Of a DNA stretch of 64,000 nucleotides, positions 1-64,000 are shown in pieces; position 1 is the first letter of the stretch, and each line of letters begins with the position of its first letter. Position numbers and translations under genes: made by a program. Under the pieces are notes generated by a model. The model had not been told where the DNA came from, ran no database searches, and saw only the letters and a program-made list of their open reading frames with translations. The stretch spans positions 11,228-75,227 of the forward strand of contig CAYTKR010000005.1 of NCBI GenBank assembly GCA_964438295.1, written 5' to 3'. This stretch comes from an uncultured Anaerolineales bacterium. GTDB lineage: Bacteria > Chloroflexota > Anaerolineae > Anaerolineales > UBA11858.

Positions 1-305
1 ACACCTCGGCCGGTGTGGTCAACCCCGAGGATATCCTCACCAAGACAATGATTTTGTTCTTGCGTGCCAAATCCTATCACCCAAGAAATGCGTTGCGGAC
101 CAATCTGACCAAAGAGATATTTATGCTGGAAGGCCTGGGAACAGATTTCCACAATGCTCAAGGGGATACACCCTTGGCTCAGTTGTGGACCACCCTGCAT
201 TTTGGAGATTACTTTGCGTATTATCTGGCAATGGCCTATGGCGCTGATCCTACGCCTGTTGAAGCAATTCAAGGATTGAAGGCGCGTATGGAAGCTCATT
301 CCTGA
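1..305 (+). CDS. C-terminal part of a bifunctional phosphoglucose/phosphomannose isomerase-like (SIS family) protein; the 5' end lies outside the window
   Basis: The reading frame is open to the window edge. The C-terminal segment ...LHFGDYFAYYLAMAYGADPTPVEAIQGLK resembles the bacterial PGI/PMI C-terminal domain. Confidence 0.55.
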   Translation, partial: TSAGVVNPEDILTKTMILFLRAKSYHPRNALRTNLTKEIFMLEGLGTDFHNAQGDTPLAQLWTTLHFGDYFAYYLAMAYGADPTPVEAIQGLKARMEAHS

Positions 306-404
306 CGAGCAAGTACGCGACCCAAGAAAATTGAGGCTACTTGTGGCAGTCTAATAGGTATTCCCATGGATCTAAGTGGATAGTTACCCAGAGGAGGTAA
401 ACGA

Positions 405-1091
405 ATGAGCACAAAATTCATCTGGTATGGTCATGGAACTTTTGGCTTGGAAACCGGAGGTTATAAAGTTCTCATTGACCCATTTTTCACAGACAATCCC
501 GCTGCCAGCACAACGGCTGATTCGGTTGAAGTGGATTTCATCGTCGTCAGCCACGGACATGGAGATCATATCGCTGATGCGGTTTCTATCGCCAAACGTA
601 CAGACGCACTGACCATTTCCAATTTTGAAATCGCCAACTGGCTTGGGGCTCAAGGTTTAGAGAAAACCCACCCCCAACATATCGGGGGCGGCTACAACCA
701 TCCTTTCGGTTATCTCAAGCTGACCCATGCCTTACATGGTTCTGGGTTGCCGGATGGTTCGTATGGAGGCAATCCAGCCGGACTATTGCTGACCACCAGT
801 GCGGGTGAGAAAATCTACCTGGCTTGTGATACCGGCCTCTTCGCTAGCATGAAGTTGATTGGCGAGGAAGGTATCGACCTGGCCGTATTGCCCATTGGAG
901 ACAATTTCACTATGGGGCCGGATGACGCGCTGAAGGCAGTCAAGATGATCCAACCCAAGCACGTGATCCCAGTGCACTACAACACCTGGCCGCTGATCGA
1001 ACAAGACCCTCATGCCTGGGCGGAGCGTATAGGATCCGAAACCGATGCCCAAGCGCATGTACTCAAGCCTGGAGAGAGCTTCAGTCTTTAG
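405..1091 (+). CDS. UPF0173-family metal-dependent hydrolase (metallo-beta-lactamase fold)
   Basis: N-terminus IWYGHGTFGLE..VLIDPFF and the motif VSHGHGDH (HxHxDH). A GAGGAGG RBS lies 7 nt upstream of the ATG. Confidence 0.85.
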   Translation: MSTKFIWYGHGTFGLETGGYKVLIDPFFTDNPAASTTADSVEVDFIVVSHGHGDHIADAVSIAKRTDALTISNFEIANWLGAQGLEKTHPQHIGGGYNHPFGYLKLTHALHGSGLPDGSYGGNPAGLLLTTSAGEKIYLACDTGLFASMKLIGEEGIDLAVLPIGDNFTMGPDDALKAVKMIQPKHVIPVHYNTWPLIEQDPHAWAERIGSETDAQAHVLKPGESFSL

Positions 1092-1187
1092 GATGGCTAG
1101 AACCCTGTTTTCGAATTCGTCCCCTTCTCCGTCCCATTTAAAAATGGGGAAGGGGGGCGCGAAGCGGGGGGATGGGGATAATCAAAA

Positions 1188-1230
1188 ATGATGCACCCAG
1201 AATATTAAAATCGGGGCGCATCATTTTTTT
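1188..1230 (+). terminator. Rho-independent terminator-like hairpin downstream of the UPF0173 gene
   Basis: AATGATGCaCCC ... GGGcGCATCATT stem followed by a T7 run (1224-1230). It lies inside the ORF-track N-terminal extension of the next gene, which argues for the later start. Confidence 0.45.
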
Positions 1231-1261
1231 GCTCTGGGGCTCATTAAACCCTGATATAATG

Positions 1262-1270
1262 TGCGCAAAT
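1262..1270 (+). promoter_or_regulatory. Candidate extended -10 element (TGATATAAT)
   Basis: TGnTATAAT lies 10 nt upstream of the GGAGG RBS/ATG at 1280. No convincing -35 element was found. Confidence 0.25.
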
Positions 1271-1279
1271 TTTGGAGGT

Positions 1280-1921
1280 ATGATGCTTAATTCGATAAAA
1301 TCTCGCCAGGATGCCGAAGATAGGGTGCGCCAGGAGGGGCGACTACCCAAAGGGCAATCCTTGACAAATAAATTCCCTGTGCTTCACTACGGACCGGTTC
1401 CCACGTTCAACCCTGCCACCTGGGATTTGCGCATATGGGGTCAGGTTGAAGAAGAGCGATCCTGGGATTGGGCTTCTTTCAATCAACTCCCCAAGACCCA
1501 ATTGAAGATGGATATCCACTGCGTTACGCGCTGGAGTAAATTCGATACGCTGTGGGAGGGTATATCCGTGAGAACACTGGTCGATGAAGGGTTCATCAAA
1601 CCACTTCCTTCGGCGGGTTACGTTATTCAACACGCTGAATATGGCTATACCACGAATCTTCCTTTGGAAATTGTCTTGCAAGATAGTTTCTTATTGGCAA
1701 CTCACTTTGATGGCGAACCCCTGCCCCCAGATCATGGCTATCCTCTCCGTGGTGTAGTTGGATATATCCCTGGGCGTGAAGACCTAACCACACCCTATTT
1801 TTGGAAGGGCGCCAAGTGGCTGCGAGGGCTAGAATTTACTGCAGAAGACCGCAAGGGATTTTGGGAGAAAGCTGGCTATCATAACGAGGCCGATGTTTGG
1901 GAAGAACAGCGCTTTGTCTGA
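1280..1921 (+). CDS. Sulfite-oxidase-like molybdopterin-binding oxidoreductase (short form)
   Basis: Motifs FPVLHYGP..P.F....W.L.I.G.V, HCVTRWSK and GYPLR are typical of the Oxidored_molyb family. The start was moved to the ATG at 1280, which is preceded by GGAGG. Confidence 0.7.
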   Translation: MMLNSIKSRQDAEDRVRQEGRLPKGQSLTNKFPVLHYGPVPTFNPATWDLRIWGQVEEERSWDWASFNQLPKTQLKMDIHCVTRWSKFDTLWEGISVRTLVDEGFIKPLPSAGYVIQHAEYGYTTNLPLEIVLQDSFLLATHFDGEPLPPDHGYPLRGVVGYIPGREDLTTPYFWKGAKWLRGLEFTAEDRKGFWEKAGYHNEADVWEEQRFV

Positions 1922-1962
1922 TTTTTGATTATCCTTGGGAGAATATCTAAAAGATTGAGAAC

Positions 1963-2328
1963 ATGGCCAACAAACGTATCTTAGTTGTAGAGGATGATTT
2001 TGATAATACCACCCTGGTGCGTTTGGTTTTAGAGCGCGAGAGTTTTGATGTGCTCACAGCCGATAATGGCGAAATCGGTATGAAAGTAACCCACAAAGAG
2101 CGGCCTAACCTTATCGTCTTAGACCTGGATATGCCAATTATGGATGGATGGCAAATGATCGACATGCTGAAAAAAGATAAGCGTACGCGAGAGATCCCCA
2201 TCGTTGTCGTCACCGCACACCTTTTTCACGATGAACGCTTTAAAGCCTTTGATGCTGGTTGTGATGGATATGTGCTGAAGCCTTTTCAAGTGGGGGATCT
2301 TATTGCTGAAATTAAGCGTTGTTTATAG
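1963..2328 (+). CDS. Single-domain response regulator (CheY-like receiver)
   Basis: ILVVEDD..., the phospho-acceptor context LIVLDLDMP, T at VVVTA and K at VLKPF. Confidence 0.85.
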   Translation: MANKRILVVEDDFDNTTLVRLVLERESFDVLTADNGEIGMKVTHKERPNLIVLDLDMPIMDGWQMIDMLKKDKRTREIPIVVVTAHLFHDERFKAFDAGCDGYVLKPFQVGDLIAEIKRCL

Positions 2329-2393
2329 CATCAAATCTGGGTTGTGGCGATGTGGGGGTAATCGCCCTATGATCCCAATTACGTAATCCATAT

Positions 2394-3464
2394 ATGAAAT
2401 CGATATTGAATAAATCAACAGAATTGTTATTATTCCTTGGCGCAATAATAATCTCAATACTAATAGCAGAGATGGCAGCCCGTGCGCTTCATATCACGCC
2501 GTTACAGGGGCGCTTAGAGAGATATGCATTTGATGAGACGTTGGGTTGGACAACGCAGAAATCCCATGTGGGTTTTGTATCCAGTGCGGAGTACAGCCAC
2601 TATCTTTATTACAATCGAGATGGCTTTCCCACCGATCAGGCTGGCCTTGACCAGTCTGCATCTCGCAGCGCACCCTCAATTGCTCTCCTTGGCGATAGCT
2701 TCGTCGAAGGATATTATTTGCCTTACGAAAAATCACTGGCGGCTGTGCTAGATCAGGGCACAGAGCTCCAGGTATTGAATTTTGGGGTTAGTGGCTATTC
2801 TCCGGGGCAGTACTTGCTGACTGCACGCCAAAGCTTTGATAAATTTGCAATTACCCACATTATCGTTTTCTTGTTCCCTTACAATGATATCCCTTTTCTT
2901 GAAAGGGATGACTATATTGGATATGCAAAGCCCCTTTTCGACGAGCCGGGGGGAGAACCGATCAATTTGCCCTTACAAGTTCAACGCGGTAAAGAAATCG
3001 AGCGCGGTGACTTACAAGGATTTTTAGATAAGTTTGCCTTGTGGTCGCTTCTCAAACCGCTAGTTGCCCAATTCGTTCATCTCGAAGATGTCATCACAGA
3101 GCCAATAAAATTCACTGATGAAGAGATCGAAAAAACTCTCCTGTATTTGAACCAAATTCGTCTCGAGCACCCCGATGCGAGTTTTTACGTATATTACATA
3201 CCTGATCTGTTAGAGCTCGAGCAGAGAGAAGTTCTGGACCACAACACCTGGTTTTTCCAGTGGCATTGTTACCAGCTTGAACTTGATTGCTTTCAGCCTT
3301 TCCCATTCATGGATTATGAGAATTATCCGGAATTATATTTGCCTCGTGATAGGCACTTCTCAGAGTTAGGTGTTCAGCTCATCGTGGAGCACTTGTTGGC
3401 CGAAATCGATCTGTCCCCCACTTCTGCTGAGATTCCCTCAGCGATATCGAGTGAAAGTGACTAG
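2394..3464 (+). CDS. Membrane-anchored SGNH/GDSL-like hydrolase
   Basis: An N-terminal TM helix and the block I motif LLGDSFVEGY; also NFGVSGYSP. Confidence 0.5.
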   Translation: MKSILNKSTELLLFLGAIIISILIAEMAARALHITPLQGRLERYAFDETLGWTTQKSHVGFVSSAEYSHYLYYNRDGFPTDQAGLDQSASRSAPSIALLGDSFVEGYYLPYEKSLAAVLDQGTELQVLNFGVSGYSPGQYLLTARQSFDKFAITHIIVFLFPYNDIPFLERDDYIGYAKPLFDEPGGEPINLPLQVQRGKEIERGDLQGFLDKFALWSLLKPLVAQFVHLEDVITEPIKFTDEEIEKTLLYLNQIRLEHPDASFYVYYIPDLLELEQREVLDHNTWFFQWHCYQLELDCFQPFPFMDYENYPELYLPRDRHFSELGVQLIVEHLLAEIDLSPTSAEIPSAISSESD

Positions 3465-3524
3465 GCAGTATTGACCTCTGTAGATTCTCTATGGGTCAAT
3501 CCGACCTAGGTCGTCTCTATTTCT

Positions 3525-4463
3525 TTACTCGTCTACCTTCTCACAATCCCCCCGCCGAATTTGGTAGCAATCGAAATCGCGCGCCACATTCGTATTTGGG
3601 AATTTTGATCTCGCTTCCGATAAAACATCCCGCTCGCGGTACCGGCGTGAGATATGTGTCAGGATCAAGTGCTGGATATTCCCTTGAATAGCCAGTTCAG
3701 TAGCTTTTTGAGCAGTCAAGTGCCCAAATTTTCGGGCCATTTCGGCTTCTTCATTCAAATACGTCGCCTCGATTACCAGCGCATCAACGCCTTGGATCAT
3801 ATTGACAAGATTATCAGTTCGCCCGGCGTCACCCACATGTGCGAAGCGAGTTCCTAATTGTACTGGACCAAGCACATCATCAGGGTTGATCTTCCGGCCG
3901 TCCGGCAGAGTTATCACATTCCCTTTGACCAGGTCGCCGCGCCATGGTCCAGGAGGAATATCTAGCGCTTCGGCTTTTTCGGGCAGGAAGGGGCGGCGTG
4001 ACTTTTCTTCGAAGAGGTAGCCTATGGAGTCCGCGCCGCGATGGCTGACGGGAAATGCTTTCACTGTGAAATCATCAGCCTCGTAGATCAGCCCAGGTTG
4101 GATTTCTTGTAATTTCACATCGATTGGTGGACGCACGCCGCGAAAAACCACCCCAAACAATAAGTCATGGATGCGCTCCAGGGCACGCCTCCCACCCAGA
4201 ATTTCAATATCATCCATCGCCTCCCAGCGCGCCAGGGTTGAGATCAACCCCCCTAAACCTAAGATGTGATCCAAATGCCCATGCGTGATCAAGATGCGAT
4301 TCAAGCGTTTGAAGCCCATCCCAGAGCGTAGAATTTGCCTCTGGGTTCCCTCTCCGCAGTCAATCAGAAAGCGATGTTCGTTATGTTGAATGACTTGCGA
4401 GGAAAGACCGCGATGATACGAGGGGGCAGAGGCTGATGTGCCAAGAAACGTAATCTGGAACAA
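3525..4463 (-). CDS. rnz: Ribonuclease Z (tRNA 3' endonuclease)
   Basis: FLGTSASAPS, LIDCGEGTQRQ and ILITHGHLDHILGL (HxHxDH), with length and C-terminal motifs typical of RNase Z. Confidence 0.9.
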   Translation of the reverse strand: MFQITFLGTSASAPSYHRGLSSQVIQHNEHRFLIDCGEGTQRQILRSGMGFKRLNRILITHGHLDHILGLGGLISTLARWEAMDDIEILGGRRALERIHDLLFGVVFRGVRPPIDVKLQEIQPGLIYEADDFTVKAFPVSHRGADSIGYLFEEKSRRPFLPEKAEALDIPPGPWRGDLVKGNVITLPDGRKINPDDVLGPVQLGTRFAHVGDAGRTDNLVNMIQGVDALVIEATYLNEEAEMARKFGHLTAQKATELAIQGNIQHLILTHISRRYRERDVLSEARSKFPNTNVARDFDCYQIRRGDCEKVDE

Positions 4464-4561
4464 GGTGTGATCCTTTCAGGGTGGGTTGGGCCTGATAATT
4501 CTACCGCAACCGCCCATATCTCCCAACCCTTTCCCTCACTCGGCTCGAATCAGATCATTTG

Positions 4562-4570
4562 TGCTATAAT
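4562..4570 (+). promoter_or_regulatory. Candidate extended -10 promoter element (TGCTATAAT) upstream of ftsK
   Basis: A perfect TATAAT with an upstream TG, 48 nt before the ftsK ATG. Confidence 0.3.
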
Positions 4571-4617
4571 TCAACCGCCATCCAACATCCAATTTCTACT
4601 ATCCAATATCTAAATTC

Positions 4618-6945
4618 ATGGCTCGAAAAAAAAGCAGTTCCTCTCGGAAGAGCAGTACACGCAAGAAAACGACTCGCAGGTCAACCAGTCGCAAGTCCTC
4701 TGGTCGCAGAACGACTACGCGAAAATCGACAAGCCGTTCCCCCCAACGCAGCGGCATCTCTTTAGAGCGCAAACTCGATATCACCGGCATCGTCATGGCT
4801 CTGGTGGGTTTATTGACCCTGATTGGGATGTTCTCTGCCTCAAACGAGGGGCTGATGTTGGGATGGCTAAATTTTTTGGCCGACCTTTTTGGCTGGGGTG
4901 GCTACGTGCTACCCATCGCGCTGTTCTTCATCGGATTATGGTTGGTCATGCGCAATGTAGAGCGACTGCCCCAGTTCTCGCTCGAGCGCGCTGTAGGTAT
5001 CTTCCTTTTATTTGCCTGTGTGCTTACGGGATTGCAGTTCCTGGTCATATTGGTCAACAGGTCAGGATTTATAGTTCTGGGCACTGAAGGCACTGGGGGA
5101 GGTTCTGTAGGGGGAGTATTCTTCAATCTTCTGGAAAGTTGGCTGGGTTTAGGTGGAACTGCTGTGATCCTTTTGGCCTGGTTCATTCTGGCAATGGTGA
5201 TCACCTTTGATATGACCGTCTGGGAGCTGTTCCGCTGGCTGACTCCCTTGGGCGCGTCCATGCGTTCGGGATTGCAAATATTCGCTCAAGGATGGCGTTC
5301 TCTGACCCAAAAGCTTGCCCGCTCTCCCCGGCAGGAAATCCCGGACTCCCTTACGCGTGGTGAGGTGAGCCCTATGGTTTCTGGAGTTTCCCAACATTCT
5401 CCTGCTGTTCCAGCCCTGGAAGAAGAGGTTATTCCCGCGTATGAATGGGTGCTCCCCACCATCGATTTCACCCTGGATGATAGTTCCGAGGTCCCCATTG
5501 ACGATGAGTATGACCGGCAACGCGCCCAGATCATCGAGGAATCCCTGGAGTCATTCGGCGCCCCCGGCCGAGTCGTAGAGATCAATCGCGGTCCCACCAT
5601 CACTCAATTTGGTGTAGAACCAGATTTCATCGAGTCACGCTCGGGACGCAAACGCGTGCGCGTCAACAAGATCGCCGGACTGGCAGATGATCTAGCCCTG
5701 GCGCTGGCTGCAACCCGCGTTCGGGTGGAGGCCCCTGTGCCTGGAAAAGGCTTCGTCGGCATCGAGGTCCCTAACGCCGAAATTGCTTTGGTATCCTTGC
5801 GAGATGGCATTACCAATGAAGCCTTCAAGCGTCTCGATGGGCGGCCATTGCGTTTTGCTTTAGGGCAGGATGTTTCGGGTAATGCAGTGGCAGCGGATTT
5901 GGCGGCCATGCCTCACCTGCTTATTGCAGGTACTACGGGTTCGGGCAAGTCGGTATGTGTGAACTCGATTATTGCCAGTTTTTTGATGCACAACACCCCC
6001 GATGAATTGCGCCTGATAATGGTGGACCCCAAACGCGTCGAACTGACCGGGTATGATGGCATCCCCCACTTGTTAGCCCCGGTAGTGGTCGAGTTAGAAC
6101 GTGTGGTGGGCGCCTTGCAATGGGTCACCCGCGAGATGGACCAGCGTTACGAGAAGTTCGCCGACCTGGGTGCCCGTAATCTGGTGGACTACAACACCCG
6201 TGCGGAATCTCAAGGGTTACGAAAATTGCCTTACCTGGTTGTAATCATCGACGAGTTGGCCGATTTGATGATGCTCGCCCCCGACGAGACCGAACGTACA
6301 ATCACTCGTATGGCGCAGTTAGCCCGCGCCACGGGCATTCACATGGTCATCTCCACCCAACGCCCCTCGGTGGATGTCGTTACCGGGCTGATCAAGGCCA
6401 ACTTCCCGGCCCGCATTGCTTTTGCGACGGCATCTGGCACCGACAGCCGCGTGATCTTGGACCAGCCCGGCGCCGAGCGATTGCTCGGCCGCGGTGATAT
6501 GCTCTTCCAAGCCCCCGATGCTCCTGCACCGGTGCGTATGCAGGGTGTCTTTGTCTCTGATTTCGAACTCCTGCGGATTGTGCAATACTGGCGTGATCAG
6601 CACGGGTATGTGCCTCCCACCTCAGTGGCCACGGCTGCAGGGGGTCACCCCGATGGCATCCCCCGCAATATCCCCCTCAAACAGATGGAGTTTTGGGATA
6701 AAGACGACATGAAACCCGAAGAGGATCGTGATCCTCTGTACGACGAAGCTGTCGATATGGTCAGGCGCAAAGGAAGGGCCTCCATCTCTATGCTGCAGCG
6801 CGGTTTGCGCATCGGCTACACCCGCTCTGCCCGCCTGATTGACATCATGGAGGAGAATGGCATCATCGGTGGTGCTACTGGCGGCTCCACGCCACGTGAC
6901 GTGCTGGATTATGGCCCTGCCGCGCCGCCAGTCGATCAGGATTAA
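4618..6945 (+). CDS. ftsK: DNA translocase FtsK/SpoIIIE
   Basis: N-terminal TM helices, Walker A GTTGSGKS, Walker B VVIIDELADLM and a C-terminal gamma wHTH (ISMLQRGLRIGYTRSARLIDIME). Confidence 0.95.
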   Translation: MARKKSSSSRKSSTRKKTTRRSTSRKSSGRRTTTRKSTSRSPQRSGISLERKLDITGIVMALVGLLTLIGMFSASNEGLMLGWLNFLADLFGWGGYVLPIALFFIGLWLVMRNVERLPQFSLERAVGIFLLFACVLTGLQFLVILVNRSGFIVLGTEGTGGGSVGGVFFNLLESWLGLGGTAVILLAWFILAMVITFDMTVWELFRWLTPLGASMRSGLQIFAQGWRSLTQKLARSPRQEIPDSLTRGEVSPMVSGVSQHSPAVPALEEEVIPAYEWVLPTIDFTLDDSSEVPIDDEYDRQRAQIIEESLESFGAPGRVVEINRGPTITQFGVEPDFIESRSGRKRVRVNKIAGLADDLALALAATRVRVEAPVPGKGFVGIEVPNAEIALVSLRDGITNEAFKRLDGRPLRFALGQDVSGNAVAADLAAMPHLLIAGTTGSGKSVCVNSIIASFLMHNTPDELRLIMVDPKRVELTGYDGIPHLLAPVVVELERVVGALQWVTREMDQRYEKFADLGARNLVDYNTRAESQGLRKLPYLVVIIDELADLMMLAPDETERTITRMAQLARATGIHMVISTQRPSVDVVTGLIKANFPARIAFATASGTDSRVILDQPGAERLLGRGDMLFQAPDAPAPVRMQGVFVSDFELLRIVQYWRDQHGYVPPTSVATAAGGHPDGIPRNIPLKQMEFWDKDDMKPEEDRDPLYDEAVDMVRRKGRASISMLQRGLRIGYTRSARLIDIMEENGIIGGATGGSTPRDVLDYGPAAPPVDQD

Positions 6946-6946
6946 T

Positions 6947-7210
6947 ATGGATGACCTCACTAAACTCCCCAATATTGGTCCAGTGCTGGCTGAAAAGTTA
7001 AACCAAATTGGCGTCAGTACCTATGATGACTTGGCCGAAATAGGCAGCGTGGAGGCCCTTATCCGCATTGGCCAGACAGATATTACTGCGTTTGCGAACA
7101 TGCTTTATGCCCTTGAGGGGGCCATCCTGGGAGTACGCTGGCATAACATTCCTAGAGAACACCGCGAAAAGGTCAAAAACGATTTTTATCAAGCACTTTC
7201 AATAACATAA
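6947..7210 (+). CDS. TfoX C-terminal (HhH) domain protein, stand-alone
   Basis: LTKLPNIGPVLAEKLNQIGVSTYDDLAEIGS matches the TfoX_C helix-hairpin-helix pattern. The ATG lies 1 nt after the ftsK stop codon. Confidence 0.7.
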   Translation: MDDLTKLPNIGPVLAEKLNQIGVSTYDDLAEIGSVEALIRIGQTDITAFANMLYALEGAILGVRWHNIPREHREKVKNDFYQALSIT

Positions 7211-7214
7211 TCCG

Positions 7215-7259
7215 AAAAATGGAGCTGGGGTGTGCGGAGAACACCCCAGCTCCATTTTT
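7215..7259 (+). terminator. Rho-independent terminator
   Basis: A 19-bp perfect stem AAAAATGGAGCTGGGGTGT / ACACCCCAGCTCCATTTTT with a 7-nt loop and a T-run. Confidence 0.8.
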
Positions 7260-7275
7260 CGGAGAGGGTTCTACC

Positions 7276-8193
7276 TTGATCATCAGCGCCAGCCGACGAA
7301 CGGATATTCCTGCCTTTTACGCTGAGTGGTTCATCAACCGCATCCGGGCAGAATATTGCACGGTGCCCAACCCTTATAATCGGAAGCAAATTTCCCATGT
7401 GTCATTGTCGCCTGAAGATGTCGACGTGCTCGTCTTCTGGACGCGTAACCCTAAGCCGCTTTTCCCCTATCTTGATGAACTTGATCAGCGAGGTTTTCGA
7501 TATTACTTCCAATATACCTTGCTAGGGTATCCTACTGATATCGATACGAAAGGCCCCTCACGGGAAGCTGGTATAAAGACTTTCCGAGAATTGGCCCAAC
7601 GTATAGGATCCCAGCGAGTGATCTGGCGCTATGACCCCATTGTATTCAGCCGACTCACCGGGGCGCAGTTCCACACCGAAAACTACGCCGAAATCGCAGC
7701 TGCTCTCCACGGTTATGCGCATCGTTCTGTGATCAGCATAATGGATATGTACAATAAATTCCGCAGGCGCATTGACAAGCTCAACCAGCAAGGTATTGGA
7801 ATTATCGATCATAATGGCTATCCCAGCCCGCGCTATGATGCGCTGTTGAACACCATAGCTCAAATTGCACGCAATAACAAAATAGAGATTTTCGCTTGCT
7901 CCGAGGCGCGCGATCTTAAACCCTATGGTATCCTGCCTGGGAAGTGCATCGATGATGAATATATCGAAGCCACCTTCGGCATAGAAGTCAGTCACAAGAA
8001 GGACCCCGGCCAGCGGGCGGCTTGTGGTTGTGTGATCAGCAAGGACATTGGTATGTACGATACCTGTGTCTTTGGCTGCCAGTACTGCTACGCCACACGC
8101 AACTTCAAGCGATCAAAGGAAAATCTTGAATCCCACAATCCCGAGTCGCCATCCTTGACGGGTTGGTACGAACCAGTAGAGGTGAAGCTATGA
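7276..8193 (+). CDS. DUF1848-family protein (C-terminal Cys cluster, putative Fe-S)
   Basis: (M)IISASRRTDIPAFY is the usual DUF1848 N-terminus, and the C-terminus carries CGC...C..GC.YCYA. The start was set to the TTG at 7276, with GGAGAGGG 7 nt upstream. The track's ATG at 7219 sits inside the terminator hairpin. Confidence 0.7.
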   Translation: MIISASRRTDIPAFYAEWFINRIRAEYCTVPNPYNRKQISHVSLSPEDVDVLVFWTRNPKPLFPYLDELDQRGFRYYFQYTLLGYPTDIDTKGPSREAGIKTFRELAQRIGSQRVIWRYDPIVFSRLTGAQFHTENYAEIAAALHGYAHRSVISIMDMYNKFRRRIDKLNQQGIGIIDHNGYPSPRYDALLNTIAQIARNNKIEIFACSEARDLKPYGILPGKCIDDEYIEATFGIEVSHKKDPGQRAACGCVISKDIGMYDTCVFGCQYCYATRNFKRSKENLESHNPESPSLTGWYEPVEVKL

Positions 8194-8765
8194 ACATCAG
8201 AGAACTTGTATTGAAGAATCGCAGCTATCGTCGTTTTTATCAGGGGCACGCTATCGACCGCCCTACGCTCATCGAGTTGGTGGATCTAGCTCGACACTCA
8301 GCCTCGGGTGCCAATGTACAGCCATTGAAGTTTTTTCTCTCCAACACCCCTGAGATGAATGCGGCAATCTTCCCTCATTTGGGATGGGCAGGCTACCTGA
8401 AAGACTGGCCTGGCCCCGAGGAAGGCGAGAGGCCGTCGGGGTATATCATTATCTTGGGCGATAAAAACATCAAGCAGAGTTTCGGCTGCGACCATGGTAT
8501 CGCCGCGCAGAGTATCATGCTCGGCGCTATCGAGCGAGAATTGGGAGGCTGTATGCTCGCCTCGGTTGATCGACGAGATGAATTGATCGCTACATTGGGA
8601 TTGCCCGAAAACCTGCTCATTTTGCTGGTGCTGGCTTTGGGAAAACCGAAAGAGATCGTGGTCATCGATCCCCTGCCCGAGGACGGCGATATCAAATACT
8701 GGCGCGACGAAGACAGTGTCCACCATGTGCCCAAGCGCTCGTTGGATGAGTTGATTGTTGGATAG
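8190..8765 (+). CDS. Nitroreductase-family protein
   Basis: RRSYRRF... and ARHSASGANVQP are family motifs. The ATG overlaps the DUF1848 stop codon (ATGA). Confidence 0.8.
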   Translation: MNIRELVLKNRSYRRFYQGHAIDRPTLIELVDLARHSASGANVQPLKFFLSNTPEMNAAIFPHLGWAGYLKDWPGPEEGERPSGYIIILGDKNIKQSFGCDHGIAAQSIMLGAIERELGGCMLASVDRRDELIATLGLPENLLILLVLALGKPKEIVVIDPLPEDGDIKYWRDEDSVHHVPKRSLDELIVG

Positions 8766-8924
8766 TTTGGTACCCAATAGAACAATTTCTCTAGGTGGCA
8801 AATATCACGAATGTTTCAAATTTATCAAATAGCACCAATGAAATATTGTGGAAGGAAATAGCTCCAAAGTATTCGTGTAATTGGCGTTATTCCTCGTCTT
8901 TCGTGATAAGAAAGGAGTATAGAA

Positions 8925-9254
8925 ATGGCTTATAGCGAAGAATTGGCTCAACGTATGCGTGATGCGTTGTTGACTACACCAGATTTGGTCGAAAAGAAAA
9001 TGTTCGGCGGTATTGGTTTCATGGTGCAGGGCAATATGGCCTGCGGCGTCAACAAGGACGATCTGATCGTGCGCGTTGGCCCCGATGTCTACCAAGAAGC
9101 TCTCGACCATCCTGATACCAGACCCTTTGACATGACCGGGAGACCCATGACCGGTTGGGTCGTTGTCATGGATAATGGCTATGAGTCAGATCAGGCTTTG
9201 GCGGATTGGGTGAAGAAGGGCGTTGATTTCGCCCTATCGCTGCCGCCAAAGTAA
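8925..9254 (+). CDS. TfoX N-terminal domain protein, stand-alone
   Basis: EKKMFGGIGFMVQGNMACGV..DLIVRV is the TfoX_N pattern. An AAAGGAG RBS is present. Confidence 0.7.
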   Translation: MAYSEELAQRMRDALLTTPDLVEKKMFGGIGFMVQGNMACGVNKDDLIVRVGPDVYQEALDHPDTRPFDMTGRPMTGWVVVMDNGYESDQALADWVKKGVDFALSLPPK

Positions 9255-9269
9255 GGATGCAATTCAACG

Positions 9270-10136
9270 ATGGAAATTTCTGAAAGAATTCAGATAATTC
9301 TCGCAGAGTATGATCCCGAATCTCCTGAAGACACCGCCAATGCATTGCGCGCCTATTGGTTGACCTTTGCCCCTAAAAGTGTGCATGGAATAAAGGCTGA
9401 GCAACGCAAGGAACAGGAGACTGTTGGCATTCCTGTGCCGGTGTTACGAGATTTCGGAAAAGAAATCGCCAAGGCTGCAAAGAAAAGCGTCGATGATTTC
9501 ATTCCCCTGACGCGTTTGTTATGGGAAGAATATGGTCGTGAGGGACGTGTAGTAACGGTTTACCCTTTTGGTGCTATGGAATTGGTTCAGCCTGAAATTG
9601 TGTTCCCTATATTGCTAGAACTCTGCCGCACTTGCATCACCTGGGAAGACTCTGACCAACTGTCAATGAGGGCCCTGGAGCCAATTGTGCGCAAGGATCC
9701 AGAGACATGGCTACCTGCACTGGATCCCTGGTTGATAGATGAGAACAAATGGGTGCGCAGAGCAGGAATCACTGCCGTGGGGCGGCTGGCGATGAAATAT
9801 CCGGATTACACAACGCGTTGTTTGGAATTAGCTGAAGGAATGCTCCTTGATGAGGAAATGGACGTCAAACGGGCGGTTAGTTTTGCTATCCGATTATCCG
9901 CGCGCGGGGATATCGATAAGGTCAAGAATTTCTTGGAGAAACAGGTGCCACCCCAAAATCCTGTGGCAACTTGGGTGCTGTGCGATGTGATCCGCAGCAT
10001 GACAAAAGCATTCCTTCCAGAGTTCGCGGCCTTGGTACCGAAATACGAAGCATGGGCTATTGATCCAAATATCAGCAAAAAGGATCAGCGCTCTGTTGAA
10101 AGTGCGCTCAAATCACTGAACAAGGCGCAATCCTGA
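9270..10136 (+). CDS. HEAT-repeat / DNA-alkylation-repair-like protein
   Basis: Helical repeat composition and DENKWVRRAGITAVGRL resemble the AlkD-like DNA_alkylation family. The call is not certain. Confidence 0.45.
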   Translation: MEISERIQIILAEYDPESPEDTANALRAYWLTFAPKSVHGIKAEQRKEQETVGIPVPVLRDFGKEIAKAAKKSVDDFIPLTRLLWEEYGREGRVVTVYPFGAMELVQPEIVFPILLELCRTCITWEDSDQLSMRALEPIVRKDPETWLPALDPWLIDENKWVRRAGITAVGRLAMKYPDYTTRCLELAEGMLLDEEMDVKRAVSFAIRLSARGDIDKVKNFLEKQVPPQNPVATWVLCDVIRSMTKAFLPEFAALVPKYEAWAIDPNISKKDQRSVESALKSLNKAQS

Positions 10137-10182
10137 CTGGGCTTTTATTGGCACACTGTTTATGAAAAGTATAACTGTGCTT

Positions 10183-10239
10183 GCTGTGACCGGTCTCCAG
10201 ACCGATTCACACCAGCACGATCAGAAGATCGGCCCAAGC
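10183..10239. repeat. Intergenic repeat sharing its termini with the 62799-62875 element
   Basis: Starts with GCTGTGACCGGTCT and ends with GAtCGGCCCAAGC. It contains a GGTCTccAGACC hairpin. The same termini occur at 62799-62875. Confidence 0.6.
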
Positions 10240-10287
10240 TACGCTTGAAATGGGATTCCTTGAATAACGCTAGAATTCAATTTTTGC

Positions 10288-10647
10288 TTATTCTCTGGCA
10301 GGCTCCATAACGCCAAAAATGATCCCTTCGGGATCGACGCAGTAGGCATGGGTGCCGACCCCAGGTACCTCATTGGGCCCATTGACCAGCTTGCCGCCAA
10401 AGGCTTCGACTTGTTGCAGGGTTTTCTCAATTGATTCCACATTAACCGTATTGATCACAGCCTGATCGAAATGGCGACTCATAACAGCACCGTTGATTCC
10501 GGGATTCTCTTCAGCGCCAGTTGTCATCAGCCAGTATGTTTGGGGACCATCCCAGGTTGCTGCTTTCCATCCCAAAACTGCCTCGTAGAATGGTATGATC
10601 TTTTCGGGGTTATCGGTCAAAATCTCGAAGTGAACAGGGCGGTTCAT
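10288..10647 (-). CDS. VOC (glyoxalase/bleomycin-resistance) family protein
   Basis: HFEI..D.E....FY..V.GW and the C-terminal DPEG..FG..E are typical of the family. Confidence 0.75.
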   Translation of the reverse strand: MNRPVHFEILTDNPEKIIPFYEAVLGWKAATWDGPQTYWLMTTGAEENPGINGAVMSRHFDQAVINTVNVESIEKTLQQVEAFGGKLVNGPNEVPGVGTHAYCVDPEGIIFGVMEPARE

Positions 10648-10750
10648 CGGTTTCTCCTTTTTTGAGTTCTAATTCCGAATAATTTTATGCTACACTGATG
10701 ATAGACGATTTCGAGGCCAAATTTCATACGATTATACGAGGGTTGACCCT

Positions 10751-11572
10751 ATGCCCCCAACATTGATTGAAACCCCCAGCATTGATTGCGAAATCGAAGA
10801 ATATCTCAACAAAATCGGCGATATTTTCACAGTATTTCGCTGGCAAGATTCCGGATGTGTCTCTTTTGGTGTGGAGAGTGAGGGCAAGCGGTGGTTTGTG
10901 AAATCTTCCAGCCAATCTCAGGGACACGAATCGCTGCGCAGAGCCAAAGCGTTGCACAATCGTGTACAACATCAGGCCTTGGCGCACCTCCACAATGTGA
11001 TTGCCTGCCCCGATGGATTAGCCCTGGTTTTCGATTGGCTCCCCGGAGAAGTTTTGTACGACTACATCACCCACCGAGGCCAGCAGGGTCGCAATAACCC
11101 TGGATCGCCCCATTTTCGTTTCCGGAATTTGCCGGAAGAAAAAATACTCTCCTCCTTAGATGTCATTTTCGATCTGCATTTACTTCTTGTAGAAGAGGGG
11201 TTTGTCGCAGTAGATTTCTACGACGGCTGTATCATGTACGATTTCGAAACCGATCGAACATCGGTGGTCGATTTGGATGAGTATCGGCCAGGACCCTTCA
11301 CCTTGGAAGATGACCGTCTCCCAGGGTCAAGACGCTTCATGGCTCCGGAGGAATATGTGAAGGGGAGTAAAATTGATCAGGTGACCAATGTCTTCACTCT
11401 GGGGCGGACAATAATTCAATTGCTGGGCAGTGGATCGATGGAAAGGCTCAGGGGCAATAAAGCCATGAAAGGGGTGGTCAGCCGAGCAGTTGAATCTGAC
11501 CGCACCAAGCGCTATCAATCGGTTGGGGAATTTGTCGAGGCCTGGAATCAAGCAAAAAAGTCCAAAAAATAG
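10751..11572 (+). CDS. Protein-kinase-like fold protein (atypical Ser/Thr kinase)
   Basis: WFVK (the Lys), DFYDGCIMYD (catalytic-loop-like), VVDLDE (DFG-like) and RRFMAPEE (APE motif). Confidence 0.55.
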   Translation: MPPTLIETPSIDCEIEEYLNKIGDIFTVFRWQDSGCVSFGVESEGKRWFVKSSSQSQGHESLRRAKALHNRVQHQALAHLHNVIACPDGLALVFDWLPGEVLYDYITHRGQQGRNNPGSPHFRFRNLPEEKILSSLDVIFDLHLLLVEEGFVAVDFYDGCIMYDFETDRTSVVDLDEYRPGPFTLEDDRLPGSRRFMAPEEYVKGSKIDQVTNVFTLGRTIIQLLGSGSMERLRGNKAMKGVVSRAVESDRTKRYQSVGEFVEAWNQAKKSKK

Positions 11573-11576
11573 GTTG

Positions 11577-12746
11577 TCATGTTTTGAGATGCATACGCTG
11601 GAAAAGCCACACCCCGATGGCGAAGTAGATCACAGAGAGCAGGCTCAGGGCGGATAGTTCATAGATCACACCATCTAAGCCAACCCCCAATGTGAAAACC
11701 TTATTCAAAGCTGCTACTGCATGAGTCGGTGGCAAAATATCGACTGCGCTGATGTCGCGACCTGCAATCGTGAAGATGGTCCCCATAGGCACCGGGAAGG
11801 CTGCGCCGCTCAGGAACATAAAGAATCCGAAAGGGAAATTGGCGATCACGAAAGCTTGGGAGACAGTCTTGGAGAAGCTGGCCACGATCATGCCCACGCC
11901 GATGATCGACAGGCTGGTGATGATCCCCACTAGGACGGCGATCCATAGGGCGCCCTGGCTGCGGAAGCCAAATGCTGCAGCTGTGGCAAAGGTCACCAGC
12001 ACCGTTACAATGGCAATCAGCACCAACCAGGTTGTCGTGCCGCTCAGATATTCGAAGGCAGTCAATCGGGTGATCTTCAGACGCTTCAGGCTGCCGCTCT
12101 CGATATCTCGGGCAACCATCATGGCCGCCTGGAACATCATCAGGATCACGGCAAAAACAAACAATCCAGGGATATAGATTTCGAACTCGGTGCGAGCTGC
12201 GGAATCGCCCATCGCGGTTTCTAGCAAGCCAACGGCTCGATATTCACCTGTCATGGTCACGCTGTACCCATCGATGGCGGTCATCGCCATCACGGCCGCT
12301 ACAGTGTAATAGGGGTTGGTCAGATCGCCTACATATTCAACGTCAGTCGTTAGGGTTGTTCCCCCTGCTTGGGCTGCGGTGATAACCTGGGAGAAATCTG
12401 CGGGGATGATCACCAACAGCGTACCTTCACGGTCACGTAAAGCCTGTTCACCAGTTTCTCGCTCTGTGATGGATTTGACTCTCAGGATGGGACTGCCATC
12501 TTTGAAGGTTAGTTCTTCCATGGATGTGATGGCTTCATTTCCGGCGTTCAGCGTGGTTCCATCCGAGAGGGTGACCCCCTCGTCGTGGTTGATCACCAAA
12601 ACTCCGTACGATGTGGTGACATTACCCCCAGTGAACAGCCAATAAATGAAGACGAATAGCGGCGCGAAAGCCAGGCTTAGGCCGAGGATCCACAGGTCGC
12701 GCTTTTGCTCGCGGGCGCATTTTCGAAGTACGCTCAGGAATCTCAT
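11577..12746 (-). CDS. ABC-2 type transporter permease
   Basis: An N-terminal TM helix, a large extracytoplasmic loop and five C-terminal TM helices. The ATG overlaps the ATPase stop codon (ATGA). Confidence 0.8.
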   Translation of the reverse strand: MRFLSVLRKCAREQKRDLWILGLSLAFAPLFVFIYWLFTGGNVTTSYGVLVINHDEGVTLSDGTTLNAGNEAITSMEELTFKDGSPILRVKSITERETGEQALRDREGTLLVIIPADFSQVITAAQAGGTTLTTDVEYVGDLTNPYYTVAAVMAMTAIDGYSVTMTGEYRAVGLLETAMGDSAARTEFEIYIPGLFVFAVILMMFQAAMMVARDIESGSLKRLKITRLTAFEYLSGTTTWLVLIAIVTVLVTFATAAAFGFRSQGALWIAVLVGIITSLSIIGVGMIVASFSKTVSQAFVIANFPFGFFMFLSGAAFPVPMGTIFTIAGRDISAVDILPPTHAVAALNKVFTLGVGLDGVIYELSALSLLSVIYFAIGVWLFQRMHLKT

Positions 12747-13786
12747 TCACGCAACCTCCGCCCCGTCAGGGCAATAAAGACATCTTCGAGAGTATTGGCT
12801 CGTAGGTGAATTTCGCCGACTTGCCCCCCAGCATGCTGGATAGCGTTGATAATGGTGGGCAGTTGATCGGCGATGTTTTTTCCTCTAAAAGAAATCATGT
12901 CATTGCGAACCCCCGACGCCAACGGCGCGCCTGCGGCGGTGGGCGAAGCAATCTCCTCCTTACCAAGTTGGAGATTGCTTCGCTGAACTGAGCTTTGCTC
13001 AGCCGCTCGCAATGACCCTAACGAGTTGGGGAGTGCTTCTTCGATAACGACCAAAGCTTGCTCGGGTGTAATTTCCTTTATTTCCAATTCCAGCACATCT
13101 CCCTCGCCGATGGTGCGTTTCAATTCTTCGGGGGTGTCTACCACGAGCAGCTTTCCATGATCGATGATTGCCACCCGATCGGCCATACGTTCGGCCTCAT
13201 CCATATTATGGGTGGTCAGGATGATGGTTTTCTCTTGCGCCAACGAGCGAATATATTCGCGCACTAATACCCGGCTTTGGGGGTCAAGACCGGCTTCGGG
13301 TTCATCGAGCACCAGAATCTCCGGGTCGTGGACCAACGCCAAAGCCAGATTGAGTCGTCGCTTCATTCCCCCTGAGAGCGTTGAAGACAGTTTATTTCTC
13401 TTCTCCCCCAACCCTAGGAGGTCTAAAAGGTCAACACCCCTCTGTTGAGCCATTTTGCGCGGCATGGAGTACATCTCACCAATGAACTCGAGTTGCTCGA
13501 GGCAAGTCAGCTTTTCCCACAGGAGGGTCTCTTGGGGACACATGCCCACCCGGCTGTGTGCCTCGGCACTCCCACCGTGGACCGGCTCACCATGGATCAT
13601 GACGCTCCCTGCATCCGGTTCCAACAGGCCGCACATCATACTGATCGAAGTAGTTTTGCCAGCTCCATTAGGACCGAGCAGGCCGAAGATTTCACCCTGA
13701 TATACCTCCAAGGTGAGATCATCAACTGCCGTTAGCGAACCATACGTTTTTTTTAGATGGCGGGTTTTTAATACGATCTTGGGCAT
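12743..13786 (-). CDS. ABC transporter ATP-binding protein
   Basis: Walker A GPNGAGKTT, signature LSGGMKRRL, Walker B ILVLDEPEAGLD and an H-loop TTHNM. Confidence 0.95.
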   Translation of the reverse strand: MPKIVLKTRHLKKTYGSLTAVDDLTLEVYQGEIFGLLGPNGAGKTTSISMMCGLLEPDAGSVMIHGEPVHGGSAEAHSRVGMCPQETLLWEKLTCLEQLEFIGEMYSMPRKMAQQRGVDLLDLLGLGEKRNKLSSTLSGGMKRRLNLALALVHDPEILVLDEPEAGLDPQSRVLVREYIRSLAQEKTIILTTHNMDEAERMADRVAIIDHGKLLVVDTPEELKRTIGEGDVLELEIKEITPEQALVVIEEALPNSLGSLRAAEQSSVQRSNLQLGKEEIASPTAAGAPLASGVRNDMISFRGKNIADQLPTIINAIQHAGGQVGEIHLRANTLEDVFIALTGRRLRE

Positions 13787-13806
13787 ATTTCACCTGATTT
13801 GCTATC

Positions 13807-14370
13807 TCAAAGATCTTTGGGGATCCCCACATAGCGCGGCACTCTCGCGCAATATTCCCTGTATTCTGCACCATAAACTCTTTCAAGATGTTCTTCTTCC
13901 ACACGAGTTATAGCGTAAACCAACACAATGTAGGAAAACATACCCAGCCAGGCAAGATTGGACCACCAGACAATGAAAAATCCCAAATAGAGCAACGCGT
14001 ATCCAACAAACTGTGGATTTCTGCTCCAGCGATACAGCCCTATTGTTTTTAGGCCCGGTGTTCTGCTTCCCAACCAGCGTGAGAAGGTACGAAACAGATC
14101 CATGGCGTAGATCATTATCAAGAATCCGGTGACCATTAAAATCATACCGATAATTCCGACGGGGCCCGTCGGAGGAAAGGATAGTTCAGCATCCCAAGCA
14201 ATCACCCAACTGAAAATGGTGTGAAAAGCATATACATTGATATGGATGAGCACCCCGAACCAATTCAATTTTCCATACAGCTTGTATTGTCTCCGCAAAA
14301 CCCATAGAGAAAAGATTGAAGAGACGAGAAAAAGCCCTCCGGCCAGCATGAGTGTCGTGTTATAGTTCAT
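13807..14370 (-). CDS. Isoprenylcysteine carboxyl methyltransferase (ICMT)/phospholipid methyltransferase-family membrane protein
   Basis: Multi-TM protein with LYRWSRNPQFVGYALLYLG...EE..L...YG..Y..Y. The start was set to the ATG at 14370, which overlaps the upstream stop codon (ATGA). Confidence 0.7.
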   Translation of the reverse strand: MNYNTTLMLAGGLFLVSSIFSLWVLRRQYKLYGKLNWFGVLIHINVYAFHTIFSWVIAWDAELSFPPTGPVGIIGMILMVTGFLIMIYAMDLFRTFSRWLGSRTPGLKTIGLYRWSRNPQFVGYALLYLGFFIVWWSNLAWLGMFSYIVLVYAITRVEEEHLERVYGAEYREYCARVPRYVGIPKDL

Positions 14371-14924
14371 AGCACCTCGATCAATCCCCAGATTAGGGCA
14401 ATCGTGATCACAAAAACCGTGATCCAGGCCCACCCTGCTGGGTCGGATGCTCCGCTGCCGATGCCCTGGGGTGTGAAGCGCAGCAGCGGCAAATCCTCAA
14501 CCTTGTCTTGTAACTCTTCATCGCTGATCTTTCGGGGGTTGAAACCCTCGAAGAAGCCCGCGAAACCAGCGTTTTTGAGCAGCTGGCGAGTGATTAACAG
14601 TTTTTCATGAGGATCGGTTTTCTCCTGTGTGGAAGCATGGATCGCGCCACCGGGCAAGATCAACTCAACCTCAGGATTGGCCATCAAGTTTTTGAACCAG
14701 TCTGAAGTTCTGCGACCTCCTGAAATACAGTAGACATATCCATCTTGAATGGCATAGTTTACCGGCACGTAGTATGTCTTGCCGCTTACCCGGCCGATGA
14801 CCTTCATCACCATGATGTATCCTGTAAATGGATTGCCCATGAAGGGACCTAACCCCAGACGAAAAAGGGGCACCATAAAGAATTTGTTCAGAAACCAAAA
14901 AAAGCGACTCAATGCAGGCGGCAT
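14367..14924 (-). CDS. DUF385 / deazaflavin-dependent nitroreductase-family protein
   Basis: GRVSGKTYYVPVNY...DGYVYCISGGRRTSDWFKNLMANPEVEL matches the family signature. GGAGG lies 6 nt upstream of the ATG. Confidence 0.7.
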   Translation of the reverse strand: MPPALSRFFWFLNKFFMVPLFRLGLGPFMGNPFTGYIMVMKVIGRVSGKTYYVPVNYAIQDGYVYCISGGRRTSDWFKNLMANPEVELILPGGAIHASTQEKTDPHEKLLITRQLLKNAGFAGFFEGFNPRKISDEELQDKVEDLPLLRFTPQGIGSGASDPAGWAWITVFVITIALIWGLIEVL

Positions 14925-14948
14925 GACAGACCTCCATTCAATTAAAAC

Positions 14949-15641
14949 TTATCCGATGCCATTCAGTATCATCTCGACCATGGCATCGACGACACGTTCT
15001 TGAGGCATATCGGCATCGGTGACCTGGAAGTAATCATTGATGAAGGAGAATAGCAGCGCATCTCCGACAGCGATCATCAAGGCGTTGATCACCCGCACCG
15101 TAGCATCGAAGTCCACATCGGGGCGGATTTCGCCGCGCTCAACCGCCTGGGTCAGAATCCCTTCGACAGTCCCACGCATTGCTTTTGAAATTGGGCGGAT
15201 GATGCTATCGGAAAGCGCGGGATCTCCCTGGTAAGCGGCGCGGCCAAAGTAGCGCGCCAGCCCGGCTTCGGTCTGGCTCCACTCTACCCCGCCCAAAATA
15301 TAGTAGCGCAAGCCTTCGTCAAGAGGAAGTGCCGACAACATAGGGGTGAACTGGTCGAACAAATCTACCATATAGCGTACGCACAAGGCTGTGGTGAATT
15401 CGAGCAATCCATCGCGGTTGCGGAAATATTGGTAGAGTGATCCCACCGAGACATCGGCCCGACGAGCGACCTCTTTGATATTCAGGGAAGTTGGGCCTTT
15501 CTCGCTGGCTTCTTCCAGGATGGCATGCATGACTGCCTGCTGACGTTCAGGGTCAAGCCGCCGAAACGTACGCGTGACCAAACCTTCCTGCTCGAACTGC
15601 AAGATATGGACGTGAATTTGTGACCAATCGGATATCAGCAT
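14949..15641 (-). CDS. TetR/AcrR family transcriptional regulator
   Basis: The N-terminal HTH is NIKEVARRADVSVGSLYQYFRNRDGLL. Confidence 0.9.
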   Translation of the reverse strand: MLISDWSQIHVHILQFEQEGLVTRTFRRLDPERQQAVMHAILEEASEKGPTSLNIKEVARRADVSVGSLYQYFRNRDGLLEFTTALCVRYMVDLFDQFTPMLSALPLDEGLRYYILGGVEWSQTEAGLARYFGRAAYQGDPALSDSIIRPISKAMRGTVEGILTQAVERGEIRPDVDFDATVRVINALMIAVGDALLFSFINDYFQVTDADMPQERVVDAMVEMILNGIG

Positions 15642-15662
15642 ATATGAACCTTTAGTTCATAT
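15642..15662. promoter_or_regulatory. Candidate TetR operator palindrome
   Basis: ATATGAAC-n5-GTTCATAT (perfect 8-bp arms) directly abuts the TetR start codon. Confidence 0.5.
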
Positions 15663-15900
15663 TATATACAATAATGGTTCGGTTGTCAATGCGCGGGCGG
15701 GTGAATTCCTATCACCCGCTCGCCACTCCCGCACTTTTGTGCGGGAGAAAGCAAAAGCTAACCCAAAAAATCTTGCAATCGGCATCCCCGTGCAAGAGTG
15801 CCGGGGCAAGCTAAGAGCGTGCAGTCATTACACGCTCTCGCCACCCCATGAAATGTGTACTTGGGAAATCGCGAGTAAAATGGTGTTGGAGGTTGATGTG

Positions 15901-16833
15901 ATGAATCTTAATGTGAAAGGATTTGAGCGCGCCCGAGAATTTATCCTGGCTGAGGGGCGCCCTCTTGAGAAGGCTCTATTTGATCTGGAATTTGGTAGCG
16001 GTTCTGTAAGTGAAGTTGTGACTCATCTTGGGGCTTTCCAAAACCCCGATGGCGGGTTTGGAAAGGGGTTAGAGGCCGACGTACGTACGCCAACATCTTC
16101 GGCGTTGTGCACTGAGATCGGCCTGCGGATCATGGCAGAACGGGATATACCAGCAGATCATCCCATGGTGGTCAGCGCAGTGAAATATTTGCTGGAAAGC
16201 TTCGATCAGGAAACCCAGGTTTGGCGGGTGATACCTGAAGATGCCAACGATTATCCTCACGCTCCTTGGTGGCACGATGAAGGGGGATCATTAGCGCGTA
16301 CCTTTGATGATTACTCGGTAATTCCCAGGGCTGGGATTCTGGCGTACCTGCATCACTATAGCGAACTTGTACCGAACGGATGGCTGGATGAAGTTACTGC
16401 AGCGACTTTGGCGGAAATTCAATCGTTAGAGACTGGAAAGTTTGGTGGTGGTGGCGATGCATTGGTATACACCCAGCGTTTAGCTGAAGCCCTCAACTTG
16501 AAAAGTGAGCCAATCTGGCTAACCCAACGTATCCAAGAGCTGGCTGAAGCCGTGGTCACGAAAGACGCAGACCAATGGACAGGCTATTGCGCACCACCAC
16601 TCAAGTTGGCTCCCACGCCTAATTCGATCTCTGCCCCAACTTTGAGCGATTGTCTCCCCGCACATTTAGATTATCTGATCGAACATCAGTCTCCGGAGGG
16701 CTACTGGGATGTCACTTGGTCATGGAGTGATTACTCCGAAGAATGGGAAAACGCCAAACGAGAATGGCGTGGGGTGTTGACCCTGGATGTGCTGCGCTCA
16801 CTGCGTGCTTTTGGAAGATTCGTTGATTTATAA
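15901..16833 (+). CDS. Prenyltransferase/terpene-cyclase-like alpha-alpha toroid repeat protein
   Basis: FQNPDGGFG and SPEGYW repeats. The start was moved to the ATG at 15901, with GGAGG 9 nt upstream. Confidence 0.45.
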   Translation: MNLNVKGFERAREFILAEGRPLEKALFDLEFGSGSVSEVVTHLGAFQNPDGGFGKGLEADVRTPTSSALCTEIGLRIMAERDIPADHPMVVSAVKYLLESFDQETQVWRVIPEDANDYPHAPWWHDEGGSLARTFDDYSVIPRAGILAYLHHYSELVPNGWLDEVTAATLAEIQSLETGKFGGGGDALVYTQRLAEALNLKSEPIWLTQRIQELAEAVVTKDADQWTGYCAPPLKLAPTPNSISAPTLSDCLPAHLDYLIEHQSPEGYWDVTWSWSDYSEEWENAKREWRGVLTLDVLRSLRAFGRFVDL

Positions 16834-16843
16834 CCGGTATTTT

Positions 16844-16872
16844 GTAGAGACGCCCCGGCGGGGCGTCTCTAC
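16844..16872. terminator. GC-rich hairpin (terminator-like), a member of the GTAGAGACGC repeat family
   Basis: GTAGAGACGCCCCggcGGGGCGTCTCTAC is a perfect 13-bp stem. The same outer stem recurs at 61881-61908. Confidence 0.6.
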
Positions 16873-16889
16873 TAACGAAAACGTAAGGA

Positions 16890-17324
16890 ATGCTTATGTC
16901 CATATTCTATTCATCAATTGTTATTGCAATATTCTCGACGATGCTTTATCACATCACCATCAAATTCACCCCAGCAGATGCCAATCCAGCTCTCTCGCTG
17001 ATCGTGACTTATTTGACCGCCATCCTATTATGTTTGATCTTGTTGTTCTTCATGCCACTCAAAGGCAGTGTTTCTGAAGGGCTGAAACAACTCAACTGGG
17101 CCAGCATTGGCCTGGCATTTGCCCTGGTTGGTTTGGAAGTGGGCTTCATCCTGGTTTATCGCGCTGGATGGAATATCAGTATAGCGGCGATTGTGGTTAA
17201 CGCGGTGGTGACGGTCTTGCTGGTACCGGTAGGGATCCTGCTGTTCAGCGAGAAACTGTCACCAATGAACTATGTGGGAATTGCCGTTTGTATTGCGGGC
17301 TTGGTGATGGTCAATGTCAAGTGA
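16890..17324 (+). CDS. Small EamA/DMT-like membrane transporter
   Basis: 144 aa with 4-5 TM helices and EamA-like composition. Confidence 0.5.
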   Translation: MLMSIFYSSIVIAIFSTMLYHITIKFTPADANPALSLIVTYLTAILLCLILLFFMPLKGSVSEGLKQLNWASIGLAFALVGLEVGFILVYRAGWNISIAAIVVNAVVTVLLVPVGILLFSEKLSPMNYVGIAVCIAGLVMVNVK

Positions 17325-18105
17325 TTCTCGATCTCTCTCTCAAGAACGCTTTGGCCGGTTTGCCAAAGGTTATGTCACCAGCCAAACCCATGCCAAGGGT
17401 TTTGGATTGGAACGCATGCTCGCCATCACCCAACCTGAATCCGATTGGTTTGTATTAGATATTGCCACTGGCGGAGGTCACACGGCGCTCAAATTTGCTC
17501 CTTATGTGAATAGAGTCGTTGCCGCCGATCTCACCCTCACTATGCTGCACGCTGCGCGAGAATTCATCAAGGGGCAAGGTTTTTCTAATGTCCAATACCT
17601 CGCCGCCGATGCGGAAAGTTTGTCTCTTCCAAAAGGGTTCTTTGACCTGGTCACTTGCCGCATTGCTCCCCACCACTTCCTGGATTGTGCTCGCTTCGTC
17701 GAGGATGCGTCCCGCACTCTAAAACCAGGCGGGTTGCTTATCGTCCAGGATCAATTGATGCCTGAAGATGAGTCAGCGGCGCGTTATGTCAACGACTTCG
17801 AGCGCCTGCGTGATCCCAGCCACCATTGGGCATATACCCAGGCAGATTGGGTGAAGATGTTTACAAATGCGGGTCTGGATGTGGAATACAGCGAAAAAAT
17901 TATCAAGCAGCACCAGCTCATCCCCTGGGCAGAGCGTCAGGGTTGCACCGCGGAAGTTATCGATGAATTAAGGAGAATGCTAGTTGGATCTCCACCCATC
18001 GCAGCCGAATGGTTGCAGGCTAGAGATATTGACACCTCCGAGGCTACATTCATAAATCAGCACATTATAATCTCAGGGCGGAAACCAGAGATGAACAGAG
18101 ATTAA
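17314..18105 (+). CDS. Class I SAM-dependent methyltransferase
   Basis: Motif I VLDIATGGGH, a post-I acidic residue (VAADL) and LKPGGLLIV. Confidence 0.85.
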   Translation: MSSDSRSLSQERFGRFAKGYVTSQTHAKGFGLERMLAITQPESDWFVLDIATGGGHTALKFAPYVNRVVAADLTLTMLHAAREFIKGQGFSNVQYLAADAESLSLPKGFFDLVTCRIAPHHFLDCARFVEDASRTLKPGGLLIVQDQLMPEDESAARYVNDFERLRDPSHHWAYTQADWVKMFTNAGLDVEYSEKIIKQHQLIPWAERQGCTAEVIDELRRMLVGSPPIAAEWLQARDIDTSEATFINQHIIISGRKPEMNRD

Positions 18106-18152
18106 ATACCTGTTTAGATCAGTGTCGCCGTAGGCGTACAAAGCAATCCAAT

Positions 18153-18488
18153 TTATCTGTGGTTTCTTTGTACTCCATTGAGAACTAGTTCCATGAGTTC
18201 AACGTAGGAAAGCAGAGCTGTTCGTCCTTGTTCAGTGATGCGCAACAGTGTGCGGGGGATTTTGTCAACGAATTCTTTGGTGATGTCGATATAGCCCGCG
18301 TTTTCTAGCTTGCTCATATGCGAAGAGAGATTACCGCGCGTCAATCCCGTTTGACGTTCGACGAAAAGGAAATCGGCGCTCTCGACCACGTGCAGTGTCG
18401 CCAGGATCATCAAGCGAGCTGGTTCGTGGATCAGCTTATCAATTTCAACCAAAGGCTGAAGTTCTTCGTTGGCGGGGTTAGCTGACAT
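18153..18488 (-). CDS. Winged-helix (HTH_34-like) transcriptional regulator
   Basis: IHEPARLMILATL....ADFLFV...TGLTRGNLSSHMSKLENAGYI. It is a paralog of 31034-31363. Confidence 0.75.
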   Translation of the reverse strand: MSANPANEELQPLVEIDKLIHEPARLMILATLHVVESADFLFVERQTGLTRGNLSSHMSKLENAGYIDITKEFVDKIPRTLLRITEQGRTALLSYVELMELVLNGVQRNHR

Positions 18489-19122
18489 CGGGGGCTCCCT
18501 CGATCTCTTGTGATGGGAATTTTTGCAAGAAGCGGACGAACATAACGCATCCAGTTATCAGGGTGATCAATCCGACCCCTGTGCAAAGCAGCCCCACAGC
18601 TTCATAGCCCGAAGCGATGTTGAACACCGGCATTACGACACCCCCAAGTATGAACAATACAGCCCAGATATAGCCGCGCCTGAGATCATAGGTTTGCCCT
18701 AACCAAAAAGGACCGATTGCCAACATCAATCCACTGGCCGGGGGGACGATATATGTCAGGAAGAAGTTTAATCCCGTCTTACTACCGAAAATAGCCATTG
18801 ATATTGCCATGACCCCTAGCAGTACGACTACCATGAGGATGGCAGTTATGCCAATTCCTTTGCCCGTTGCGTGAGGGTCTTCAGGGAGTTTGACGTAGCC
18901 CGCGCGAGGGTAGATGTAGCGTTTCTTTATTCGCTCTATTGCCCTCTTACCAAAGAACACTGTGACGAGAATGAAAACAACCCCTACAGGCAAAGATTTG
19001 GTTGCCAGAGCCCCACCATAAAAGAACAAGAACAGGCCCATGAATATTTCTGTTAGGCCATCCTGGAAGGCGGCGTAATTGGCTCTGCGTTCGATTTCTT
19101 TTAAGTCGAGGCTGATGGACAT
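18478..19122 (-). CDS. Polytopic membrane protein of unknown function (partner of the HTH_34 regulator)
   Basis: An N-terminal LKEIERR..FQDGL helix and about 6 TM helices. An AGGAG RBS is present. It overlaps the regulator gene by 11 nt. Paralogs lie at 31365-32015 and 32035-32667. Confidence 0.7.
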   Translation of the reverse strand: MSISLDLKEIERRANYAAFQDGLTEIFMGLFLFFYGGALATKSLPVGVVFILVTVFFGKRAIERIKKRYIYPRAGYVKLPEDPHATGKGIGITAILMVVVLLGVMAISMAIFGSKTGLNFFLTYIVPPASGLMLAIGPFWLGQTYDLRRGYIWAVLFILGGVVMPVFNIASGYEAVGLLCTGVGLITLITGCVMFVRFLQKFPSQEIEGAPDVS

Positions 19123-19155
19123 GTGGTGCTCCTAATCGTGTTTGCGGCTAACATG

Positions 19156-19172
19156 AGTTTGTATTACAAACT
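19156..19172. promoter_or_regulatory. Palindrome upstream of the membrane/HTH_34 operon (candidate operator)
   Basis: AGTTTGTA-t-TACAAACT has perfect 8-bp arms and lies 34-50 nt upstream of the 19122 start. Confidence 0.3.
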
Positions 19173-19267
19173 AGTCTGCAATGATTGTATCTTTTTTTAT
19201 TTGCTTGTCAAGAATCATTACCCCCAGTACAGGAGTGCTCATGCAACCCAGAATATTAGGTAACGCC

Positions 19268-19388
19268 ATGTGCAAGTATTTATCTTACGACTGTCATTCT
19301 GAGTGTAGCGAAGGATCTGGACGAATGTAAGGGGAGATTCTTCGCCCTTTCAGGGCTCAGAATGACAGATAATTGAATACTTGCACAT
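19268..19388. repeat. 121-bp three-tier imperfect palindrome containing the GTCATTCTGAG...GCGAAGGATC repeat core
   Basis: Outer arms ATGTGCAAGTATT/AATACTTGCACAT (13 bp, perfect); middle arms CTGTCATTCTGAG/CTCAGAATGACAG (13 bp, perfect); inner arms GCGAAGGATC/GATTCTTCGC (1 mismatch). Confidence 0.8.
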
Positions 19389-19624
19389 CGGGTTATTTAC
19401 GATTTAGATTGATTGGAAATGGTCGATAAGTGATTGCGTCATGCTGAGGTCCGCAGTGCCGTAGGTACACCTTTGGTAGGAGTGCCCCTGGCGAGGCCGA
19501 AGAATCTCGCCAAGCGAGAGTGTTGGGATAAGTACACATTTTGCTCTAATAGACTCTTCCACCTTAGGCGTCGTCTCAGGTCAAAAAACGTACCCGCAAA
19601 TTGCCCCCAGTATATTTCCCTCGT

Positions 19625-20623
19625 TTACAAATACTTTGCCAGCGAATCCCAGTCAAATTCGATGTAAGGTACCTCATTCTCGATATTCTCTTTGCGACCA
19701 CGCATATACCTCTCGCACCAGGGATCGTCCAGGTTCTCCACGTCCATACTGCGGTGGATCACGGCGTATAGGTCGATCTCGCGCAGTTTCAAGAAGTGGG
19801 GCAATTCGTTCAGCCACACTGGGTCAAGCTGATTTTCTGTTCTGTATCCCCGCAGAAAATCGCCCATGAATTCATAGGTAAACGCGGTTTTATCTTCTTT
19901 CCACATGGCGGCGTAGAACAATACCATAGCGATATCGTAAATGAACCAGCCATAGACGCTATCATCAAAGTCAAAGAGCGTGATTTGCCCTTCGTGGACA
20001 TAGAAATTGGCCCCGTGAGCATCCTGGTGGATCAACCCATACCCATCCCGATCTTTGGGGAGCGCTTCAAAATGGGGCATCAATGTCTGGAATTTTGAGA
20101 GGGCAACTGCTTCCGATGCGGGTAGCCAATCTTCGAGATCCAAGTTGCCATGGGATTTCCATTCTGGCCGACGCCAGGAGGGGTTAGCGGGGGCGTATCC
20201 TTTGGTCAGGGTGTGGATACGGCCGATGACCTGCCCATAGTGTTCTACAAATGCCGGTGTCCAATCGATTTCCCATGAAGGCACCCCCTGCGCCTTGACG
20301 AAGGCCGTCGCCAGAAATTGCCCCCCCTGACCGTCGTCGATGGCTTCGACCAGGTCCCCGCTTTGGGAATAGATGGCCCTCGAAACCGAAGCGCCACCCT
20401 GGGCTAAGTAATTGATCCAATCCACTTCCCCGGCAATCAGGTCGGGCGAACGCCTAAGGCTGTGCCCTATTCGCAGAATGAATTCTCCATCTTGATGAGA
20501 ATATTCATAGATGAAACTCTCAAAACCATCCAATAGTTCGATTTTGTCTTTCTCAATGCCGAAGCGAACCATCGCCTCTTGCAAGATGTCATCGTTGTAA
20601 CGTTGAACAATTTTGGGTTCCAT
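19625..20623 (-). CDS. Phosphotransferase (APH/choline-kinase-like) family protein
   Basis: GLIHQDAHGANFYV (HxDxxxxN catalytic loop) and LFDFDDS (DxD). Confidence 0.75.
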   Translation of the reverse strand: MEPKIVQRYNDDILQEAMVRFGIEKDKIELLDGFESFIYEYSHQDGEFILRIGHSLRRSPDLIAGEVDWINYLAQGGASVSRAIYSQSGDLVEAIDDGQGGQFLATAFVKAQGVPSWEIDWTPAFVEHYGQVIGRIHTLTKGYAPANPSWRRPEWKSHGNLDLEDWLPASEAVALSKFQTLMPHFEALPKDRDGYGLIHQDAHGANFYVHEGQITLFDFDDSVYGWFIYDIAMVLFYAAMWKEDKTAFTYEFMGDFLRGYRTENQLDPVWLNELPHFLKLREIDLYAVIHRSMDVENLDDPWCERYMRGRKENIENEVPYIEFDWDSLAKYL

Positions 20624-20841
20624 AATTTTTCTTTCCTCTGTTACAGCACAAACTCAACCGCCTGAAAATCACTAAAGCAATCATAGATAGGCTCAATAGG
20701 GTTGCTTACGAATACTACCTCAAACAAATGAATATTGCCCCTCGAGGTAATCTTGTTGTGTGTCACGCTAAAGATATCTATAAATACAATTTGCAGGGGT
20801 TTGAATTCTGCATTTGGTGAAGTAAACTGCCATCCGTACCA

Positions 20842-21879
20842 CTAATCTAAAATCATTTTTACCGATTCTCGAATTACAAGCTCTGTTGGCAACATAATAT
20901 GAGATGATACTGAATCTCCCTGAATTACCTGCGTTAGCAGGTCTGCGGCAGTTCTCCCTTTTTGTCGAATAGGTTGTGAAACTGTGGTAAGAGATGGACA
21001 AACCAAGCTGGCAATGGGGATGTTGTCAAACCCAACAACAGAGATTTCATCTGGAATGCTGATTCCTGCTTCGCGGGCTGCTTCCAAAATCCCTATTGCA
21101 ATAATATCACTCATGGCTACGACTGCTGTGGGCAATGGCTTTAATTTCAGCAGTTCGTCGAAGATTTTTTTTCCACCGCTTTTGGTAGTACTACTACTTT
21201 CAAGAAGAGTAACCCCACTTCCTTCAATCTCCAATCCATACTTGGCGAAAGCTTTCTTGTATCCATTGATCCGGTTGCGAAGTGTACCGACATACTCATC
21301 ATAACGACCTTCTTTGCCTGATCGAATACTTACAATAGCAATGTGCCTATGACCATTTTCCAATATATATTCCATCACCGATGATGCCCCAGGTTCATCA
21401 TCCACATTGACAGCTGGAACTCCTTCTAATGGATCGCTGTCTACCGTGGTGAAAGGAACATTTCTTTGTCGTAAGAACACCATAATCGATTTATGCTCTT
21501 CTAGCCCCAAGGTTAGGAAGCCATCTACGGCTGCATATTCAATCGCCCTTTTCATACTTCCCTGGAGCGGAGGAATTAGCATTAAAGAAAAGCCGTCCCG
21601 CGTACAGATTTCTCCTACGCCTTCCAGGAAATCAAATAAAAATGGATTGCGGAGCATTTCGGGCAGAGGCTGTGGTACTAAAACGCCAAGAGTTCCAGTT
21701 CTTCCTGATGTCATGCTTCGTGCAATCGGATTGGGTATATATCCTAATTCATCAGCAACTTCGAGAATCCTCTGAACAGTTTCTTCACCTAAGCGATTTG
21801 GGTTATTAAATGCAAATGAAACTGAGGTGATGGAAACCCCGGCTTTTTGGGCAATATCTTTTATAGTTACTTTCGGCAT
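20842..21879 (-). CDS. LacI/GalR family transcriptional regulator
   Basis: N-terminal HTH VTIKDIAQKAGVSITSVSFAFNN followed by a periplasmic-binding-like effector domain. Confidence 0.9.
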   Translation of the reverse strand: MPKVTIKDIAQKAGVSITSVSFAFNNPNRLGEETVQRILEVADELGYIPNPIARSMTSGRTGTLGVLVPQPLPEMLRNPFLFDFLEGVGEICTRDGFSLMLIPPLQGSMKRAIEYAAVDGFLTLGLEEHKSIMVFLRQRNVPFTTVDSDPLEGVPAVNVDDEPGASSVMEYILENGHRHIAIVSIRSGKEGRYDEYVGTLRNRINGYKKAFAKYGLEIEGSGVTLLESSSTTKSGGKKIFDELLKLKPLPTAVVAMSDIIAIGILEAAREAGISIPDEISVVGFDNIPIASLVCPSLTTVSQPIRQKGRTAADLLTQVIQGDSVSSHIMLPTELVIRESVKMILD

Positions 21880-21897
21880 AAGCTAATTCCAAAATCG

Positions 21898-23292
21898 TCA
21901 AATGGACTCAGGTACAAGGATATACGCGCAATTTGCTTCTATTTCATCGAATATGATCTTGCCTTGCAACTGAGAAAATACCGCATTCGTTAAAATATCT
22001 CTCCAACGCTTAGCATTGCCCTGGTTTTTCAATGGGATGGAAATTCTTTCGCGACCTTTGCGAGGATTCAGTATGATGATAATTTCTTGTTCATCAAGAT
22101 ATCTTCTATATGCAAATATACTGTTGAATATGAATAAGCTTTCGAAATTTCCATGCCGTAACACTTCAAACTTATTGCGGATAGAGATCAAAGTTTTATG
22201 GGTTCTCAAGAGATTTTGATCCCATTTTGAGCTAGTCCAAGGCATTGTTTTTCTACAGTCTGGATCATTCTCGCCAGTCAGGCCAATCTCATCGCCATAG
22301 TAAACCATCGGAGCACCAATATATGTGAATTGAAATACTAATGCAAGAATTAACCTTTTCGAGTCTTGGTTGCAGAGCGTTCGAATTCGGGGAGTATCGT
22401 GACTTCCCAATAAGTTCAATTGATAGGGAGCAGTATCTCCATGAATATTCCTTAACCTTCCGAGTTCGTAATCAAAATCCTCTGCATCCATGTGGTCTCG
22501 AACGCAGTAATCTAAAATGTACTCTCTGAGAGGATAGTTCATTACGCCGTCACAGGTATTGCCATTGAGCCAATCCTCGGGCCCTCGCCATACTTCACCA
22601 ACAATATATGCCTCAGGTTTTATTCGCTTTACTGCTGAACGAAATTTTCTCCAAAATTCAAGATGTGTTTTCCAGGGAACGTCCAAGCGCCAGCCATCTA
22701 TATCTGTTTGTTTAATCCAATATGTGGCTGCATCAAGTAAGTGCTTTTCTACTTCTGGATTTGTTGTGTTTAGTTTGGGGAGGTACGATGTGTCTCCACA
22801 GGTTTGGTAATTTGGGGGATCACTGATGATGGGGTGAGAATTGATAAAAAACCAGTCATTGTATTTGGAGTTGGATCCATTAGTTTTTATATCCTGGAAC
22901 GCCCAAAACCCTTCGCCACAATGGTTGAAGACGGCATCGAAGATTACTCGGATATTTCTTTTGTGGGCTTCTTTGACCAATACTGCTATTGATTCCTGTG
23001 ATCCTAAACTTGGATCAATTGCGAAATAATCACAGGTATCATATTTATGGTTAGTTTCTGCCTTAAAAACAGGATTCAAATAAATCGCGTTAATACCTAA
23101 TTCTTCTAAATATGGAAGCTTTTCGATGATGCCTTGGATATCTCCTCCAAAGAAATTATCTCTTGTGGGTTTAGAATCCCAGGGCACAGTATTTGGTGGG
23201 TCATTTCTTTTATCACCGTTAGCAAATCTTTCAGGAAATATTTGATAAAAAATTGCATCTTTCACCCATTGAGGCGTATTAGATGTTTCCAT
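21898..23292 (-). CDS. GH13 alpha-amylase-family glycoside hydrolase (cytoplasmic; neopullulanase/alpha-glucosidase-like)
   Basis: All four GH13 conserved regions are present: VIFDAVFNH, DGWRLDV, IVGEVW and LLGSHDTPR. There is no signal peptide. Confidence 0.9.
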   Translation of the reverse strand: METSNTPQWVKDAIFYQIFPERFANGDKRNDPPNTVPWDSKPTRDNFFGGDIQGIIEKLPYLEELGINAIYLNPVFKAETNHKYDTCDYFAIDPSLGSQESIAVLVKEAHKRNIRVIFDAVFNHCGEGFWAFQDIKTNGSNSKYNDWFFINSHPIISDPPNYQTCGDTSYLPKLNTTNPEVEKHLLDAATYWIKQTDIDGWRLDVPWKTHLEFWRKFRSAVKRIKPEAYIVGEVWRGPEDWLNGNTCDGVMNYPLREYILDYCVRDHMDAEDFDYELGRLRNIHGDTAPYQLNLLGSHDTPRIRTLCNQDSKRLILALVFQFTYIGAPMVYYGDEIGLTGENDPDCRKTMPWTSSKWDQNLLRTHKTLISIRNKFEVLRHGNFESLFIFNSIFAYRRYLDEQEIIIILNPRKGRERISIPLKNQGNAKRWRDILTNAVFSQLQGKIIFDEIEANCAYILVPESI

Positions 23293-23295
23293 ATA

Positions 23296-24159
23296 CTACC
23301 CTTTTAAACCTGAGCGTGACAAACCTGCAATAAATTGTTTTTGAGCGAGGAAGAATACTATGATGGGAATGATGGCCGCAGTCATCGTGCCAGCCATCAT
23401 ATAGGTCCATTCGGTTAGGTATTGACCTGAAAATGCTTGTAACCCTACTTGGATGACTCTTAATTTCTCATCATTGGCCACTAGCAAAGGCCAAAGGAAA
23501 TCATTCCAAACAAACAGGAAAGAAAATAACGCCATGGCCACAACAGTTGAGCGACTCATGGGCATAATTATTCTCCACAGCATTTTCCAGTTGTTACAGC
23601 CATCGAGTTTGGCTGCATCAAGATAATCTGGTGGAATAGCAATAAATACTTGTCGCAGTAGAAATATTGAAAATGCATCGATCATACGTGGCACTATCAT
23701 AGCTTGATATGTGTTCAACCATTTAAAGTTGATTATGATCATGTAAGCCGGTATCAACGTGGCATGAGATGGAATCATCATTGTTCCAAGGAAAAGCAAG
23801 AAAACCAAGTCGCGCCCCCTAAATCTTAGAATTGCGAAAGCATATGCAGCCATTCCAGCCAGAACAATTCGTGATGCAACAACTGCAATGGCTACAATTA
23901 TCGTGTTTAAGTAATAGCGCAAAAATGGAGCTGCCTTCCAGGCCATAAAATAATTGGAGAATTCAAAATTTGTTGGATAGAGATATGGAGGTTCTCCCAT
24001 CAGACCACGAGGTTTCAATGATGCAGTAAACATCCAAAGAAATGGAACCATAATCAAAATGGCAATCGGGATCAAAACAAGCAATAAGTAAAAATTGATT
24101 CGAAACTTTCGGATGAAGTTTCCGGTGTATTTATTGGAATTTGTCAATCTTGTAATCAT
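23296..24159 (-). CDS. Carbohydrate ABC transporter permease (MalG-like)
   Basis: Six TM helices and the EAA loop DAAKLDGCNNWKMLWRIIMP. Confidence 0.85.
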   Translation of the reverse strand: MITRLTNSNKYTGNFIRKFRINFYLLLVLIPIAILIMVPFLWMFTASLKPRGLMGEPPYLYPTNFEFSNYFMAWKAAPFLRYYLNTIIVAIAVVASRIVLAGMAAYAFAILRFRGRDLVFLLFLGTMMIPSHATLIPAYMIIINFKWLNTYQAMIVPRMIDAFSIFLLRQVFIAIPPDYLDAAKLDGCNNWKMLWRIIMPMSRSTVVAMALFSFLFVWNDFLWPLLVANDEKLRVIQVGLQAFSGQYLTEWTYMMAGTMTAAIIPIIVFFLAQKQFIAGLSRSGLKG

Positions 24160-24174
24160 TTTTTTGCTAGGTGG

Positions 24175-25116
24175 CTATTCTGCGCTGTCTACAGTTTCAA
24201 AACCAACAAATCGCCATTGCAATAATGTCATGATTGCTATGATCACAAAAATCACAACAGATATCGCCGATCCATACCCCATTTTGAAAAATTTAAAGGC
24301 ATTGATATACATATACCACCCAATTACCTCAGTTACATTTACTGGTCCACCTCTCGTTAGTACCATGATTTGATCGAATACAAGAAAAGAATCGATTATT
24401 CCAAAGATAACCAACATGATTGTGGTTGGTTTTAGAAGTGGAACTGTAATATACCAAAATTTACTTTGTCGATTAGCACCATCTACCATGGCGCTTTCGT
24501 AATATTCACCAGGAATGGACTGAAGGGCAGCAAGATAGATGATCAAATTGAAACCTATCCTTCTCCAGATACCTAAAAGCATTACTGTGGGCAAAGCCCA
24601 AGTAGTATCTGCTAACCAATTGGGACCTTGAATGTTGAAATAACTAAGCAATTTGTTGGCATATCCGATGCTGGGATTGAATAGCAACATCCATACCATA
24701 GCAGCAGCGACTGAAGGAGTAATAGTTGGCAGAAAATATAAACTGCGCCAGAAAGATTTCCAGATTAGATTTCGATCATTGAGTGCAATTGCTAACAATA
24801 GCCCAATTAGAATGCTGACTAGAGTTACGATAGCAGTGTATGTAAAAGTAACTTGTAACGAATTCCAGAAGCGGTTATTAAGAAATAATTCAAAATAATT
24901 CTGTAATCCAATGAAAGTACGATTTGGCGATAAATTTTCCCACTTGTAAAGGCTGAGTTGAAAAATCGATACCAAAGGATAGTAATTGAAAGTAAGGAGA
25001 ACTATTGTCGCCGGAATTAAGAATAGGATTGCTTGAAAGGAATCCCTTTGGAGAAACCCTGAAAGACGAAACCCGAATTTCTTAAAAGTTGTCAAAGATT
25101 TAAAGTGCATATTCAT
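24175..25116 (-). CDS. Carbohydrate ABC transporter permease (MalF-like)
   Basis: The EAA loop ESAMVDGANRQSKFWYITVPLL and a multi-TM topology. Confidence 0.85.
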   Translation of the reverse strand: MNMHFKSLTTFKKFGFRLSGFLQRDSFQAILFLIPATIVLLTFNYYPLVSIFQLSLYKWENLSPNRTFIGLQNYFELFLNNRFWNSLQVTFTYTAIVTLVSILIGLLLAIALNDRNLIWKSFWRSLYFLPTITPSVAAAMVWMLLFNPSIGYANKLLSYFNIQGPNWLADTTWALPTVMLLGIWRRIGFNLIIYLAALQSIPGEYYESAMVDGANRQSKFWYITVPLLKPTTIMLVIFGIIDSFLVFDQIMVLTRGGPVNVTEVIGWYMYINAFKFFKMGYGSAISVVIFVIIAIMTLLQWRFVGFETVDSAE

Positions 25117-25140
25117 TGGATCTCAATTTTTGAGATTCCG

Positions 25141-25169
25141 AGGCAGCGGGATGATCACTCCCGCTGCCT
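25141..25169 (-). other. Intercistronic stem-loop between the binding-protein and permease genes
   Basis: AGGCAGCGGGA / TCCCGCTGCCT is an 11-bp perfect stem with a 7-nt loop and no T-run. Confidence 0.5.
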
Positions 25170-25196
25170 GGAGATAGAAGAACCGGCCTATGATGT

Positions 25197-26498
25197 TTAA
25201 GGCGCCAAAATATCATTCACTGCGTTTTCGGCGTTTATCAAGGCCTCCTCTGGTGAAATTTGGCCTAATAATGCCTGCTGAATTTCACGCGAAAAAGCTT
25301 CTGATACTTCATTATACTTGGGGGTTGCTGGACGTGTATGTGCAAATGGCATACCTTCCACGAACGGCAACATACGTGGTTCAGTATCATTGACCCAGCT
25401 GAGGTAATCTGGGCTTTCACCCACAGATTCTCGGACTGGAAGGAAGCCAGTCAGCATATCCCATTGAATTTGTACTTCTGTGCTGGTCATATATCGAACA
25501 AATTCCCAGGCTGCATCTTGATGCGCACTGTCCTTGAAAATAAACATATGCTCACCGCCTACATTACTGGCCGTCGTGCCGCCCTCAGGAGCCGGTACTA
25601 AGGCGATCCCCCAATCAAATGGGGCCCCACTACGGTATCCAAAAAGCCAGGAACCATCAAGTTGCATGCAAGCTTTCTGTTCACCAAACAACCCCCAAGG
25701 CCCAGCTTGTGATCCATTCCCTTGCAACATATTTGATACATATGTTAGCGCTTGGATACCTTCAGGTGTGTTGAATGCGGCAGCAGTGTTATCTTGGTTA
25801 AGAAATTCGCCCCCCGCAGCCCAGAGCCATACCTGGAATTGCCAGGTAATCCCCTCACCAATTGGCTGAGTGTAGAACTCGAAACCTACTACGCCATTAT
25901 CCAAATCTTGGCATTCTTCAGCCATTGATTGCATTTCAGCCCATGTAGTTGGAGGTGTATCTGGATCCAAGCCAGATGCTGTAAAGAGATCCTTATTCCA
26001 GATCAACTGCATATTATTGGTGCTCATTGGCAAAGCATATCTTTGTCCATTTATGATGTCATATGCTGCCAACAAGGGATAAAAATCATCTACATCGAAA
26101 TCCTCTTCTGCAGCGATATAATTATCTAGTGGGAGCACTCCTGATGTTTCGACAAGTTGTGGTAAAAAGATCAAGTCCACTGCAGCAATATCTGGGGTGT
26201 TCCCGGAAGCAATTGCTGCCTGGAGCAGTGTCATCATTTCAGGATAGGGTTGGAAAACGCTCTCTACTTGAATATCTGGATGTTGCGCATTGAATTCGTC
26301 AACTAGTTGGTTAATCACCTCCATGTTGACATTATCCCAGTTATTCCAAAAGGTTAGCTTAACGGGTTCAGCTGATTCCGCTTTCTCAACTTCTTGATCT
26401 GAAATTAGTAGGTCAGGGGTATTGTTCGGCCCATAAGCTCCCACCAGGAGCACAGCAACAAGGGCCAATAGGCAAATTAGTAATCTTGTACGCTTCAT
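25197..26498 (-). CDS. Extracellular sugar-binding protein of the ABC transporter
   Basis: Signal peptide MKRTRLLICLLALVAVLLVGAYG and solute-binding family 1 composition. The start was moved to the ATG at 26498, which is preceded by GAGGAGAG. Confidence 0.8.
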   Translation of the reverse strand: MKRTRLLICLLALVAVLLVGAYGPNNTPDLLISDQEVEKAESAEPVKLTFWNNWDNVNMEVINQLVDEFNAQHPDIQVESVFQPYPEMMTLLQAAIASGNTPDIAAVDLIFLPQLVETSGVLPLDNYIAAEEDFDVDDFYPLLAAYDIINGQRYALPMSTNNMQLIWNKDLFTASGLDPDTPPTTWAEMQSMAEECQDLDNGVVGFEFYTQPIGEGITWQFQVWLWAAGGEFLNQDNTAAAFNTPEGIQALTYVSNMLQGNGSQAGPWGLFGEQKACMQLDGSWLFGYRSGAPFDWGIALVPAPEGGTTASNVGGEHMFIFKDSAHQDAAWEFVRYMTSTEVQIQWDMLTGFLPVRESVGESPDYLSWVNDTEPRMLPFVEGMPFAHTRPATPKYNEVSEAFSREIQQALLGQISPEEALINAENAVNDILAP

Positions 26499-26607
26499 TT
26501 TTTCTCTCCTCAATAACAATAGCCTAATCGAAAGGGGGGAAGGGTATCCTGTTGTCTTTTTTACGATAACGCACCTCCTCAATGACTATCTCTTACGGAA
26601 ATCAAAA

Positions 26608-26640
26608 ATACTAAAGCGTTTTACTAAAACGCTTTAGTAT
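26608..26640. promoter_or_regulatory. Perfect 33-bp palindrome; candidate LacI-family operator(s)
   Basis: ATACTAAAGCGTTTTA-c-TAAAACGCTTTAGTAT. Each arm contains an AAAGCGTTTT / AAAACGCTTT core with a central CG, as in LacI/GalR operators. It lies 110 nt upstream of the binding-protein start. Confidence 0.55.
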
Positions 26641-26817
26641 TGTATAAAATATTGCGATCGAAGTCAAGTATTTTTGTTTATTTGTTTGGCTTTGTTACGA
26701 TGTCGCGCGATAAGCGATATGCTACTTTGTTAGGGAATTGAAACATCTATGGAAAAAAATGAACTTAATATTTTAGTCAACAGCGCATTTTTCCCGGATT
26801 CGGAATTCTCTTCGGGA

Positions 26818-29013
26818 TCAAGGCAGCTCAAATTCAATAGTCGGCAACTCTAGAAGGCATATGTGTTCGGGTTCATCTGGGTTTTTCACAAAATCTGCAA
26901 CTACCATCTGCGCACAGGGACTTCCTCCAAGGACTCCGTGTGCCGAGGTTGGGAATTCAACCAAATACCCATTTTCCAGAGACCGGTTGACCAAGTGGGC
27001 CCAATCAGGGGGTGTGACCGGATCATATGCGCCACTGAGTAGCAGAGCAGGTACATCGATGATTTCTTCCAGCGGTTGAGTTTGCAAAGTTTCATCGATA
27101 AGCCAACGACTGCATATATCAACCATGGACTGTTCTGTGAGTTCGAAAAACTCTTTGATCAATGGGGATGTGTATTCACTGGGTGCATGTGTGGCATCTC
27201 TGATGGGATGGTGATCTGCGCACATGACTGCGTAGTAGATGCCCCTATCGACACCTTCAGCAAGACCGAAAATGTTACTCAAGGCTTCTTTGAACAAAGT
27301 GTAATTCCCAGCATGGGTTTCAGTGATCAACTTGGGCAATTGAGGGATCCAATCTGCTCGATACATTGCCCGGTAGAAAGTTTCAATGAAGATGTATTCG
27401 TTGATTACCACATCCTGGCTTCGACCTGTCGAGGGATTCTGGAATTTAATGTTCACAGGTTCAGCGCTGAGAGTTTCCAGCAGCGCGTAGAATTGATCTC
27501 CTAATTCTGGGTATTCTTGCTGGCATAGCTCATCAGCTGCGCAGTTCTCAAACACGTTTTGAAACGCGGATTGAGCAACCTGGCCGCGTTCTGCGAAGAT
27601 GTTTGCACTCGGCGGTAAAACGGAGTCAAGGATCATGCTGCGCACATGGTCAGTTTCACCGTACTGCTCAACGTAAGCCATTGCGAGCTTGCTGCCATAG
27701 GATGTGCCCATCAGGTTGACCTGATCTAAACCCATGGTTGATATTATATTGTGGAGATCATTGATATTCGCTTGGGTGGTATAAGCGGCTAAGTCAATGC
27801 CTGTATTGGTCAATTCTTCACGACAATCATCCATGGTGGTGGCTTCCCAGGCTAGCAGGCTCATATGCAAATCGGTTGCGATGCTCTGGGCATAGTCATC
27901 CACATCACTGGCACAGCTCAGCTTTGGTTCAGCATAGCCGGTTCCACGTTGGTCATATACTACGAAATCTCTATCAGGGAAAAGATATTGATAACCATTG
28001 GCATAGTATGGCGCAATCCAGGCCAAGGCGCCCCCTCCCGGCCCACCATGTAGAAAGATGACCGGGTCAGGTTTGGTTGGATTGGGTGGGTGGAAGACTG
28101 CCACATGGATGCGAATGGTATATCCATTGGGATTGTCAGAATTCTCCGGGATCACCAGATCGCCACAATCGACATCCTGATCTGTTTCGGTGGGAAAGCG
28201 GCATTCAACGGCTTCCAACCCTCCGAGGATGGTTTGGTCGAGTTCTTCAACTCTGGCGGTTGTTTCAGGTTTCGCAATTTCAACCGTCCCCACGATGAAA
28301 CAACGAAAATATTGGCCCTGGCCGATGGTATGGTAACAATACAACCCATCTGCGAGGGGTTTCACCGGCATGATTTCTACTCCCAATTCGGCTTGCTCTA
28401 CCTCAAACTCGATTTCGTCGTATCCGAACAATGTGGGGAAATTTCGCAGCACATCGAAATCGATTTCCTGACCATCACGGTTTACAGTGAGCCGGGTTTT
28501 AGAGCCTAATTTCCCGACGATCAACTCAGCAATTCTGTCGACAGCATTCGCTTCAGTGATGAAATCTTCAAAACGGATACCGTCAGCAGCGATAATGACA
28601 TCATCTGGAAGTAATCCCGCCATCTCAGCCCCAAACCCAGAGCGCGGGTTTTTGATGCGCATCCCCCCAATGTTCTTGTCCATCTCAAAATTGATTCCAA
28701 TACCACCGATCATTTTGCGCAGATGCACACTATAAAGGTTTAGGTTCTCTGGAAGGACTCGTACAGTGGGTTGATTGGTATCTGCGACTGGAACAATATC
28801 CTCTGAAATATGTTCGCTCCCAGAAAGAGATTGGGGATTCAGCAAAACCTGGGTGGTTCCTTGGACCAACTCGAAGGTCTCGCGGCCGTCCGGAGAAACA
28901 TAGGATGTACCTGGTGTGCTCGCGACCTGACTTGTCTTAGGTTCAGATTGCGAGCACGCACTCAAGCCACAATGCAGCAGAGCAATTGCAATGTATAGAG
29001 TGAGATTTTTCAT
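26818..29013 (-). CDS. Lipoprotein with a PDZ domain fused to an S33 alpha/beta-hydrolase (tripeptidyl-aminopeptidase/TAP-like)
   Basis: Lipobox LSAC, PDZ loop GGIGINF...VIIAADG, HGGPGG, nucleophile elbow GTSYG, and a C-terminal TAP-like segment (SGAYDPVTPP...SAHG). Confidence 0.8.
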   Translation of the reverse strand: MKNLTLYIAIALLHCGLSACSQSEPKTSQVASTPGTSYVSPDGRETFELVQGTTQVLLNPQSLSGSEHISEDIVPVADTNQPTVRVLPENLNLYSVHLRKMIGGIGINFEMDKNIGGMRIKNPRSGFGAEMAGLLPDDVIIAADGIRFEDFITEANAVDRIAELIVGKLGSKTRLTVNRDGQEIDFDVLRNFPTLFGYDEIEFEVEQAELGVEIMPVKPLADGLYCYHTIGQGQYFRCFIVGTVEIAKPETTARVEELDQTILGGLEAVECRFPTETDQDVDCGDLVIPENSDNPNGYTIRIHVAVFHPPNPTKPDPVIFLHGGPGGGALAWIAPYYANGYQYLFPDRDFVVYDQRGTGYAEPKLSCASDVDDYAQSIATDLHMSLLAWEATTMDDCREELTNTGIDLAAYTTQANINDLHNIISTMGLDQVNLMGTSYGSKLAMAYVEQYGETDHVRSMILDSVLPPSANIFAERGQVAQSAFQNVFENCAADELCQQEYPELGDQFYALLETLSAEPVNIKFQNPSTGRSQDVVINEYIFIETFYRAMYRADWIPQLPKLITETHAGNYTLFKEALSNIFGLAEGVDRGIYYAVMCADHHPIRDATHAPSEYTSPLIKEFFELTEQSMVDICSRWLIDETLQTQPLEEIIDVPALLLSGAYDPVTPPDWAHLVNRSLENGYLVEFPTSAHGVLGGSPCAQMVVADFVKNPDEPEHICLLELPTIEFELP

Positions 29014-29026
29014 TTGGTCTAAACTG

Positions 29027-30979
29027 CTACTCCAATGGTTCCAGCGAATTTACTATTGGCAAGAATACAAGCTCAAAGAGCTTCGGTTGCTGGGCTTGGG
29101 TGGTGATGATGAATACCACATAATAGCCGTTCTCACTGGGAGCTGTTGCCGTGTAACCTGCCATATTGTAGGTAGAAAGGTCAAGTTCATGCAAAGACCA
29201 ATCGAATCCATTGGCCTGGAGCGTATCGATGGGGTCACTGGCGCCCCATTTTTGCAAGAACACGCTAAGGGGTTCGTCGGTTTTCTCCTTGATTACCAGC
29301 TCGATGGTGGTATCAGGCGAAACAAAATACTCGGGCGCGACTTGCATCCAACCCTCAGGAGCCAACGCCTGAATTCCAAACTCTTCGATGAGAACTGGAG
29401 TGAGGGGGATATCGGCGAAATCGAGCGGCAGAGCGAATTGGAGTTTCAAGTCTTCCCGGCAACTGGCATCAGGTTGGGTGTGGGGGTCAGTCAGGAATGT
29501 AAAAGTGATGCCCCGAGCGCATTCGTTGGCGACGGCAACGCTGTGGCCCACGCTGGGGAAATCGAAGAAATAACTGTTGTTCAGGTGTTCGGCAACCATA
29601 CGCCCATATTCGGGGGGCGTGACCGGGTCGAATTCGCCGCCCAGGATCAGCGTGGGGATATCGCTAACAACTGGCTGGCGGACTGCGGGATCGGCTTTCT
29701 CTACAGGCCAGTTCTCACAAATGCCAAAATACCCGTATTCGATCAAATCCTCTGGATCAGTATTACCCGCCAGAGCTGGGGGCATAGCGGCGCGGATTTC
29801 CAGGTAATCCTGAGGGGTGCGTTCAATCAGGTCATCGGTGCAGAGCACGGAAAAGCTCATGCCTCGGCTCAGGGCATCGTAGGCAGCTAATTTGCGGCTG
29901 CTGAGTTGGATCATCAGATCGTAATCGCCATTGGCAACATTGTAGATGGCTTGCGGCAGAGTTGGAATAATGGGAGTTTGGTAGAGGAAGTACACCAGGT
30001 TCCCAAAGATCATATCCCCACTCATCAGGGCTGCGTGGCTCTGGCCATCTAGGGGATTGACCAGCGTAACCGGGACGGGTTCCGCATTGAGCTCTTCCAC
30101 CAGATCGTAGAGCACATTCTCCAGGTCGGGGAAGGCGCTGTTGCAAGCTTCATCGGCGGCGCACGAATCCATCAGGTGCAGGGTAGCATTCACTGCGGTG
30201 GTGGGGATATCGATGAGCAAACTCTTCTCCATTGGCACGGTCGAATCGATCACCACGCTGCGGATGTATTCGGGGAAATCACGCATCACCGCCTGTGCCA
30301 GCAGCGAGCCATAAGAGCCACCGAATAGGTTGATCTGCTCGTACCCCAAAGCCATACGGATACCTTCTACATCAGCCGCGTTTTGGGCCGTGGTGTATGC
30401 AGCCAGGTTGTGGCCTTCATCTATTAAGCGTTCTTTACAACGCATGACAGATTTAAATACGGTTTGTTGAGCGACCGACAGATCGGCCTCATCCAATGTT
30501 TCGAAGAGCGCATCGACGAACTCTGGGCATTCCAATGCAGGTTGAGAATTACCCACGCCGCGTTGGTCGAAAAATACCAAATCGCGATTGGCGTTGAAAG
30601 CGGCCAGGTGGATTGCCAATGCAGCGGCTGATGCAACTGTCTTCTCCCCCGGCCCACCGGAGAGGAAGATCATCGGATCGGGTTGATTATTTTCACCTTG
30701 CGCTCTGAAAATTGCCACGGCCAGTTTGATAGTGGGCCCTGCAGGGTCATCGTGGTCTTCGGGGATGACGACAAAGCCGCATTGTAGAGTCTCGCCTTCG
30801 ATAAATTCAGATGGAACCTGGAAAGGACAATCTGTTTCTTCAAAATAGGGTTGGAACTGGGATTTTGACTCAATCGCAGTACGTGAGCTTGGTTGAGCGG
30901 ACGATATTGAGGTGGGTTGCTGCCATGGCGATAAGGTAAGCGTCATCCCAAGCAGGGCAACGATGATTCTGGATATCAT
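29027..30979 (-). CDS. Secreted S33 alpha/beta-hydrolase (TAP-like aminopeptidase), a paralog of the upstream gene
   Basis: Signal peptide, SGGPGE, nucleophile elbow GGSYG and a C-terminal GGEFDPVTPP...VGHS. Confidence 0.8.
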   Translation of the reverse strand: MISRIIVALLGMTLTLSPWQQPTSISSAQPSSRTAIESKSQFQPYFEETDCPFQVPSEFIEGETLQCGFVVIPEDHDDPAGPTIKLAVAIFRAQGENNQPDPMIFLSGGPGEKTVASAAALAIHLAAFNANRDLVFFDQRGVGNSQPALECPEFVDALFETLDEADLSVAQQTVFKSVMRCKERLIDEGHNLAAYTTAQNAADVEGIRMALGYEQINLFGGSYGSLLAQAVMRDFPEYIRSVVIDSTVPMEKSLLIDIPTTAVNATLHLMDSCAADEACNSAFPDLENVLYDLVEELNAEPVPVTLVNPLDGQSHAALMSGDMIFGNLVYFLYQTPIIPTLPQAIYNVANGDYDLMIQLSSRKLAAYDALSRGMSFSVLCTDDLIERTPQDYLEIRAAMPPALAGNTDPEDLIEYGYFGICENWPVEKADPAVRQPVVSDIPTLILGGEFDPVTPPEYGRMVAEHLNNSYFFDFPSVGHSVAVANECARGITFTFLTDPHTQPDASCREDLKLQFALPLDFADIPLTPVLIEEFGIQALAPEGWMQVAPEYFVSPDTTIELVIKEKTDEPLSVFLQKWGASDPIDTLQANGFDWSLHELDLSTYNMAGYTATAPSENGYYVVFIITTQAQQPKLFELVFLPIVNSLEPLE

Positions 30980-31033
30980 GGGTGGTTCTCCTAAAGATAT
31001 TTATTATGGGTACGTTTGATGAAAATGGTTGGT

Positions 31034-31363
31034 TCAATCTGGCAGATCTTCAAGGACTTGCTGGATCTGCTCCTTATACTGCTGGAATGCCTCTCTGCCC
31101 TTATCAGATAACTGAACCATCGTGTGAGATTTCTTTTGGACGAAAGTTTTCTCGATTTCTACATATCCGGCTTCTTCCAGTTTGCTCAAATGGGATGAGA
31201 GATTTCCCCAGGTCAGATCGGTCAAATTCATCAGGAAGATGAAGTCGGCGCTTTCGACTACATAGAGGTAGGTCATCACCATCAGTCGGGCTGGGGCGTG
31301 GATGACGCGGTCAATATCCGCCAGGGGATGCAGTTCCTGGTCGCTTTTCCCTTGCGCCGTCAT
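31034..31363 (-). CDS. Winged-helix (HTH_34-like) transcriptional regulator
   Basis: IHAPARLMVMTYLYVVESADFIFL...WGNLSSHLSKLEEAGYV. It is a paralog of 18153-18488. Confidence 0.75.
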   Translation of the reverse strand: MTAQGKSDQELHPLADIDRVIHAPARLMVMTYLYVVESADFIFLMNLTDLTWGNLSSHLSKLEEAGYVEIEKTFVQKKSHTMVQLSDKGREAFQQYKEQIQQVLEDLPD

Positions 31364-31364
31364 C

Positions 31365-32015
31365 TTAATGCGCCTCCATTGGCGTCGAATTGTTATTCAG
31401 AAAGCGTATCAGCAAAAATATCCCGATCCCAAGAATGACCAAACCGGCGATGGCCAGGGGGAAATCGAATTGCTTTCCATAGTACACCGATTGAATTGTT
31501 GAGATCAGAATCCCGATTCCAATCAGCAAGCCATAAAGATAGAAACGAAATATGCGAAAGGAATATGCCAGCACACAGAAGAAGGCGATGATCAGGATTG
31601 AGAAGACGATATCAACATCGAAGTCAGTCACCCATTGCGGTAGTCGCTCCCAAACCGGCTCTTGAAGCACATCTTGTGCAGAGAGAGTCCAGGTAGCTAA
31701 GGTGGCAATCACTAAAACAACGATGAGAATCAGCGCAATCCGCAGGCGTTGTTTGACCTGCGGGCCAAACCTGACCAGGCCAATCCGTTGGGGTACGAGG
31801 CGGTTTTTGATGAAGCTTATCGCTCCCACAACAATCAGGGTCGCGCTGATAATGAAAATGGCGTTGAGCACGGGTCCAAGTGCGCTGCGGGTCATGGAAT
31901 ACACACTTAACAATATCAAAACCATCCCAAGCGAGATGTCATTTAAGCCATCGGTATAGGTAGCTAATTTGAAGGTGCTGCGTTCAGCTTCTTTTAGATT
32001 TATTTTTGTAGACAT
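31365..32015 (-). CDS. Polytopic membrane protein, paralog of 18478-19122
   Basis: N-terminal LKEAERSTFKLATYTDGL and about 6 TM helices. The ATG is at 32015 with an AGGGAG RBS. Confidence 0.7.
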   Translation of the reverse strand: MSTKINLKEAERSTFKLATYTDGLNDISLGMVLILLSVYSMTRSALGPVLNAIFIISATLIVVGAISFIKNRLVPQRIGLVRFGPQVKQRLRIALILIVVLVIATLATWTLSAQDVLQEPVWERLPQWVTDFDVDIVFSILIIAFFCVLAYSFRIFRFYLYGLLIGIGILISTIQSVYYGKQFDFPLAIAGLVILGIGIFLLIRFLNNNSTPMEAH

Positions 32016-32034
32016 CAATTACTCCCTTTGTTGA

Positions 32035-32667
32035 TTAGCTCATTGCCGAAGGATCCATAATTGGATATTCGCGCAAGAATCGGGCGAAGAGCCATATTCC
32101 GATAATGATCATTATGCTGCCAGAAAACCCAAAAGTGATCGGAAATCCATGGTGCATCACACCCCAGTTTAGGTATAACACTTGCCCGACGAGTGGGGAA
32201 AGCGCAGTGAAAATTCCGTACACAATCAGACGAGGATAATCCAAAAAGTACGCTGCGCCGCCAAATGCCGCCATAGCGACAATGCTGAAGACGGCCGGGA
32301 AGAACCACTCGCTGAAGTCATCTCCAACGAACAGAAGCAACCCAAATACCAAACCCAAAAGTAATGTCCCCGTAGTGATCAGGGTCAATTTTTGAATCTT
32401 AGATTTCCTCTCGCTGCGATAAGTCACCAGTCCAACTCGAGGTGTTGTGACGGTTCGCTTTAAGGTGCGCACCCCCCAAATGGCCAGCAAATATACCGGC
32501 AGCATGACCATCGAGCTCCAAAAATCACCCCAGCCCAAGTCGGTTAGCAGGGGAACCAGGGCAAATTGCAAGATCACAAGTCCCAAGAAGATATCCCACA
32601 ATCCATCTTGGAAGGTCATGCGGAAGGCTTTGCGTTCGGCTTCTTTCAAACTTAACTTCTTTTTCAT
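32035..32667 (-). CDS. Polytopic membrane protein, paralog of 18478-19122
   Basis: N-terminal LKEAERKAFRMTFQDGL and about 6 TM helices. The ATG is at 32667 with a GGAG RBS; the track's TTG start lies inside the RBS. Confidence 0.7.
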   Translation of the reverse strand: MKKKLSLKEAERKAFRMTFQDGLWDIFLGLVILQFALVPLLTDLGWGDFWSSMVMLPVYLLAIWGVRTLKRTVTTPRVGLVTYRSERKSKIQKLTLITTGTLLLGLVFGLLLFVGDDFSEWFFPAVFSIVAMAAFGGAAYFLDYPRLIVYGIFTALSPLVGQVLYLNWGVMHHGFPITFGFSGSIMIIIGIWLFARFLREYPIMDPSAMS

Positions 32668-32786
32668 ATCAATCTCCAACTACAGTGTTGTGGTTTGTAA
32701 AGTGCTTTGTTTTTCAAAGTACTCTGTGATTATTATACATTTTCTTCTAACGATGTCAAGAGGCTTTTGCGATATAATGCCAAACT

Positions 32787-34085
32787 ATGCAAAGAAGAAG
32801 GTTATTAATTGCTTTGATCGCCATTCCTGCCTTGTTGGTGGTGGCAGTTCTCCTTTATAACTATCCACCGATCAACGAGCGTTTGGCCTGGCGCATCGAT
32901 GCCTGGAAAGCGGAGATCAAATATGCGCTCAATCCTCCCGAGGAAGCCCTTTTCATTCCAGAAGGTGGGCAAGAGACCACATTGATACCGACGGAAACAC
33001 CCAGCCCCACGCCCATCCCGCCGACCGTTGCAGCAACCCCCACTGAAACAGGACCAACCGAAACACATCCTCCTTCTCCTACGTCAACGATTACTTCGAC
33101 ACCCATCCCTGGCAAAGTCAATCTGGGGGGCATCCGGCACGAATTCCAACACTGGAATAATTGTGGCCCGGCCAATCTTTCCATGGCCTTATCGTTTTGG
33201 AAATGGAACGGAGACCAGCGCGACACCGCCGCTTACTTGAAACCCAATCAGCGTGACAAGAACGTCATGCCATATGAGATGGTGGCCTTCGTCAACGAAG
33301 AGACCGAGTTCAACGCTCTGTGGCGGGTGGGTGGTGATTTGGATCTTTTGAAACGTTTAATCGCCGCGGGTTTCCCCGTGATCGTTGAAAAAGGCTTCGA
33401 AGGTGCGGGTTTCGAAGGCTGGATGGGGCATTACGAGGTCATCAACGCTTATGATGACTCCCGCGAACGCTTCACAGCCCAGGATTCGTTTATCATGGAG
33501 AATCTGCCAGTTTCTTATGAAGATATGCAGAAGTATTGGCGGAACTTCAACTACACCTATATCGTTGTGTATTATCCGGCTCGTGAGGCGGAGGTCATGG
33601 AAATCCTCGGGCCTCATGCTGAAGAAACCTATAACTTCCAGTACGCGGCTCAAAAGGCCTCGGACGAGATCTTTACCCTAGAGGGTCGCGAAAAGGCTTT
33701 TGCCTGGTTCAATCGGGGCACGAATCTGGTGTACCTCGATGACTATGCTGGAGCCGCGGCAGCGTATGATGAATTCTTTGCCCTATATGCGGGTCTCAAT
33801 CCCGAAGAGGTCAATGTCCCCTGGCGAATGGTCTGGTACCAGACCGGACCCTATTGGGCATATTTCTACTCCGGACGCTATTACGATGTACTCAACCTGG
33901 CCACCACCACTATCGTTGCGGCCAGCGAACCGGCTATCGAAGAAACCTGGTATTGGCGCGCCCTGGCCAAGGAAGCCTTAGGCGATATCGATGGGGCAAT
34001 TGCTGATCTGAGCGAGGCCGTAAAGCTCAACGACAACTTCGAAATCGGTTGGTATCATTTGAACCGTATCCAGGGTGGTGGATAA
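32787..34085 (+). CDS. Membrane-anchored C39-like cysteine peptidase domain protein with C-terminal TPR
   Basis: An N-terminal TM helix, a Pro/Thr-rich linker, QHWNNCGPANLSMAL (C39-like catalytic Cys context) and C-terminal TPR-like repeats. Confidence 0.6.
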   Translation: MQRRRLLIALIAIPALLVVAVLLYNYPPINERLAWRIDAWKAEIKYALNPPEEALFIPEGGQETTLIPTETPSPTPIPPTVAATPTETGPTETHPPSPTSTITSTPIPGKVNLGGIRHEFQHWNNCGPANLSMALSFWKWNGDQRDTAAYLKPNQRDKNVMPYEMVAFVNEETEFNALWRVGGDLDLLKRLIAAGFPVIVEKGFEGAGFEGWMGHYEVINAYDDSRERFTAQDSFIMENLPVSYEDMQKYWRNFNYTYIVVYYPAREAEVMEILGPHAEETYNFQYAAQKASDEIFTLEGREKAFAWFNRGTNLVYLDDYAGAAAAYDEFFALYAGLNPEEVNVPWRMVWYQTGPYWAYFYSGRYYDVLNLATTTIVAASEPAIEETWYWRALAKEALGDIDGAIADLSEAVKLNDNFEIGWYHLNRIQGGG

Positions 34086-34177
34086 GCCAAATTCAATGTA
34101 ACCTTTTTCACATGTTTGCATCTAAACCAGATAGCCAGTAGGTAGCTATCGGGTTACTTCTTATTTTGGAGGAATGT

Positions 34178-34387
34178 ATGCCGATTTTCGAATTTGTTTG
34201 TGAAGAATGCGGGCAGTTTTTTGAAGAACTGGTGCGCAGCGCCAATTCCATCAGCGAGGTGATTTGCCCTGGATGTCAGAGTGAGCGAGTGACGAAGAAA
34301 CTCTCTACGTTTGCGTCTAAGGTTGCTGGTGGGAATTCATTTTCACCCAGCCAGGTTGCACCGTCTTGTAGTCCAGGGGGTCTCTGA
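34178..34387 (+). CDS. FmdB-family zinc-ribbon protein
   Basis: MPIFEFVCEECG...CPGCQS (CxxC-CxxC). GGAGG lies 5 nt upstream of the ATG at 34178. Confidence 0.8.
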   Translation: MPIFEFVCEECGQFFEELVRSANSISEVICPGCQSERVTKKLSTFASKVAGGNSFSPSQVAPSCSPGGL

Positions 34388-34423
34388 GGAATATAGTGTA
34401 ATCAACCGTGAGTTGATAGAGTT

Positions 34424-34468
34424 AAAAACAGATGCGTGCGGCGCAAAGCGCTGCACGCATCTGTTTTT
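34424..34468 (+). terminator. Rho-independent terminator
   Basis: AAAAACAGATGCGTGCgGCGC-aaa-GCGCtGCACGCATCTGTTTTT, a 21-bp stem with 1 mismatch and a T-run. Confidence 0.8.
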
Positions 34469-34523
34469 AACCATGCATCAAATAGCAACTTTCCACATGG
34501 TAGAATCATTCGAGATAATTGCC

Positions 34524-35774
34524 ATGACCAAAATTCTCCATTTTGCCGACGCGCATATTGATATGGCCACTTATGGCCGCCATGACCCAGAGAGTGGATT
34601 GCCCCTGCGAGTGATGGATTACCTCAAATCCCTGGACACCATCGTCGATGCGGCCATTGATAGGCAAGTCGACTTGGTGCTTTTCGCGGGGGATGCGTAC
34701 AAGGATCGCAATCCGGCTCCGACGTATCAACGCGAGTGGGGAAAACGCATCATGCGCCTCTCACAAGCCGGGATTCAAACCCTGCTGCTGGTCGGCAACC
34801 ACGATCTCTCCCCGGCGATGAACCGCGCCCACGCCCTGACGGAGTTCTTAACTTTGCAGGTACCGCATGTGCAGGTCCTCGACCGGCCGAATTTTCTGAC
34901 CCCGGATGAATTGGGTGGAGTGCCCTTACAAGTATTGGCGATCCCCTGGATCTCACGTTCAGGAATGATGGCACATTTGGATATCCAAGGACGCGATCTA
35001 TCTCAAATCTATGTGGAACTCGAAGAGCGCTTGACAGAGCTAGTGCACCACTGGCTCGATGAGGCTGACCAAAATCTCCCCATCATCCTGACTGCTCACG
35101 CCTCGGTCCAGGGAGCCAAATATGGTGGTGAGCGCACGGTCATGCTGGGCGGAGATTTGGTGCTGCCAGGTTCCCTGGTCAGAGATCAGCGTTTGGATTA
35201 TGTAGCTCTCGGTCACATCCACAAACCCCAAAACTTGACCAAGGATAGCAAAGCGAACCCATCAGATCCCCCTCCTGTAGTTTATCCTGGCTCCATCGAG
35301 CGTGTGGATTTTGGGGAGGCCGAGGACGATAAGTTTTACGTGATTGCCGAGGTCGAGAAGGGAACTGCAGAGGTAACCTGGCACCAACTCACCAGCATCC
35401 GCCCCTTTGTAGACCGGTTCATCTGTCTCGAATCTCAGGAAGGGATCAACGATCAATTGCGTGGAGCGTTACCATCAAAAGCAAAACTCAAAGATGCCAT
35501 CGTCCGCCTGGTTCTAGAGTATCCGCGCGAGTGGGAGTCGCTGATCGATGAGGCATCCTTGCGGGAACATGCTGCCGAAGCCTTCGAGTTTCATCTGGTC
35601 AAACGACCCCAGCAAGAAAACCGCATCCGCTTGCCTGAAGACCAGACGGTTGGAAAGCTCTCCTCTCAAGAATTGTTGGAGATTTACTGGAAAGCGAATC
35701 ATATTGAACCAGATGAAATCAGGGAACTTCAAAATCTGGCATCTGAGATCATACAGGAATCCACTGAGCGCTAG
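34524..35774 (+). CDS. sbcD: SbcD/Mre11-family nuclease
   Basis: Calcineurin-like phosphoesterase motifs ILHFADAHID, FAGDAYKD, GNHD, TAHASVQG and GHIH. The start was moved to the ATG at 34524, downstream of the terminator. Confidence 0.75.
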   Translation: MTKILHFADAHIDMATYGRHDPESGLPLRVMDYLKSLDTIVDAAIDRQVDLVLFAGDAYKDRNPAPTYQREWGKRIMRLSQAGIQTLLLVGNHDLSPAMNRAHALTEFLTLQVPHVQVLDRPNFLTPDELGGVPLQVLAIPWISRSGMMAHLDIQGRDLSQIYVELEERLTELVHHWLDEADQNLPIILTAHASVQGAKYGGERTVMLGGDLVLPGSLVRDQRLDYVALGHIHKPQNLTKDSKANPSDPPPVVYPGSIERVDFGEAEDDKFYVIAEVEKGTAEVTWHQLTSIRPFVDRFICLESQEGINDQLRGALPSKAKLKDAIVRLVLEYPREWESLIDEASLREHAAEAFEFHLVKRPQQENRIRLPEDQTVGKLSSQELLEIYWKANHIEPDEIRELQNLASEIIQESTER

Positions 35775-35877
35775 CCTGGGCGTCCTCAACTTTATCCAGA
35801 TTACGCCAACCTACTAAGCAATGATCAACCCTGTACAAGATCCGAATCTTATTATTGGTATAAATTGGAGATAAACG

Positions 35878-38331
35878 ATGAATAAACGGAAATATATGCG
35901 GTTCACGAGACTCAGTACTTTGTTTGTGATTTGTGTAATTTTGCTGCTCAGTGGGTGCAATCTTCCAAATAGGGCTTCAATAACGGAAACGCCTGTGGAA
36001 TCTATCGCACTAGTACCAACAGAAGCCATTTTGATATCCAACCAGGCATTGGAAGCTACACTCTCGCCAACACCTACTTCGCTCCCTTCTCCAACGGCAC
36101 TACCCGAACCTACACCTCTGGCAGGTGGTGGCGCGACTGTTTACTTCCTCTCCGATCGCGATAATCAGCCTGACCATTTCGACGTCTATGCCATGGATTT
36201 GATCTCCAAGGAGATTTCTAGAATTACAACAAGTGAGCTTCAAAAACATAATTTGGTAGTTTCTCCAGATGGGCGTTGGGGCGCATTTGTCACCGGAGAT
36301 TTCGAAGCGGAGCTGATTTATACCGTGAATCTCGCACAGTCAAATCCAGAGCCGGCATTGGTTACACCAGATATGCAAAATTCACATTTTCCGATCTGGT
36401 CGCCCGATAGCCAACGTTTGGCTTTTGAGCATGGCCATCAGGTAGGTCAGAGCACAATTTATACGGTAAATCCTGATGGAAGCGACCTGAAGCAAATTTC
36501 CAACACAGAAGATTTCAATATTCAGCCAATATGGTCACCAGACAGTCAACAGATCGGCTACACCAAGTACCCCAACGAAGGCCTGTTTTCAGGAGCACCG
36601 TTGCTGGGCTATTCTCAGGCTTACATTGCCAATGCAGATGGGAGTAACCAGAAACCAATAGGAGATATCGAAGGTTATCGAGAAATATCCCCCCATTGGG
36701 CTTTTGATGGTGAGAATATTCTATTTATGGCAGAAACTACGGGAGAGTTATTGCTTTCTGGCTTGTTCCAGACCGATCCAAGGGGCACTGCGCCTGAGAT
36801 GTTAGTAGAAGGCTCTGAACAGAATTGGTTTTACGATACTTATTATGTCGTCCATTCGCCGGCCGGAAACCGAATGGCGATACTTACTTTCGCGTCATTC
36901 ATTGGTAATTGGGGGGTAAATTACCAAGCCCTTTATACCATGCGCCCAGATGGGAGCGACCTGGTCTTCGTTCACGAATTTTTAGCGCCTGATGAAGCAG
37001 TTTTTGACTCGGCAGCGACTTCCAGAATCACAATCCCGTCGTGGACTCCGGACGGGACTTCAATGATTGTGGATGACAATCAAAACTTGTTTTTGGTCAA
37101 CATATCTACTGGCGAACGGACCCAACTGACGGAGACCGGGCGCAATCTTTCCCCAATGATCATCTATGATCCGGTGATTGCCAATGTCGAGCAGGCAGGC
37201 ACCGAGGTTGTTGAGGCAGCCCAAAGCGAATCCTATTCCCCTTTGGATATTCAGGGAAGCGGGGTGATCGCCTTTGTATCGGATCAAGCCAATCCAAAAG
37301 AGTACACCGATACAGACAATGAGATCTACATCTATGCTCTGCAGAATGGTGAAACCCGGCGCGCTACCTATAATCTAGAAAATGAGAAGAGTCTGGTCTG
37401 GTCGCCGGATGGACGTTTTTTGGCGTATATCGGCGGTGAAGGAGACCAAACGCACTTGTTCGTGCTTGACTATGAAGCCTTTTTGAATTTTGGGACGAGA
37501 CCTGCACAGATCACCAACCTGCCAGGCAGGGTGATGTTCCCTGCCTGGTCGCCGGACAGCGCACAGTTCGCTTTCGTCCACCAACCGGATTTAGCGGCCC
37601 TAAATTCGCATTTGTTTACCATGAATGTCGATGGTAGCAATTTGATCGACCGTTCTTTTGCCCCTGGCATCTACGAGATGCCTCGCTGGTCTCCATCAGG
37701 ATCGCAATTAAGTTTTTCTTACGCTGACGTGCAAACTTTTCAGGGCGCGCCCTTAATCAATAATCCAAGTTCTTTCATCCTTAATTTGGCCAACAACACT
37801 CCCAACCAGATGCCACAAGATGAAGGACATTCTGTTTATGGCCCCATCTGGACGTCAGACGGATCGGCAACCTTTTATTGGAAGCTGTCTGAAATGGAGA
37901 ACGATAAACTTGCCGTTCTCAATGTGGCGACTGGGGAGGAGTTCATTCTCGGTACAGAATTCTCATATGGAGGCGATCGCTGGCTGTCAGCATGGTCTCC
38001 GGACGGTAACCATCTGGCCTTCGTCCTTACTGCTTGGGAAGCATTGAGTAATGAGTATTCTTCCAGCGGCTTATACCTTTTCAGTTTGATGGGAAGCAAT
38101 GAGCCCAACCTTGCGGCGCAAGCCGATTGGTTCGAATATGGAGTGGGTGTGCAATCGCCCTCTTGGTCTCCTAATGGCGATTGGCTGGCATTTACAGGCA
38201 CTGATGTCCCTGAAGGGAAACTAGGGGTTTACGTGGTGGATGCCGATGGGAATAATCTCAGGCGAATCTCTGATGCGTTCAATCATGCCCATTCCCCGGC
38301 CTGGGGTCCTGTTGATATGCGTGCACCCTAA
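35878..38331 (+). CDS. Lipoprotein with multiple PD40/TolB-like beta-propeller repeats
   Basis: Lipobox LSGC and about 15 repeats of the W(S/T)PDG/WSPDS pattern. Confidence 0.8.
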   Translation: MNKRKYMRFTRLSTLFVICVILLLSGCNLPNRASITETPVESIALVPTEAILISNQALEATLSPTPTSLPSPTALPEPTPLAGGGATVYFLSDRDNQPDHFDVYAMDLISKEISRITTSELQKHNLVVSPDGRWGAFVTGDFEAELIYTVNLAQSNPEPALVTPDMQNSHFPIWSPDSQRLAFEHGHQVGQSTIYTVNPDGSDLKQISNTEDFNIQPIWSPDSQQIGYTKYPNEGLFSGAPLLGYSQAYIANADGSNQKPIGDIEGYREISPHWAFDGENILFMAETTGELLLSGLFQTDPRGTAPEMLVEGSEQNWFYDTYYVVHSPAGNRMAILTFASFIGNWGVNYQALYTMRPDGSDLVFVHEFLAPDEAVFDSAATSRITIPSWTPDGTSMIVDDNQNLFLVNISTGERTQLTETGRNLSPMIIYDPVIANVEQAGTEVVEAAQSESYSPLDIQGSGVIAFVSDQANPKEYTDTDNEIYIYALQNGETRRATYNLENEKSLVWSPDGRFLAYIGGEGDQTHLFVLDYEAFLNFGTRPAQITNLPGRVMFPAWSPDSAQFAFVHQPDLAALNSHLFTMNVDGSNLIDRSFAPGIYEMPRWSPSGSQLSFSYADVQTFQGAPLINNPSSFILNLANNTPNQMPQDEGHSVYGPIWTSDGSATFYWKLSEMENDKLAVLNVATGEEFILGTEFSYGGDRWLSAWSPDGNHLAFVLTAWEALSNEYSSSGLYLFSLMGSNEPNLAAQADWFEYGVGVQSPSWSPNGDWLAFTGTDVPEGKLGVYVVDADGNNLRRISDAFNHAHSPAWGPVDMRAP

Positions 38332-38354
38332 GGTGATTTGGTTTTTACACCTTT

Positions 38355-38399
38355 GCATCTCCCCTTCACCGAATTGTAGGAACAGGGAAGGGGAGATGC
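38355..38399. terminator. Hairpin between convergent genes
   Basis: GCATCTCCCCTTC ... GAAGGGGAGATGC is a 13-bp perfect stem with a 19-nt loop. Confidence 0.45.
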
Positions 38400-38454
38400 A
38401 TCCCCTGCGATCGAAGATCGTGTCGAAGAGAACCTCTTCACTCAATTTGGGAGA

Positions 38455-38489
38455 GATCCTTCGCTCGCCTGCAGCAGCTCAGGATGACA
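38455..38489. repeat. Half-copy of the GTCATYCTGAG...GCGAAGGATC repeat family
   Basis: GATCCTTCGC...GCTCAGGATGACA aligns with the right half of the 19268-19388 element (GATTCTTCGC...GCTCAGAATGACA). Confidence 0.6.
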
Positions 38490-38530
38490 AAAAACAGGGT
38501 GTGCTTGTCAATCGGGTTATTTATTCGATA

Positions 38531-40120
38531 CTAAGGACGGTATCCAGCGATAAAATTGTCATAGACATAGGGGCACATCCCGTTGACGACCAGGAACTCA
38601 TCATCATTTGGTGTCCAGGAACTGTCGCCTTTTTTCATTTCCTCCGTGCAGTCCGTTGTGCCATAATGATCATAATTCGCATAATATCCAAAGGAATGCA
38701 TGATCTCATGAATTACTGTTGCGGCACTGAAATAATTCGGTGTGGAGGCATAGAGATCATCGGCCGCGGTTTGACACATCGAATACCCGTTTTTCATTAC
38801 GCAAGGTGTTCCAGGCTGGTTCGAGCATTCACCCCCGATTGAGACATCGCTGATGACATTCTCCCCCCATTCATCGTAGCCGCAACGGGCATATTTGTGG
38901 CTGTAATGATTGAACATCACATAGATTTGGTTGTCATTACCAAACGCGTCGACAAAATGATTTTTGAATGAAGTTGGCCCTTCGATAGCATAGGTGAAGC
39001 CTCCCATAGTCCGAGCAAAGTTATCCGCTCCGTACGAGAAAATGACAAGACTGTCAGGGATATCATTTGTCGTTTGTGCTATATAACATTGTGGGATGCT
39101 ATCACGCATAAGATAGTCTGAACTTTGCTCTTGAGTAAACTCAACTGTCCCATAATTTTGTAATCGAATTACGAATCCGGTTAAGTTGAAGAGAATGTTA
39201 CTAGCATCTTGCAACGTGGCTTCTGTTTGTTGCAGGGTCACGGGTTCAGAACTAAGGTCAACCAACGCATCGAAGGAAAAAACGCCCTTGGGCGGACTTC
39301 CATCGGGCGTCGCGAAGGTTTGGGGTGTGTAATCGGTCATCGTGAACACGAAGGGGCACTCAGCATAATCCCCTGATAGAAATATTTCCACATCTGCTCG
39401 TTTGACCCATGCATCATACGTCGAGCCATTTGCAGCATCCCATGAAACGTGCAGGAAGCTGTCGCGCTCTTCAATGACGGTAAAGAATAGCTCAACTTGA
39501 AATGATCCTGAACTTTGTCCACCAGGCCCATCATAAGCGTCGATATGTTGCCCAGCAGGCAGCGTAAAAGAATCTGGGGTATCCGCAACTTGAGAAGACG
39601 AACTCTCAGGAAGCCCTGTGTCGGTAACGATATAAGAAAGGCGGATCAAATCAGCTGCCAACGCTTCTACTCGGAATATGATGTAATCACCCGGTTTGGC
39701 GTGCCGCTTGTAAACATACAGGCCACCTTCTATCAATTCGACACAAAATGGAGAGAAATCATCATCTACAAGGCCCATCTCTGCGGGATTGAGGTCGCTC
39801 AAATCTCCACTGAAACCGCTAAAGAGGTAGAAACCGCCTTGCTGTGGTGGAAAGTTCGCCCAGGCCTCAAATTCAAAACAGTCAGAATTTGTGGTTCGGA
39901 CGTAGAGATCGCCGCCAATTTGATACCCTCTTTCACCGCTAACAAAATCATAACTCTCGAGATCGAATAGTTCAACCTCACCAGATGCAATAACAGCATT
40001 CATCACGCTGAACCCTTTGGTAAGATCGATTGACTGAGGTGGGGCAGACGAAAAACTCAATAAGAGTGCGACGGTTAGAAGCATTAGTGGAATTCGAAAA
40101 AGGGAGGTGATGGTCTTCAT
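38531..40120 (-). CDS. Secreted protein with a C-terminal HExxH zincin motif
   Basis: Signal peptide MKTITSLFRIPLMLLTVALLLSFSSA. HEIMH is encoded at 38696-38710 (CATGAGATCATGCAT on the minus strand), in the context VIHEIMHSFGYY. The start was moved to the ATG at 40120 with an AGGAG RBS. Confidence 0.6.
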   Translation of the reverse strand: MKTITSLFRIPLMLLTVALLLSFSSAPPQSIDLTKGFSVMNAVIASGEVELFDLESYDFVSGERGYQIGGDLYVRTTNSDCFEFEAWANFPPQQGGFYLFSGFSGDLSDLNPAEMGLVDDDFSPFCVELIEGGLYVYKRHAKPGDYIIFRVEALAADLIRLSYIVTDTGLPESSSSQVADTPDSFTLPAGQHIDAYDGPGGQSSGSFQVELFFTVIEERDSFLHVSWDAANGSTYDAWVKRADVEIFLSGDYAECPFVFTMTDYTPQTFATPDGSPPKGVFSFDALVDLSSEPVTLQQTEATLQDASNILFNLTGFVIRLQNYGTVEFTQEQSSDYLMRDSIPQCYIAQTTNDIPDSLVIFSYGADNFARTMGGFTYAIEGPTSFKNHFVDAFGNDNQIYVMFNHYSHKYARCGYDEWGENVISDVSIGGECSNQPGTPCVMKNGYSMCQTAADDLYASTPNYFSAATVIHEIMHSFGYYANYDHYGTTDCTEEMKKGDSSWTPNDDEFLVVNGMCPYVYDNFIAGYRP

Positions 40121-40289
40121 ACTAAATCTCCTTTGGCGATGAAGATACATGCGGGGAACCTGATATTCAATTTTCGTAATTCTATTGGACCAATTAAGCG
40201 CATCTAGGCAATCGGACAAAATTACCCTAATTACTTGGATAATCATACTATAAATGTGGTAATCACATCAAGACCGCGAACTCACAGCA

Positions 40290-40346
40290 TTAGTAGTAGT
40301 TGCGGATGTACTTCCCAGACCAGCTTTCTTTGTTGAAAGATTGTTC
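40290..40346 (-). pseudogene. 3'-terminal remnant of a paralog of gene 44303-45472
   Basis: Encodes ...EQSFNKESWSGKYIRNYY*, compared with ...DSFNNESWSGEYIHNYSYCGE* at the end of 44303-45472. By hand alignment, 38 of 45 nt are identical. The frame is closed by stop codons about 25 codons upstream. Confidence 0.6.
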
Positions 40347-40435
40347 TAATTCCATCGATGCTTGCACCTAAATTGCCGGGCTAGCGCCACGATGAGAAAT
40401 AACAGAAATCCCCCTAAGAATTCAATTGTAAACAT
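40346..40435 (-). CDS. Possible 29-aa single-TM micro-protein (speculative)
   Basis: MFTIEFLGGFLLFLIVALARQFRCKHRWN, with AAGGAT 8 nt upstream of the ATG, 13 nt after the upstream stop codon. There is no further support. Confidence 0.2.
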   Translation of the reverse strand: MFTIEFLGGFLLFLIVALARQFRCKHRWN

Positions 40436-40448
40436 GGCTTTGCATCCT

Positions 40449-43355
40449 TTAGTAATCCACCTTTCCTCCTCCTGAATTGAAGATATCCAGCTTGCCTCCA
40501 GATGGAGGTTTACTGCCAGATGCGGTTTTCACCGGGGTGTGCTCCCAAATGTTGTTTTTAGCGAGGTAAGTATGCCGAGTTTGATTCCAGAAGCCTGCAT
40601 CGGTGTTGCTGAAAAATGTGTTGCCTCCGGGGCTTGAGCGGCCTCCAACACCAAAATCACCCATCCAGGTATCTACCATCCAGACCCCGATTCTATTGGT
40701 AAGGAATTCGTTCCCTGCGAATCTTGGATGATAGGTACCGTGCCCTTCCACTCCGATATCATTTCCTTGAAAGATATTCACTGAGACATGGGGAGATGAT
40801 TTGCCTTTGTATAGCAATCCAGCTTTGTTATTATTCTCTATGAAGTTGCCACTGAGCGTTGGACCGCAGGGTTTATCACCAAGAACTTCTATCCCCACCT
40901 CGTTGTCTACAATATGAGATTCCATAATGAACCCGCTCGAACTCCCAACGAGCTGCACCCCGGTTCCTTTTGTAGCCGTTGTAAATTTACATCCTAGAAT
41001 ATGCGGTTCGCCGTTATCGAATAGCAGGCAGGCGCCACCAGCCTTGTTTTCCACCATAACGCGACAAAGCTTGGCGTGCATCGGGGCTACAATCGCGGTC
41101 TGATATGCTTTCCCATCAATCGTGACTGTGCCCTCACCTCGAATGATAGAGCCTTCGTAGAGCCCTTCAACCCAAACATTAGCGGGCAGCTCAATTGGGA
41201 ATATTTCTCCGGCAGTGGCATCATAGGTTCCTGCTCCAAGATGGATTGTACTGCCAGGTTTTGCGATGCTTTTTGCTTTGGTCAAGGTACGGAAGGGTTT
41301 CGATTGGCTGCCGTCACCGCTGCTGTCATTGCCCTGGCCATCCACATAGATCTTCATTTTGCGCGGCGTCAGGTGCGTCAACCATACGGCGCGCATCTCT
41401 GAGAATGCGTGGAAATATATTTCCCAGGCCGCGGCATATCTTGCTACCCGGGCTACCATTTTCGGGTCAGGTTTTTTCCCTTTTTCGTGTACCAGGATGA
41501 AAGCTGAACGGAAATGTTTCGGGCTGTTTTGCACATAAGGTTTGCGCAGGCGGTTTTTGCCATCCCAGTCCGCCAGATTATCATGAGCCAAATTCACACG
41601 TTTTCCTTTTACCCGCAGCTGGTTGTATACCGGTGTAGACGTTTGTATGAACCAGGCATCGATCAACTCGCGCGTACTGCAGAGACCCATTAGATATAAA
41701 TCCAGCGAGCCGAAACAGGCTTCCCCTTTCAAAGCACGCGCGAATACTCCTGGGTTGCCCAGCACTTCGGACCATGTTGCACCTTTCATGACAGAGTGTT
41801 TACCCTGCCCACCCCAAGGCGGAACTACCGCCTGTGTGTGCACATTTCGCAGCCAATGAATTCCATTACTAAGTGAGGGTTGCATCTTATTTCCATCCCA
41901 ATACTGGTTAAAAGCCAACCATTTATGACCTTGCTCATGAGCCAGAAGATGGATGCCATACCACGATACTGTATCTGGCATTAGTTTGTAGGGATGATCG
42001 TTCAATGCCCTTGCGCTACCCATTTTTATTAGGTTTGTCACGTTTGTGAACCCTTTTCCAAGTTGGGTGTTGCGACGATCAAATTTCTTTAAACCGATTC
42101 CTTCGATATCGTTGAAAAGAGGCCAGTTGGAATAGAGCGGGTCAGTTAGGTCTTCGTTGGAGAACATCACCAGGGTATCGTAGTCGTCATCATAATCTTT
42201 GTAGAATGCTTTTGCCACTTCTACGACATTCAAGTCTTTATAACCACCAAATTCCTCGTAGATGCAACCATAGGCTGATTGTTTGGTGAGATACACCGAT
42301 TCATACAGATCTCTGGGAGAAAGAGGTTTCGATTTGTCCCCTGGAGATACACCCACCAAAACTTTGTCAGCGTCAGCCGATTTGTAGTTAAAAGTAATTT
42401 TGTTCGTTTTACCGTCATCGAATAATACTACCTGGAAGCTGCAGCGTTTTTGAGATCCCTTCAGGGATATTCCCACCCAGGTCACTACCAGTTGATCCTT
42501 ACTTTCGTGCAGGATGATCTCTCCTCCTTGTGATGGGTCTAGGTCCGTCCAAAGGGGTGCAATAGCAGGCAGGTTCTTGCGGAATTCCCATTTATCAATC
42601 GACGGGCGCGTATCTCCTTTGGCAAAGGTCAAATTACCATTGGAGTTGACGTAGATAGACCGATAGGTTTTCCTGTAGAAGCGGAATTTGAATGACCCCT
42701 TGAACGAATAATGATGGCTGGCGTTATCTGTGTTGATGGGGATTTTGAATCCCCCGGAGGTAGCGTGCACTTTTTCAAAGGAACCATCGTATTGTCCTGG
42801 CGAGAGCCCCTGAAGATCGAAACCGGTATTTCCATTGCGCATAAAAAGAATTCCCTTACCTATGAAATCGACCGGGTTACGCATTAACATGCTGCCGGTA
42901 TCTTCCACCAGGGCAACATTCAAATGAGGCATTTGGGCCAAGGGTTTGGTATTTCCAATCTCGGTATTTTCGACAACGTCTTCCCTGAGTTCATCCAGCA
43001 GCGGTTTGGAAATATCTGCAAGGGTAGGAGATTTATTCGTTATATCTTCTAGGGCTGTTGCGTAGATTTCTCCAAAATCTTGATCGTCCTCTACCAGCAC
43101 AGGACGATCTATCGCTGGCCAACGATTCTCCCCCATTACAAGCGGTTCCATATCGATGCCTTGCTCTGCCAACAACGCCATCTGCTCTTCGTATCGTTGA
43201 AACAATTCCTCTGGGTCTGCTGATTGACTGCAATAATGCTCCTCGGAAATTTCTACCTCATCCCCCTCCGCCTGGCTGAACTGAAATAACCTGACGATGG
43301 CTGCGGCGATTCGCAAGGCCAATTTCCACATAAATTCTAAGATAGACATTGTCAT
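40449..43355 (-). CDS. Large multidomain protein: acidic N-terminal region, NIDO-like domain, HExxH zincin domain and C-terminal right-handed beta-helix (DUF1565-like)
   Basis: FRFYRKTYRSIYVNSNGNLTF...PAIAPLWTDLD (NIDO-like). HEQGH is encoded at 41925-41939. YVDGQGNDSSGDGSQSKPFRTLTKA plus repeated G/N-rich turns indicate a beta-helix. An AAGGAGA RBS is present. There is no lipobox. Confidence 0.6.
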   Translation of the reverse strand: MTMSILEFMWKLALRIAAAIVRLFQFSQAEGDEVEISEEHYCSQSADPEELFQRYEEQMALLAEQGIDMEPLVMGENRWPAIDRPVLVEDDQDFGEIYATALEDITNKSPTLADISKPLLDELREDVVENTEIGNTKPLAQMPHLNVALVEDTGSMLMRNPVDFIGKGILFMRNGNTGFDLQGLSPGQYDGSFEKVHATSGGFKIPINTDNASHHYSFKGSFKFRFYRKTYRSIYVNSNGNLTFAKGDTRPSIDKWEFRKNLPAIAPLWTDLDPSQGGEIILHESKDQLVVTWVGISLKGSQKRCSFQVVLFDDGKTNKITFNYKSADADKVLVGVSPGDKSKPLSPRDLYESVYLTKQSAYGCIYEEFGGYKDLNVVEVAKAFYKDYDDDYDTLVMFSNEDLTDPLYSNWPLFNDIEGIGLKKFDRRNTQLGKGFTNVTNLIKMGSARALNDHPYKLMPDTVSWYGIHLLAHEQGHKWLAFNQYWDGNKMQPSLSNGIHWLRNVHTQAVVPPWGGQGKHSVMKGATWSEVLGNPGVFARALKGEACFGSLDLYLMGLCSTRELIDAWFIQTSTPVYNQLRVKGKRVNLAHDNLADWDGKNRLRKPYVQNSPKHFRSAFILVHEKGKKPDPKMVARVARYAAAWEIYFHAFSEMRAVWLTHLTPRKMKIYVDGQGNDSSGDGSQSKPFRTLTKAKSIAKPGSTIHLGAGTYDATAGEIFPIELPANVWVEGLYEGSIIRGEGTVTIDGKAYQTAIVAPMHAKLCRVMVENKAGGACLLFDNGEPHILGCKFTTATKGTGVQLVGSSSGFIMESHIVDNEVGIEVLGDKPCGPTLSGNFIENNNKAGLLYKGKSSPHVSVNIFQGNDIGVEGHGTYHPRFAGNEFLTNRIGVWMVDTWMGDFGVGGRSSPGGNTFFSNTDAGFWNQTRHTYLAKNNIWEHTPVKTASGSKPPSGGKLDIFNSGGGKVDY

Positions 43356-43562
43356 TTCTCCTTTTTATGGCTAATCAAATTAATCAGTTATTGCTTTCCT
43401 TGGATCAGATTTGCCTGAAAAAGGGTGCTTCCCCGTCTGTGAAGTCACATTGTTCAAATCAGTTGATAATGATAATTTTCAATTTTCACTCTCCTTGATA
43501 GAAATAAACGGGAATGTGCTATTGACATCCAACAATATCCAATCAACAAAAATGGTGTTCTG

Positions 43563-44210
43563 TTAGGGAAATATGTAGGCATCAAAAACAATATACCCGC
43601 TGGCTAACATCTGATCGTCGCGCATGACGAAGAAGCCGTAACTGCCTGCATTGGTTTGGAAGCATAAGTAAGCGTCAGTAATTGGAGCCAGTGGATCAGC
43701 GGTCAGGGCGGCGGCGCGGCATTGGTTGAGAGATGGCGCGCTCAAAAACGCGTGTCCAGAGAAAGTGGCGCCGTTCTGAGGGCTGAGGATCACATTGCCA
43801 TCCAGGCAGACATCGGCTGTGGCGTCGGCAGCCGTGAAGAGCACGTCCATGTCATAACAGGTGCCACCATTGAAGGCCATGCTCGACCAGGCGGGGCCGA
43901 GCGGGTCGGGGGCAAACGCATCAGGGGGTGTGGCTGTTGGTGGTATCGCAGTGGGAACCATCGCGGTCGGTGGAACATCTGTTGGCGGGATTGCCGAGGG
44001 TGCTACAGCGGTTGGTGGTATCCCGGTTGGTGGGATAGGCGATGTTTGTGCCTGCAAGGTCATTTGTATGAATTTGGCCTGGGATGTTTGGGCGACTGCG
44101 GTATTGAACGTTGATTGATCGTCTTGCGGGGGAGGTCCCGTGATGATGCAAGCCAATGTTATTACAATAGATAACGCTACTCCAACGAGGGCTTTTCTTC
44201 GAATTTTCAT
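43563..44210 (-). CDS. Small lipoprotein with a Pro-rich (A/V)IPPT repeat linker and a C-terminal module shared with 51849-53732 and 38531-40120
   Basis: Lipobox TLAC, the repeat IPPTGIPPTAVAPSAIPPTDVPPTAMVPTAIPPTATPP, and a C-terminal ...YLCFQTNAGSYGFFVMRDD. Confidence 0.6.
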   Translation of the reverse strand: MKIRRKALVGVALSIVITLACIITGPPPQDDQSTFNTAVAQTSQAKFIQMTLQAQTSPIPPTGIPPTAVAPSAIPPTDVPPTAMVPTAIPPTATPPDAFAPDPLGPAWSSMAFNGGTCYDMDVLFTAADATADVCLDGNVILSPQNGATFSGHAFLSAPSLNQCRAAALTADPLAPITDAYLCFQTNAGSYGFFVMRDDQMLASGYIVFDAYIFP

Positions 44211-44250
44211 ATGAGTTTCTCAAATTTTTCTAATTGCCAGAGTAAACTTT

Positions 44251-44297
44251 CAGATTTGGGGGTAGGGAGTGCGGAGCTCTCCCTACCCCCAAATCTG
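44251..44297 (-). other. 19-bp perfect hairpin between cluster genes (attenuator or terminator-like, no U-tract)
   Basis: CAGATTTGGGGGTAGGGAG-n9-CTCCCTACCCCCAAATCTG. Confidence 0.5.
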
Positions 44298-44302
44298 CCA
44301 TT

Positions 44303-45472
44303 CTATTCACCACAATACGAATAATTGTGGATGTACTCACCAGACCAGCTTTCGTTGTTGAATGAATCTTCCGTTCTGACTTTATACACCAGTGATCCGG
44401 AGAAGCCATCGGTTTCGATGCCGACCTGGCTGACCCATTGATCGCCGCTAGTGTTGTTCATCTGGATCCAGGCCCAGCCCGCTTCGTTGTGGTTGAACCA
44501 GAACTCTGCCCAGATCACGCCCGAAGGATCGCTCAGGCCAGCCTCGCCGTAGATGGTACAGCCTTCCCAGAAATGGGTGACATAGTTGATGGTCGGGCCG
44601 GTTGTATCCGATGGAGCTGGCTCATAGACTTCCACAGTTGTCCAATAGTCTGTGGCAGAACCATCCATCTCGATCACTTGCAAGTTGTACGTGTAGGTTT
44701 CAGCTGGGCATTCCGAATCGCTGCCGCTGGCGTTCACGGAGACTCCTTCGAAATAGACTGCCTGGAAATCTCCATAGACATTCCAATTCAAAGTGCTGCA
44801 TTCACCCTGGTTGATATACGGAGGCGCGGCCCAAAAATCTGCCGAGGATTCCGTATATGCCGTGGCTGTGGGCGTGGGGGTGTCGCTGGGGGTTGCGGTT
44901 GGTGTTAGCGTTTCGGTTGGAGTGTGTGAAGCCGTAGGCGTTGGAGTGGGAGTTTCAGAGGAAGCTGCCGTAGGCGTAGGTGTCCCGGTGGGTTCTGCAT
45001 CCTCGTCGTCTTGGGGAACGATTTCGGCAGCGGGTTCGCAGGTGCCGATGCAGAAGGTCACTGAGGAAGGGCTGCTCGACCCGCCCCCGGTGCTGTGTGC
45101 TGTGGCCTCAAGGGTGTACTCGCCTTCAGCCGTGGGAATCCATTCCTGATCGAGACGCGCCATCAGGCCACTGCCATCCGTACTGATAGAGTAGGCTGTG
45201 GCTTCCGGCAATGGTTCGCCATTGATGCTCAAATTGAACCCTGAGATGCCATTGGCATCCGTGGCATAGACCACAAAATTGATCGTCTGTTTAGGCAGAT
45301 CCATGCCGTTGAATGGGAATTCGATCCAAACCGTAGTGCCCGTGCTAGCGCCATCTTGTAGCACGGCGCGGTTCAGGGCGAATCCGCTCAGGAGCAGTGA
45401 AACCATCACCACGGCAACCCACACCAACGGAGTCCGGCAATCATTCTTAGGGAAGGAATTTAATTTCTTCAT
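44303..45472 (-). CDS. Secreted Ig-like-domain protein with a TPTPT linker
   Basis: Signal peptide, an N-terminal Ig-like domain similar to that of 45489-48239, the linker PTGTPTPTAASSETPTPTPT..., and two C-terminal modules shared with 48251-50245. An AGGAGA RBS is present. Confidence 0.6.
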   Translation of the reverse strand: MKKLNSFPKNDCRTPLVWVAVVMVSLLLSGFALNRAVLQDGASTGTTVWIEFPFNGMDLPKQTINFVVYATDANGISGFNLSINGEPLPEATAYSISTDGSGLMARLDQEWIPTAEGEYTLEATAHSTGGGSSSPSSVTFCIGTCEPAAEIVPQDDEDAEPTGTPTPTAASSETPTPTPTASHTPTETLTPTATPSDTPTPTATAYTESSADFWAAPPYINQGECSTLNWNVYGDFQAVYFEGVSVNASGSDSECPAETYTYNLQVIEMDGSATDYWTTVEVYEPAPSDTTGPTINYVTHFWEGCTIYGEAGLSDPSGVIWAEFWFNHNEAGWAWIQMNNTSGDQWVSQVGIETDGFSGSLVYKVRTEDSFNNESWSGEYIHNYSYCGE

Positions 45473-45488
45473 CTTATATCTCCTGCTG

Positions 45489-48239
45489 TTATTTCATCTG
45501 CTCGATTGCGCTGCCTCGGACAATGAGCAGGTTGTTCCCTGGGTTGGGATCATTGAAGTCAGGTTTCTTCGGATCATGGTCTTCGAGATATGGAAGAACT
45601 CTTACCTGGAAACCTCGCTCGCATTTACCTAGGTTCTTGCCACAATAGTAGGCAAAGTTCTGGTCGACGTAATCACCGAGCGAGATCCATTGCGGCAGGT
45701 TCGATTGTACGTGTAAGACGGTTCTGCCTTCCCATGGACCGTCAACTTTGAATTTGCCATCATCGTCATAGAGTCCCCAGGTGACGCCGTATTGGATGCG
45801 ATTGTTGAACAAGGGTTCCGGTCCATAATTTTCAACATAGGCAAATAAGCGCAGACCGATGCGTTGGAGCTTGGTGACGGCAAGATCAGCCTGGGCGTGG
45901 ACGACGCCGCCACTGGAAGTGACGGTTGGTTTTTGACCTGTGAGTTCAACTGTCAGTTCACAGTTGCCATCGGGGGTGCGCATGGTGAATGTCCAGGGGT
46001 CTTGTTTCCATGAACTGACCGGAGGCACCAGACCAGCGCCTTTACAAACGCTATCCTGAGCCACGTAGCCCTGGTTGTCGACGCCGCTGACCGAGAAGCG
46101 GATGGTCATGAATTCTTTTTCGGCTAATGCCATACCCAAGGCATTATGCGGTCTGCGGCCATCGAAAGTCCAGGGTTTCAGATCGTAACTGGCTTCTTTG
46201 AGCCAATAGGCGCCTGATGTGCGCCGGAAATCGTTGACATAGACCTTGAGTTGCGCCCCGCCTGAGCCATGGGGCATTTTGTTGATCTTCAGAGTTTTGA
46301 AGGTCACTCCAGCGATAGCGTAAGCCGCTTCGGTATCGCCCTCGACCTTGTTGCTGCGACCGGATTCGCCCTGCCTGCCATACGCGCTGACCTCGTAGCG
46401 ATACAGGCAGCCCATCGGTTCGCCCCGGAAGAGGATTTCGGTCTCTTGCTGGGGGGAGGCGATGATCACAGGGGCGTAAATTTGGGAGTCCATGCCGGGG
46501 CAACTGTATGTGCGATACAGCAGGAAACCGTCGATGTCTTTGCCCGCACCGCTAAAGTGCCAATCCCAGGTGATCACGCGCGAGTTGGTTGTGGTGAGCT
46601 TGACTCGCAGGTTGGTCGGCGCAGGGAAAGCAGCCGTGGTGCCTTTGCCGGTCCATTTGAGATTTTCGACCCAAATCTTGTACTCGACTTTGAAGTTGTC
46701 GTTCTGGGCGATGTAATAGCTTTGGTCTTTGATATCGATATCACCTGGTAAATGAGAGTTGTAAGCCTCTCCAAGATTTGTAGGGCCGCGGGAGTCGCTC
46801 CAGGAAGCCAGGGTGTATGCCGATGACCAAAATTTGGCCGTAATATATTGGTCGGGGTTGAGGAACAGGGAGGCGGCAACCGGGGTGACTTCATCTGACA
46901 TTTGCCACTTCCCTGTGGGGATGTAACTCCCCTGATCTTTGGGAAGCCGTCGACCGGGACTGTTATTGATGCTATACCAAAGGGCAGCAAATCCAGCCCC
47001 GCCGCGTTTGGGTTCCACGCCACGCGCTTGGATGTGAATGTATTTGACGCGCTCAGGATCATCGATGCAGGCCGAGGTCGGTTTGACTTCCACGAAAACC
47101 GGCGCGCTGCGGGATGTACTGATCATGTTCTGTTGAATCACACCTAAAGCAACCTGGTCATGCGGGATGATATCAACCTTACCCTGAGCTTCTACAGAGT
47201 ACTCATAGGTGCCCGGATAGGGAACGTCATCGACGTAGCTGGTCTGGTTTGCAGCTGTGGCAGCCACATATTGCGCTGAAACCTGATCGGGTTTGAGACG
47301 CCGGTAGATGGCAAAGCCGGTTTCATCGGTGGAATTATCTTTCCAGGTCAGCGTGACTTTGCAGTCGCTGGTCATCACAGTCAAGGAATCTGGCGCAGAA
47401 AGGTCAGGATTAGTGCCGTTCATAACCGCTTGAAAGCCAGGGAATAAATTGGGATCGATTTGGGCGACCTGACCTTGGCCGGGTTGGAAGCCAGGGAGTG
47501 ATACGGCGCTGGCCGGCGGTTGAATTGGTAGCAGCCCTGGCAAAATATTTACTTGTCCACCTTGCTGACCTCCTTGTTGCCCCCCCTGTTGGCCCGCGGG
47601 AGGTTTGGCGGGTTGTGACGGAGGCTGGTTGGATCGCGCCCCGGGCACTACCACCACTTGCCCCGGTTTGAGCGCACCACTGACCCCAGGGTTGGCATCC
47701 TGGATGGCAGCGGCGGTACTGCCCGTTTCCTGGGCAACGCTGTCAACGGTATCGCCATCCTGGGCGATAAAGTGTATTTGTTGGGGTTTGTCCGGCACAG
47801 AAGCCTCGATGTTGCTGACGGTGACATGGACCGCCAGGGATTCTCCTAGCGCCCCCGCACTGTTGTACGCTCGGGCAACCATGGCATAGGTGCCGGGTTC
47901 GGTGCCCATCATGCCATAGCTCAAGGTCAGCGGGTTGACCCCATTGACTTCGGCCTCAGGTGCTGCTTGGGAGAGTACCAGAACGCCATCGACCCACAGG
48001 TCCAGGCGTACGACACCTAGAACATCGCGCGCCGTAACAGAAATGGGAAAGGGTTGGTTGAGATCCACCTGAATGCCGGCGGCAGGCTCTTGGAAAGCAA
48101 CCACAGGTCCAGGAACTGATACCTGTGTAGCATCCTCAGTAGGCGCGCCGCCGAGTCCAGGCATGTTACAGGCTAGCGTCGCCAAAAATAGGGTAGCGGC
48201 AATCCAGAGAAAGGTATTGATAACACGTTTTCTTTTCAT
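45489..48239 (-). CDS. Large lipoprotein: Ig-like domain, LysM, Gly/Gln linker, two FN3-like domains and a C-terminal region of about 400 aa of unknown function
   Basis: Lipobox TLAC. LysM is HFIAQDGDTVDSVAQETGSTAAAIQDANPG...GQVVVVPG. There is a GGQQGGQQGGQQGGQ linker. VTLTWKDNSTDETGFAIYRR is FN3-like. An AGGAGG RBS lies before the ATG at 48239. Confidence 0.65.
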   Translation of the reverse strand: MKRKRVINTFLWIAATLFLATLACNMPGLGGAPTEDATQVSVPGPVVAFQEPAAGIQVDLNQPFPISVTARDVLGVVRLDLWVDGVLVLSQAAPEAEVNGVNPLTLSYGMMGTEPGTYAMVARAYNSAGALGESLAVHVTVSNIEASVPDKPQQIHFIAQDGDTVDSVAQETGSTAAAIQDANPGVSGALKPGQVVVVPGARSNQPPSQPAKPPAGQQGGQQGGQQGGQVNILPGLLPIQPPASAVSLPGFQPGQGQVAQIDPNLFPGFQAVMNGTNPDLSAPDSLTVMTSDCKVTLTWKDNSTDETGFAIYRRLKPDQVSAQYVAATAANQTSYVDDVPYPGTYEYSVEAQGKVDIIPHDQVALGVIQQNMISTSRSAPVFVEVKPTSACIDDPERVKYIHIQARGVEPKRGGAGFAALWYSINNSPGRRLPKDQGSYIPTGKWQMSDEVTPVAASLFLNPDQYITAKFWSSAYTLASWSDSRGPTNLGEAYNSHLPGDIDIKDQSYYIAQNDNFKVEYKIWVENLKWTGKGTTAAFPAPTNLRVKLTTTNSRVITWDWHFSGAGKDIDGFLLYRTYSCPGMDSQIYAPVIIASPQQETEILFRGEPMGCLYRYEVSAYGRQGESGRSNKVEGDTEAAYAIAGVTFKTLKINKMPHGSGGAQLKVYVNDFRRTSGAYWLKEASYDLKPWTFDGRRPHNALGMALAEKEFMTIRFSVSGVDNQGYVAQDSVCKGAGLVPPVSSWKQDPWTFTMRTPDGNCELTVELTGQKPTVTSSGGVVHAQADLAVTKLQRIGLRLFAYVENYGPEPLFNNRIQYGVTWGLYDDDGKFKVDGPWEGRTVLHVQSNLPQWISLGDYVDQNFAYYCGKNLGKCERGFQVRVLPYLEDHDPKKPDFNDPNPGNNLLIVRGSAIEQMK

Positions 48240-48250
48240 ATTCAGCCTCC

Positions 48251-50245
48251 TTATGGGCACCAGCCATTCCAGACATACTCGATCCAGGACCAGCTGGGTG
48301 GCCCGTTTGGCATCTGGATCATGCCAGCCATAGGCCCTGTGTAATAGTAAGTACCATCAAACCACTCGGTTCCAGCGGCGTTTTCCACTCTGAAAGTCAC
48401 CGAGTAAACTCCTGAATTGTGGGATACCAAGTAATAGTAACCGCTGTCCGACAAGCCATTGTCGATATAGAAGTCGAAACCGCCGTTGGCGTAAAAATCG
48501 AACGCTGCACAATGAATGATGGTATTTTCGTCCCAGAATTCTCCAGCATAGTACCCGCCCTGCCCATAATTGGTGAGCATCTGCGGCAAAGTTGGATCAG
48601 ATAGTGTGACCGACCCCGACTGATCGGTGAAGCTGCCCGTTGGCAGGGGGTAGTAGGCTTGTTTTTGGCCGCCGCTCCAAAAGCCGACACCGGCAGCGTA
48701 GGTGTGGTTGCCCCCTGATACCTGAACGTCCAAGGAGTGACCAATCATGATCGTCTGGGCTTCGCTGAGGATGACATCCTGGCCATCGATAAGCAGTTCT
48801 ACGACCGGGTGAGATGAATTGTTGGTAAAAGTCACTGTGCCCCCTGCGCCCCCTCCCGGGTTGTTGCCTGCTCCCGACGGGATGATCTGGATATCGACCT
48901 GGGTCCACTTTTCAGATGTATTGTCACAACTTGCGCCCCAGGCGGTAAGGAAATGCGTGTACAGGGCATTGCCTTCATTGGGGTCCACAAAATAGCTATG
49001 TGTGTCAGTGGCGTTGACTTCGACGTTATCTAGGAAGACCTTGCAGGCATCCCAGACTTCCCACTCCAGCAGGATCATATCACCCGGTGCCGCGCTGACG
49101 GGTCCCAGGAAGTAGCGAATATCGGGTTCAGGGGCCACAGGCGGCTGCCCGACTACGCCGCCGCTGCAATAGAACAGCGACATCGACATTAACGGCGTAT
49201 CCGTTTTCATCCCGTTTTTGTCGACCACCTGAATGTAGAAATCAATCGCACCGTCATCCATACCCATTACGTTAGGTGCTTCTGCGCCAGCATCAATATC
49301 CCCAGCGTAGTCGCCGATACCGAGCTGGTACATAGGTGTTGAGTAATTTCCCCAGGAACCAGCAGCACTGGAATAACCATAGTAGATTGTCGCCGAAGCA
49401 ATCTGATCCAAGGGATCGATAGTCGCTTGCACATTGAGGTTGGTGATCTCGTTGACACAGGGACCATAATAGACTTCAGTTTTGGGGTAAAGCTGAATAT
49501 TGGTTATGCTGATCGAACTCGAACTCGCTCCACCTGGAGCGCCGCTGGGAGCACCCCCCGGGGCCTGCGCGCCACCACCACACGGCCAGACCTCAACCCC
49601 GTAGACGAAGCCATCCGGTTCTGTTTGGATGTTTCCGGCGGCATCCATGGCAAAGATCTGGTACTGCATGGTGCCATCATTGCCTTTCAATTCGCCATTG
49701 GCATACGCGGTGACATCGATGGTCACCTGGTATTGTTTCCCCCCGGTGGAGGCCATATTAGCCTGGTACCACTGGTTGCCGCCGATGCCCGCTGAATAGC
49801 TGAGATACTGATAATTGACCCAAACCTGAGCCAGGTTGCCAGAATCATCGCTGGCGTCGGCGTAGATTGTAACGGCGGTCGGCCCGCAGCCGTTTTGGTA
49901 GTACACCTTTGTCGCAGATGTATTGACATTAGAAATTACTGGGGCAGTTTTGTCGCTGGCAGAGGCCGCTTGCGTGGGACGGCCAGTTGGGGTGGGTGGG
50001 GGAATGGGGGTCTGTACATTTGAGCCACTCGCACTCCCGACGGGCGTTACGGCCTGGATTGTAACTGGGATGAGGGGCGATTGATTGTTCCCGGGTGCCG
50101 CTTGAACGGTCAGAGCCACGGATGTCGCGGCGGCGTCAACATCCAGGTCGACACCTTGCGTGATGTTGCAGGCTAAGATCGCCAGGAGTAAAACCAGCAT
50201 GCTGGAGAAGATAAACCTTTGGTTGTTGGTGTGTGCGGAACTCAT
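48251..50245 (-). CDS. Lipoprotein with two tandem copies of a ~120-aa Cys-bounded module and an Ig-like module
   Basis: Lipobox ILAC. The two repeated modules end in ...VWPCGG and ...LFYCSGG. The ATG at 50245 overlaps the upstream stop codon (ATGA) and is preceded by AAGGAGA. Confidence 0.6.
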   Translation of the reverse strand: MSSAHTNNQRFIFSSMLVLLLAILACNITQGVDLDVDAAATSVALTVQAAPGNNQSPLIPVTIQAVTPVGSASGSNVQTPIPPPTPTGRPTQAASASDKTAPVISNVNTSATKVYYQNGCGPTAVTIYADASDDSGNLAQVWVNYQYLSYSAGIGGNQWYQANMASTGGKQYQVTIDVTAYANGELKGNDGTMQYQIFAMDAAGNIQTEPDGFVYGVEVWPCGGGAQAPGGAPSGAPGGASSSSISITNIQLYPKTEVYYGPCVNEITNLNVQATIDPLDQIASATIYYGYSSAAGSWGNYSTPMYQLGIGDYAGDIDAGAEAPNVMGMDDGAIDFYIQVVDKNGMKTDTPLMSMSLFYCSGGVVGQPPVAPEPDIRYFLGPVSAAPGDMILLEWEVWDACKVFLDNVEVNATDTHSYFVDPNEGNALYTHFLTAWGASCDNTSEKWTQVDIQIIPSGAGNNPGGGAGGTVTFTNNSSHPVVELLIDGQDVILSEAQTIMIGHSLDVQVSGGNHTYAAGVGFWSGGQKQAYYPLPTGSFTDQSGSVTLSDPTLPQMLTNYGQGGYYAGEFWDENTIIHCAAFDFYANGGFDFYIDNGLSDSGYYYLVSHNSGVYSVTFRVENAAGTEWFDGTYYYTGPMAGMIQMPNGPPSWSWIEYVWNGWCP

Positions 50246-51831
50246 GCTGAGAGTCTCCTTTTGACCCACCCAATCCCAAACGAGATTGGAAACACGATCA
50301 CACTACCACAAATGGGGAAGTTAAACACCGGCCGAGGGTTCGGCGTTGGTTGGGGTGGGACCTCTTCGGCCACCTCTGGTTGAGCTGTAGGAAGCGGAAT
50401 TGATGTGTTGGTTGGCTGAGGTGGCAGCGTTGGAGGTACGGTTGCAGTGGGGGGCTGGATGTTGGGAATGCCCCAATCGGCCAGGCGCGTATTCACTGTG
50501 CCGCGCCCGCCGGTGGCATGATAGAAGTTCGACACCCCGCACAATTTGCTGAGCATGTAGCAACGGGCATGATAGCTGTACCAGGCGAATTCTGCCTGAG
50601 AAAATTCCGTATCCGAAAACACTATGAAAGCCACATTGAAATGAGTTTGTGCCTGAGGATAGGGAGAAAGGCGTTCCCCACCCGCCGCGGCCATGATTTC
50701 TTCGATGGTGTAAGTCTGCACTTGTTCGGCGGCGACTCTTTCGGGATTAGAGACATCGGGGTTGATGAGAACGTGCACGTCGGGCACTTCGTCAGGCGGG
50801 ATCATGCCCATCAAGTACAACTCAAGGGGAGCGTAGAGACCATCAGTCCATCCCAGAGCTTTGAAGGTTCCATCCCCATTAGGGACAAAAAAGTAGAAAC
50901 CGCCATCAGGAGTTGTGTAACCTTCACTCATCACACCGGTGATATCGCTGTTGCCCGTCCAATGAACCCCATCGGAAATCCCTTGTTCAACGCCAATGAA
51001 TGCTCCCCAGGTATGCCCAAGCTCATGATTCAGCAGATTGCCAGATTCACCAGAATAAACCATGGTCAGCAAGCGCCCCTGGGAACCATACTCCGTGTGG
51101 TAATTTCTATCTTCGAGGCCGATGTTCTTAGCCGCGGTTTGCAAGATCCCGGCGTGTGCTTTCATCCCTAGGTCACCCCTGACCACGGCGAAGTTCAGAA
51201 AATCAAACTCATCAGGATAGACGGAATAGAATTTCTGGGCGATAGCCTGGCCGTTGTAGTCGGTCAAATTAGGAAATGTGCCTGTATACGTCTCGCCCAC
51301 TGGGTCTACGATAAAGAAAGCGTACTCCGTGGCAAACAGACCATTTCCGACCTGTTCAGCGGGGAACTGAACTCGATCTGTAACGATCTGAATGCTGCTT
51401 CCATAAATGAAATCAGATTCTGCCCCACCTGTATACGCCACTTCGATCAGGAGCCAGATTTTCGCCAAATCTATTTGATCGTTTTCATCGTACATGTTTG
51501 GGAAAATGACTTCATCTGGGAACATAGCTGCGGTGATGCCCCCCAAAGTGTAGACTCCATCTCCCGCGGCCTTGTCACCATGGGTGCCGTCATCGAAAAG
51601 CTGCAATACGGGGGTCTCGCCGTACTCAGGTTTAATGGTCACGCTGGCGATATTCCCCTCGGTTGTGTAGACTTCCAGGGTGGTGGTGTCTTGGCCGTTG
51701 TCGTAAATGGCGGTGGGCGAGAAGCGGTAGTAGATATCTGCACCTTGGGCGGCAGCCTGGCTTTCGGGAGAGAGTAAGCTGATGCAGCCTATCAATAGCG
51801 CTGTTACCAGAAGGGCTTTGATGGGTTTCAT
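50242..51831 (-). CDS. Lipoprotein with an HExxH zincin domain, a Pro-rich linker and a C-terminal TM anchor
   Basis: Lipobox LIGC. HELGH is encoded at 51013-51027. The motif series HELGHTW...GVHW...LELYLMGM is shared with 40449-43355. The C-terminus is ...PICGSVIVFPISFGIGWVKRRLSA. The ATG at 51831 has an AGGAGAA RBS. Confidence 0.65.
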   Translation of the reverse strand: MKPIKALLVTALLIGCISLLSPESQAAAQGADIYYRFSPTAIYDNGQDTTTLEVYTTEGNIASVTIKPEYGETPVLQLFDDGTHGDKAAGDGVYTLGGITAAMFPDEVIFPNMYDENDQIDLAKIWLLIEVAYTGGAESDFIYGSSIQIVTDRVQFPAEQVGNGLFATEYAFFIVDPVGETYTGTFPNLTDYNGQAIAQKFYSVYPDEFDFLNFAVVRGDLGMKAHAGILQTAAKNIGLEDRNYHTEYGSQGRLLTMVYSGESGNLLNHELGHTWGAFIGVEQGISDGVHWTGNSDITGVMSEGYTTPDGGFYFFVPNGDGTFKALGWTDGLYAPLELYLMGMIPPDEVPDVHVLINPDVSNPERVAAEQVQTYTIEEIMAAAGGERLSPYPQAQTHFNVAFIVFSDTEFSQAEFAWYSYHARCYMLSKLCGVSNFYHATGGRGTVNTRLADWGIPNIQPPTATVPPTLPPQPTNTSIPLPTAQPEVAEEVPPQPTPNPRPVFNFPICGSVIVFPISFGIGWVKRRLSA

Positions 51832-51848
51832 GTTTTCTCCTATGGTGT

Positions 51849-53732
51849 TCAAAAATCACAATTGGTCTCGCGCAAGCCAAAACCGAAGCGAGTTTCGGTT
51901 TCTCCAGAAATATCTGCACCCAACACCGGGATGACGATCTCGTTCAAAAACGGCACGCAGCTCTGCTCCCCGCGCTGAGCAGCCAGGGTTTGGATCACTG
52001 CTTGAAAGGCATCATGGCCAAAAGTGCTCTCAACGTAATCCCAGAAACACATCCCCGTGCGATAATACTGGCTCTGAGCACTGTAATTCGACTCATCAAC
52101 AACCGCTTCGTGGGCTGGGATGCTCAGGTCTACAAAGGGGTAGGTGACCTTTTCGCTCAGATTGCCGTCGTGGTAATAAACCCAATCCACCCAGCCCTCT
52201 GCTGAGCAACTGAGATACTTGGCATGCGCCGCGTCGGAGCGTTCTGGCTCGTCCAGGTAGGTTGCCAGGCCTTCGTCCAGCCAATGAGGAAGTGAGGTGC
52301 CACCCATGAAAACATGGGTCAACTCATGGGCATCGGCGCATTTCCCAGCGATCATGTTTTGCCAGTTGAGCGGCAATTCGTCTCCAAATTCACCCTTCAA
52401 ACTGGCTTCGATGAAATTGCGGTCTGCGTGGACGATATAGCCAATTTCTGGCATAGAGAAACGACCACCTTCATTGGGATTGGCTGATTTAATCATCCTT
52501 TGATGGACCTGGCTATAAGGAAATGGTATGCCCAGATAATCGCTCAGCGGTCCCATACAATTACCCATATCCATGATCTTCATATTGGCGATTTCTTCGT
52601 GTTCCGCTGGGGCGATGACGATCAGGTTGTCGAGCTGTTTCTTGATTTCATGAGGATCGCTGAGTGGTGCGCTGGCGACAAATTCTGAGCAGGCGGTGTG
52701 GGATTGGGAGGCGCGACATTGTTGGTATTCTGACAGGTTCACCATCTCTCCCTCGGTGAGGGTTGCCAGATCCGATATGGTCATACTCTGCTCGAGGTTG
52801 TTATTTCCAGCAGGATCTTGCGGGTTTTCAGGGGTGATGGCAGCCTGAAGGAGGGCATTTCCGGCTTGGGTAACGCCATAGCTTTCGAAATTTGTACCGG
52901 GGACGAAGACCCCATCGCAGGTTTGGGGTGGCATCATCTTTGGATAAGAGGCCCGCGTTTCAACCCCATTGACTGTGAGGGAGCCTTCGAAGGGTGCTGC
53001 AGAGCCTGCCCCCAGGTTGCAGACAGTGACCTCGAATGTGCCCTGAGCTTCCACTCCATCATATCTCAAAAGGGCGTGCAGGATCATCAAATCAGAGTCG
53101 CCCTCGATTACGGCAGGCTGTGTAAGCGCTTCTGGAATAGATTCCGCCCAGGTGGCAAAGCTGATCTCGACAAAATCAAACGTACTGTCGTAAGAGAAAC
53201 CTTCGCCTCGAACGAGGAAATATCCTAACCGGCCTTCATCTGTTTGATAGCAGATATGCCAGCCAGGGTCGGATACAGAAGGGTTATCCAGGGGGATGCT
53301 GAGTTGATCTTCTCCGCGGGCGAAGGCTTCAGCGCAGGATTGCAAATTGGGTTTCTCATACACTAGAGCGAGCATGGCGCTGTTGGTCGATTCCAAGAAC
53401 TGGAAGTTTTCGTTCTCATATGGGATGGTAAAGAGCAGGTCAGCCCCCGGAGGGTCCTCCGTATCCGTAGCTGAATAACTGCTCAGGGATGTGCTATCCA
53501 GATCGAGCGTCTGGTCGACAGCCAGGGAAACCGTGCCCGAGAAAAAGATAGTTTCTGCCGGCTCTATAGTTGGTTGATCAGTAGGTTGATCGACGACCTC
53601 GATTACTGTTTTGTCTGCTGATTCAGTAGGTTGAACTTCTACTGCCGGAGTGCTGCTCACCATAGGTAGATTACAAGCCAAAACAGTGAACAACAATGCA
53701 CAAGCAATTAGGGGGGGGGTTCGCCAGTTCAT
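51849..53732 (-). CDS. Lipoprotein with a gluzincin-like (Peptidase_MA_2-like) metalloprotease domain
   Basis: Lipobox VLAC. HELTH is encoded at 52314-52328 and is followed 13 residues later by WLDEGLATY (the Glu ligand context). Confidence 0.65.
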   Translation of the reverse strand: MNWRTPPLIACALLFTVLACNLPMVSSTPAVEVQPTESADKTVIEVVDQPTDQPTIEPAETIFFSGTVSLAVDQTLDLDSTSLSSYSATDTEDPPGADLLFTIPYENENFQFLESTNSAMLALVYEKPNLQSCAEAFARGEDQLSIPLDNPSVSDPGWHICYQTDEGRLGYFLVRGEGFSYDSTFDFVEISFATWAESIPEALTQPAVIEGDSDLMILHALLRYDGVEAQGTFEVTVCNLGAGSAAPFEGSLTVNGVETRASYPKMMPPQTCDGVFVPGTNFESYGVTQAGNALLQAAITPENPQDPAGNNNLEQSMTISDLATLTEGEMVNLSEYQQCRASQSHTACSEFVASAPLSDPHEIKKQLDNLIVIAPAEHEEIANMKIMDMGNCMGPLSDYLGIPFPYSQVHQRMIKSANPNEGGRFSMPEIGYIVHADRNFIEASLKGEFGDELPLNWQNMIAGKCADAHELTHVFMGGTSLPHWLDEGLATYLDEPERSDAAHAKYLSCSAEGWVDWVYYHDGNLSEKVTYPFVDLSIPAHEAVVDESNYSAQSQYYRTGMCFWDYVESTFGHDAFQAVIQTLAAQRGEQSCVPFLNEIVIPVLGADISGETETRFGFGLRETNCDF

Positions 53733-53740
53733 AGCATACC

Positions 53741-53962
53741 TTATTTCAACTTGCTAGGTTGCGACTGCGCAGCTTTTGGGGTGCCCAGTTGAGCTCGGAA
53801 ATATTCGAGCAAGTCCTCCATATCTTGGATCGCGGTGGTCTCTCCGCTGGCGATATGTTGAACTTGCCCGTTCCAGCTTGCCTGAGGTGTGTCTTCACGC
53901 CACAGGCGGACGATATAGGTTTGTCGAAAAGGTTGGGTATCGTTTTGTTTTTCCATAATCAT
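53741..53962 (-). CDS. Small (~73 aa) hypothetical protein, first ORF of the lipoprotein operon
   Basis: Core sequence YIVRLWRED...WNGQVQHIASGETTAIQDMEDLLEYF. Its stop codon lies 8 nt before the next ATG, inside that gene's RBS. The exact start is uncertain (ATG at 53962 or 53956). Confidence 0.45.
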   Translation of the reverse strand: MIMEKQNDTQPFRQTYIVRLWREDTPQASWNGQVQHIASGETTAIQDMEDLLEYFRAQLGTPKAAQSQPSKLK

Positions 53963-53993
53963 AGGAGTTGCGTACTCGAAGCGAGGTGTGCTG

Positions 53994-54032
53994 GGAATAG
54001 GGGAGGGAGGCTTCGTCCCCATCCCCTATTCC
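53994..54032. repeat. GC-rich hairpin in the leader or promoter region of the operon
   Basis: GGAATAGGGGA-n17-TCCCCTATTCC is an 11-bp perfect stem. It overlaps the track's N-terminal extension of the small ORF. Confidence 0.45.
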
Positions 54033-54071
54033 TGGCAATTTTCTCGCCGAACGATATATTTTCTAGATCCT

Positions 54072-54110
54072 TAAAAAAATAAACTGATACTCGTTTACGA
54101 ATATCAGTTT
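54072..54110 (-). terminator. Rho-independent terminator of the regulator gene
   Basis: On the minus strand: AAACTGATA-n12-TATCAGTTT followed by ATTTTTTTAA. Confidence 0.45.
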
Positions 54111-54171
54111 ATAGGCTATCTGTCTCAAAAGTGTCTTGATTCGTTCAGCAGTGCAAAACCTTGGGGACATT

Positions 54172-57100
54172 TTACGCCGCTGACGAGCCCCTGGTCTCGA
54201 CCTGGTGCCCGGCATCGCGTAATACCGCCAGATCACGTTTGATGGTACGGTCGCTGACCTCCAAGACATTGGCCAGATTTTTAATGGTCGGAATTGCCCC
54301 CTGAGCTTTGGCTTCTTCCAGCAGGCGCAGGGTACGATGCTGGCGGCGTGCGGCTTTGCCCTCCACATGTTCATCTTCTGGAGACTTCAGCGTCCAGGTC
54401 ACCTCAGCTAATTCATCATCCATCAGCTCACGACCAAGGGGAGCATCGGCGCGCGGCAGGTGCACCATTTCTCTGAGCATGGGATGTCCGGCGATGTATT
54501 CGTGGTAGTCATCCCATATGGGTTTGCCGGGGCTAATGTCATGTAGATATGCGCGCTGCCTCTCAGGGTCGGAGATGCTGTCCGCAAATTGAGTCAATAA
54601 AGCGTAAGCGTCAACAAGAGCAGCCAGGCCGCCTTCTGTTTCTCCTGCTTCGAGGTAAGCCCGGTATGCACCTAGATATGCTAATAGCGGGTCACCAATG
54701 CCCTCGTGGCCGTGTTCTGATATCCAAGAGAGCACTTGTTGTGCATACACCAGCGCTTCTTGGTGATTCCCCTCCGCAGTGGCTACCCTCGCCAGACCCG
54801 CTAAAGGATCATTTGCCATGGCGTGCAAGCCAACCTCCTGGCGAAGTTCCAAACCTTGCTGGTATGCGTCACGCGCATCTTCGAGTTCTGACAACTTTTC
54901 GAGCACCAGGCCCAAGAACACCCAGCCGTACCCTTCTAAGCGACGGTCGCCAATGGCTTGTCCAAGATCGCAAACTTGCAGAAGATTCTCCCGGGCGGTG
55001 TGTGCGTCACCCGAGTCAAAATATGCAATCGAGAGATTGTATAAGCTGGAAGCCTCCAGGCGGGGATCACCCAGTGCACGTCTCAATTCCAGGGCGATCT
55101 GATGGTGCTCGATCGCGGCCGGAAAATCTGCCAGATAGTGGAATACGCCGCCCAGATTATTATGGATATCCGATAATACAACATGATCGCCGGTTGGCTG
55201 GCCGATCTCTAAGGCGCGTGATGAATAGTCCAGAGCCTGATCATACTTCCCGCAATCAAAAGATACTACCCCCAAGGCGTTCAAACTAACCGCTTGGGCT
55301 GAGAGGTCATCGTTTTCCAAACCCAATTGATAGGCAATTTCCAAGTGCTCTCTGGCTTGGGCGTATTCTCCATGCTGGCGCAGCATATGCCCCCATTTCA
55401 AATGCGCCTGGTGTTCCGACTTGCGATCGGAAGCGCTTTTGGCTTGTTCCACCGCGTCTTGAACTGCATGGAGCGCGGCCGGGTAGTCACTGATGGCCTC
55501 CCAGTACTCAGTCCAACGCAGGGCTAACTCGAGTTGCCGGGCAGGTGTCCCTATGTCCGGATCCTCAATTAATTGATCTAATGCAACCAAATCTTCTTTT
55601 TGATGTTGGCGCTCACCGATGATGGCATACATGGATTCTCTGGAAAGCAGAAGTTCAATTTGCAGATTTGGGTCTACATTACCAGGCACTTGATCAAAGG
55701 CATCTAATGCCCGAGAATAGTAGAGCACTGCCTCGCGATTTGCGAAAAGTGATTTTGCCCGATCCCCAGCCATCCGGTTGTGGAGTGTTGCCTGTTCCCA
55801 GACACTGCCTTCCAAAAAATGATGCGCAAGCAATTCGGTATGATCCGCAGGGCGGGCCTGATTGTCTAAGGACAGTTGAATATTTTTTGCCGCGCGTCGA
55901 TGCAGGATTTGGCGTTTTTCCGCAGGGATAGCTTCATACGCCACCTGGCGGATCTTGTCATGGCTGAAACGATATGTGTTTGGAGCTTCTTCCAGAAATC
56001 GACGCCTGACCAAATGATTGGCAATCGTAAGAACCTGACTGATCTCCATCCCAGTGGTGTTGCTCAAAAGAGAAAAATTAAAATCACGACCTAATACCGC
56101 AGCCGCACTCAAAACTGCCCTTTCGTCCTCCGTCAAACGGGTCAGGCGAGTGGCGATAGTTCGTTCCACAGCCTGAGGGAGGGGTAGTTCCCCATAATCG
56201 GAGGTGCTATCATCCCATGGCGTGTGCCAGTCACCGCCGGCGTCTTGAGTCAATAAGCCCTCATCATGTAAGGCCCGCAAGGTCTCCAGAATGAACAGCG
56301 GATTCCCTAGAGTTTCCTGGTAGAGGCGCTTTTCGAAAAGCGGCACTGCTTCGGAGAGACCCAGGCTGCGACGAACCAGCTCGCCAGCCGCATCGGGTGA
56401 CAACCGTACCAGGGCGAAGTGTTTTTTTACTCCCGAGCGGCTCAAAGCGCCTAATCTATCCCAAAGCGATCCACGAATTTGGGCGTCTTCACCGCGGAAG
56501 GTACCAATCACCAATATGCGGCTTTTCTGTAGGAAAGGGCTCAAGGCGATCAAAAGATCGATATCATCTTCGTAGGCCCAGTGCAGGTCTTCCAAAACGA
56601 GTAGGACTGGTGTGATCTGGCCCCAGGCAGCGAGCACTTTTCCCACGGCTTGAACCAGCCGGTCGTGCTCGTTCTTAGGAGTTAGCGTTGGGGCGGGTGT
56701 AAGTCCAGGGAATTCATCCTCTAGTTTAGGGATTAGTGGATATAGAACCCTGAACCAGATATTGTCGATCAACTGAGATAATTGATTGACCCTCAAAGAT
56801 GTCAAGCCGCTGGTAATTGCTTCGAAGATCGAGGCAAAAGGAGTGGAAACATCTCCTTCCTGGTTGTGGCCCCATAAGGATTGCACCCCACGCCAATCAG
56901 CGTCGCGCATGATCTCTTTCAACAGGCGGGTTTTTCCGATGCCAGCTTCCCCCTCAACCAAAACAATGCCGCCTGTTCCTTGAATTGTCTCTTCAAAGAA
57001 ATGGATGACTGCTTCTCTCTCCTCCTCCCTCCCTATAAGGGGCAGTTGTGCTGGACGTGATGTGTCCAGAGACCAAGGTGAGGCTGGTGTTACGACTATG

Positions 57101-57852
57101 GGTAAATAAGGCGCTTGACTATCGGGAGCTTGCAGGGCGATCTCTTGAGCCACTGCTCGGGTTCGTTGATCCACGTCGATTCCCAGCTCGTCCTCAAAGA
57201 TCTTGCGGCAGGTTTCGAATTGGGTGAGAGCAGCTTCCGGGCGCTTGAGTGCGAAATACAGGCGCATCACTTCTCGGTGGGCTGCTTCGCGATAAGGATC
57301 AACATGTGCCAGTTCGACGGCATAATCCAAGGCTTGCGTGTACTGCCTCTTCGATTTCTCATAATCGACCAGTTGCTCCAGCGCCTGCAAATACAATTCT
57401 CGCAATCGTTCACGGGCTGCGAACACCCAGTCATCATATAAACCCTCCAGCAAATCTCCCCGGTAGAGATCAATAGCTTGCTGTAAGGCTAGTGTATAGG
57501 CCTCCGCATTTTCTGTGGAATCTCCCACTAGACTCTCGAAAGTTTCGATATCGATCCACAAATTGGCACTTTCTGAGATCTGGATGTATTGTGTATCGCC
57601 CTCGATTATGTCTGGCAGCACATTGCGGATGCGCCAGAGGGACTGCGTCAACGCTCTTCGAGCACGGGCCTCATCCATTTCTGGCCAGAATATTCCTGCG
57701 ATTTTGAGCCGCGAATGGGGATGTGGGCGGTGCAGCAACAAATAAGCCAGTAAACTGCGCGCAGATGTAGATCCTGAGAAATCGAGCTGTTTGTCGTTTC
57801 GCCAGAGCGTCAAAGTGCCGAAAAGATTAACTCGTATTTGGGAAGAGGGCAT
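54172..57852 (-). CDS. SARP-type (OmpR-like wHTH + BTAD) - AAA/STAND ATPase - TPR regulator with an extra C-terminal DeoR-like HTH
   Basis: The N-terminus (LFGTLTLWRNDKQL...SLLAYLLLH...) is followed by BTAD (DLYRGDLLEG...REAAHREVMRLY). Walker A is EGEAGIGKT and Walker B is LLVLEDLHWA. There are more than 10 TPR-like repeats. The C-terminus is TIKNLANVLEVSDRTIKRDLAVLRDAG. Confidence 0.8.
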   Translation of the reverse strand: MPSSQIRVNLFGTLTLWRNDKQLDFSGSTSARSLLAYLLLHRPHPHSRLKIAGIFWPEMDEARARRALTQSLWRIRNVLPDIIEGDTQYIQISESANLWIDIETFESLVGDSTENAEAYTLALQQAIDLYRGDLLEGLYDDWVFAARERLRELYLQALEQLVDYEKSKRQYTQALDYAVELAHVDPYREAAHREVMRLYFALKRPEAALTQFETCRKIFEDELGIDVDQRTRAVAQEIALQAPDSQAPYLPIVVTPASPWSLDTSRPAQLPLIGREEEREAVIHFFEETIQGTGGIVLVEGEAGIGKTRLLKEIMRDADWRGVQSLWGHNQEGDVSTPFASIFEAITSGLTSLRVNQLSQLIDNIWFRVLYPLIPKLEDEFPGLTPAPTLTPKNEHDRLVQAVGKVLAAWGQITPVLLVLEDLHWAYEDDIDLLIALSPFLQKSRILVIGTFRGEDAQIRGSLWDRLGALSRSGVKKHFALVRLSPDAAGELVRRSLGLSEAVPLFEKRLYQETLGNPLFILETLRALHDEGLLTQDAGGDWHTPWDDSTSDYGELPLPQAVERTIATRLTRLTEDERAVLSAAAVLGRDFNFSLLSNTTGMEISQVLTIANHLVRRRFLEEAPNTYRFSHDKIRQVAYEAIPAEKRQILHRRAAKNIQLSLDNQARPADHTELLAHHFLEGSVWEQATLHNRMAGDRAKSLFANREAVLYYSRALDAFDQVPGNVDPNLQIELLLSRESMYAIIGERQHQKEDLVALDQLIEDPDIGTPARQLELALRWTEYWEAISDYPAALHAVQDAVEQAKSASDRKSEHQAHLKWGHMLRQHGEYAQAREHLEIAYQLGLENDDLSAQAVSLNALGVVSFDCGKYDQALDYSSRALEIGQPTGDHVVLSDIHNNLGGVFHYLADFPAAIEHHQIALELRRALGDPRLEASSLYNLSIAYFDSGDAHTARENLLQVCDLGQAIGDRRLEGYGWVFLGLVLEKLSELEDARDAYQQGLELRQEVGLHAMANDPLAGLARVATAEGNHQEALVYAQQVLSWISEHGHEGIGDPLLAYLGAYRAYLEAGETEGGLAALVDAYALLTQFADSISDPERQRAYLHDISPGKPIWDDYHEYIAGHPMLREMVHLPRADAPLGRELMDDELAEVTWTLKSPEDEHVEGKAARRQHRTLRLLEEAKAQGAIPTIKNLANVLEVSDRTIKRDLAVLRDAGHQVETRGSSAA

Positions 57853-57860
57853 GTAACATG

Positions 57861-57888
57861 ATTATAGATGAATCTGTTACATGGGCAA
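57861..57888 (-). promoter_or_regulatory. Candidate sigma70-type promoter giving a leaderless or near-leaderless regulator mRNA
   Basis: On the minus strand: TTGCCC-16 nt-TATAAT. The TATAAT ends 8 nt before the ATG, and no SD sequence is present. Confidence 0.3.
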
Positions 57889-57925
57889 ATAGGAAAAAGG
57901 TTCAGTCTTGAGAAAGTGGCAGGGA

Positions 57926-57984
57926 AGTTGTCAGATATAGGTATGGGCGAGCTTTGCTCGCCCATACCTATATCTGACAACTTG
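57926..57984. repeat. 28-bp perfect inverted repeat (59-bp hairpin)
   Basis: AAGTTGTCAGATATAGGTATGGGCGAGC-ttt-GCTCGCCCATACCTATATCTGACAACTT. It lies between the MscS stop codon and the regulator promoter, with no flanking T-run. Confidence 0.85.
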
Positions 57985-58011
57985 TTACCGGAAAATTGTC
58001 GCCTTCGCAGG

Positions 58012-58800
58012 TCAGGTTATCCTGATGTCTTTCTCAGTGAATAAGTTGTCGATATTGTTGATCGCGGCGTCAACGACTGTTTCGAAATCAGCCTTGTCAA
58101 CATCAATCCAAAAATATGTTGTGCAGCTGATTGTTGATGAGCTGATATTCGTGAACACCACGGAAGGAGGCGGTTTTGTGATCACACCTTCCAATGATGA
58201 TACAGCATTGAGAGCAGTCTGCTTCACAACTGGGAGATCACTGCCACGGGCTACCCCAAGCTTCAACTCCGCACGGCGTTTGTTGAAGCGGCTGTAGTTC
58301 TTGATCGGGCTGGTGAAGACATCGCCATTAGGGATCAATACATTCTGTCCATCATGAGTAAATATCTCTGTAGCGCGAATATCGACATTGGCCACTGTTC
58401 CAATGAAGCCTTTGATCTCGATTTCGTCCCCAATGTCGAAGGGCTGGTCCCAGAGCAGGAGCAGCCCTGAGACGAAATTCTTGCTGACATCTTGCAAGGC
58501 AAACCCCACCGTAAACCCCAGGATGCCCACACCGGCCAGGAAAGCCGTCAAGTCAAAACCAATCTGATCAAGCGCAGCGATAATGCCCAAAAAAACGATC
58601 GTCCAACGGGTGATCTGTGTGATCAGCATGATGATTTCCCGGTCGCTCTTGCGTAATTCCATCGCTTTACGCACGATGCGCGTCACCAAACCTGCCAGGT
58701 ACAAGCTGATTACGAAAATGACCAACGAGACTACCAGGTCTGGCACGAAGGCTAGAAACCTGGCCATCAGGTCTTGTAAAGTTACTGAAATCCCAGTCAT
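58012..58800 (-). CDS. Mechanosensitive ion channel (MscS family)
   Basis: TM helices followed by FGFALQDVSKNFVSGLLLLWDQPFDIGDEIE (the MscS pore and beta domain). The start is either the ATG at 58800 or the TTG at 58833. Confidence 0.85.
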   Translation of the reverse strand: MTGISVTLQDLMARFLAFVPDLVVSLVIFVISLYLAGLVTRIVRKAMELRKSDREIIMLITQITRWTIVFLGIIAALDQIGFDLTAFLAGVGILGFTVGFALQDVSKNFVSGLLLLWDQPFDIGDEIEIKGFIGTVANVDIRATEIFTHDGQNVLIPNGDVFTSPIKNYSRFNKRRAELKLGVARGSDLPVVKQTALNAVSSLEGVITKPPPSVVFTNISSSTISCTTYFWIDVDKADFETVVDAAINNIDNLFTEKDIRIT

Positions 58801-58892
58801 GGGTCGCCTCTCATAATGGATGAATTGGCGCAATCATACCGCGTGAAGGGAGGGAATTGCAAGCCGCGCTGATTGGCGATACAATCCCCTCC

Positions 58893-59912
58893 ATGCCCAC
58901 AGTATCTGTGCTGCTGCCTTGCTTCAACGCTGCCCAAACCTTGGGGGAAACTTTAGAATCGCTTGCTGACCAGACATTTGACGATTTTGAAGTGGTTGCT
59001 GTGGATGATGGTTCACAGGACTCGACATTGGATGTGTTGCAGGCTTGGGCCGCGCGTGATAGCCGTTTTCGAGTTTTATCCCGCCCTCATAGAGGCGTGA
59101 TTGCAGCCTCTGCTGAAGGGTTAGAGCAATGCCAGGGACGTTATATCGCTCGCATGGACGCCGATGACCGCGCTCACCCCCTGAGACTAGAGAAACAGGT
59201 AGACTATCTCGATGAGCATCATGATGTCGCCGCGGTAAGTTGTCTGGTTAGTGCTTTCCCCGAGGAGTATGTCCGAGAAGGGTTTCGCATCTATGTCGAG
59301 TGGCTCAACTCGCTGGTCAGTGATGAGGACATCCGGCGGGAGATCTTTGTCGAAAGCCCCTTGCCGAATCCCAGCGTGACTTTTCGAAGAGAGTGGTTGC
59401 TGCATATGGGCGGATACCAAGAGCGTGGTTGGCCTGAAGATTATGACCTGTACTTGCGCATGTATTTGGAAGGGGCGAAGTTTGCCAAAATCCCCCAAGT
59501 TTTGTTAAAATGGCGCGAGCATCCCGCACGCATCACGCGCACCGATAGCCGCTATTCGCTGGAGAATTTCCTACGCGCCAAGGCGCACTATCTGAAACGC
59601 GGCCCCCTGGCAGATCGTGATGCCGTCATCATCTGGGGCGCGGGCATGATGGGGCGACGTTTGGGAAAACTGCTCATGCGCGATGAAGAGGCTCCCGTGG
59701 TTGCCTTTGTGGATATCGACCCTAAGAAGATTGGCAATACTCGCCGCGGAAAACCCATCATCCCCCCTGAAGATCTGCTCGATTGGTGGGGGCGCTATCA
59801 AAACCCAGTTGTGCTTGCTGCGGTTGGCGCCCGCGGGGCGCGTCCCTTGATCCGAGAACGGCTGAAAGCCTTTGGCCTGCGTGAAGGACAGGACTGGTGG
59901 GCAGCGGCCTAA
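58893..59912 (+). CDS. Family 2 glycosyltransferase
   Basis: VSVLLPCFNAAQTL..., VVAVDDGSQD and ARMDADD (DxD). Confidence 0.85.
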   Translation: MPTVSVLLPCFNAAQTLGETLESLADQTFDDFEVVAVDDGSQDSTLDVLQAWAARDSRFRVLSRPHRGVIAASAEGLEQCQGRYIARMDADDRAHPLRLEKQVDYLDEHHDVAAVSCLVSAFPEEYVREGFRIYVEWLNSLVSDEDIRREIFVESPLPNPSVTFRREWLLHMGGYQERGWPEDYDLYLRMYLEGAKFAKIPQVLLKWREHPARITRTDSRYSLENFLRAKAHYLKRGPLADRDAVIIWGAGMMGRRLGKLLMRDEEAPVVAFVDIDPKKIGNTRRGKPIIPPEDLLDWWGRYQNPVVLAAVGARGARPLIRERLKAFGLREGQDWWAAA

Positions 59913-60019
59913 CGGAGGCCCTTAGGGTTTCCGTATTCAACGGCTCAGGAAATGTCTTTGGATTTCAATTCATCACAATTTAATCCGATTCAAAGAAAAC
60001 CCTTAGGGTCTGAATACTT

Positions 60020-60430
60020 ATGAACTATCAAACTGATAAACTCACCCCCGGATTAGTTCGAGAAGAAACTTTCATCGTGGACGATCAGCATACAGCCTAC
60101 CATATCGGCAGCGGCGATGAACGCGTTTTAGGTACTCCCTGGATGATCTCCTTCATGGAGCGCGTCTCGAACCGGTTGCTGGCTGAGCGCTTGCCCGAAG
60201 GCTTTATGAGCGTAGGGATCCATGTGGATGTCAAGCATCTGGCTGCCACGCCGGTTAATGCACAAGTCAAGATCCGCGCTGAAATCCTAGAAACGGACGT
60301 TGCCAAGAACCGCGTCAACTTGTCTATCGAAGCCTGGGACGACCAGGAAAAGATTGGCGAGGGCACACATTGGCGCGCCGTAGTCGAGAAAGATCGCTTT
60401 ATGAAACGCGTCATGGAAAAAGCCGCATAG
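60020..60430 (+). CDS. Hotdog-fold thioesterase (FlK-like)
   Basis: V.D.HTA..IGSGD..VLGTP.MI..ME resembles the FlK-type thioesterase family. Confidence 0.65.
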   Translation: MNYQTDKLTPGLVREETFIVDDQHTAYHIGSGDERVLGTPWMISFMERVSNRLLAERLPEGFMSVGIHVDVKHLAATPVNAQVKIRAEILETDVAKNRVNLSIEAWDDQEKIGEGTHWRAVVEKDRFMKRVMEKAA

Positions 60431-60466
60431 TTGTCATAAAATGATTATTAGAACGTTTAATAATTC

Positions 60467-60853
60467 ATGAAAATCTTACACAAGAACTCTTCTCCCCGCT
60501 ATCAGAGGGATCAAATCACTTCATATTTGCTTGTTTCCGAGAGAACCTGCGCGGCGGAACGATTATCCATTACTCTCGTAGAGATGGAGCCGGGTGGAGT
60601 ACAGCGCTTGCACTCCCATGAGCCTGAGCAGACGTACTACATCCTCGAAGGCCGCGGTCTAATGACCGTCGATGGAGTACAGCAAGAAGTCAGCACCGGT
60701 GATACCATATTTTTCGATTCTTTTGCCGAACATGGCTTAGAGAATATCGGCGATACTACATTGAAATATCTCAGCGCCGCCTCGCCCTCGTTCACGCTTG
60801 AACAATGTGAAGAATTGTGGCCGCTGCCGAGTATGAAAGGCAGTGATGCGTAA
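60467..60853 (+). CDS. Cupin domain protein
   Basis: G.....HSHEPEQTYYILEG.G.......V..GD and FAEHGLEN are the cupin motifs 1 and 2. Confidence 0.75.
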   Translation: MKILHKNSSPRYQRDQITSYLLVSERTCAAERLSITLVEMEPGGVQRLHSHEPEQTYYILEGRGLMTVDGVQQEVSTGDTIFFDSFAEHGLENIGDTTLKYLSAASPSFTLEQCEELWPLPSMKGSDA

Positions 60854-60902
60854 CCAGTTTTGACTATCAGACCATTAGACACATAAATTACGAGACAAAT
60901 CT

Positions 60903-61877
60903 ATGAACATCTTCCTTACAGGTGGCGCGGGCTATATCGGCTCAACAGCTGCCGAAACACTGCTCAAAAATGGACATTCGGTGACCATCTATGACTCCCT
61001 GGTCACAGGGCATCGCGCCGCTATACCCAATGGGGCTGATTTTACCGAAGGGAATCTGGCTGATAAGGAGGCCTTGCAGACTGCTCTATTTGAAAAGCCA
61101 TATGATGCAATCATGCACTTTGCGGCCTTCATCGAGGCCGGAGTGAGCATGAAAGACCCGGGCACTTATTTCCAGAACAATTTGAGCAATTCGTTACAGC
61201 TGATCGAACTGGCCGTTCAGGCGGACATCAAGCGTTTTGTGCTCTCTTCAACGGCAGCGGTCTACCAATCGAGCAAAGAGCCACTCAACGAGGAATCGGC
61301 ATTGGGTCCGACAAATGTCTATGGCCATACCAAGTTGATGATCGAGCAAGCCCTGGAATGGTATCGACAAATCCATGGGTTACGCTATGCAGCCTTACGC
61401 TACTTCAACGCTGCGGGCGGGTTCCCCCACCGCGGCGAAGCTCACCAGCCTGAATCTCATCTCATTCCACTGACCTTGCAGGTGCCGCTGGGTCAGCGCG
61501 AAGAAATCTATATCTACGGTACGGATTACCCCACACCTGATGGCACGTGCATTCGCGACTATATCCATATCAGCGATTTGATCTCGGCACACCTATTAGC
61601 CTTGGAGGCGTTGGGGGAACGGGATAAACTGGTTTACAACCTGGGGAATGGAGCGGGGTATTCCGTGCGTGAAGTGATCGACACAGCCCGAGAAGTTACT
61701 GGCTTGCCTATCCCCGCCAAAGAGACGCCGCGCCGCCCTGGGGACGCTCCACGCCTGGTGGCCTCCTCGGAGCGCATCCGCCATGAATTGGGCTGGCAGC
61801 CACAGATTCCAGATCTGGGGGAGATCATCGCCAGCGCATGGGAATGGCATCGATCTCACCCCAATGGGTATGATTAA
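60903..61877 (+). CDS. galE: UDP-glucose 4-epimerase
   Basis: TGGAGYIGS, SSTAAVY and YGHTK (YxxxK), with GalE length and C-terminal motifs. Confidence 0.9.
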   Translation: MNIFLTGGAGYIGSTAAETLLKNGHSVTIYDSLVTGHRAAIPNGADFTEGNLADKEALQTALFEKPYDAIMHFAAFIEAGVSMKDPGTYFQNNLSNSLQLIELAVQADIKRFVLSSTAAVYQSSKEPLNEESALGPTNVYGHTKLMIEQALEWYRQIHGLRYAALRYFNAAGGFPHRGEAHQPESHLIPLTLQVPLGQREEIYIYGTDYPTPDGTCIRDYIHISDLISAHLLALEALGERDKLVYNLGNGAGYSVREVIDTAREVTGLPIPAKETPRRPGDAPRLVASSERIRHELGWQPQIPDLGEIIASAWEWHRSHPNGYD

Positions 61878-61880
61878 AAA

Positions 61881-61908
61881 GTAGAGACGCAGCATGCTGC
61901 GTCTCTAC
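61881..61908. terminator. Bidirectional hairpin between convergent genes, a member of the GTAGAGACGC repeat family
   Basis: GTAGAGACGCAGCA/TGCTGCGTCTCTAC is a perfect 28-nt palindrome flanked by an A-run and TACCAAAA. Confidence 0.65.
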
Positions 61909-61930
61909 CAAAATGTCCAGTTTCTTTGAT

Positions 61931-62710
61931 CTATTTTCTCAACACCGCGCCATAAACCCCCAACCCGATCCCTACCAGAAGGATCAACGCACCAATGATG
62001 CCCAACATAGGCGACCGACCGGTCCCTACGGGCGCAGGGGCTTCGGCAATGGTTTCCGAATTTGGCTGAGCGCCAAAATCAAGATAGGTTTCATCGCCTC
62101 CATTGAGCATGATGCTGGCGCTAAAGGCGGTGGTGGGGTTATAGCCGTCAGGAATACCTACAGTGATGTTGTATTCTCCCTCCTCCAAATCTTCAACACA
62201 GAAATGATCCAGTCCCCCTAGCGTGTCCTCAGTGGTCGAATATGACCCATCAGCATTGCCGATGCTTATCGCGCCACCCGGGATAGAGGGCTCTTCTTCT
62301 TGCCGGATCGCATCGCCGTTGGCGTCGTCGTAGAGGATCACACAAAGAGTGCCATAACCGATTTCCGGCGTGGGCGTAGGGCCTGATGGCATGGGTGTGA
62401 CGGTTGGTTGTGCATCAGGAACAGGTGTGGCAGGTCCACCCAGGCCGAGGAAGATCTCATCCCCTGGAGCGATGACATCATCAGGAGTGAGGTCATTCAA
62501 GGCGCGCAACTGATCGATGGAGATATCAGCCAAAGCGGCAATCCGCCAGAGGGTATCGCCTGGTTGAACAATGTAGATAATGCGCCCATCCGGGCCGGGT
62601 GTAGGTGTTGGTACTGGCGTCGTCTGTGGCGCGGGTGCTGCGAGTGCGGGGAGCGCAATGCCAAATAATATCAGGCAGATAGATAAGCTAAGCAAAATGC
62701 GTGATCTCAT
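61931..62710 (-). CDS. Secreted LysM-domain protein with a C-terminal TM anchor
   Basis: Signal peptide, LysM YIVQPGDTLWRIAALADISIDQLRALNDL...GDEIFLG, and the C-terminus MLGIIGALILLVGIGLGVYGAVLRK. The start is taken as the ATG at 62710. Confidence 0.75.
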   Translation of the reverse strand: MRSRILLSLSICLILFGIALPALAAPAPQTTPVPTPTPGPDGRIIYIVQPGDTLWRIAALADISIDQLRALNDLTPDDVIAPGDEIFLGLGGPATPVPDAQPTVTPMPSGPTPTPEIGYGTLCVILYDDANGDAIRQEEEPSIPGGAISIGNADGSYSTTEDTLGGLDHFCVEDLEEGEYNITVGIPDGYNPTTAFSASIMLNGGDETYLDFGAQPNSETIAEAPAPVGTGRSPMLGIIGALILLVGIGLGVYGAVLRK

Positions 62711-62798
62711 GTTGAAATTATACAAGAATCGATTGGCGCGCATAATAGGACTATAGTACCCCCTCTCGGTCATAAAAAACAAAGGAAGTTCAAATTAG

Positions 62799-62875
62799 GC
62801 TGTGACCGGTCTGGCCATCGGCCAGCCTACGGCGCGACCGAGGCATTCCGGCACGGTCTGGAGACCGGCCCAAGC
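62799..62875. repeat. Intergenic repeat sharing its termini with the 10183-10239 element
   Basis: GCTGTGACCGGTCT...GGTCTggAGACCGGCCCAAGC. Confidence 0.6.
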
Positions 62876-62899
62876 ACGAAAGACAACCTAGAAATCTTT

Positions 62900-64000
62900 T
62901 TATTTGACGGCTTGGCGCACGCGTTGTAAGGCCAGAATTGCGAGAAGATTAAAGAAAATTGCCGCCGCAGCGCTGGCCCCAATGCCCCAATTATAGAGCC
63001 AGGGTCCGACCAATGCTCCGATGGCGCGCCCCAGCGATAAACCAGCAACGTTAAAGGCCATGAGCGTAGCTCGTGCATCAGGCATGATCTCAGTCATCAT
63101 TGGGATGCTGCTGACCAGCCAGAATTCAAAGGTGAAGAAAAAAATGAATAATCCAATCACAGCTCCAATGGAAGATTTCCCGATGAACGGAAATATCAGT
63201 GCGGCAAAGCAATTAGCGACTAAGCCCGCGCCAACCGCACGCTCTTTTCCAATTCGATCTACAAATCCCCCCACTAAAGTTTCCCCAGCCAACTCCGCCA
63301 GTCCGATCACTGCCGCTGCTCCTCCCAAGGCAATGATCATCAATCCAAAAGAGTCTTCCATCCAAACTCCAAAAATTAGGTTGATGACTTCGTTGGCAGT
63401 TGATCCAAGCATCCCAATCGATAACCCAGCTAAGGCGGGTGGGAAGCTTAGTATCTTTCGAACCTTGGAAAATTGATTATTGTGCCCCTCATCGGAGACA
63501 GTATCACGCGGAACAACAAAGAACAGCACAAACCAAATCCCGATCCCTAGCAAAGCAAGGATGGCAAAAGGTGACATCCATCCTTTGCGGGCGATCAATA
63601 TACTCATCAAAGGGATGCCAATAAAGAAGCTCAAAGACCAGCCCAGTTCGGTAATAGAAAGTGCCAAGCCGCGCCGCTGGTAGGGGATGCGATCTCCCAG
63701 AAAAGCCTGCATGGAAGGGTCAAAACCATATTTCCCCAGGGTGGTGAAAATCAGCATGAGGACGAAAGTCGGGAAAGATGGCCGCACGACCATGATGATC
63801 GCACCAGTGGCAAACATTCCCACCCCAAAGAGCATACCGATTTTTCGTCCACGCCGGTTGGCAAACGAGGCCAGAAACGGCCCTAGCATTCCAACTAAGG
63901 ACCGGTTGGTTAGCGCCAGGGATAGGGTGGCGATATCGACCCCCAGGCCGCGGCTGAACACCGGCAAGAAGGGATACACCATGCGGAACAATGTGTTGAA
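62900..64000 (-). CDS. MFS transporter; the N-terminus lies outside the window
   Basis: About 11 TM helices. The frame stays open upstream of the track's TTG start, up to the window edge. Confidence 0.75.
   Translation of the reverse strand, partial: FNTLFRMVYPFLPVFSRGLGVDIATLSLALTNRSLVGMLGPFLASFANRRGRKIGMLFGVGMFATGAIIMVVRPSFPTFVLMLIFTTLGKYGFDPSMQAFLGDRIPYQRRGLALSITELGWSLSFFIGIPLMSILIARKGWMSPFAILALLGIGIWFVLFFVVPRDTVSDEGHNNQFSKVRKILSFPPALAGLSIGMLGSTANEVINLIFGVWMEDSFGLMIIALGGAAAVIGLAELAGETLVGGFVDRIGKERAVGAGLVANCFAALIFPFIGKSSIGAVIGLFIFFFTFEFWLVSSIPMMTEIMPDARATLMAFNVAGLSLGRAIGALVGPWLYNWGIGASAAAAIFFNLLAILALQRVRQAVK

Follow-up and report, generated by a model that had tools for sequence, protein, structure and literature searches.

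Apparent remnants of two lost genes in a spacer of a secreted-protein gene cluster from an uncultured Anaerolineales bacterium

A short spacer in a cluster of genes for secreted proteins appears to hold the ends of two genes that are otherwise gone. By its alignments, a stretch of 65 nt between the 968-aa and 529-aa genes is probably all that is left of another, diverged gene of the Ig-like family to which the resident 389-aa protein belongs: its last 22 codons, no longer functional. Adjoining it, and missed in the initial annotation, is what reads as the 5' stub of a second gene of the DUF1565 family. We call these the 3' relic and the 5' relic. Both homologies have sharp boundaries, and the site that contains them is variable among related clusters. 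We think it reasonably likely that a block running from the second DUF1565 gene to the second Ig-like gene was deleted, leaving a scar that has drifted since. Features are listed in Table 1 by their position in the window, the whole 64-kb stretch of DNA that was analyzed.

Table 1. Features of the spacer and of the genes around it (window coordinates)
Feature	Position	Strand	Description
Intact 389-aa secreted protein gene	44303-45472	minus	Weak Ig-like hit (Big_7); the 3' relic corresponds to its last 22 codons (44307-44371)
215-aa secreted protein gene	43563-44210	minus	Follows the 389-aa gene in L007, L010, L013, L016 and L025
Intact 968-aa DUF1565/beta-helix/NIDO gene	40449-43355	minus	Domains from Pfam hits; 85% and 82% identical to orthologues; the relics come directly after it
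5' relic	40355-40449	minus	RBS (AAGGA), ATG (40433-40435) and about 27 codons of a putative second DUF1565/beta-helix-family gene
29-aa hydrophobic ORF, survivor of the 5' relic	40346-40435	minus	MFTIEFLGGFLLFLIVALARQFRCKHRWN
Junction of the two relics	40347-40354	minus	8 nt; the relics lie in different reading frames and are not fused in frame
Candidate 21-25-aa ORF	40290-40367	minus	MELEQSFNKESWSGKYIRNYY
3' relic	40282-40346	minus	Apparent last 22 codons of a lost gene of the 389-aa family, with a class-A C-terminus; reads EQSFNKESWSGKYIRNYY, stop, CCE
Premature TAA in the 3' relic	40290-40292	minus	Codon is Tyr (TAT/TAC) in all five orthologues
Part of the spacer orthologous to L007	40200-40243	minus	75% over 44 nt to L007 15129-15172
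529-aa secreted protein gene	38531-40120	minus	Downstream of the relics

Identification of the 3' relic

The initial annotation had read the minus strand at 40296-40340 as SFNKESWSGKYIRNY, followed by Y and by the TAA at 40290-40292, and this reading is borne out. Its counts of 38 of 45 nucleotides and 12 of 15 residues identical to the end of the 389-aa gene hold when set out in a codon table. The blastn and tblastn comparison that it proposed was run, and the match is both significant and longer than had been noted. In a formal alignment, 40282-40346 and 44307-44371 are identical at 51 of 65 nucleotides (78%), with no gaps. The E value is 1.4e-11 by blastn with the whole 64-kb window as the database, and 1e-4 by tblastn. 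The 389-aa gene ends in SFNNESWSGEYIHNYSYCGE and a stop codon. The homology runs three codons beyond the TAA of the relic (TAA TGC TGT GAG vs TAT TGT GGT GAA), and it stops at the stop codon of the intact gene. On both flanks of the match, identity is 2-5 of 15 in each 15-nt block, which is the chance level. Gapped local alignment and a register scan around the 65 nt found no further similarity.

A repeat search returned the relic and the tail of the 389-aa gene as the sole long direct repeat in the 38-46 kb region. The two copies are co-oriented and 4025 nt apart, with two genes between them. When all 31 intergenic regions of the window were scanned by tblastn, the relic was the only hit at E<1e-3. 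A 48-nt match at 19853-19900 (E=0.014) was judged to be due to chance, as was a weak match of the C-terminus of the 215-aa protein on the opposite strand at 40164-40205 (E~0.1). Searches of the other spacers of the cluster and of the gaps in relatives found no relics. The spacer with the relic is 100% identical in three independent metagenome assemblies (L001-L003), so the relic is not an assembly artefact.

An inverted repeat at 44240-44308, with 33-nt arms that are 82% complementary and a 3-nt loop, starts where the 389-aa gene ends, at its stop codon, and is probably a transcript-end hairpin. No duplicate of this hairpin was found beside the relic.

Source and decay of the 3' relic

The family of the 389-aa protein gave 97 hits, in Anaerolineales and Anaerolineae MAGs. 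A comparison of 50 proteins of about 390 aa showed two types of C-terminal domain, which end in ...YCGE/D and in ...SCDG/GCGGY. Both types can be present as paralogues within one cluster, as in L013 and L016, and neither has a match in Pfam. The class A C-terminus is ...NESWSGEY.HNY.YCGE (also given as ...NESWSG.Y.HNY.YCGE), and that of class B is ...GNQSESS..Y.Y.SCDG. The relic, which reads FNKESWSGKYIRNYY followed by a stop and CCE, fits class A; the class-B tail does not fit. The tail of the lost Ig-like gene would be expected to follow the pattern ...FNKESWSGKYIRNY.YC.E.

The relic is identical to the tails of the resident gene, L007, L010, L013, and L016 at 51, 50, 51, 50, and 48 of 65 positions, respectively. 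At the 19 sites that vary among these orthologues, it is no closer to the resident gene than to the others. For example, its AAC TAC is that of L010 and L016, and the resident gene, L007, and L013 have AAT TAT. As the relic is equidistant from all orthologue tails, its source was a separate, diverged homologue, and the relic was not copied recently from the resident gene. Of the 14 positions at which the relic and the resident gene differ, nine are third codon positions (P=0.017), as would be expected if the two sequences diverged while still coding. The earlier view of the fragment as a fossil tail that marks a rearrangement is thus supported: the fragment is the 3' end of a homologue, with similarity that stops at the stop codon and excludes the hairpin.

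Nine changes in the 65 nt are specific to the relic, and six of these fall at the 46 sites that are invariant in all five orthologues. The replacements are D to Q, N to K, E to K, H to R, S/A to Y, G to C, and Tyr to stop, some of them at residues that are invariant in the family. The variant residues K, K, R, and Y were found in 0 of the 50 family tails checked. Changes at invariant sites together with a nonsense codon point to relaxed constraint, in a sample as small as 65 nt. The relic has the other properties of a pseudogene fragment as well: its similarity is confined to coding sequence, only 22 of about 389 codons are left, and its ORF is not conserved in relatives.

The neutral distance between the window and L007 is 0.28-0.33 at 4-fold sites, or about 0.14-0.16 per lineage if it is split evenly. 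The fraction of relic-specific changes, 0.14, is close to half of this distance. By this comparison, inactivation of the relic may be about as old as the split between the window and L007, or younger; with relics as short as 65 and 95 nt, such dating and polarity are rough.

The 5' relic and the layout of the spacer

The sequence from 40449 to 40355 aligns with L016 16393-16487 at 60 of 95 nucleotides (63%), without gaps. This part of L016 holds the RBS, the ATG, and the first 27 codons of a 967-aa DUF1565 gene. In the alignment, ATG falls on ATG and AAGGA falls on AAGGAGG. The alignment score of 25 was reached by 0 of 2000 shuffles (maximum 18). The 962-aa orthologue in L024 also matches at its start, with 78% identity over 41 nt. 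The N-terminal peptides are MFTIEFLGGFLLFLIVALARQFR in the relic, MFIIEFLVGLIVKIIEFFAKLF in L024, and MFASEFFWGLLILIAVAVVWLF in L016; in short, MFTIEFLGG... in the relic compares with MFIIEFLVG... and MFASEFFWG.... The homology to DUF1565 genes thus covers the RBS, the start codon, and the hydrophobic N-terminus in register. No DNA-level similarity to the start of the resident 968-aa gene was found, and the N-terminus of the relic resembles the L016/L024 type, not the resident type. At 63% over 95 nt, and with protein-level E values of only 1e-3 to 0.08, the case for the 5' relic is weaker than that for the 3' relic.

Read along the minus strand, the spacer consists of the stop codon of the 968-aa gene, the 5' stub (95 nt), 8 nt, the 3' stub (65 nt), 38 nt, the 44 nt that are orthologous to the L007 spacer, 66 nt, and the RBS of the 529-aa gene. 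No microhomology could be defined at the junction of the relics. RNA folding of the spacer gave no structure signal (z=0.22). Scans of the spacer found no terminator and no Rfam hit, and a promoter scan returned nothing notable. The reading frame of the 529-aa gene is open for 42 codons upstream of its probable start (40121-40246) and is listed as 571 aa. The probable start is the ATG at 40118-40120, which follows AAAGGAG and is also suggested by the alignment with the L007 orthologue.

Related loci

Gene orders in the related loci are given in Table 2. A search for related loci with the 529-aa protein gave two among genome contigs; among metagenome contigs it gave none.

Table 2. Gene order in the window and in related loci. 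A, 389-aa gene; B, 215-aa gene; D, 968-aa gene; C, 529-aa gene; M, convergent metallophosphoesterase gene; numbers are other genes by length
Locus	Identity	Order
Window, L007	L007: A 93%	A B D C
L013 and L023 (one MAG)	A 66%, D 85%	A B C, then D, M (convergent)
L016	A 63%	A B 559 662 (C-like) D 903
L025	C 74%	A B 213 C, M (convergent)
L010	A 76%	A B 419 154 738 571, M (convergent)
L024	D ~60%	D 902 436, M (convergent)
L030	A 51%	A 552 293 (B-like)

Neither relic is present in the closest relative, L007, which has 93% protein identity and the same gene order. The 3' relic is absent from L007, L008, and L022, which all have the gene order of the window, and also from L010, L013, L016, L019, and L023-L030. 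It was found only in contigs that are 100% identical. A scan of JGI metagenome contigs with the degenerate pattern F/Y-N-x-E-S-W-S-G-[EK]-Y-x-[HR...]-N-Y gave a single match, which is the tail of an ordinary orthologue.

In the slot between the 215-aa and 529-aa genes (40121-43562 in the window), L013 has no gene, L025 a 213-aa gene, L016 a 559-aa gene, L010 three genes (one for a Trypsin_2 protein), and the window and L007 the DUF1565 gene. By these gene orders, the slot is a variable site in an otherwise conserved cluster, and the DUF1565 gene has moved. The spacers between the 215-aa and DUF1565 genes of the window and L007 are about 90% identical over their whole length of ~207 nt (manual count from the alignment), which argues that the insertion of the DUF1565 gene is common to both by descent.

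From the stop codon of the DUF1565 gene onward the two spacers diverge, with 205 nt in the window vs 108 nt in L007. The L007 spacer (15021-15070, also in L008, L020, and L022) begins with a relic of ~45 nt of the 3' end of the metallophosphoesterase gene, on the other strand, and these ~45 nt are homologous to the sequence after the DUF1565 gene in L023. The peptides before the stop are LISLVEEGIQDGTI in the L007 relic, ...LQNLAEEIIQGD in L023, and ...LQNLASEIIQESTER in the phosphoesterase of the window. This relic therefore suggests that the DUF1565 gene moved together with its flanks. After it, the L007 spacer has two strong hairpins (z=-6), one of which is a terminator.

Identities along the cluster are mosaic. 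The 3' third of the DUF1565 gene of the window is 82-88% identical to that of L023 and 73-77% to that of L007. Within 38531-48260, L013 is the next-closest relative for the C-terminal domain of the 389-aa protein and for the 215-aa gene, and L010 for the 923-aa and 672-aa genes and the N-terminus of the 389-aa protein. Such a mosaic argues for repeated recombination between lineages. From the mosaic DUF1565 gene and the changing nearest relative, recombination tracts appear to end in or near the spacer.

The synteny comparison proposed in the initial annotation was carried out. No sampled relative has an intact paralogue at the site of the relic (L007, L010, L013/L023, L016, L019, L024, L025, L027, L029, and L030). 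Among the relatives sampled, a 529-like gene is never immediately preceded by an Ig-like family gene, and a DUF1565 gene is never followed by one. The 436-aa gene that follows the DUF1565 gene in L024 was considered and is not a member of the 389-aa family. In L030, a gene of the 389-aa family is followed by a 536-like gene.

The end of L013 (13540-13615) and the start of L023 (1-60) are long poly-G and poly-C runs that are complementary. Both contigs are from the MAG GCA_964622645.1, and the break lies between the 532-aa and 966-aa genes. The contigs are probably adjacent, and the poly-G and poly-C ends are probably one G/C hairpin or a sequencing artefact. A gene for a serine recombinase with Resolvase and Recombinase domains adjoins the cluster in L029 (5198-6853), and one for an IS110-family transposase lies near the cluster in L026 (14278-15336). 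Unlike the surroundings of the clusters in some relatives, the 38-46 kb region of the window has no mobile-element genes. A gene for a BTAD/AAA_16/TPR regulator of ~1220 aa (54172-57852, minus strand) heads the cluster, and its position is conserved in L010 and L025 (1-3422). The cluster, with its large secreted proteins (Big_7, LysM, fn3, and HExxH-like motifs), may be one regulated unit.

Origin of the scar

A 5' stub that lies head-to-tail with a 3' stub, both in the orientation of the operon, is the signature of a single deletion. In the history that we favor, a block with a second DUF1565 gene at one end and a second Ig-like gene at the other would once have separated the 968-aa gene from the 529-aa gene. 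Its home would have been this lineage itself or a related donor that passed on its spacer by recombination. One deletion would have removed everything from early in the DUF1565 gene to late in the downstream Ig-like gene, and what was left would have drifted neutrally. Two elements of this history are inferred: that the deletion was one event, and that the lost genes once stood intact at precisely this position. Against a block that stood in place is the observation that no sampled relative carries a second DUF1565 gene and a second Ig-like gene in the slot. Further, the presence in L007 of the phosphoesterase relic, and of neither stub, suggests that the patch in the window may be a later replacement and not an ancestral leftover. 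Models of the junction by tandem duplication were rejected; they predict either a junction at the opposite, wrong flank of the intact 968-aa gene or additional copies of the 215-aa gene, which are absent.

Import of a patch is the most serious alternative to deletion of a block in place, and we regard it as possible but unlikely. The lost genes would never have been intact here. Instead, recombination with DNA of a related strain or species would have swapped the first ~108 nt of the spacer for a ~205-nt piece, which either carried the junction of the two stubs already or was stitched during repair from two short templated pieces. That the window and L007 have a common DUF1565 insertion and differ right from its stop codon fits such a swap, as does the retention in L007 of the flank expected from the earlier gene context. 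The closer similarity of the 3' third of the DUF1565 gene to L023 than to L007 places the end of a recombination tract near the spacer, and the N-terminus of the 5' stub is of the type found in L016 and L024. Liu et al. (2004, PMC522871) attribute many prokaryotic pseudogenes to failed horizontal transfers. However, import merely moves the deletion to the genome of the donor, and no donor with the junction or with either variant was found in the pattern scan of JGI contigs or among the 50 family tails. The explanation given in the initial annotation, that a paralogue of the Ig-like protein ended here and was truncated or replaced by the arriving gene at 40449-43355, we consider quite improbable. 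The 968-aa gene did arrive here at some time: it is missing from the slot in L010, L013, and L025, and in L016, and apparently in L013/L023 too, it comes after the 529-like gene. The 3' relic does not abut it, however, as the 95-nt stub of another DUF1565-family gene lies between, and L007 has the same insertion with a different downstream flank and no relic.

Functions for the stubs themselves rank lower. The 21-25-aa or 29-aa ORF, or both, could be translated, or the spacer could act as a cis element for the 529-aa gene, and purine-rich motifs do precede the start codons (AGGTG 9 nt before the ATG at 40355 and AAGGA 9 nt before the ATG at 40435). No terminator separates these ORFs from the upstream gene, so transcription is probable. 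Nevertheless, homology to the family tail continues past the stop of the shorter ORF, which identifies this stop as a secondary nonsense mutation. There are also the replacements at family-invariant residues, the absence of the sequence from the nearest relative, and the absence of an RNA structure signal or an Rfam hit in the spacer, and we hold a function of this kind to be very unlikely. A shade less likely again is that the slot is a dedicated exchange site at which secreted-protein genes are swapped, with the stubs as landing pads or donor segments and not debris. Hardly credible is an att-type duplication of a gene 3' end that bounds an inserted element, or a silent gene-conversion cassette for the Ig-like tail. 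The two co-oriented 65-nt copies do bracket two genes, and the cluster does encode secreted or surface proteins with mosaic identities. But copies that are 78% identical are not the near-identical repeats of att sites, Pfam finds no recombinase domain in the two bracketed genes, and the bracketed segment does not behave as a unit: its 215-aa gene stays behind the 389-aa gene in five relatives, and its 968-aa gene is variable. A cassette is opposed by the presence of only one fragment in all intergenic regions of the window, and that with an internal stop, by variant residues that recur in 0 of 50 family tails, and by an expressed gene that is invariant in six assemblies.

Relation to known systems

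In multigene arrays, deletion junctions fuse the 5' end of a gene to the 3' end of a co-oriented downstream gene. The relic pair is likewise a 5' stub and a co-oriented 3' stub, but its fusion is out of frame and the intact prior arrangement was found in no relative sampled. Silent partial cassettes serve gene conversion in Neisseria (pilS) and in Borrelia (vls). Like these, the 3' relic is a promoterless partial copy of a gene for a surface or secreted protein, close to the expressed gene. It differs from them in being a single 22-codon fragment with an internal stop, whose variants are not seen in expressed members, and the expressed tail is constant across assemblies. Islands with attL and attR sites share the direct repeat of a gene 3' end on either side of a ~4-kb segment; the present segment has no integrase, is flanked by repeats of 78% identity, and does not occur as a unit in relatives.

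Intergenic pseudogene fragments are a well-described class in bacterial genomes (PMC522871, PMC3164680, PMC9336565). Like the fragments of this class, the 3' relic is short, truncated, and unannotated, has a nonsense mutation and relaxed substitutions, and is found only via its intact homologue. Unlike the class, it is one of two unrelated gene ends that lie 8 nt apart and do not derive from the resident copies, and its host is a free-living uncultured Anaerolineales bacterium and not an organism with a reduced genome. The relic adds a new case to this ordinary kind of fragment; the joining of two unrelated gene ends is its only slight oddity. A literature search on Anaerolineae plus DUF1565 found no papers.

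Significance

In itself the relic is of little importance, as an unannotated pseudogene fragment in an uncultured bacterium. For annotation, the 21-29-aa ORFs in the spacer should not be called genes without further evidence. Together with the 5' stub and the phosphoesterase relic of L007, the relic is a marker that this cluster of secreted-protein genes (Big_7, LysM, fn3, DUF1565) gains, loses, and relocates genes. These changes concentrate between the 215-aa and 529-aa genes, and the mosaic identities agree with this.

Follow-up and report, generated by a model that had tools for sequence, protein, structure and literature searches.

Two HExxH proteins and their domain architecture

The window, that is, the whole 64-kb stretch of DNA analysed here, carries two minus-strand genes whose products, proteins A and B, share an extended HExxH motif. 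According to the list of open reading frames, the gene of protein A lies at 40449..43355 (minus) and encodes 968 aa. The order of its parts is an N-terminal hydrophobic segment (aa 1-25), NIDO, the HExxH domain and a DUF1565/right-handed beta-helix, where NIDO, DUF1565, Beta_helix and NosD are the Pfam matches. The best Pfam NIDO stretch (aa 233-288) is located at 42492..42659 (minus), N-terminal to the HExxH domain. The DUF1565/parallel beta-helix (aa 674-943) is located at 40527..41336 (minus) and was detected by Pfam at 8.2e-27; the NCBIfam model of the LIC10774/LIC10365 surface-protein subfamily matches it at 2.4e-27, which is under the cutoff of that model. The HExxH domain itself (aa 365-663; 41367..42263, minus) was delimited using the superfamily HMM envelope (residues 368-663), the B-family profile and hhalign, and Pfam has no match at aa ~365-663. 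The sole close relative of protein A is P0121 (962 aa), which has the same architecture, including the hydrophobic N-terminal stretch, and a domain that is 64% identical.

The gene of protein B is listed at 50242..51852 (minus), giving 536 aa from a TTG start. The true start is likely the ATG at 51831 (Met8), giving 529 aa; this is the start used in the earlier note, and the database protein P0001 (529 aa, 99% identical to protein B) begins at the same ATG. The protein consists of a signal peptide, an Ig-like "choice-of-anchor X" domain, the HExxH domain, a Pro/Thr linker and a C-terminal hydrophobic tail. The N-terminal beta-sandwich (aa 40-157; 51382..51735, minus) bears the LFDDGTHGDxxAGDGVYT signature of choice-of-anchor X (NCBIfam NF041940, 5.5e-8) and is composed of strands throughout in the predicted structure. 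The HExxH domain (aa 199-458; 50479..51258, minus) was located by the HMM envelope (191-458) and the AlphaFold2 model of aa 190-460. The tail at 50245..50337 (minus), PRPVFNFPIC followed by about 20 hydrophobic residues and KRR, is kept in the orthologues P0001, P0005, P0008, P0011 and P0013, and probably serves to anchor the protein in the membrane or to direct its sorting.

The minus strand at 41685-41939 translates to HEQGHKWLAFNQYWDGNKMQPSLSNGIHW...SLDLYLMG, corresponding to residues 473-557 of protein A, and that at 50803-51027 translates to HELGHTWGAFIGVEQGISDGVHW...PLELYLMGM, corresponding to residues 276-350 of protein B; both motif strings thus lie where the earlier note had placed them. 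In protein A, HEQGH (H473, E474, H477), followed by K-W479, is encoded at 41925..41939, as determined by translation and column conservation. It is followed by H500-W501, the "HW" motif, at 41853..41858, by L553-Y554-L-M556-G557 at 41685..41699, and by R604, the invariant Arg of a G-x-R-x-P block, at 41544..41546 (all minus). The corresponding sites in protein B, also on the minus strand, are HELGH (H276, E277, H280), followed by T-W282-G283, at 51013..51027 (translation, model and conservation), H297-W298 at 50959..50964, L345-Y346-L-M348-G349 at 50806..50820 (translation and conservation over 378 sequences), and R394 at 50671..50673. The three-block pattern described in the earlier note is present in both proteins, whereas the spacings given there are slightly off: the gap from LAF/GAF to NGIHW/DGVHW is 14 residues in A and 8 in B, versus 16 and 11, and the gap from HW to (S/P)L(D/E)LYLMG is 48 in A and 43 in B, versus ~50 and ~45.

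Homology and conservation of the shared domain

The proposal that the two proteins have one domain family in common was borne out by BLASTP, reciprocal HMMs and hhalign, which show that A and B are homologous over ~250 residues. In the direct BLASTP comparison, the identity is 28% over 154 aa (E=2e-9). An HMM of B and 55 B homologues, built without protein A, matches residues 375-625 of protein A with 63.4 bits (domain E=6e-21), and protein B reaches 93.6 bits with an HMM of A-like sequences. The hhalign comparison of the two subfamily alignments gives a probability of 100% and E=3.9e-43 over 241 aligned columns. The similarity of the two regions, for which the earlier note had suggested a pairwise or HHalign comparison, is therefore far above chance and extends well beyond the three blocks. 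These comparisons indicate that A and B each hold one whole domain of ~260-300 residues, not motifs alone. A search of the six-frame translation of the 64-kb window with the HMM found no third family member, and the HExxH proteins at 38531-40246 and 51849-53732, considered as candidates, were rejected with at most ~5.5 bits.

The family was defined for working purposes as a domain of ~260-300 aa with the ordered blocks F-Y-x-x-x-x-D-x-[FY]-D, N-D-[IV]-x-G-I-G, G-S-x-G-R-L, [HQ]-E-x-x-H-x-W, H-W, L-x-x-Y-L-M-G and G-x-R-x-P. In A and B, the core blocks D-x-[FY]-D, I-G, G-S...L, HExxHxW, HW, L-x-x-Y-L-M-G and the invariant Arg occur in this order, with a few deviations at semi-conserved positions: B, for instance, has T239 instead of Asn, and A has R449/A450 instead of Gly/Arg.

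The conservation of the motifs was counted over 378 domains aligned by hmmalign. In the numbering of protein B, Y346 and G349 are conserved in 100% of the domains, R394 in 99.7% (377/378), E277 in 99%, H280 in 98%, W282 in 97%, D214 in 96% and M348 in 95%, and H276 and the HW histidine H297 are also among the conserved residues. HExxH is present in 72% of the domains and QExxH in 23%; combined with HW and Y, the former is found in 272 sequences and the latter in 88. The Gln in place of the first His would be an unusual zinc ligand, and the site may therefore not be that of a canonical zincin. Among the QExxH members, of which a Nannocystis MYXO-CTERM protein is an example, His is enriched at the position that corresponds to residue 212 of B. 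The HW histidine lies 13-28 residues after the second His of HExxH across the family, never at +6, and the Met of Y-x-M-G follows 39-63 residues after the HW histidine and is replaced by Ala in ~4% of the members. There is no invariant Glu downstream of HExxH among the 378 domains; the one acidic position there with partial conservation is E355 (72% E, 11% D), ~75 residues on in an E-V-P loop. Across the superfamily, the residue at the position of the metzincin Gly varies, being Leu in A and Gly in B.

Nine members have a degenerate HExxH. As five of these nine (P0081, P0088, P0262, P0240 and P0053) also lack HW, they partially support the idea that the three histidines form one unit; HW is kept in the other four (P0084, P0149, P0183 and P0232), and the argument from co-loss is therefore partial.

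Known families, distribution and predicted structure

Pfam-A, NCBIfam and the PDB were used as proxies for MEROPS family membership. Pfam yields no family for the A or B domain even at E<=10, NCBIfam yields nothing on the HExxH domain of either protein, and the sequence and profile searches of the PDB give no match at E<=10. In the per-member Pfam scans of 56 and 60 relatives, no catalytic-domain family other than a faint Reprolysin_5 appears among the first 25 families listed for each, and the remaining ones match at most one member each. Three of 116 members match Reprolysin_5 (E 0.003-0.055), which is a weak, generic similarity of the zincin helix. The M6, M60-like and M64 models (PF05547, PF13402 and PF09471), which the earlier note had named as families that might absorb the two regions, match neither region at E<=10, nor, among the families listed, the catalytic domain of any of the 116 relatives. 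Glycosidase, lyase and esterase families are likewise absent from the Pfam scan of the domain and from the families listed for the individual members. The view that the domain is not assignable to a named family is thus sustained, and the domain, having no match in Pfam, NCBIfam or the PDB, therefore probably represents a family of extracellular zinc proteases not described before, as judged against these three resources. The literature searches found no experimental data on any family member.

Clustering at 50% identity divides the family into at least 830 clusters, and among GTDB species genomes a search queried with a tight 16-sequence alignment located at least 534 loci, covering hundreds of bacterial species and more than 12 phyla, including Chloroflexota, Acidobacteriota, Myxococcota, Bacteroidota, Desulfobacterota, Planctomycetota and Firmicutes. 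The relatives of A were recovered by an exhaustive HMMER search; a word-indexed homologue search with the A catalytic region returned nothing. The public names found for members are "hypothetical" or refer only to accessory or C-terminal sorting domains. The partner domains include beta-helix/DUF1565, NIDO, CARDB and an alpha/alpha-toroid, with NIDO followed by the HExxH domain in 17 of 60 relatives and an InhA-like MAM accessory domain in one relative. In place of the B-type tail, other members carry T9SS, MYXO-CTERM or dockerin tails. A protein with a DPP IV N-terminal domain, which is of the proteolysis type, adjoins both the cluster in the window and a Granulicella homologue, and LysM, which binds peptidoglycan, is found in cluster neighbours, which include Big_7/LysM/fn3 proteins at 44303-50269.

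The AlphaFold2 model of full-length protein B has a pLDDT of 85.2, and its Foldseek matches are only Ig-like or antibody structures aligned to the N-terminal beta-sandwich. Because these matches swamped the full-length search, aa 190-460 were modelled alone, with a pLDDT of 92.7 and a pTM of 0.91. In this confident prediction, HExxH is placed in a short helix (aa 274-279) after one helix and three strands, and a short helix is predicted to end at the Y-L-M-G block. The active-site helix of the model is unusually short. Foldseek matched the domain model to no zincin or other PDB structure (best E=2.3, TM<=0.14) and to no BFVD model with significance (best E=0.41), and the non-significant BFVD matches include a few SprT-like or BepA models.

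Proposed function and relation to known metallopeptidases

The reading that we favor, with a probability of roughly two in three, assigns A and B to a new family of zinc metallohydrolases that are tethered to the cell surface, have a three-histidine site and are most likely peptidases, where the activity, the zinc and a zincin fold are presumed. It is supported by the homology of A and B, the conservation pattern, the partial co-loss of HExxH and HW, the predicted helix at HExxH, the export signals, the weak zincin-helix similarity and the proteolysis-type neighbour. The lack of a Foldseek match for a confident model, the unusually short active-site helix, the Gln at the first His and the four degenerate members that keep HW count against it. 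The following scheme is inferred as regards how the metal is bound, which residue is its third ligand, what the Tyr, Met and Arg contribute, the peptidase rather than other hydrolase chemistry, and the substrates. A metal, presumably Zn2+, would be held by both HExxH histidines (H276 and H280 in B; H473 and H477 in A), and the HW histidine (H297 in B; H500 in A) is the proposed third ligand. The Glu of the motif (E277/E474) would act as the general base that activates water, while the invariant Tyr of L-x-x-Y-L-M-G (Y346/Y554) would polarise or stabilise the scissile carbonyl. The Met beside this Tyr could pack under the metal site, like a Met-turn, and the invariant Arg (R394/R604) may contact the substrate. 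The flanking domains would bring the enzyme to the cell surface or to a substrate, by the Ig-like choice-of-anchor X domain and the C-terminal anchor in B, and by NIDO and the beta-helix in A.

The shared motif could be attributed to chance or composition in two unrelated proteins, since short motifs of the HExxH type are common and the cluster has two further HExxH proteins (38531-40246 and 51849-53732). These two, however, score at most ~5.5 bits, and the BLASTP result, the reciprocal profile matches of 63 and 94 bits and the hhalign alignment of 241 columns (E=3.9e-43) exclude chance similarity of A and B, leaving this explanation a negligible probability. It is improbable, to a much lesser degree, that the domain is not a peptidase and that its set of E...H, HW, Y and R serves the hydrolysis of glycans, lipids or the cell wall, or only ligand binding, the likeness to HExxH being partly coincidental. 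Such a role would agree with the Gln found at the first His in 23% of the members while the E, the second H, HW, Y and R are fixed, with the lack of a zincin fold match, with the carbohydrate- or adhesion-type partner domains and with the peptidoglycan-binding LysM of the neighbours. However, 72% of the members have a full HExxH with a Trp two positions past the second His, which is a classical zinc-peptidase context; HW is also missing in five of the nine degenerate members, and no glycosidase, lyase or esterase family is matched.

It is rather unlikely that the domain belongs to a described peptidase family or clan from which it has diverged very far, and is an orphan only at the sequence level; examples would be an M6-, M60- or M64-like enzyme, or a metzincin whose third His is shifted in the manner of leishmanolysin (M8). 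This explanation is opposed by the lack of any Pfam, NCBIfam or PDB match by sequence or profile even at E=10 and by the failure of Foldseek to find a zincin for a model with a pLDDT of 92.7. The metzincin Gly varies across the superfamily, no member has its third His at +6, and no Glu, E355 at 72% included, is conserved enough for a gluzincin ligand. A bolder proposal, for which the odds are unfavorable but not long, is a structurally new clan of metallohydrolases, with a fold that has no solved relative and a metal site made of the second His of "[HQ]ExxH", the HW histidine and a further ligand. In such a clan, the first motif position would be dispensable, and the invariant Tyr/Arg pair would complete the machinery.

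Defining the family would supply a name for hundreds of surface proteins now called "hypothetical" and add a candidate class of extracellular proteases to heterotrophs of sediment and soil, for example Anaerolineales, in whose ecology polymer degradation is central. For structural biology, it would offer an HExxH domain without a solved relative and with an unusual natural variant, Gln for His, at a presumed metal ligand. No concept is overturned, as new families of HExxH proteins are discovered now and then.

The elastase FP0506 of Flavobacterium psychrophilum, described as a "new family of zincins", resembles the family as a bacterial surface-exposed protein that resisted family assignment; it was rejected as a relative because it is an HExxH + ExxA gluzincin, with ExxA 19 residues on and a match to PF04228/M48 by HHpred (PMC6414381). 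M6 (immune inhibitor A), M60-like (enhancin) and M64 (IgA peptidase) enzymes are similar in that they are HExxH proteins of bacteria, large and secreted, and carry modules of the Ig-like or adhesion type, but their Pfam models match neither A nor B, nor, among the families listed, the catalytic domain of any of the 116 relatives.

In metzincins, the extended motif is HExxHxxGxxH/D, in which the third ligand lies six residues past the second His; an insert shifts the third His in leishmanolysin, and the Met-turn of astacin and serralysin contains a Tyr. The family resembles metzincins in its HExxH, in a conserved third His downstream, in the subsequent conserved Met with an adjacent conserved Tyr, and in its secreted, multidomain character, and B has a Gly at the HExxHxxG position. 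However, the extended motif is found in neither protein, as B reads HELGHTWGAFI, with the Gly present and Ile at +6, and A reads HEQGHKWLAFN. The third His of the family is instead in the HW motif, 13-28 residues on, the Gly is not conserved, the Met is Ala in ~4%, Y-L-M-G is at a predicted short-helix end, and there is neither a Foldseek match nor a Pfam metzincin model beyond the faint Reprolysin_5. In gluzincins (thermolysin M4, M1, M48 and others), the third ligand is a Glu in a downstream helix. The family has in common with them an HExxH with a hydrophobic residue two positions past the second His, but in place of a conserved Glu ligand it carries HW, Y-x-M-G and G-x-R-x-P.

Homology and distribution of the HExxH domain

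Translation of the minus strand shows that positions 41685-41939 encode HEQGHKWLAF...NGIHW...SLDLYLMG, corresponding to residues 473-557 of protein A (968 aa, 40449-43355), and that positions 50803-51027 encode HELGHTWGAF...DGVHW...PLELYLMGM, corresponding to residues 276-350 of protein B (536 aa, 50242-51852). Both strings were thus found where the earlier note had placed them. Its three-block pattern was retained, but the gaps between the first two blocks are 14 (A) and 8 (B) residues, instead of 16 and 11; the gaps from HW to (S/P)L(D/E)LYLMG measure 48 (A) and 43 (B) residues, instead of about 50 and 45.

The proposal of a common family for the two regions was borne out by BLASTP, reciprocal HMMs, and hhalign, all of which gave significant results. 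BLASTP aligned A with B at 28% identity across 154 residues (E=2e-9). An HMM built from B and 55 B homologues only gave protein A 63.4 bits over residues 375-625, a match which takes in the upstream blocks A-K-x-F-Y-x-x-x-x-D-x-Y-D and N-D-I-x-G-I-G and the downstream blocks G-x-R-x-P and F-R-x-A-F-I. An HMM from A-like sequences gave protein B 93.6 bits, and hhalign of the two subfamily alignments reached a probability of 100% (E=3.9e-43, 241 columns). Motif coincidence is ruled out by the BLASTP result, both cross-HMM scores, and hhalign. Judged from their sequences, A and B share an HExxH domain (A/B domain; A aa 365-663, B aa 199-458) that is genuine, occurs widely, and has so far gone unannotated. 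The HMMs detected no third copy in the six-frame translation of the window, and did not match the other HExxH proteins of the same cluster, 38531-40246 and 51849-53732.

In an exhaustive HMMER search, the A-domain query matched at least 830 cluster representatives at E<=1e-3, of which 107 also passed E<=1e-10; its only close relative is the database protein P0121, which is 64% identical and has the same architecture. A search of 185,579 species genomes with no more than two degenerate peptide patterns recovered at least 534 confirmed loci, distributed over, among other phyla, Chloroflexota, Acidobacteriota, Firmicutes (Christensenellaceae), Bacteroidota (Flavobacteriaceae and the cultured Fodinibius halophilus), Desulfobacterota/Geobacter, Myxococcota, Planctomycetota, Nitrospirota, Gemmatimonadota, Verrucomicrobiota, and Patescibacteria. 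The domain is also present on one archaeal-labelled MAG contig.

Conserved residues, predicted structure, and putative metal site

Conservation was counted over 378 aligned A/B-domain sequences in B numbering. Y346 and G349 are 100% conserved, followed by R394 (99.7%), E277 (99%), H280 (98%), W282 (97%), D214 (96%), and M348 (95%; Ala in 14 sequences), and position 276 is His in 75% and Gln in 23%. In 360 of the 378 sequences, HExxH or QExxH is followed downstream by H-[WFY], in nearly all cases HW; from the second His of the motif to the HW histidine the distance is 13-28 residues, and from there to the conserved Tyr a further 39-63. The HExxH motif is degenerate in nine members, all of which keep Y346; HW is missing in five (P0081, P0088, P0262, P0240, and P0053) and retained in four (P0084, P0149, P0183, and P0232). 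The partial loss of HExxH together with HW modestly supports one functional unit of the three histidines, namely a three-His metal site. Of these nine, the five without HW, whose HExxH histidines are also gone, keep G349 and R394 beside Y346, and are probably catalytically dead 'pseudoenzymes'.

In the proposed site, the metal would be held by the HExxH histidines and the HW histidine (His-His-His), the HExxH Glu would act as the general base, and the invariant Tyr/Arg pair would form part of the site. We consider that the A/B domain represents a metallohydrolase family with a probability of about 0.7. The best-supported mechanism is that of a surface-tethered zinc metallohydrolase, for which peptidase chemistry is the most likely, with lower confidence than the family assignment.

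The 88 sequences (23%) with QExxH in place of HExxH bear on this assignment. They include Nannocystis MYXO-CTERM proteins with 'GQELGHAWLAF' (P0144, P0356, P0375, and P0378 come from Nannocystis spp.), and they keep E, the second H, W, HW, Y-x-M-G, and R. Gln at the presumed zinc ligand position is unusual, and it has three candidate explanations: Gln itself may ligate the metal, another residue may stand in for the missing His, or the first motif position may be no ligand, in which case the site would not be a canonical zincin site. At the position equivalent to B 212, His occurs in 88% of the QExxH group and in 26% of the HExxH group. It is rather unlikely, though conceivable, that the A/B domain represents a clan of new structure whose metal site is non-canonical.

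The AlphaFold2 model of full-length B, run with a 56-sequence alignment, is confident (pLDDT 85.2, pTM 0.79), with disorder confined to the signal peptide, the Pro/Thr linker, and the C-terminal tail; when the catalytic domain was modelled by itself (aa 190-460), pLDDT rose to 92.7 and pTM to 0.91. The modelled domain consists of a helix (201-211), strands (218-223, 233-236, and 263-266), a short helix with H276 and E277 (274-279), a long loop with H297-W298, a hairpin (319-333), a short helix (342-347) ending in Y346-L-M348-G349, and a beta-rich C-terminal half with helices 383-389 and 419-433. The predicted helix, three strands, and HExxH helix are compatible with a zincin N-subdomain. Foldseek with the domain model gave nothing significant against 350,542 PDB chains (best E=2.3, TM<=0.14), with no metallopeptidase among the matches listed, and nothing significant against BFVD (best E=0.41), where a few SprT-like and BepA models were among the non-significant matches. 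The full-length model matched Ig-like domains only, via its N-terminal sandwich.

Domain architecture and gene neighbourhood

Protein B starts with a Sec-type signal peptide and an Ig-like choice-of-anchor X domain; after the HExxH domain come a Pro/Thr linker and a tail common to B orthologues (50245-50337, minus strand), in which RPxFNFPIC is followed by about 20 hydrophobic residues and basic residues. This tail resembles a sorting or anchor signal and, with its conserved Cys, seems to be an undescribed one of Anaerolineales. In protein A, the N-terminal hydrophobic segment, which P0121 shares, is followed by NIDO, then by the HExxH domain, and last by a DUF1565 beta-helix; NIDO followed by the A/B domain recurs in 17 of 60 relatives in per-member Pfam scans. 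In giant relatives of 5,700-6,600 aa (P0181, P0225, P0242, P0252, P0258, and others), the A/B domain is N-terminal (residues ~60-380) and is followed by a prenyltransferase/squalene-cyclase-like alpha/alpha-toroid and CARDB repeats, with RTX repeats in one; one giant relative comes from a Pseudomarimonas MAG.

The A and B genes belong to a minus-strand run that extends from 53.7 kb down to 38.5 kb, in the order small ORF, D, B, E, F, G, H, A, C. Upstream is the gene of a BTAD-AAA-TPR-HTH regulator (54172-57852). A strong terminator-like hairpin lies just 3' of this gene (54079-54112, minus strand; 15-bp stem, then TTTTTTT) and is likely to set the transcript of the regulator apart from that of the structural operon. 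The small ORF that follows the regulator and precedes the first structural gene (53741-54022, minus strand; 93 aa) is called as 71 aa in related loci, with 45-73% identity across six of them and no Pfam match in these six. Protein D (51849-53732, minus strand; 627 aa), directly upstream of B, carries AHELTH...HWLDEGLATY and has no Pfam or PDB match, only a faint flagellinolysin match (0.12). At the cluster end, a 571-aa protein (38531-40246, minus strand) carries VIHEIMHSFGYYANYDHYG; it has no PDB match, is not an A/B family member, and gave only a faint Peptidase_M4 match (0.047). Among the called minus-strand ORFs, the D stop codon overlaps the TTG start of B (51849-51852), and E, with its GTG start, reaches 28 nt into the end of B (50242-50269); the true starts are probably further downstream, that of B likely being the ATG at 51831, the start also of the database protein P0001, which is 99% identical.

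Proteins E (48251-50269), F (45489-48260; Big_7, LysM, and fn3), and G (44303-45472; Big_7), all on the minus strand, cross-match several paralogues of differing size in the related loci L001, L006, L012, and L013; one relative (1272 aa) combines FHA, YscD, Big_7, and LysM. The cluster seems to encode envelope or surface proteins that form a modular set. It is flanked by a PD40/DPPIV_N beta-propeller protein (35878-38331, plus strand), and on Granulicella tundricola plasmid pACIX901 (L084, 367482-369728) the homologue WP_013572926.1 adjoins a DPP IV N-terminal-domain protein, which may represent a recurrent proteolysis-related neighbourhood.

Several Anaerolineales MAGs keep the order MscS, regulator, small ORF, (D), B, E, F, G, H; D adjoins B in some (74% identical in L001/L005) and is missing from others. 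The closest MAG (binchicken_co65_55, uncultured Anaerolineales; B 92% identical) also has an A orthologue after H, another MAG lacks the A gene, and two others have a second B paralogue between G and H; therefore, the copy number of the family in the cluster varies. An Anaerolineales genome is the most likely source of the window. In the closest MAG (L004, CAYWIC010000104.1, 5395-5851), no more than the first 130 aa of the regulator and the last 22 aa of D are left, adjoining each other directly upstream of B, reflecting either a ~5-kb deletion or a misassembly.

Comparison with known families

For the full proteins, the only parts that Pfam-A identified are accessory ones of A (NIDO, DUF1565/beta-helix), with no match in B, and NCBIfam gave only a Leptospira-type beta-helix subfamily for A and the 'choice-of-anchor X' signature of the N-terminal domain for B. 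The isolated domains matched no Pfam family even at E<=10, and sequence and profile searches of all PDB chains gave nothing at E<=10. Per-member Pfam scans of 56 B and 60 A relatives listed only accessory domains and three faint Reprolysin_5 matches (E 0.003-0.055), of a kind any HExxH helix can give. Members are publicly named 'hypothetical protein' (as is WP_013572926.1, encoded on a megaplasmid, in RefSeq), 'large repetitive protein', 'CARDB domain-containing', 'T9SS type A sorting domain-containing', or 'MYXO-CTERM sorting domain-containing', and a literature search found no description of the family. The F. psychrophilum elastase FP0506, described as a 'new zincin family' (PMC6414381), is an HExxH + ExxA gluzincin unrelated to the A/B domain.

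We found no sign that the A/B domain belongs to a known family, in agreement with the earlier note, which could not assign one: at the sequence level it falls outside M6, M60, and M64 as well as the metzincins and gluzincins. The HExxHxxGxxH spacing of metzincins is absent, B alone of the pair happening to carry the Gly. Gluzincins use a Glu ligand, whereas the A/B domain has no Glu conserved enough for that role. Protein D of the cluster is gluzincin-like through its HExxH and WLxEG.
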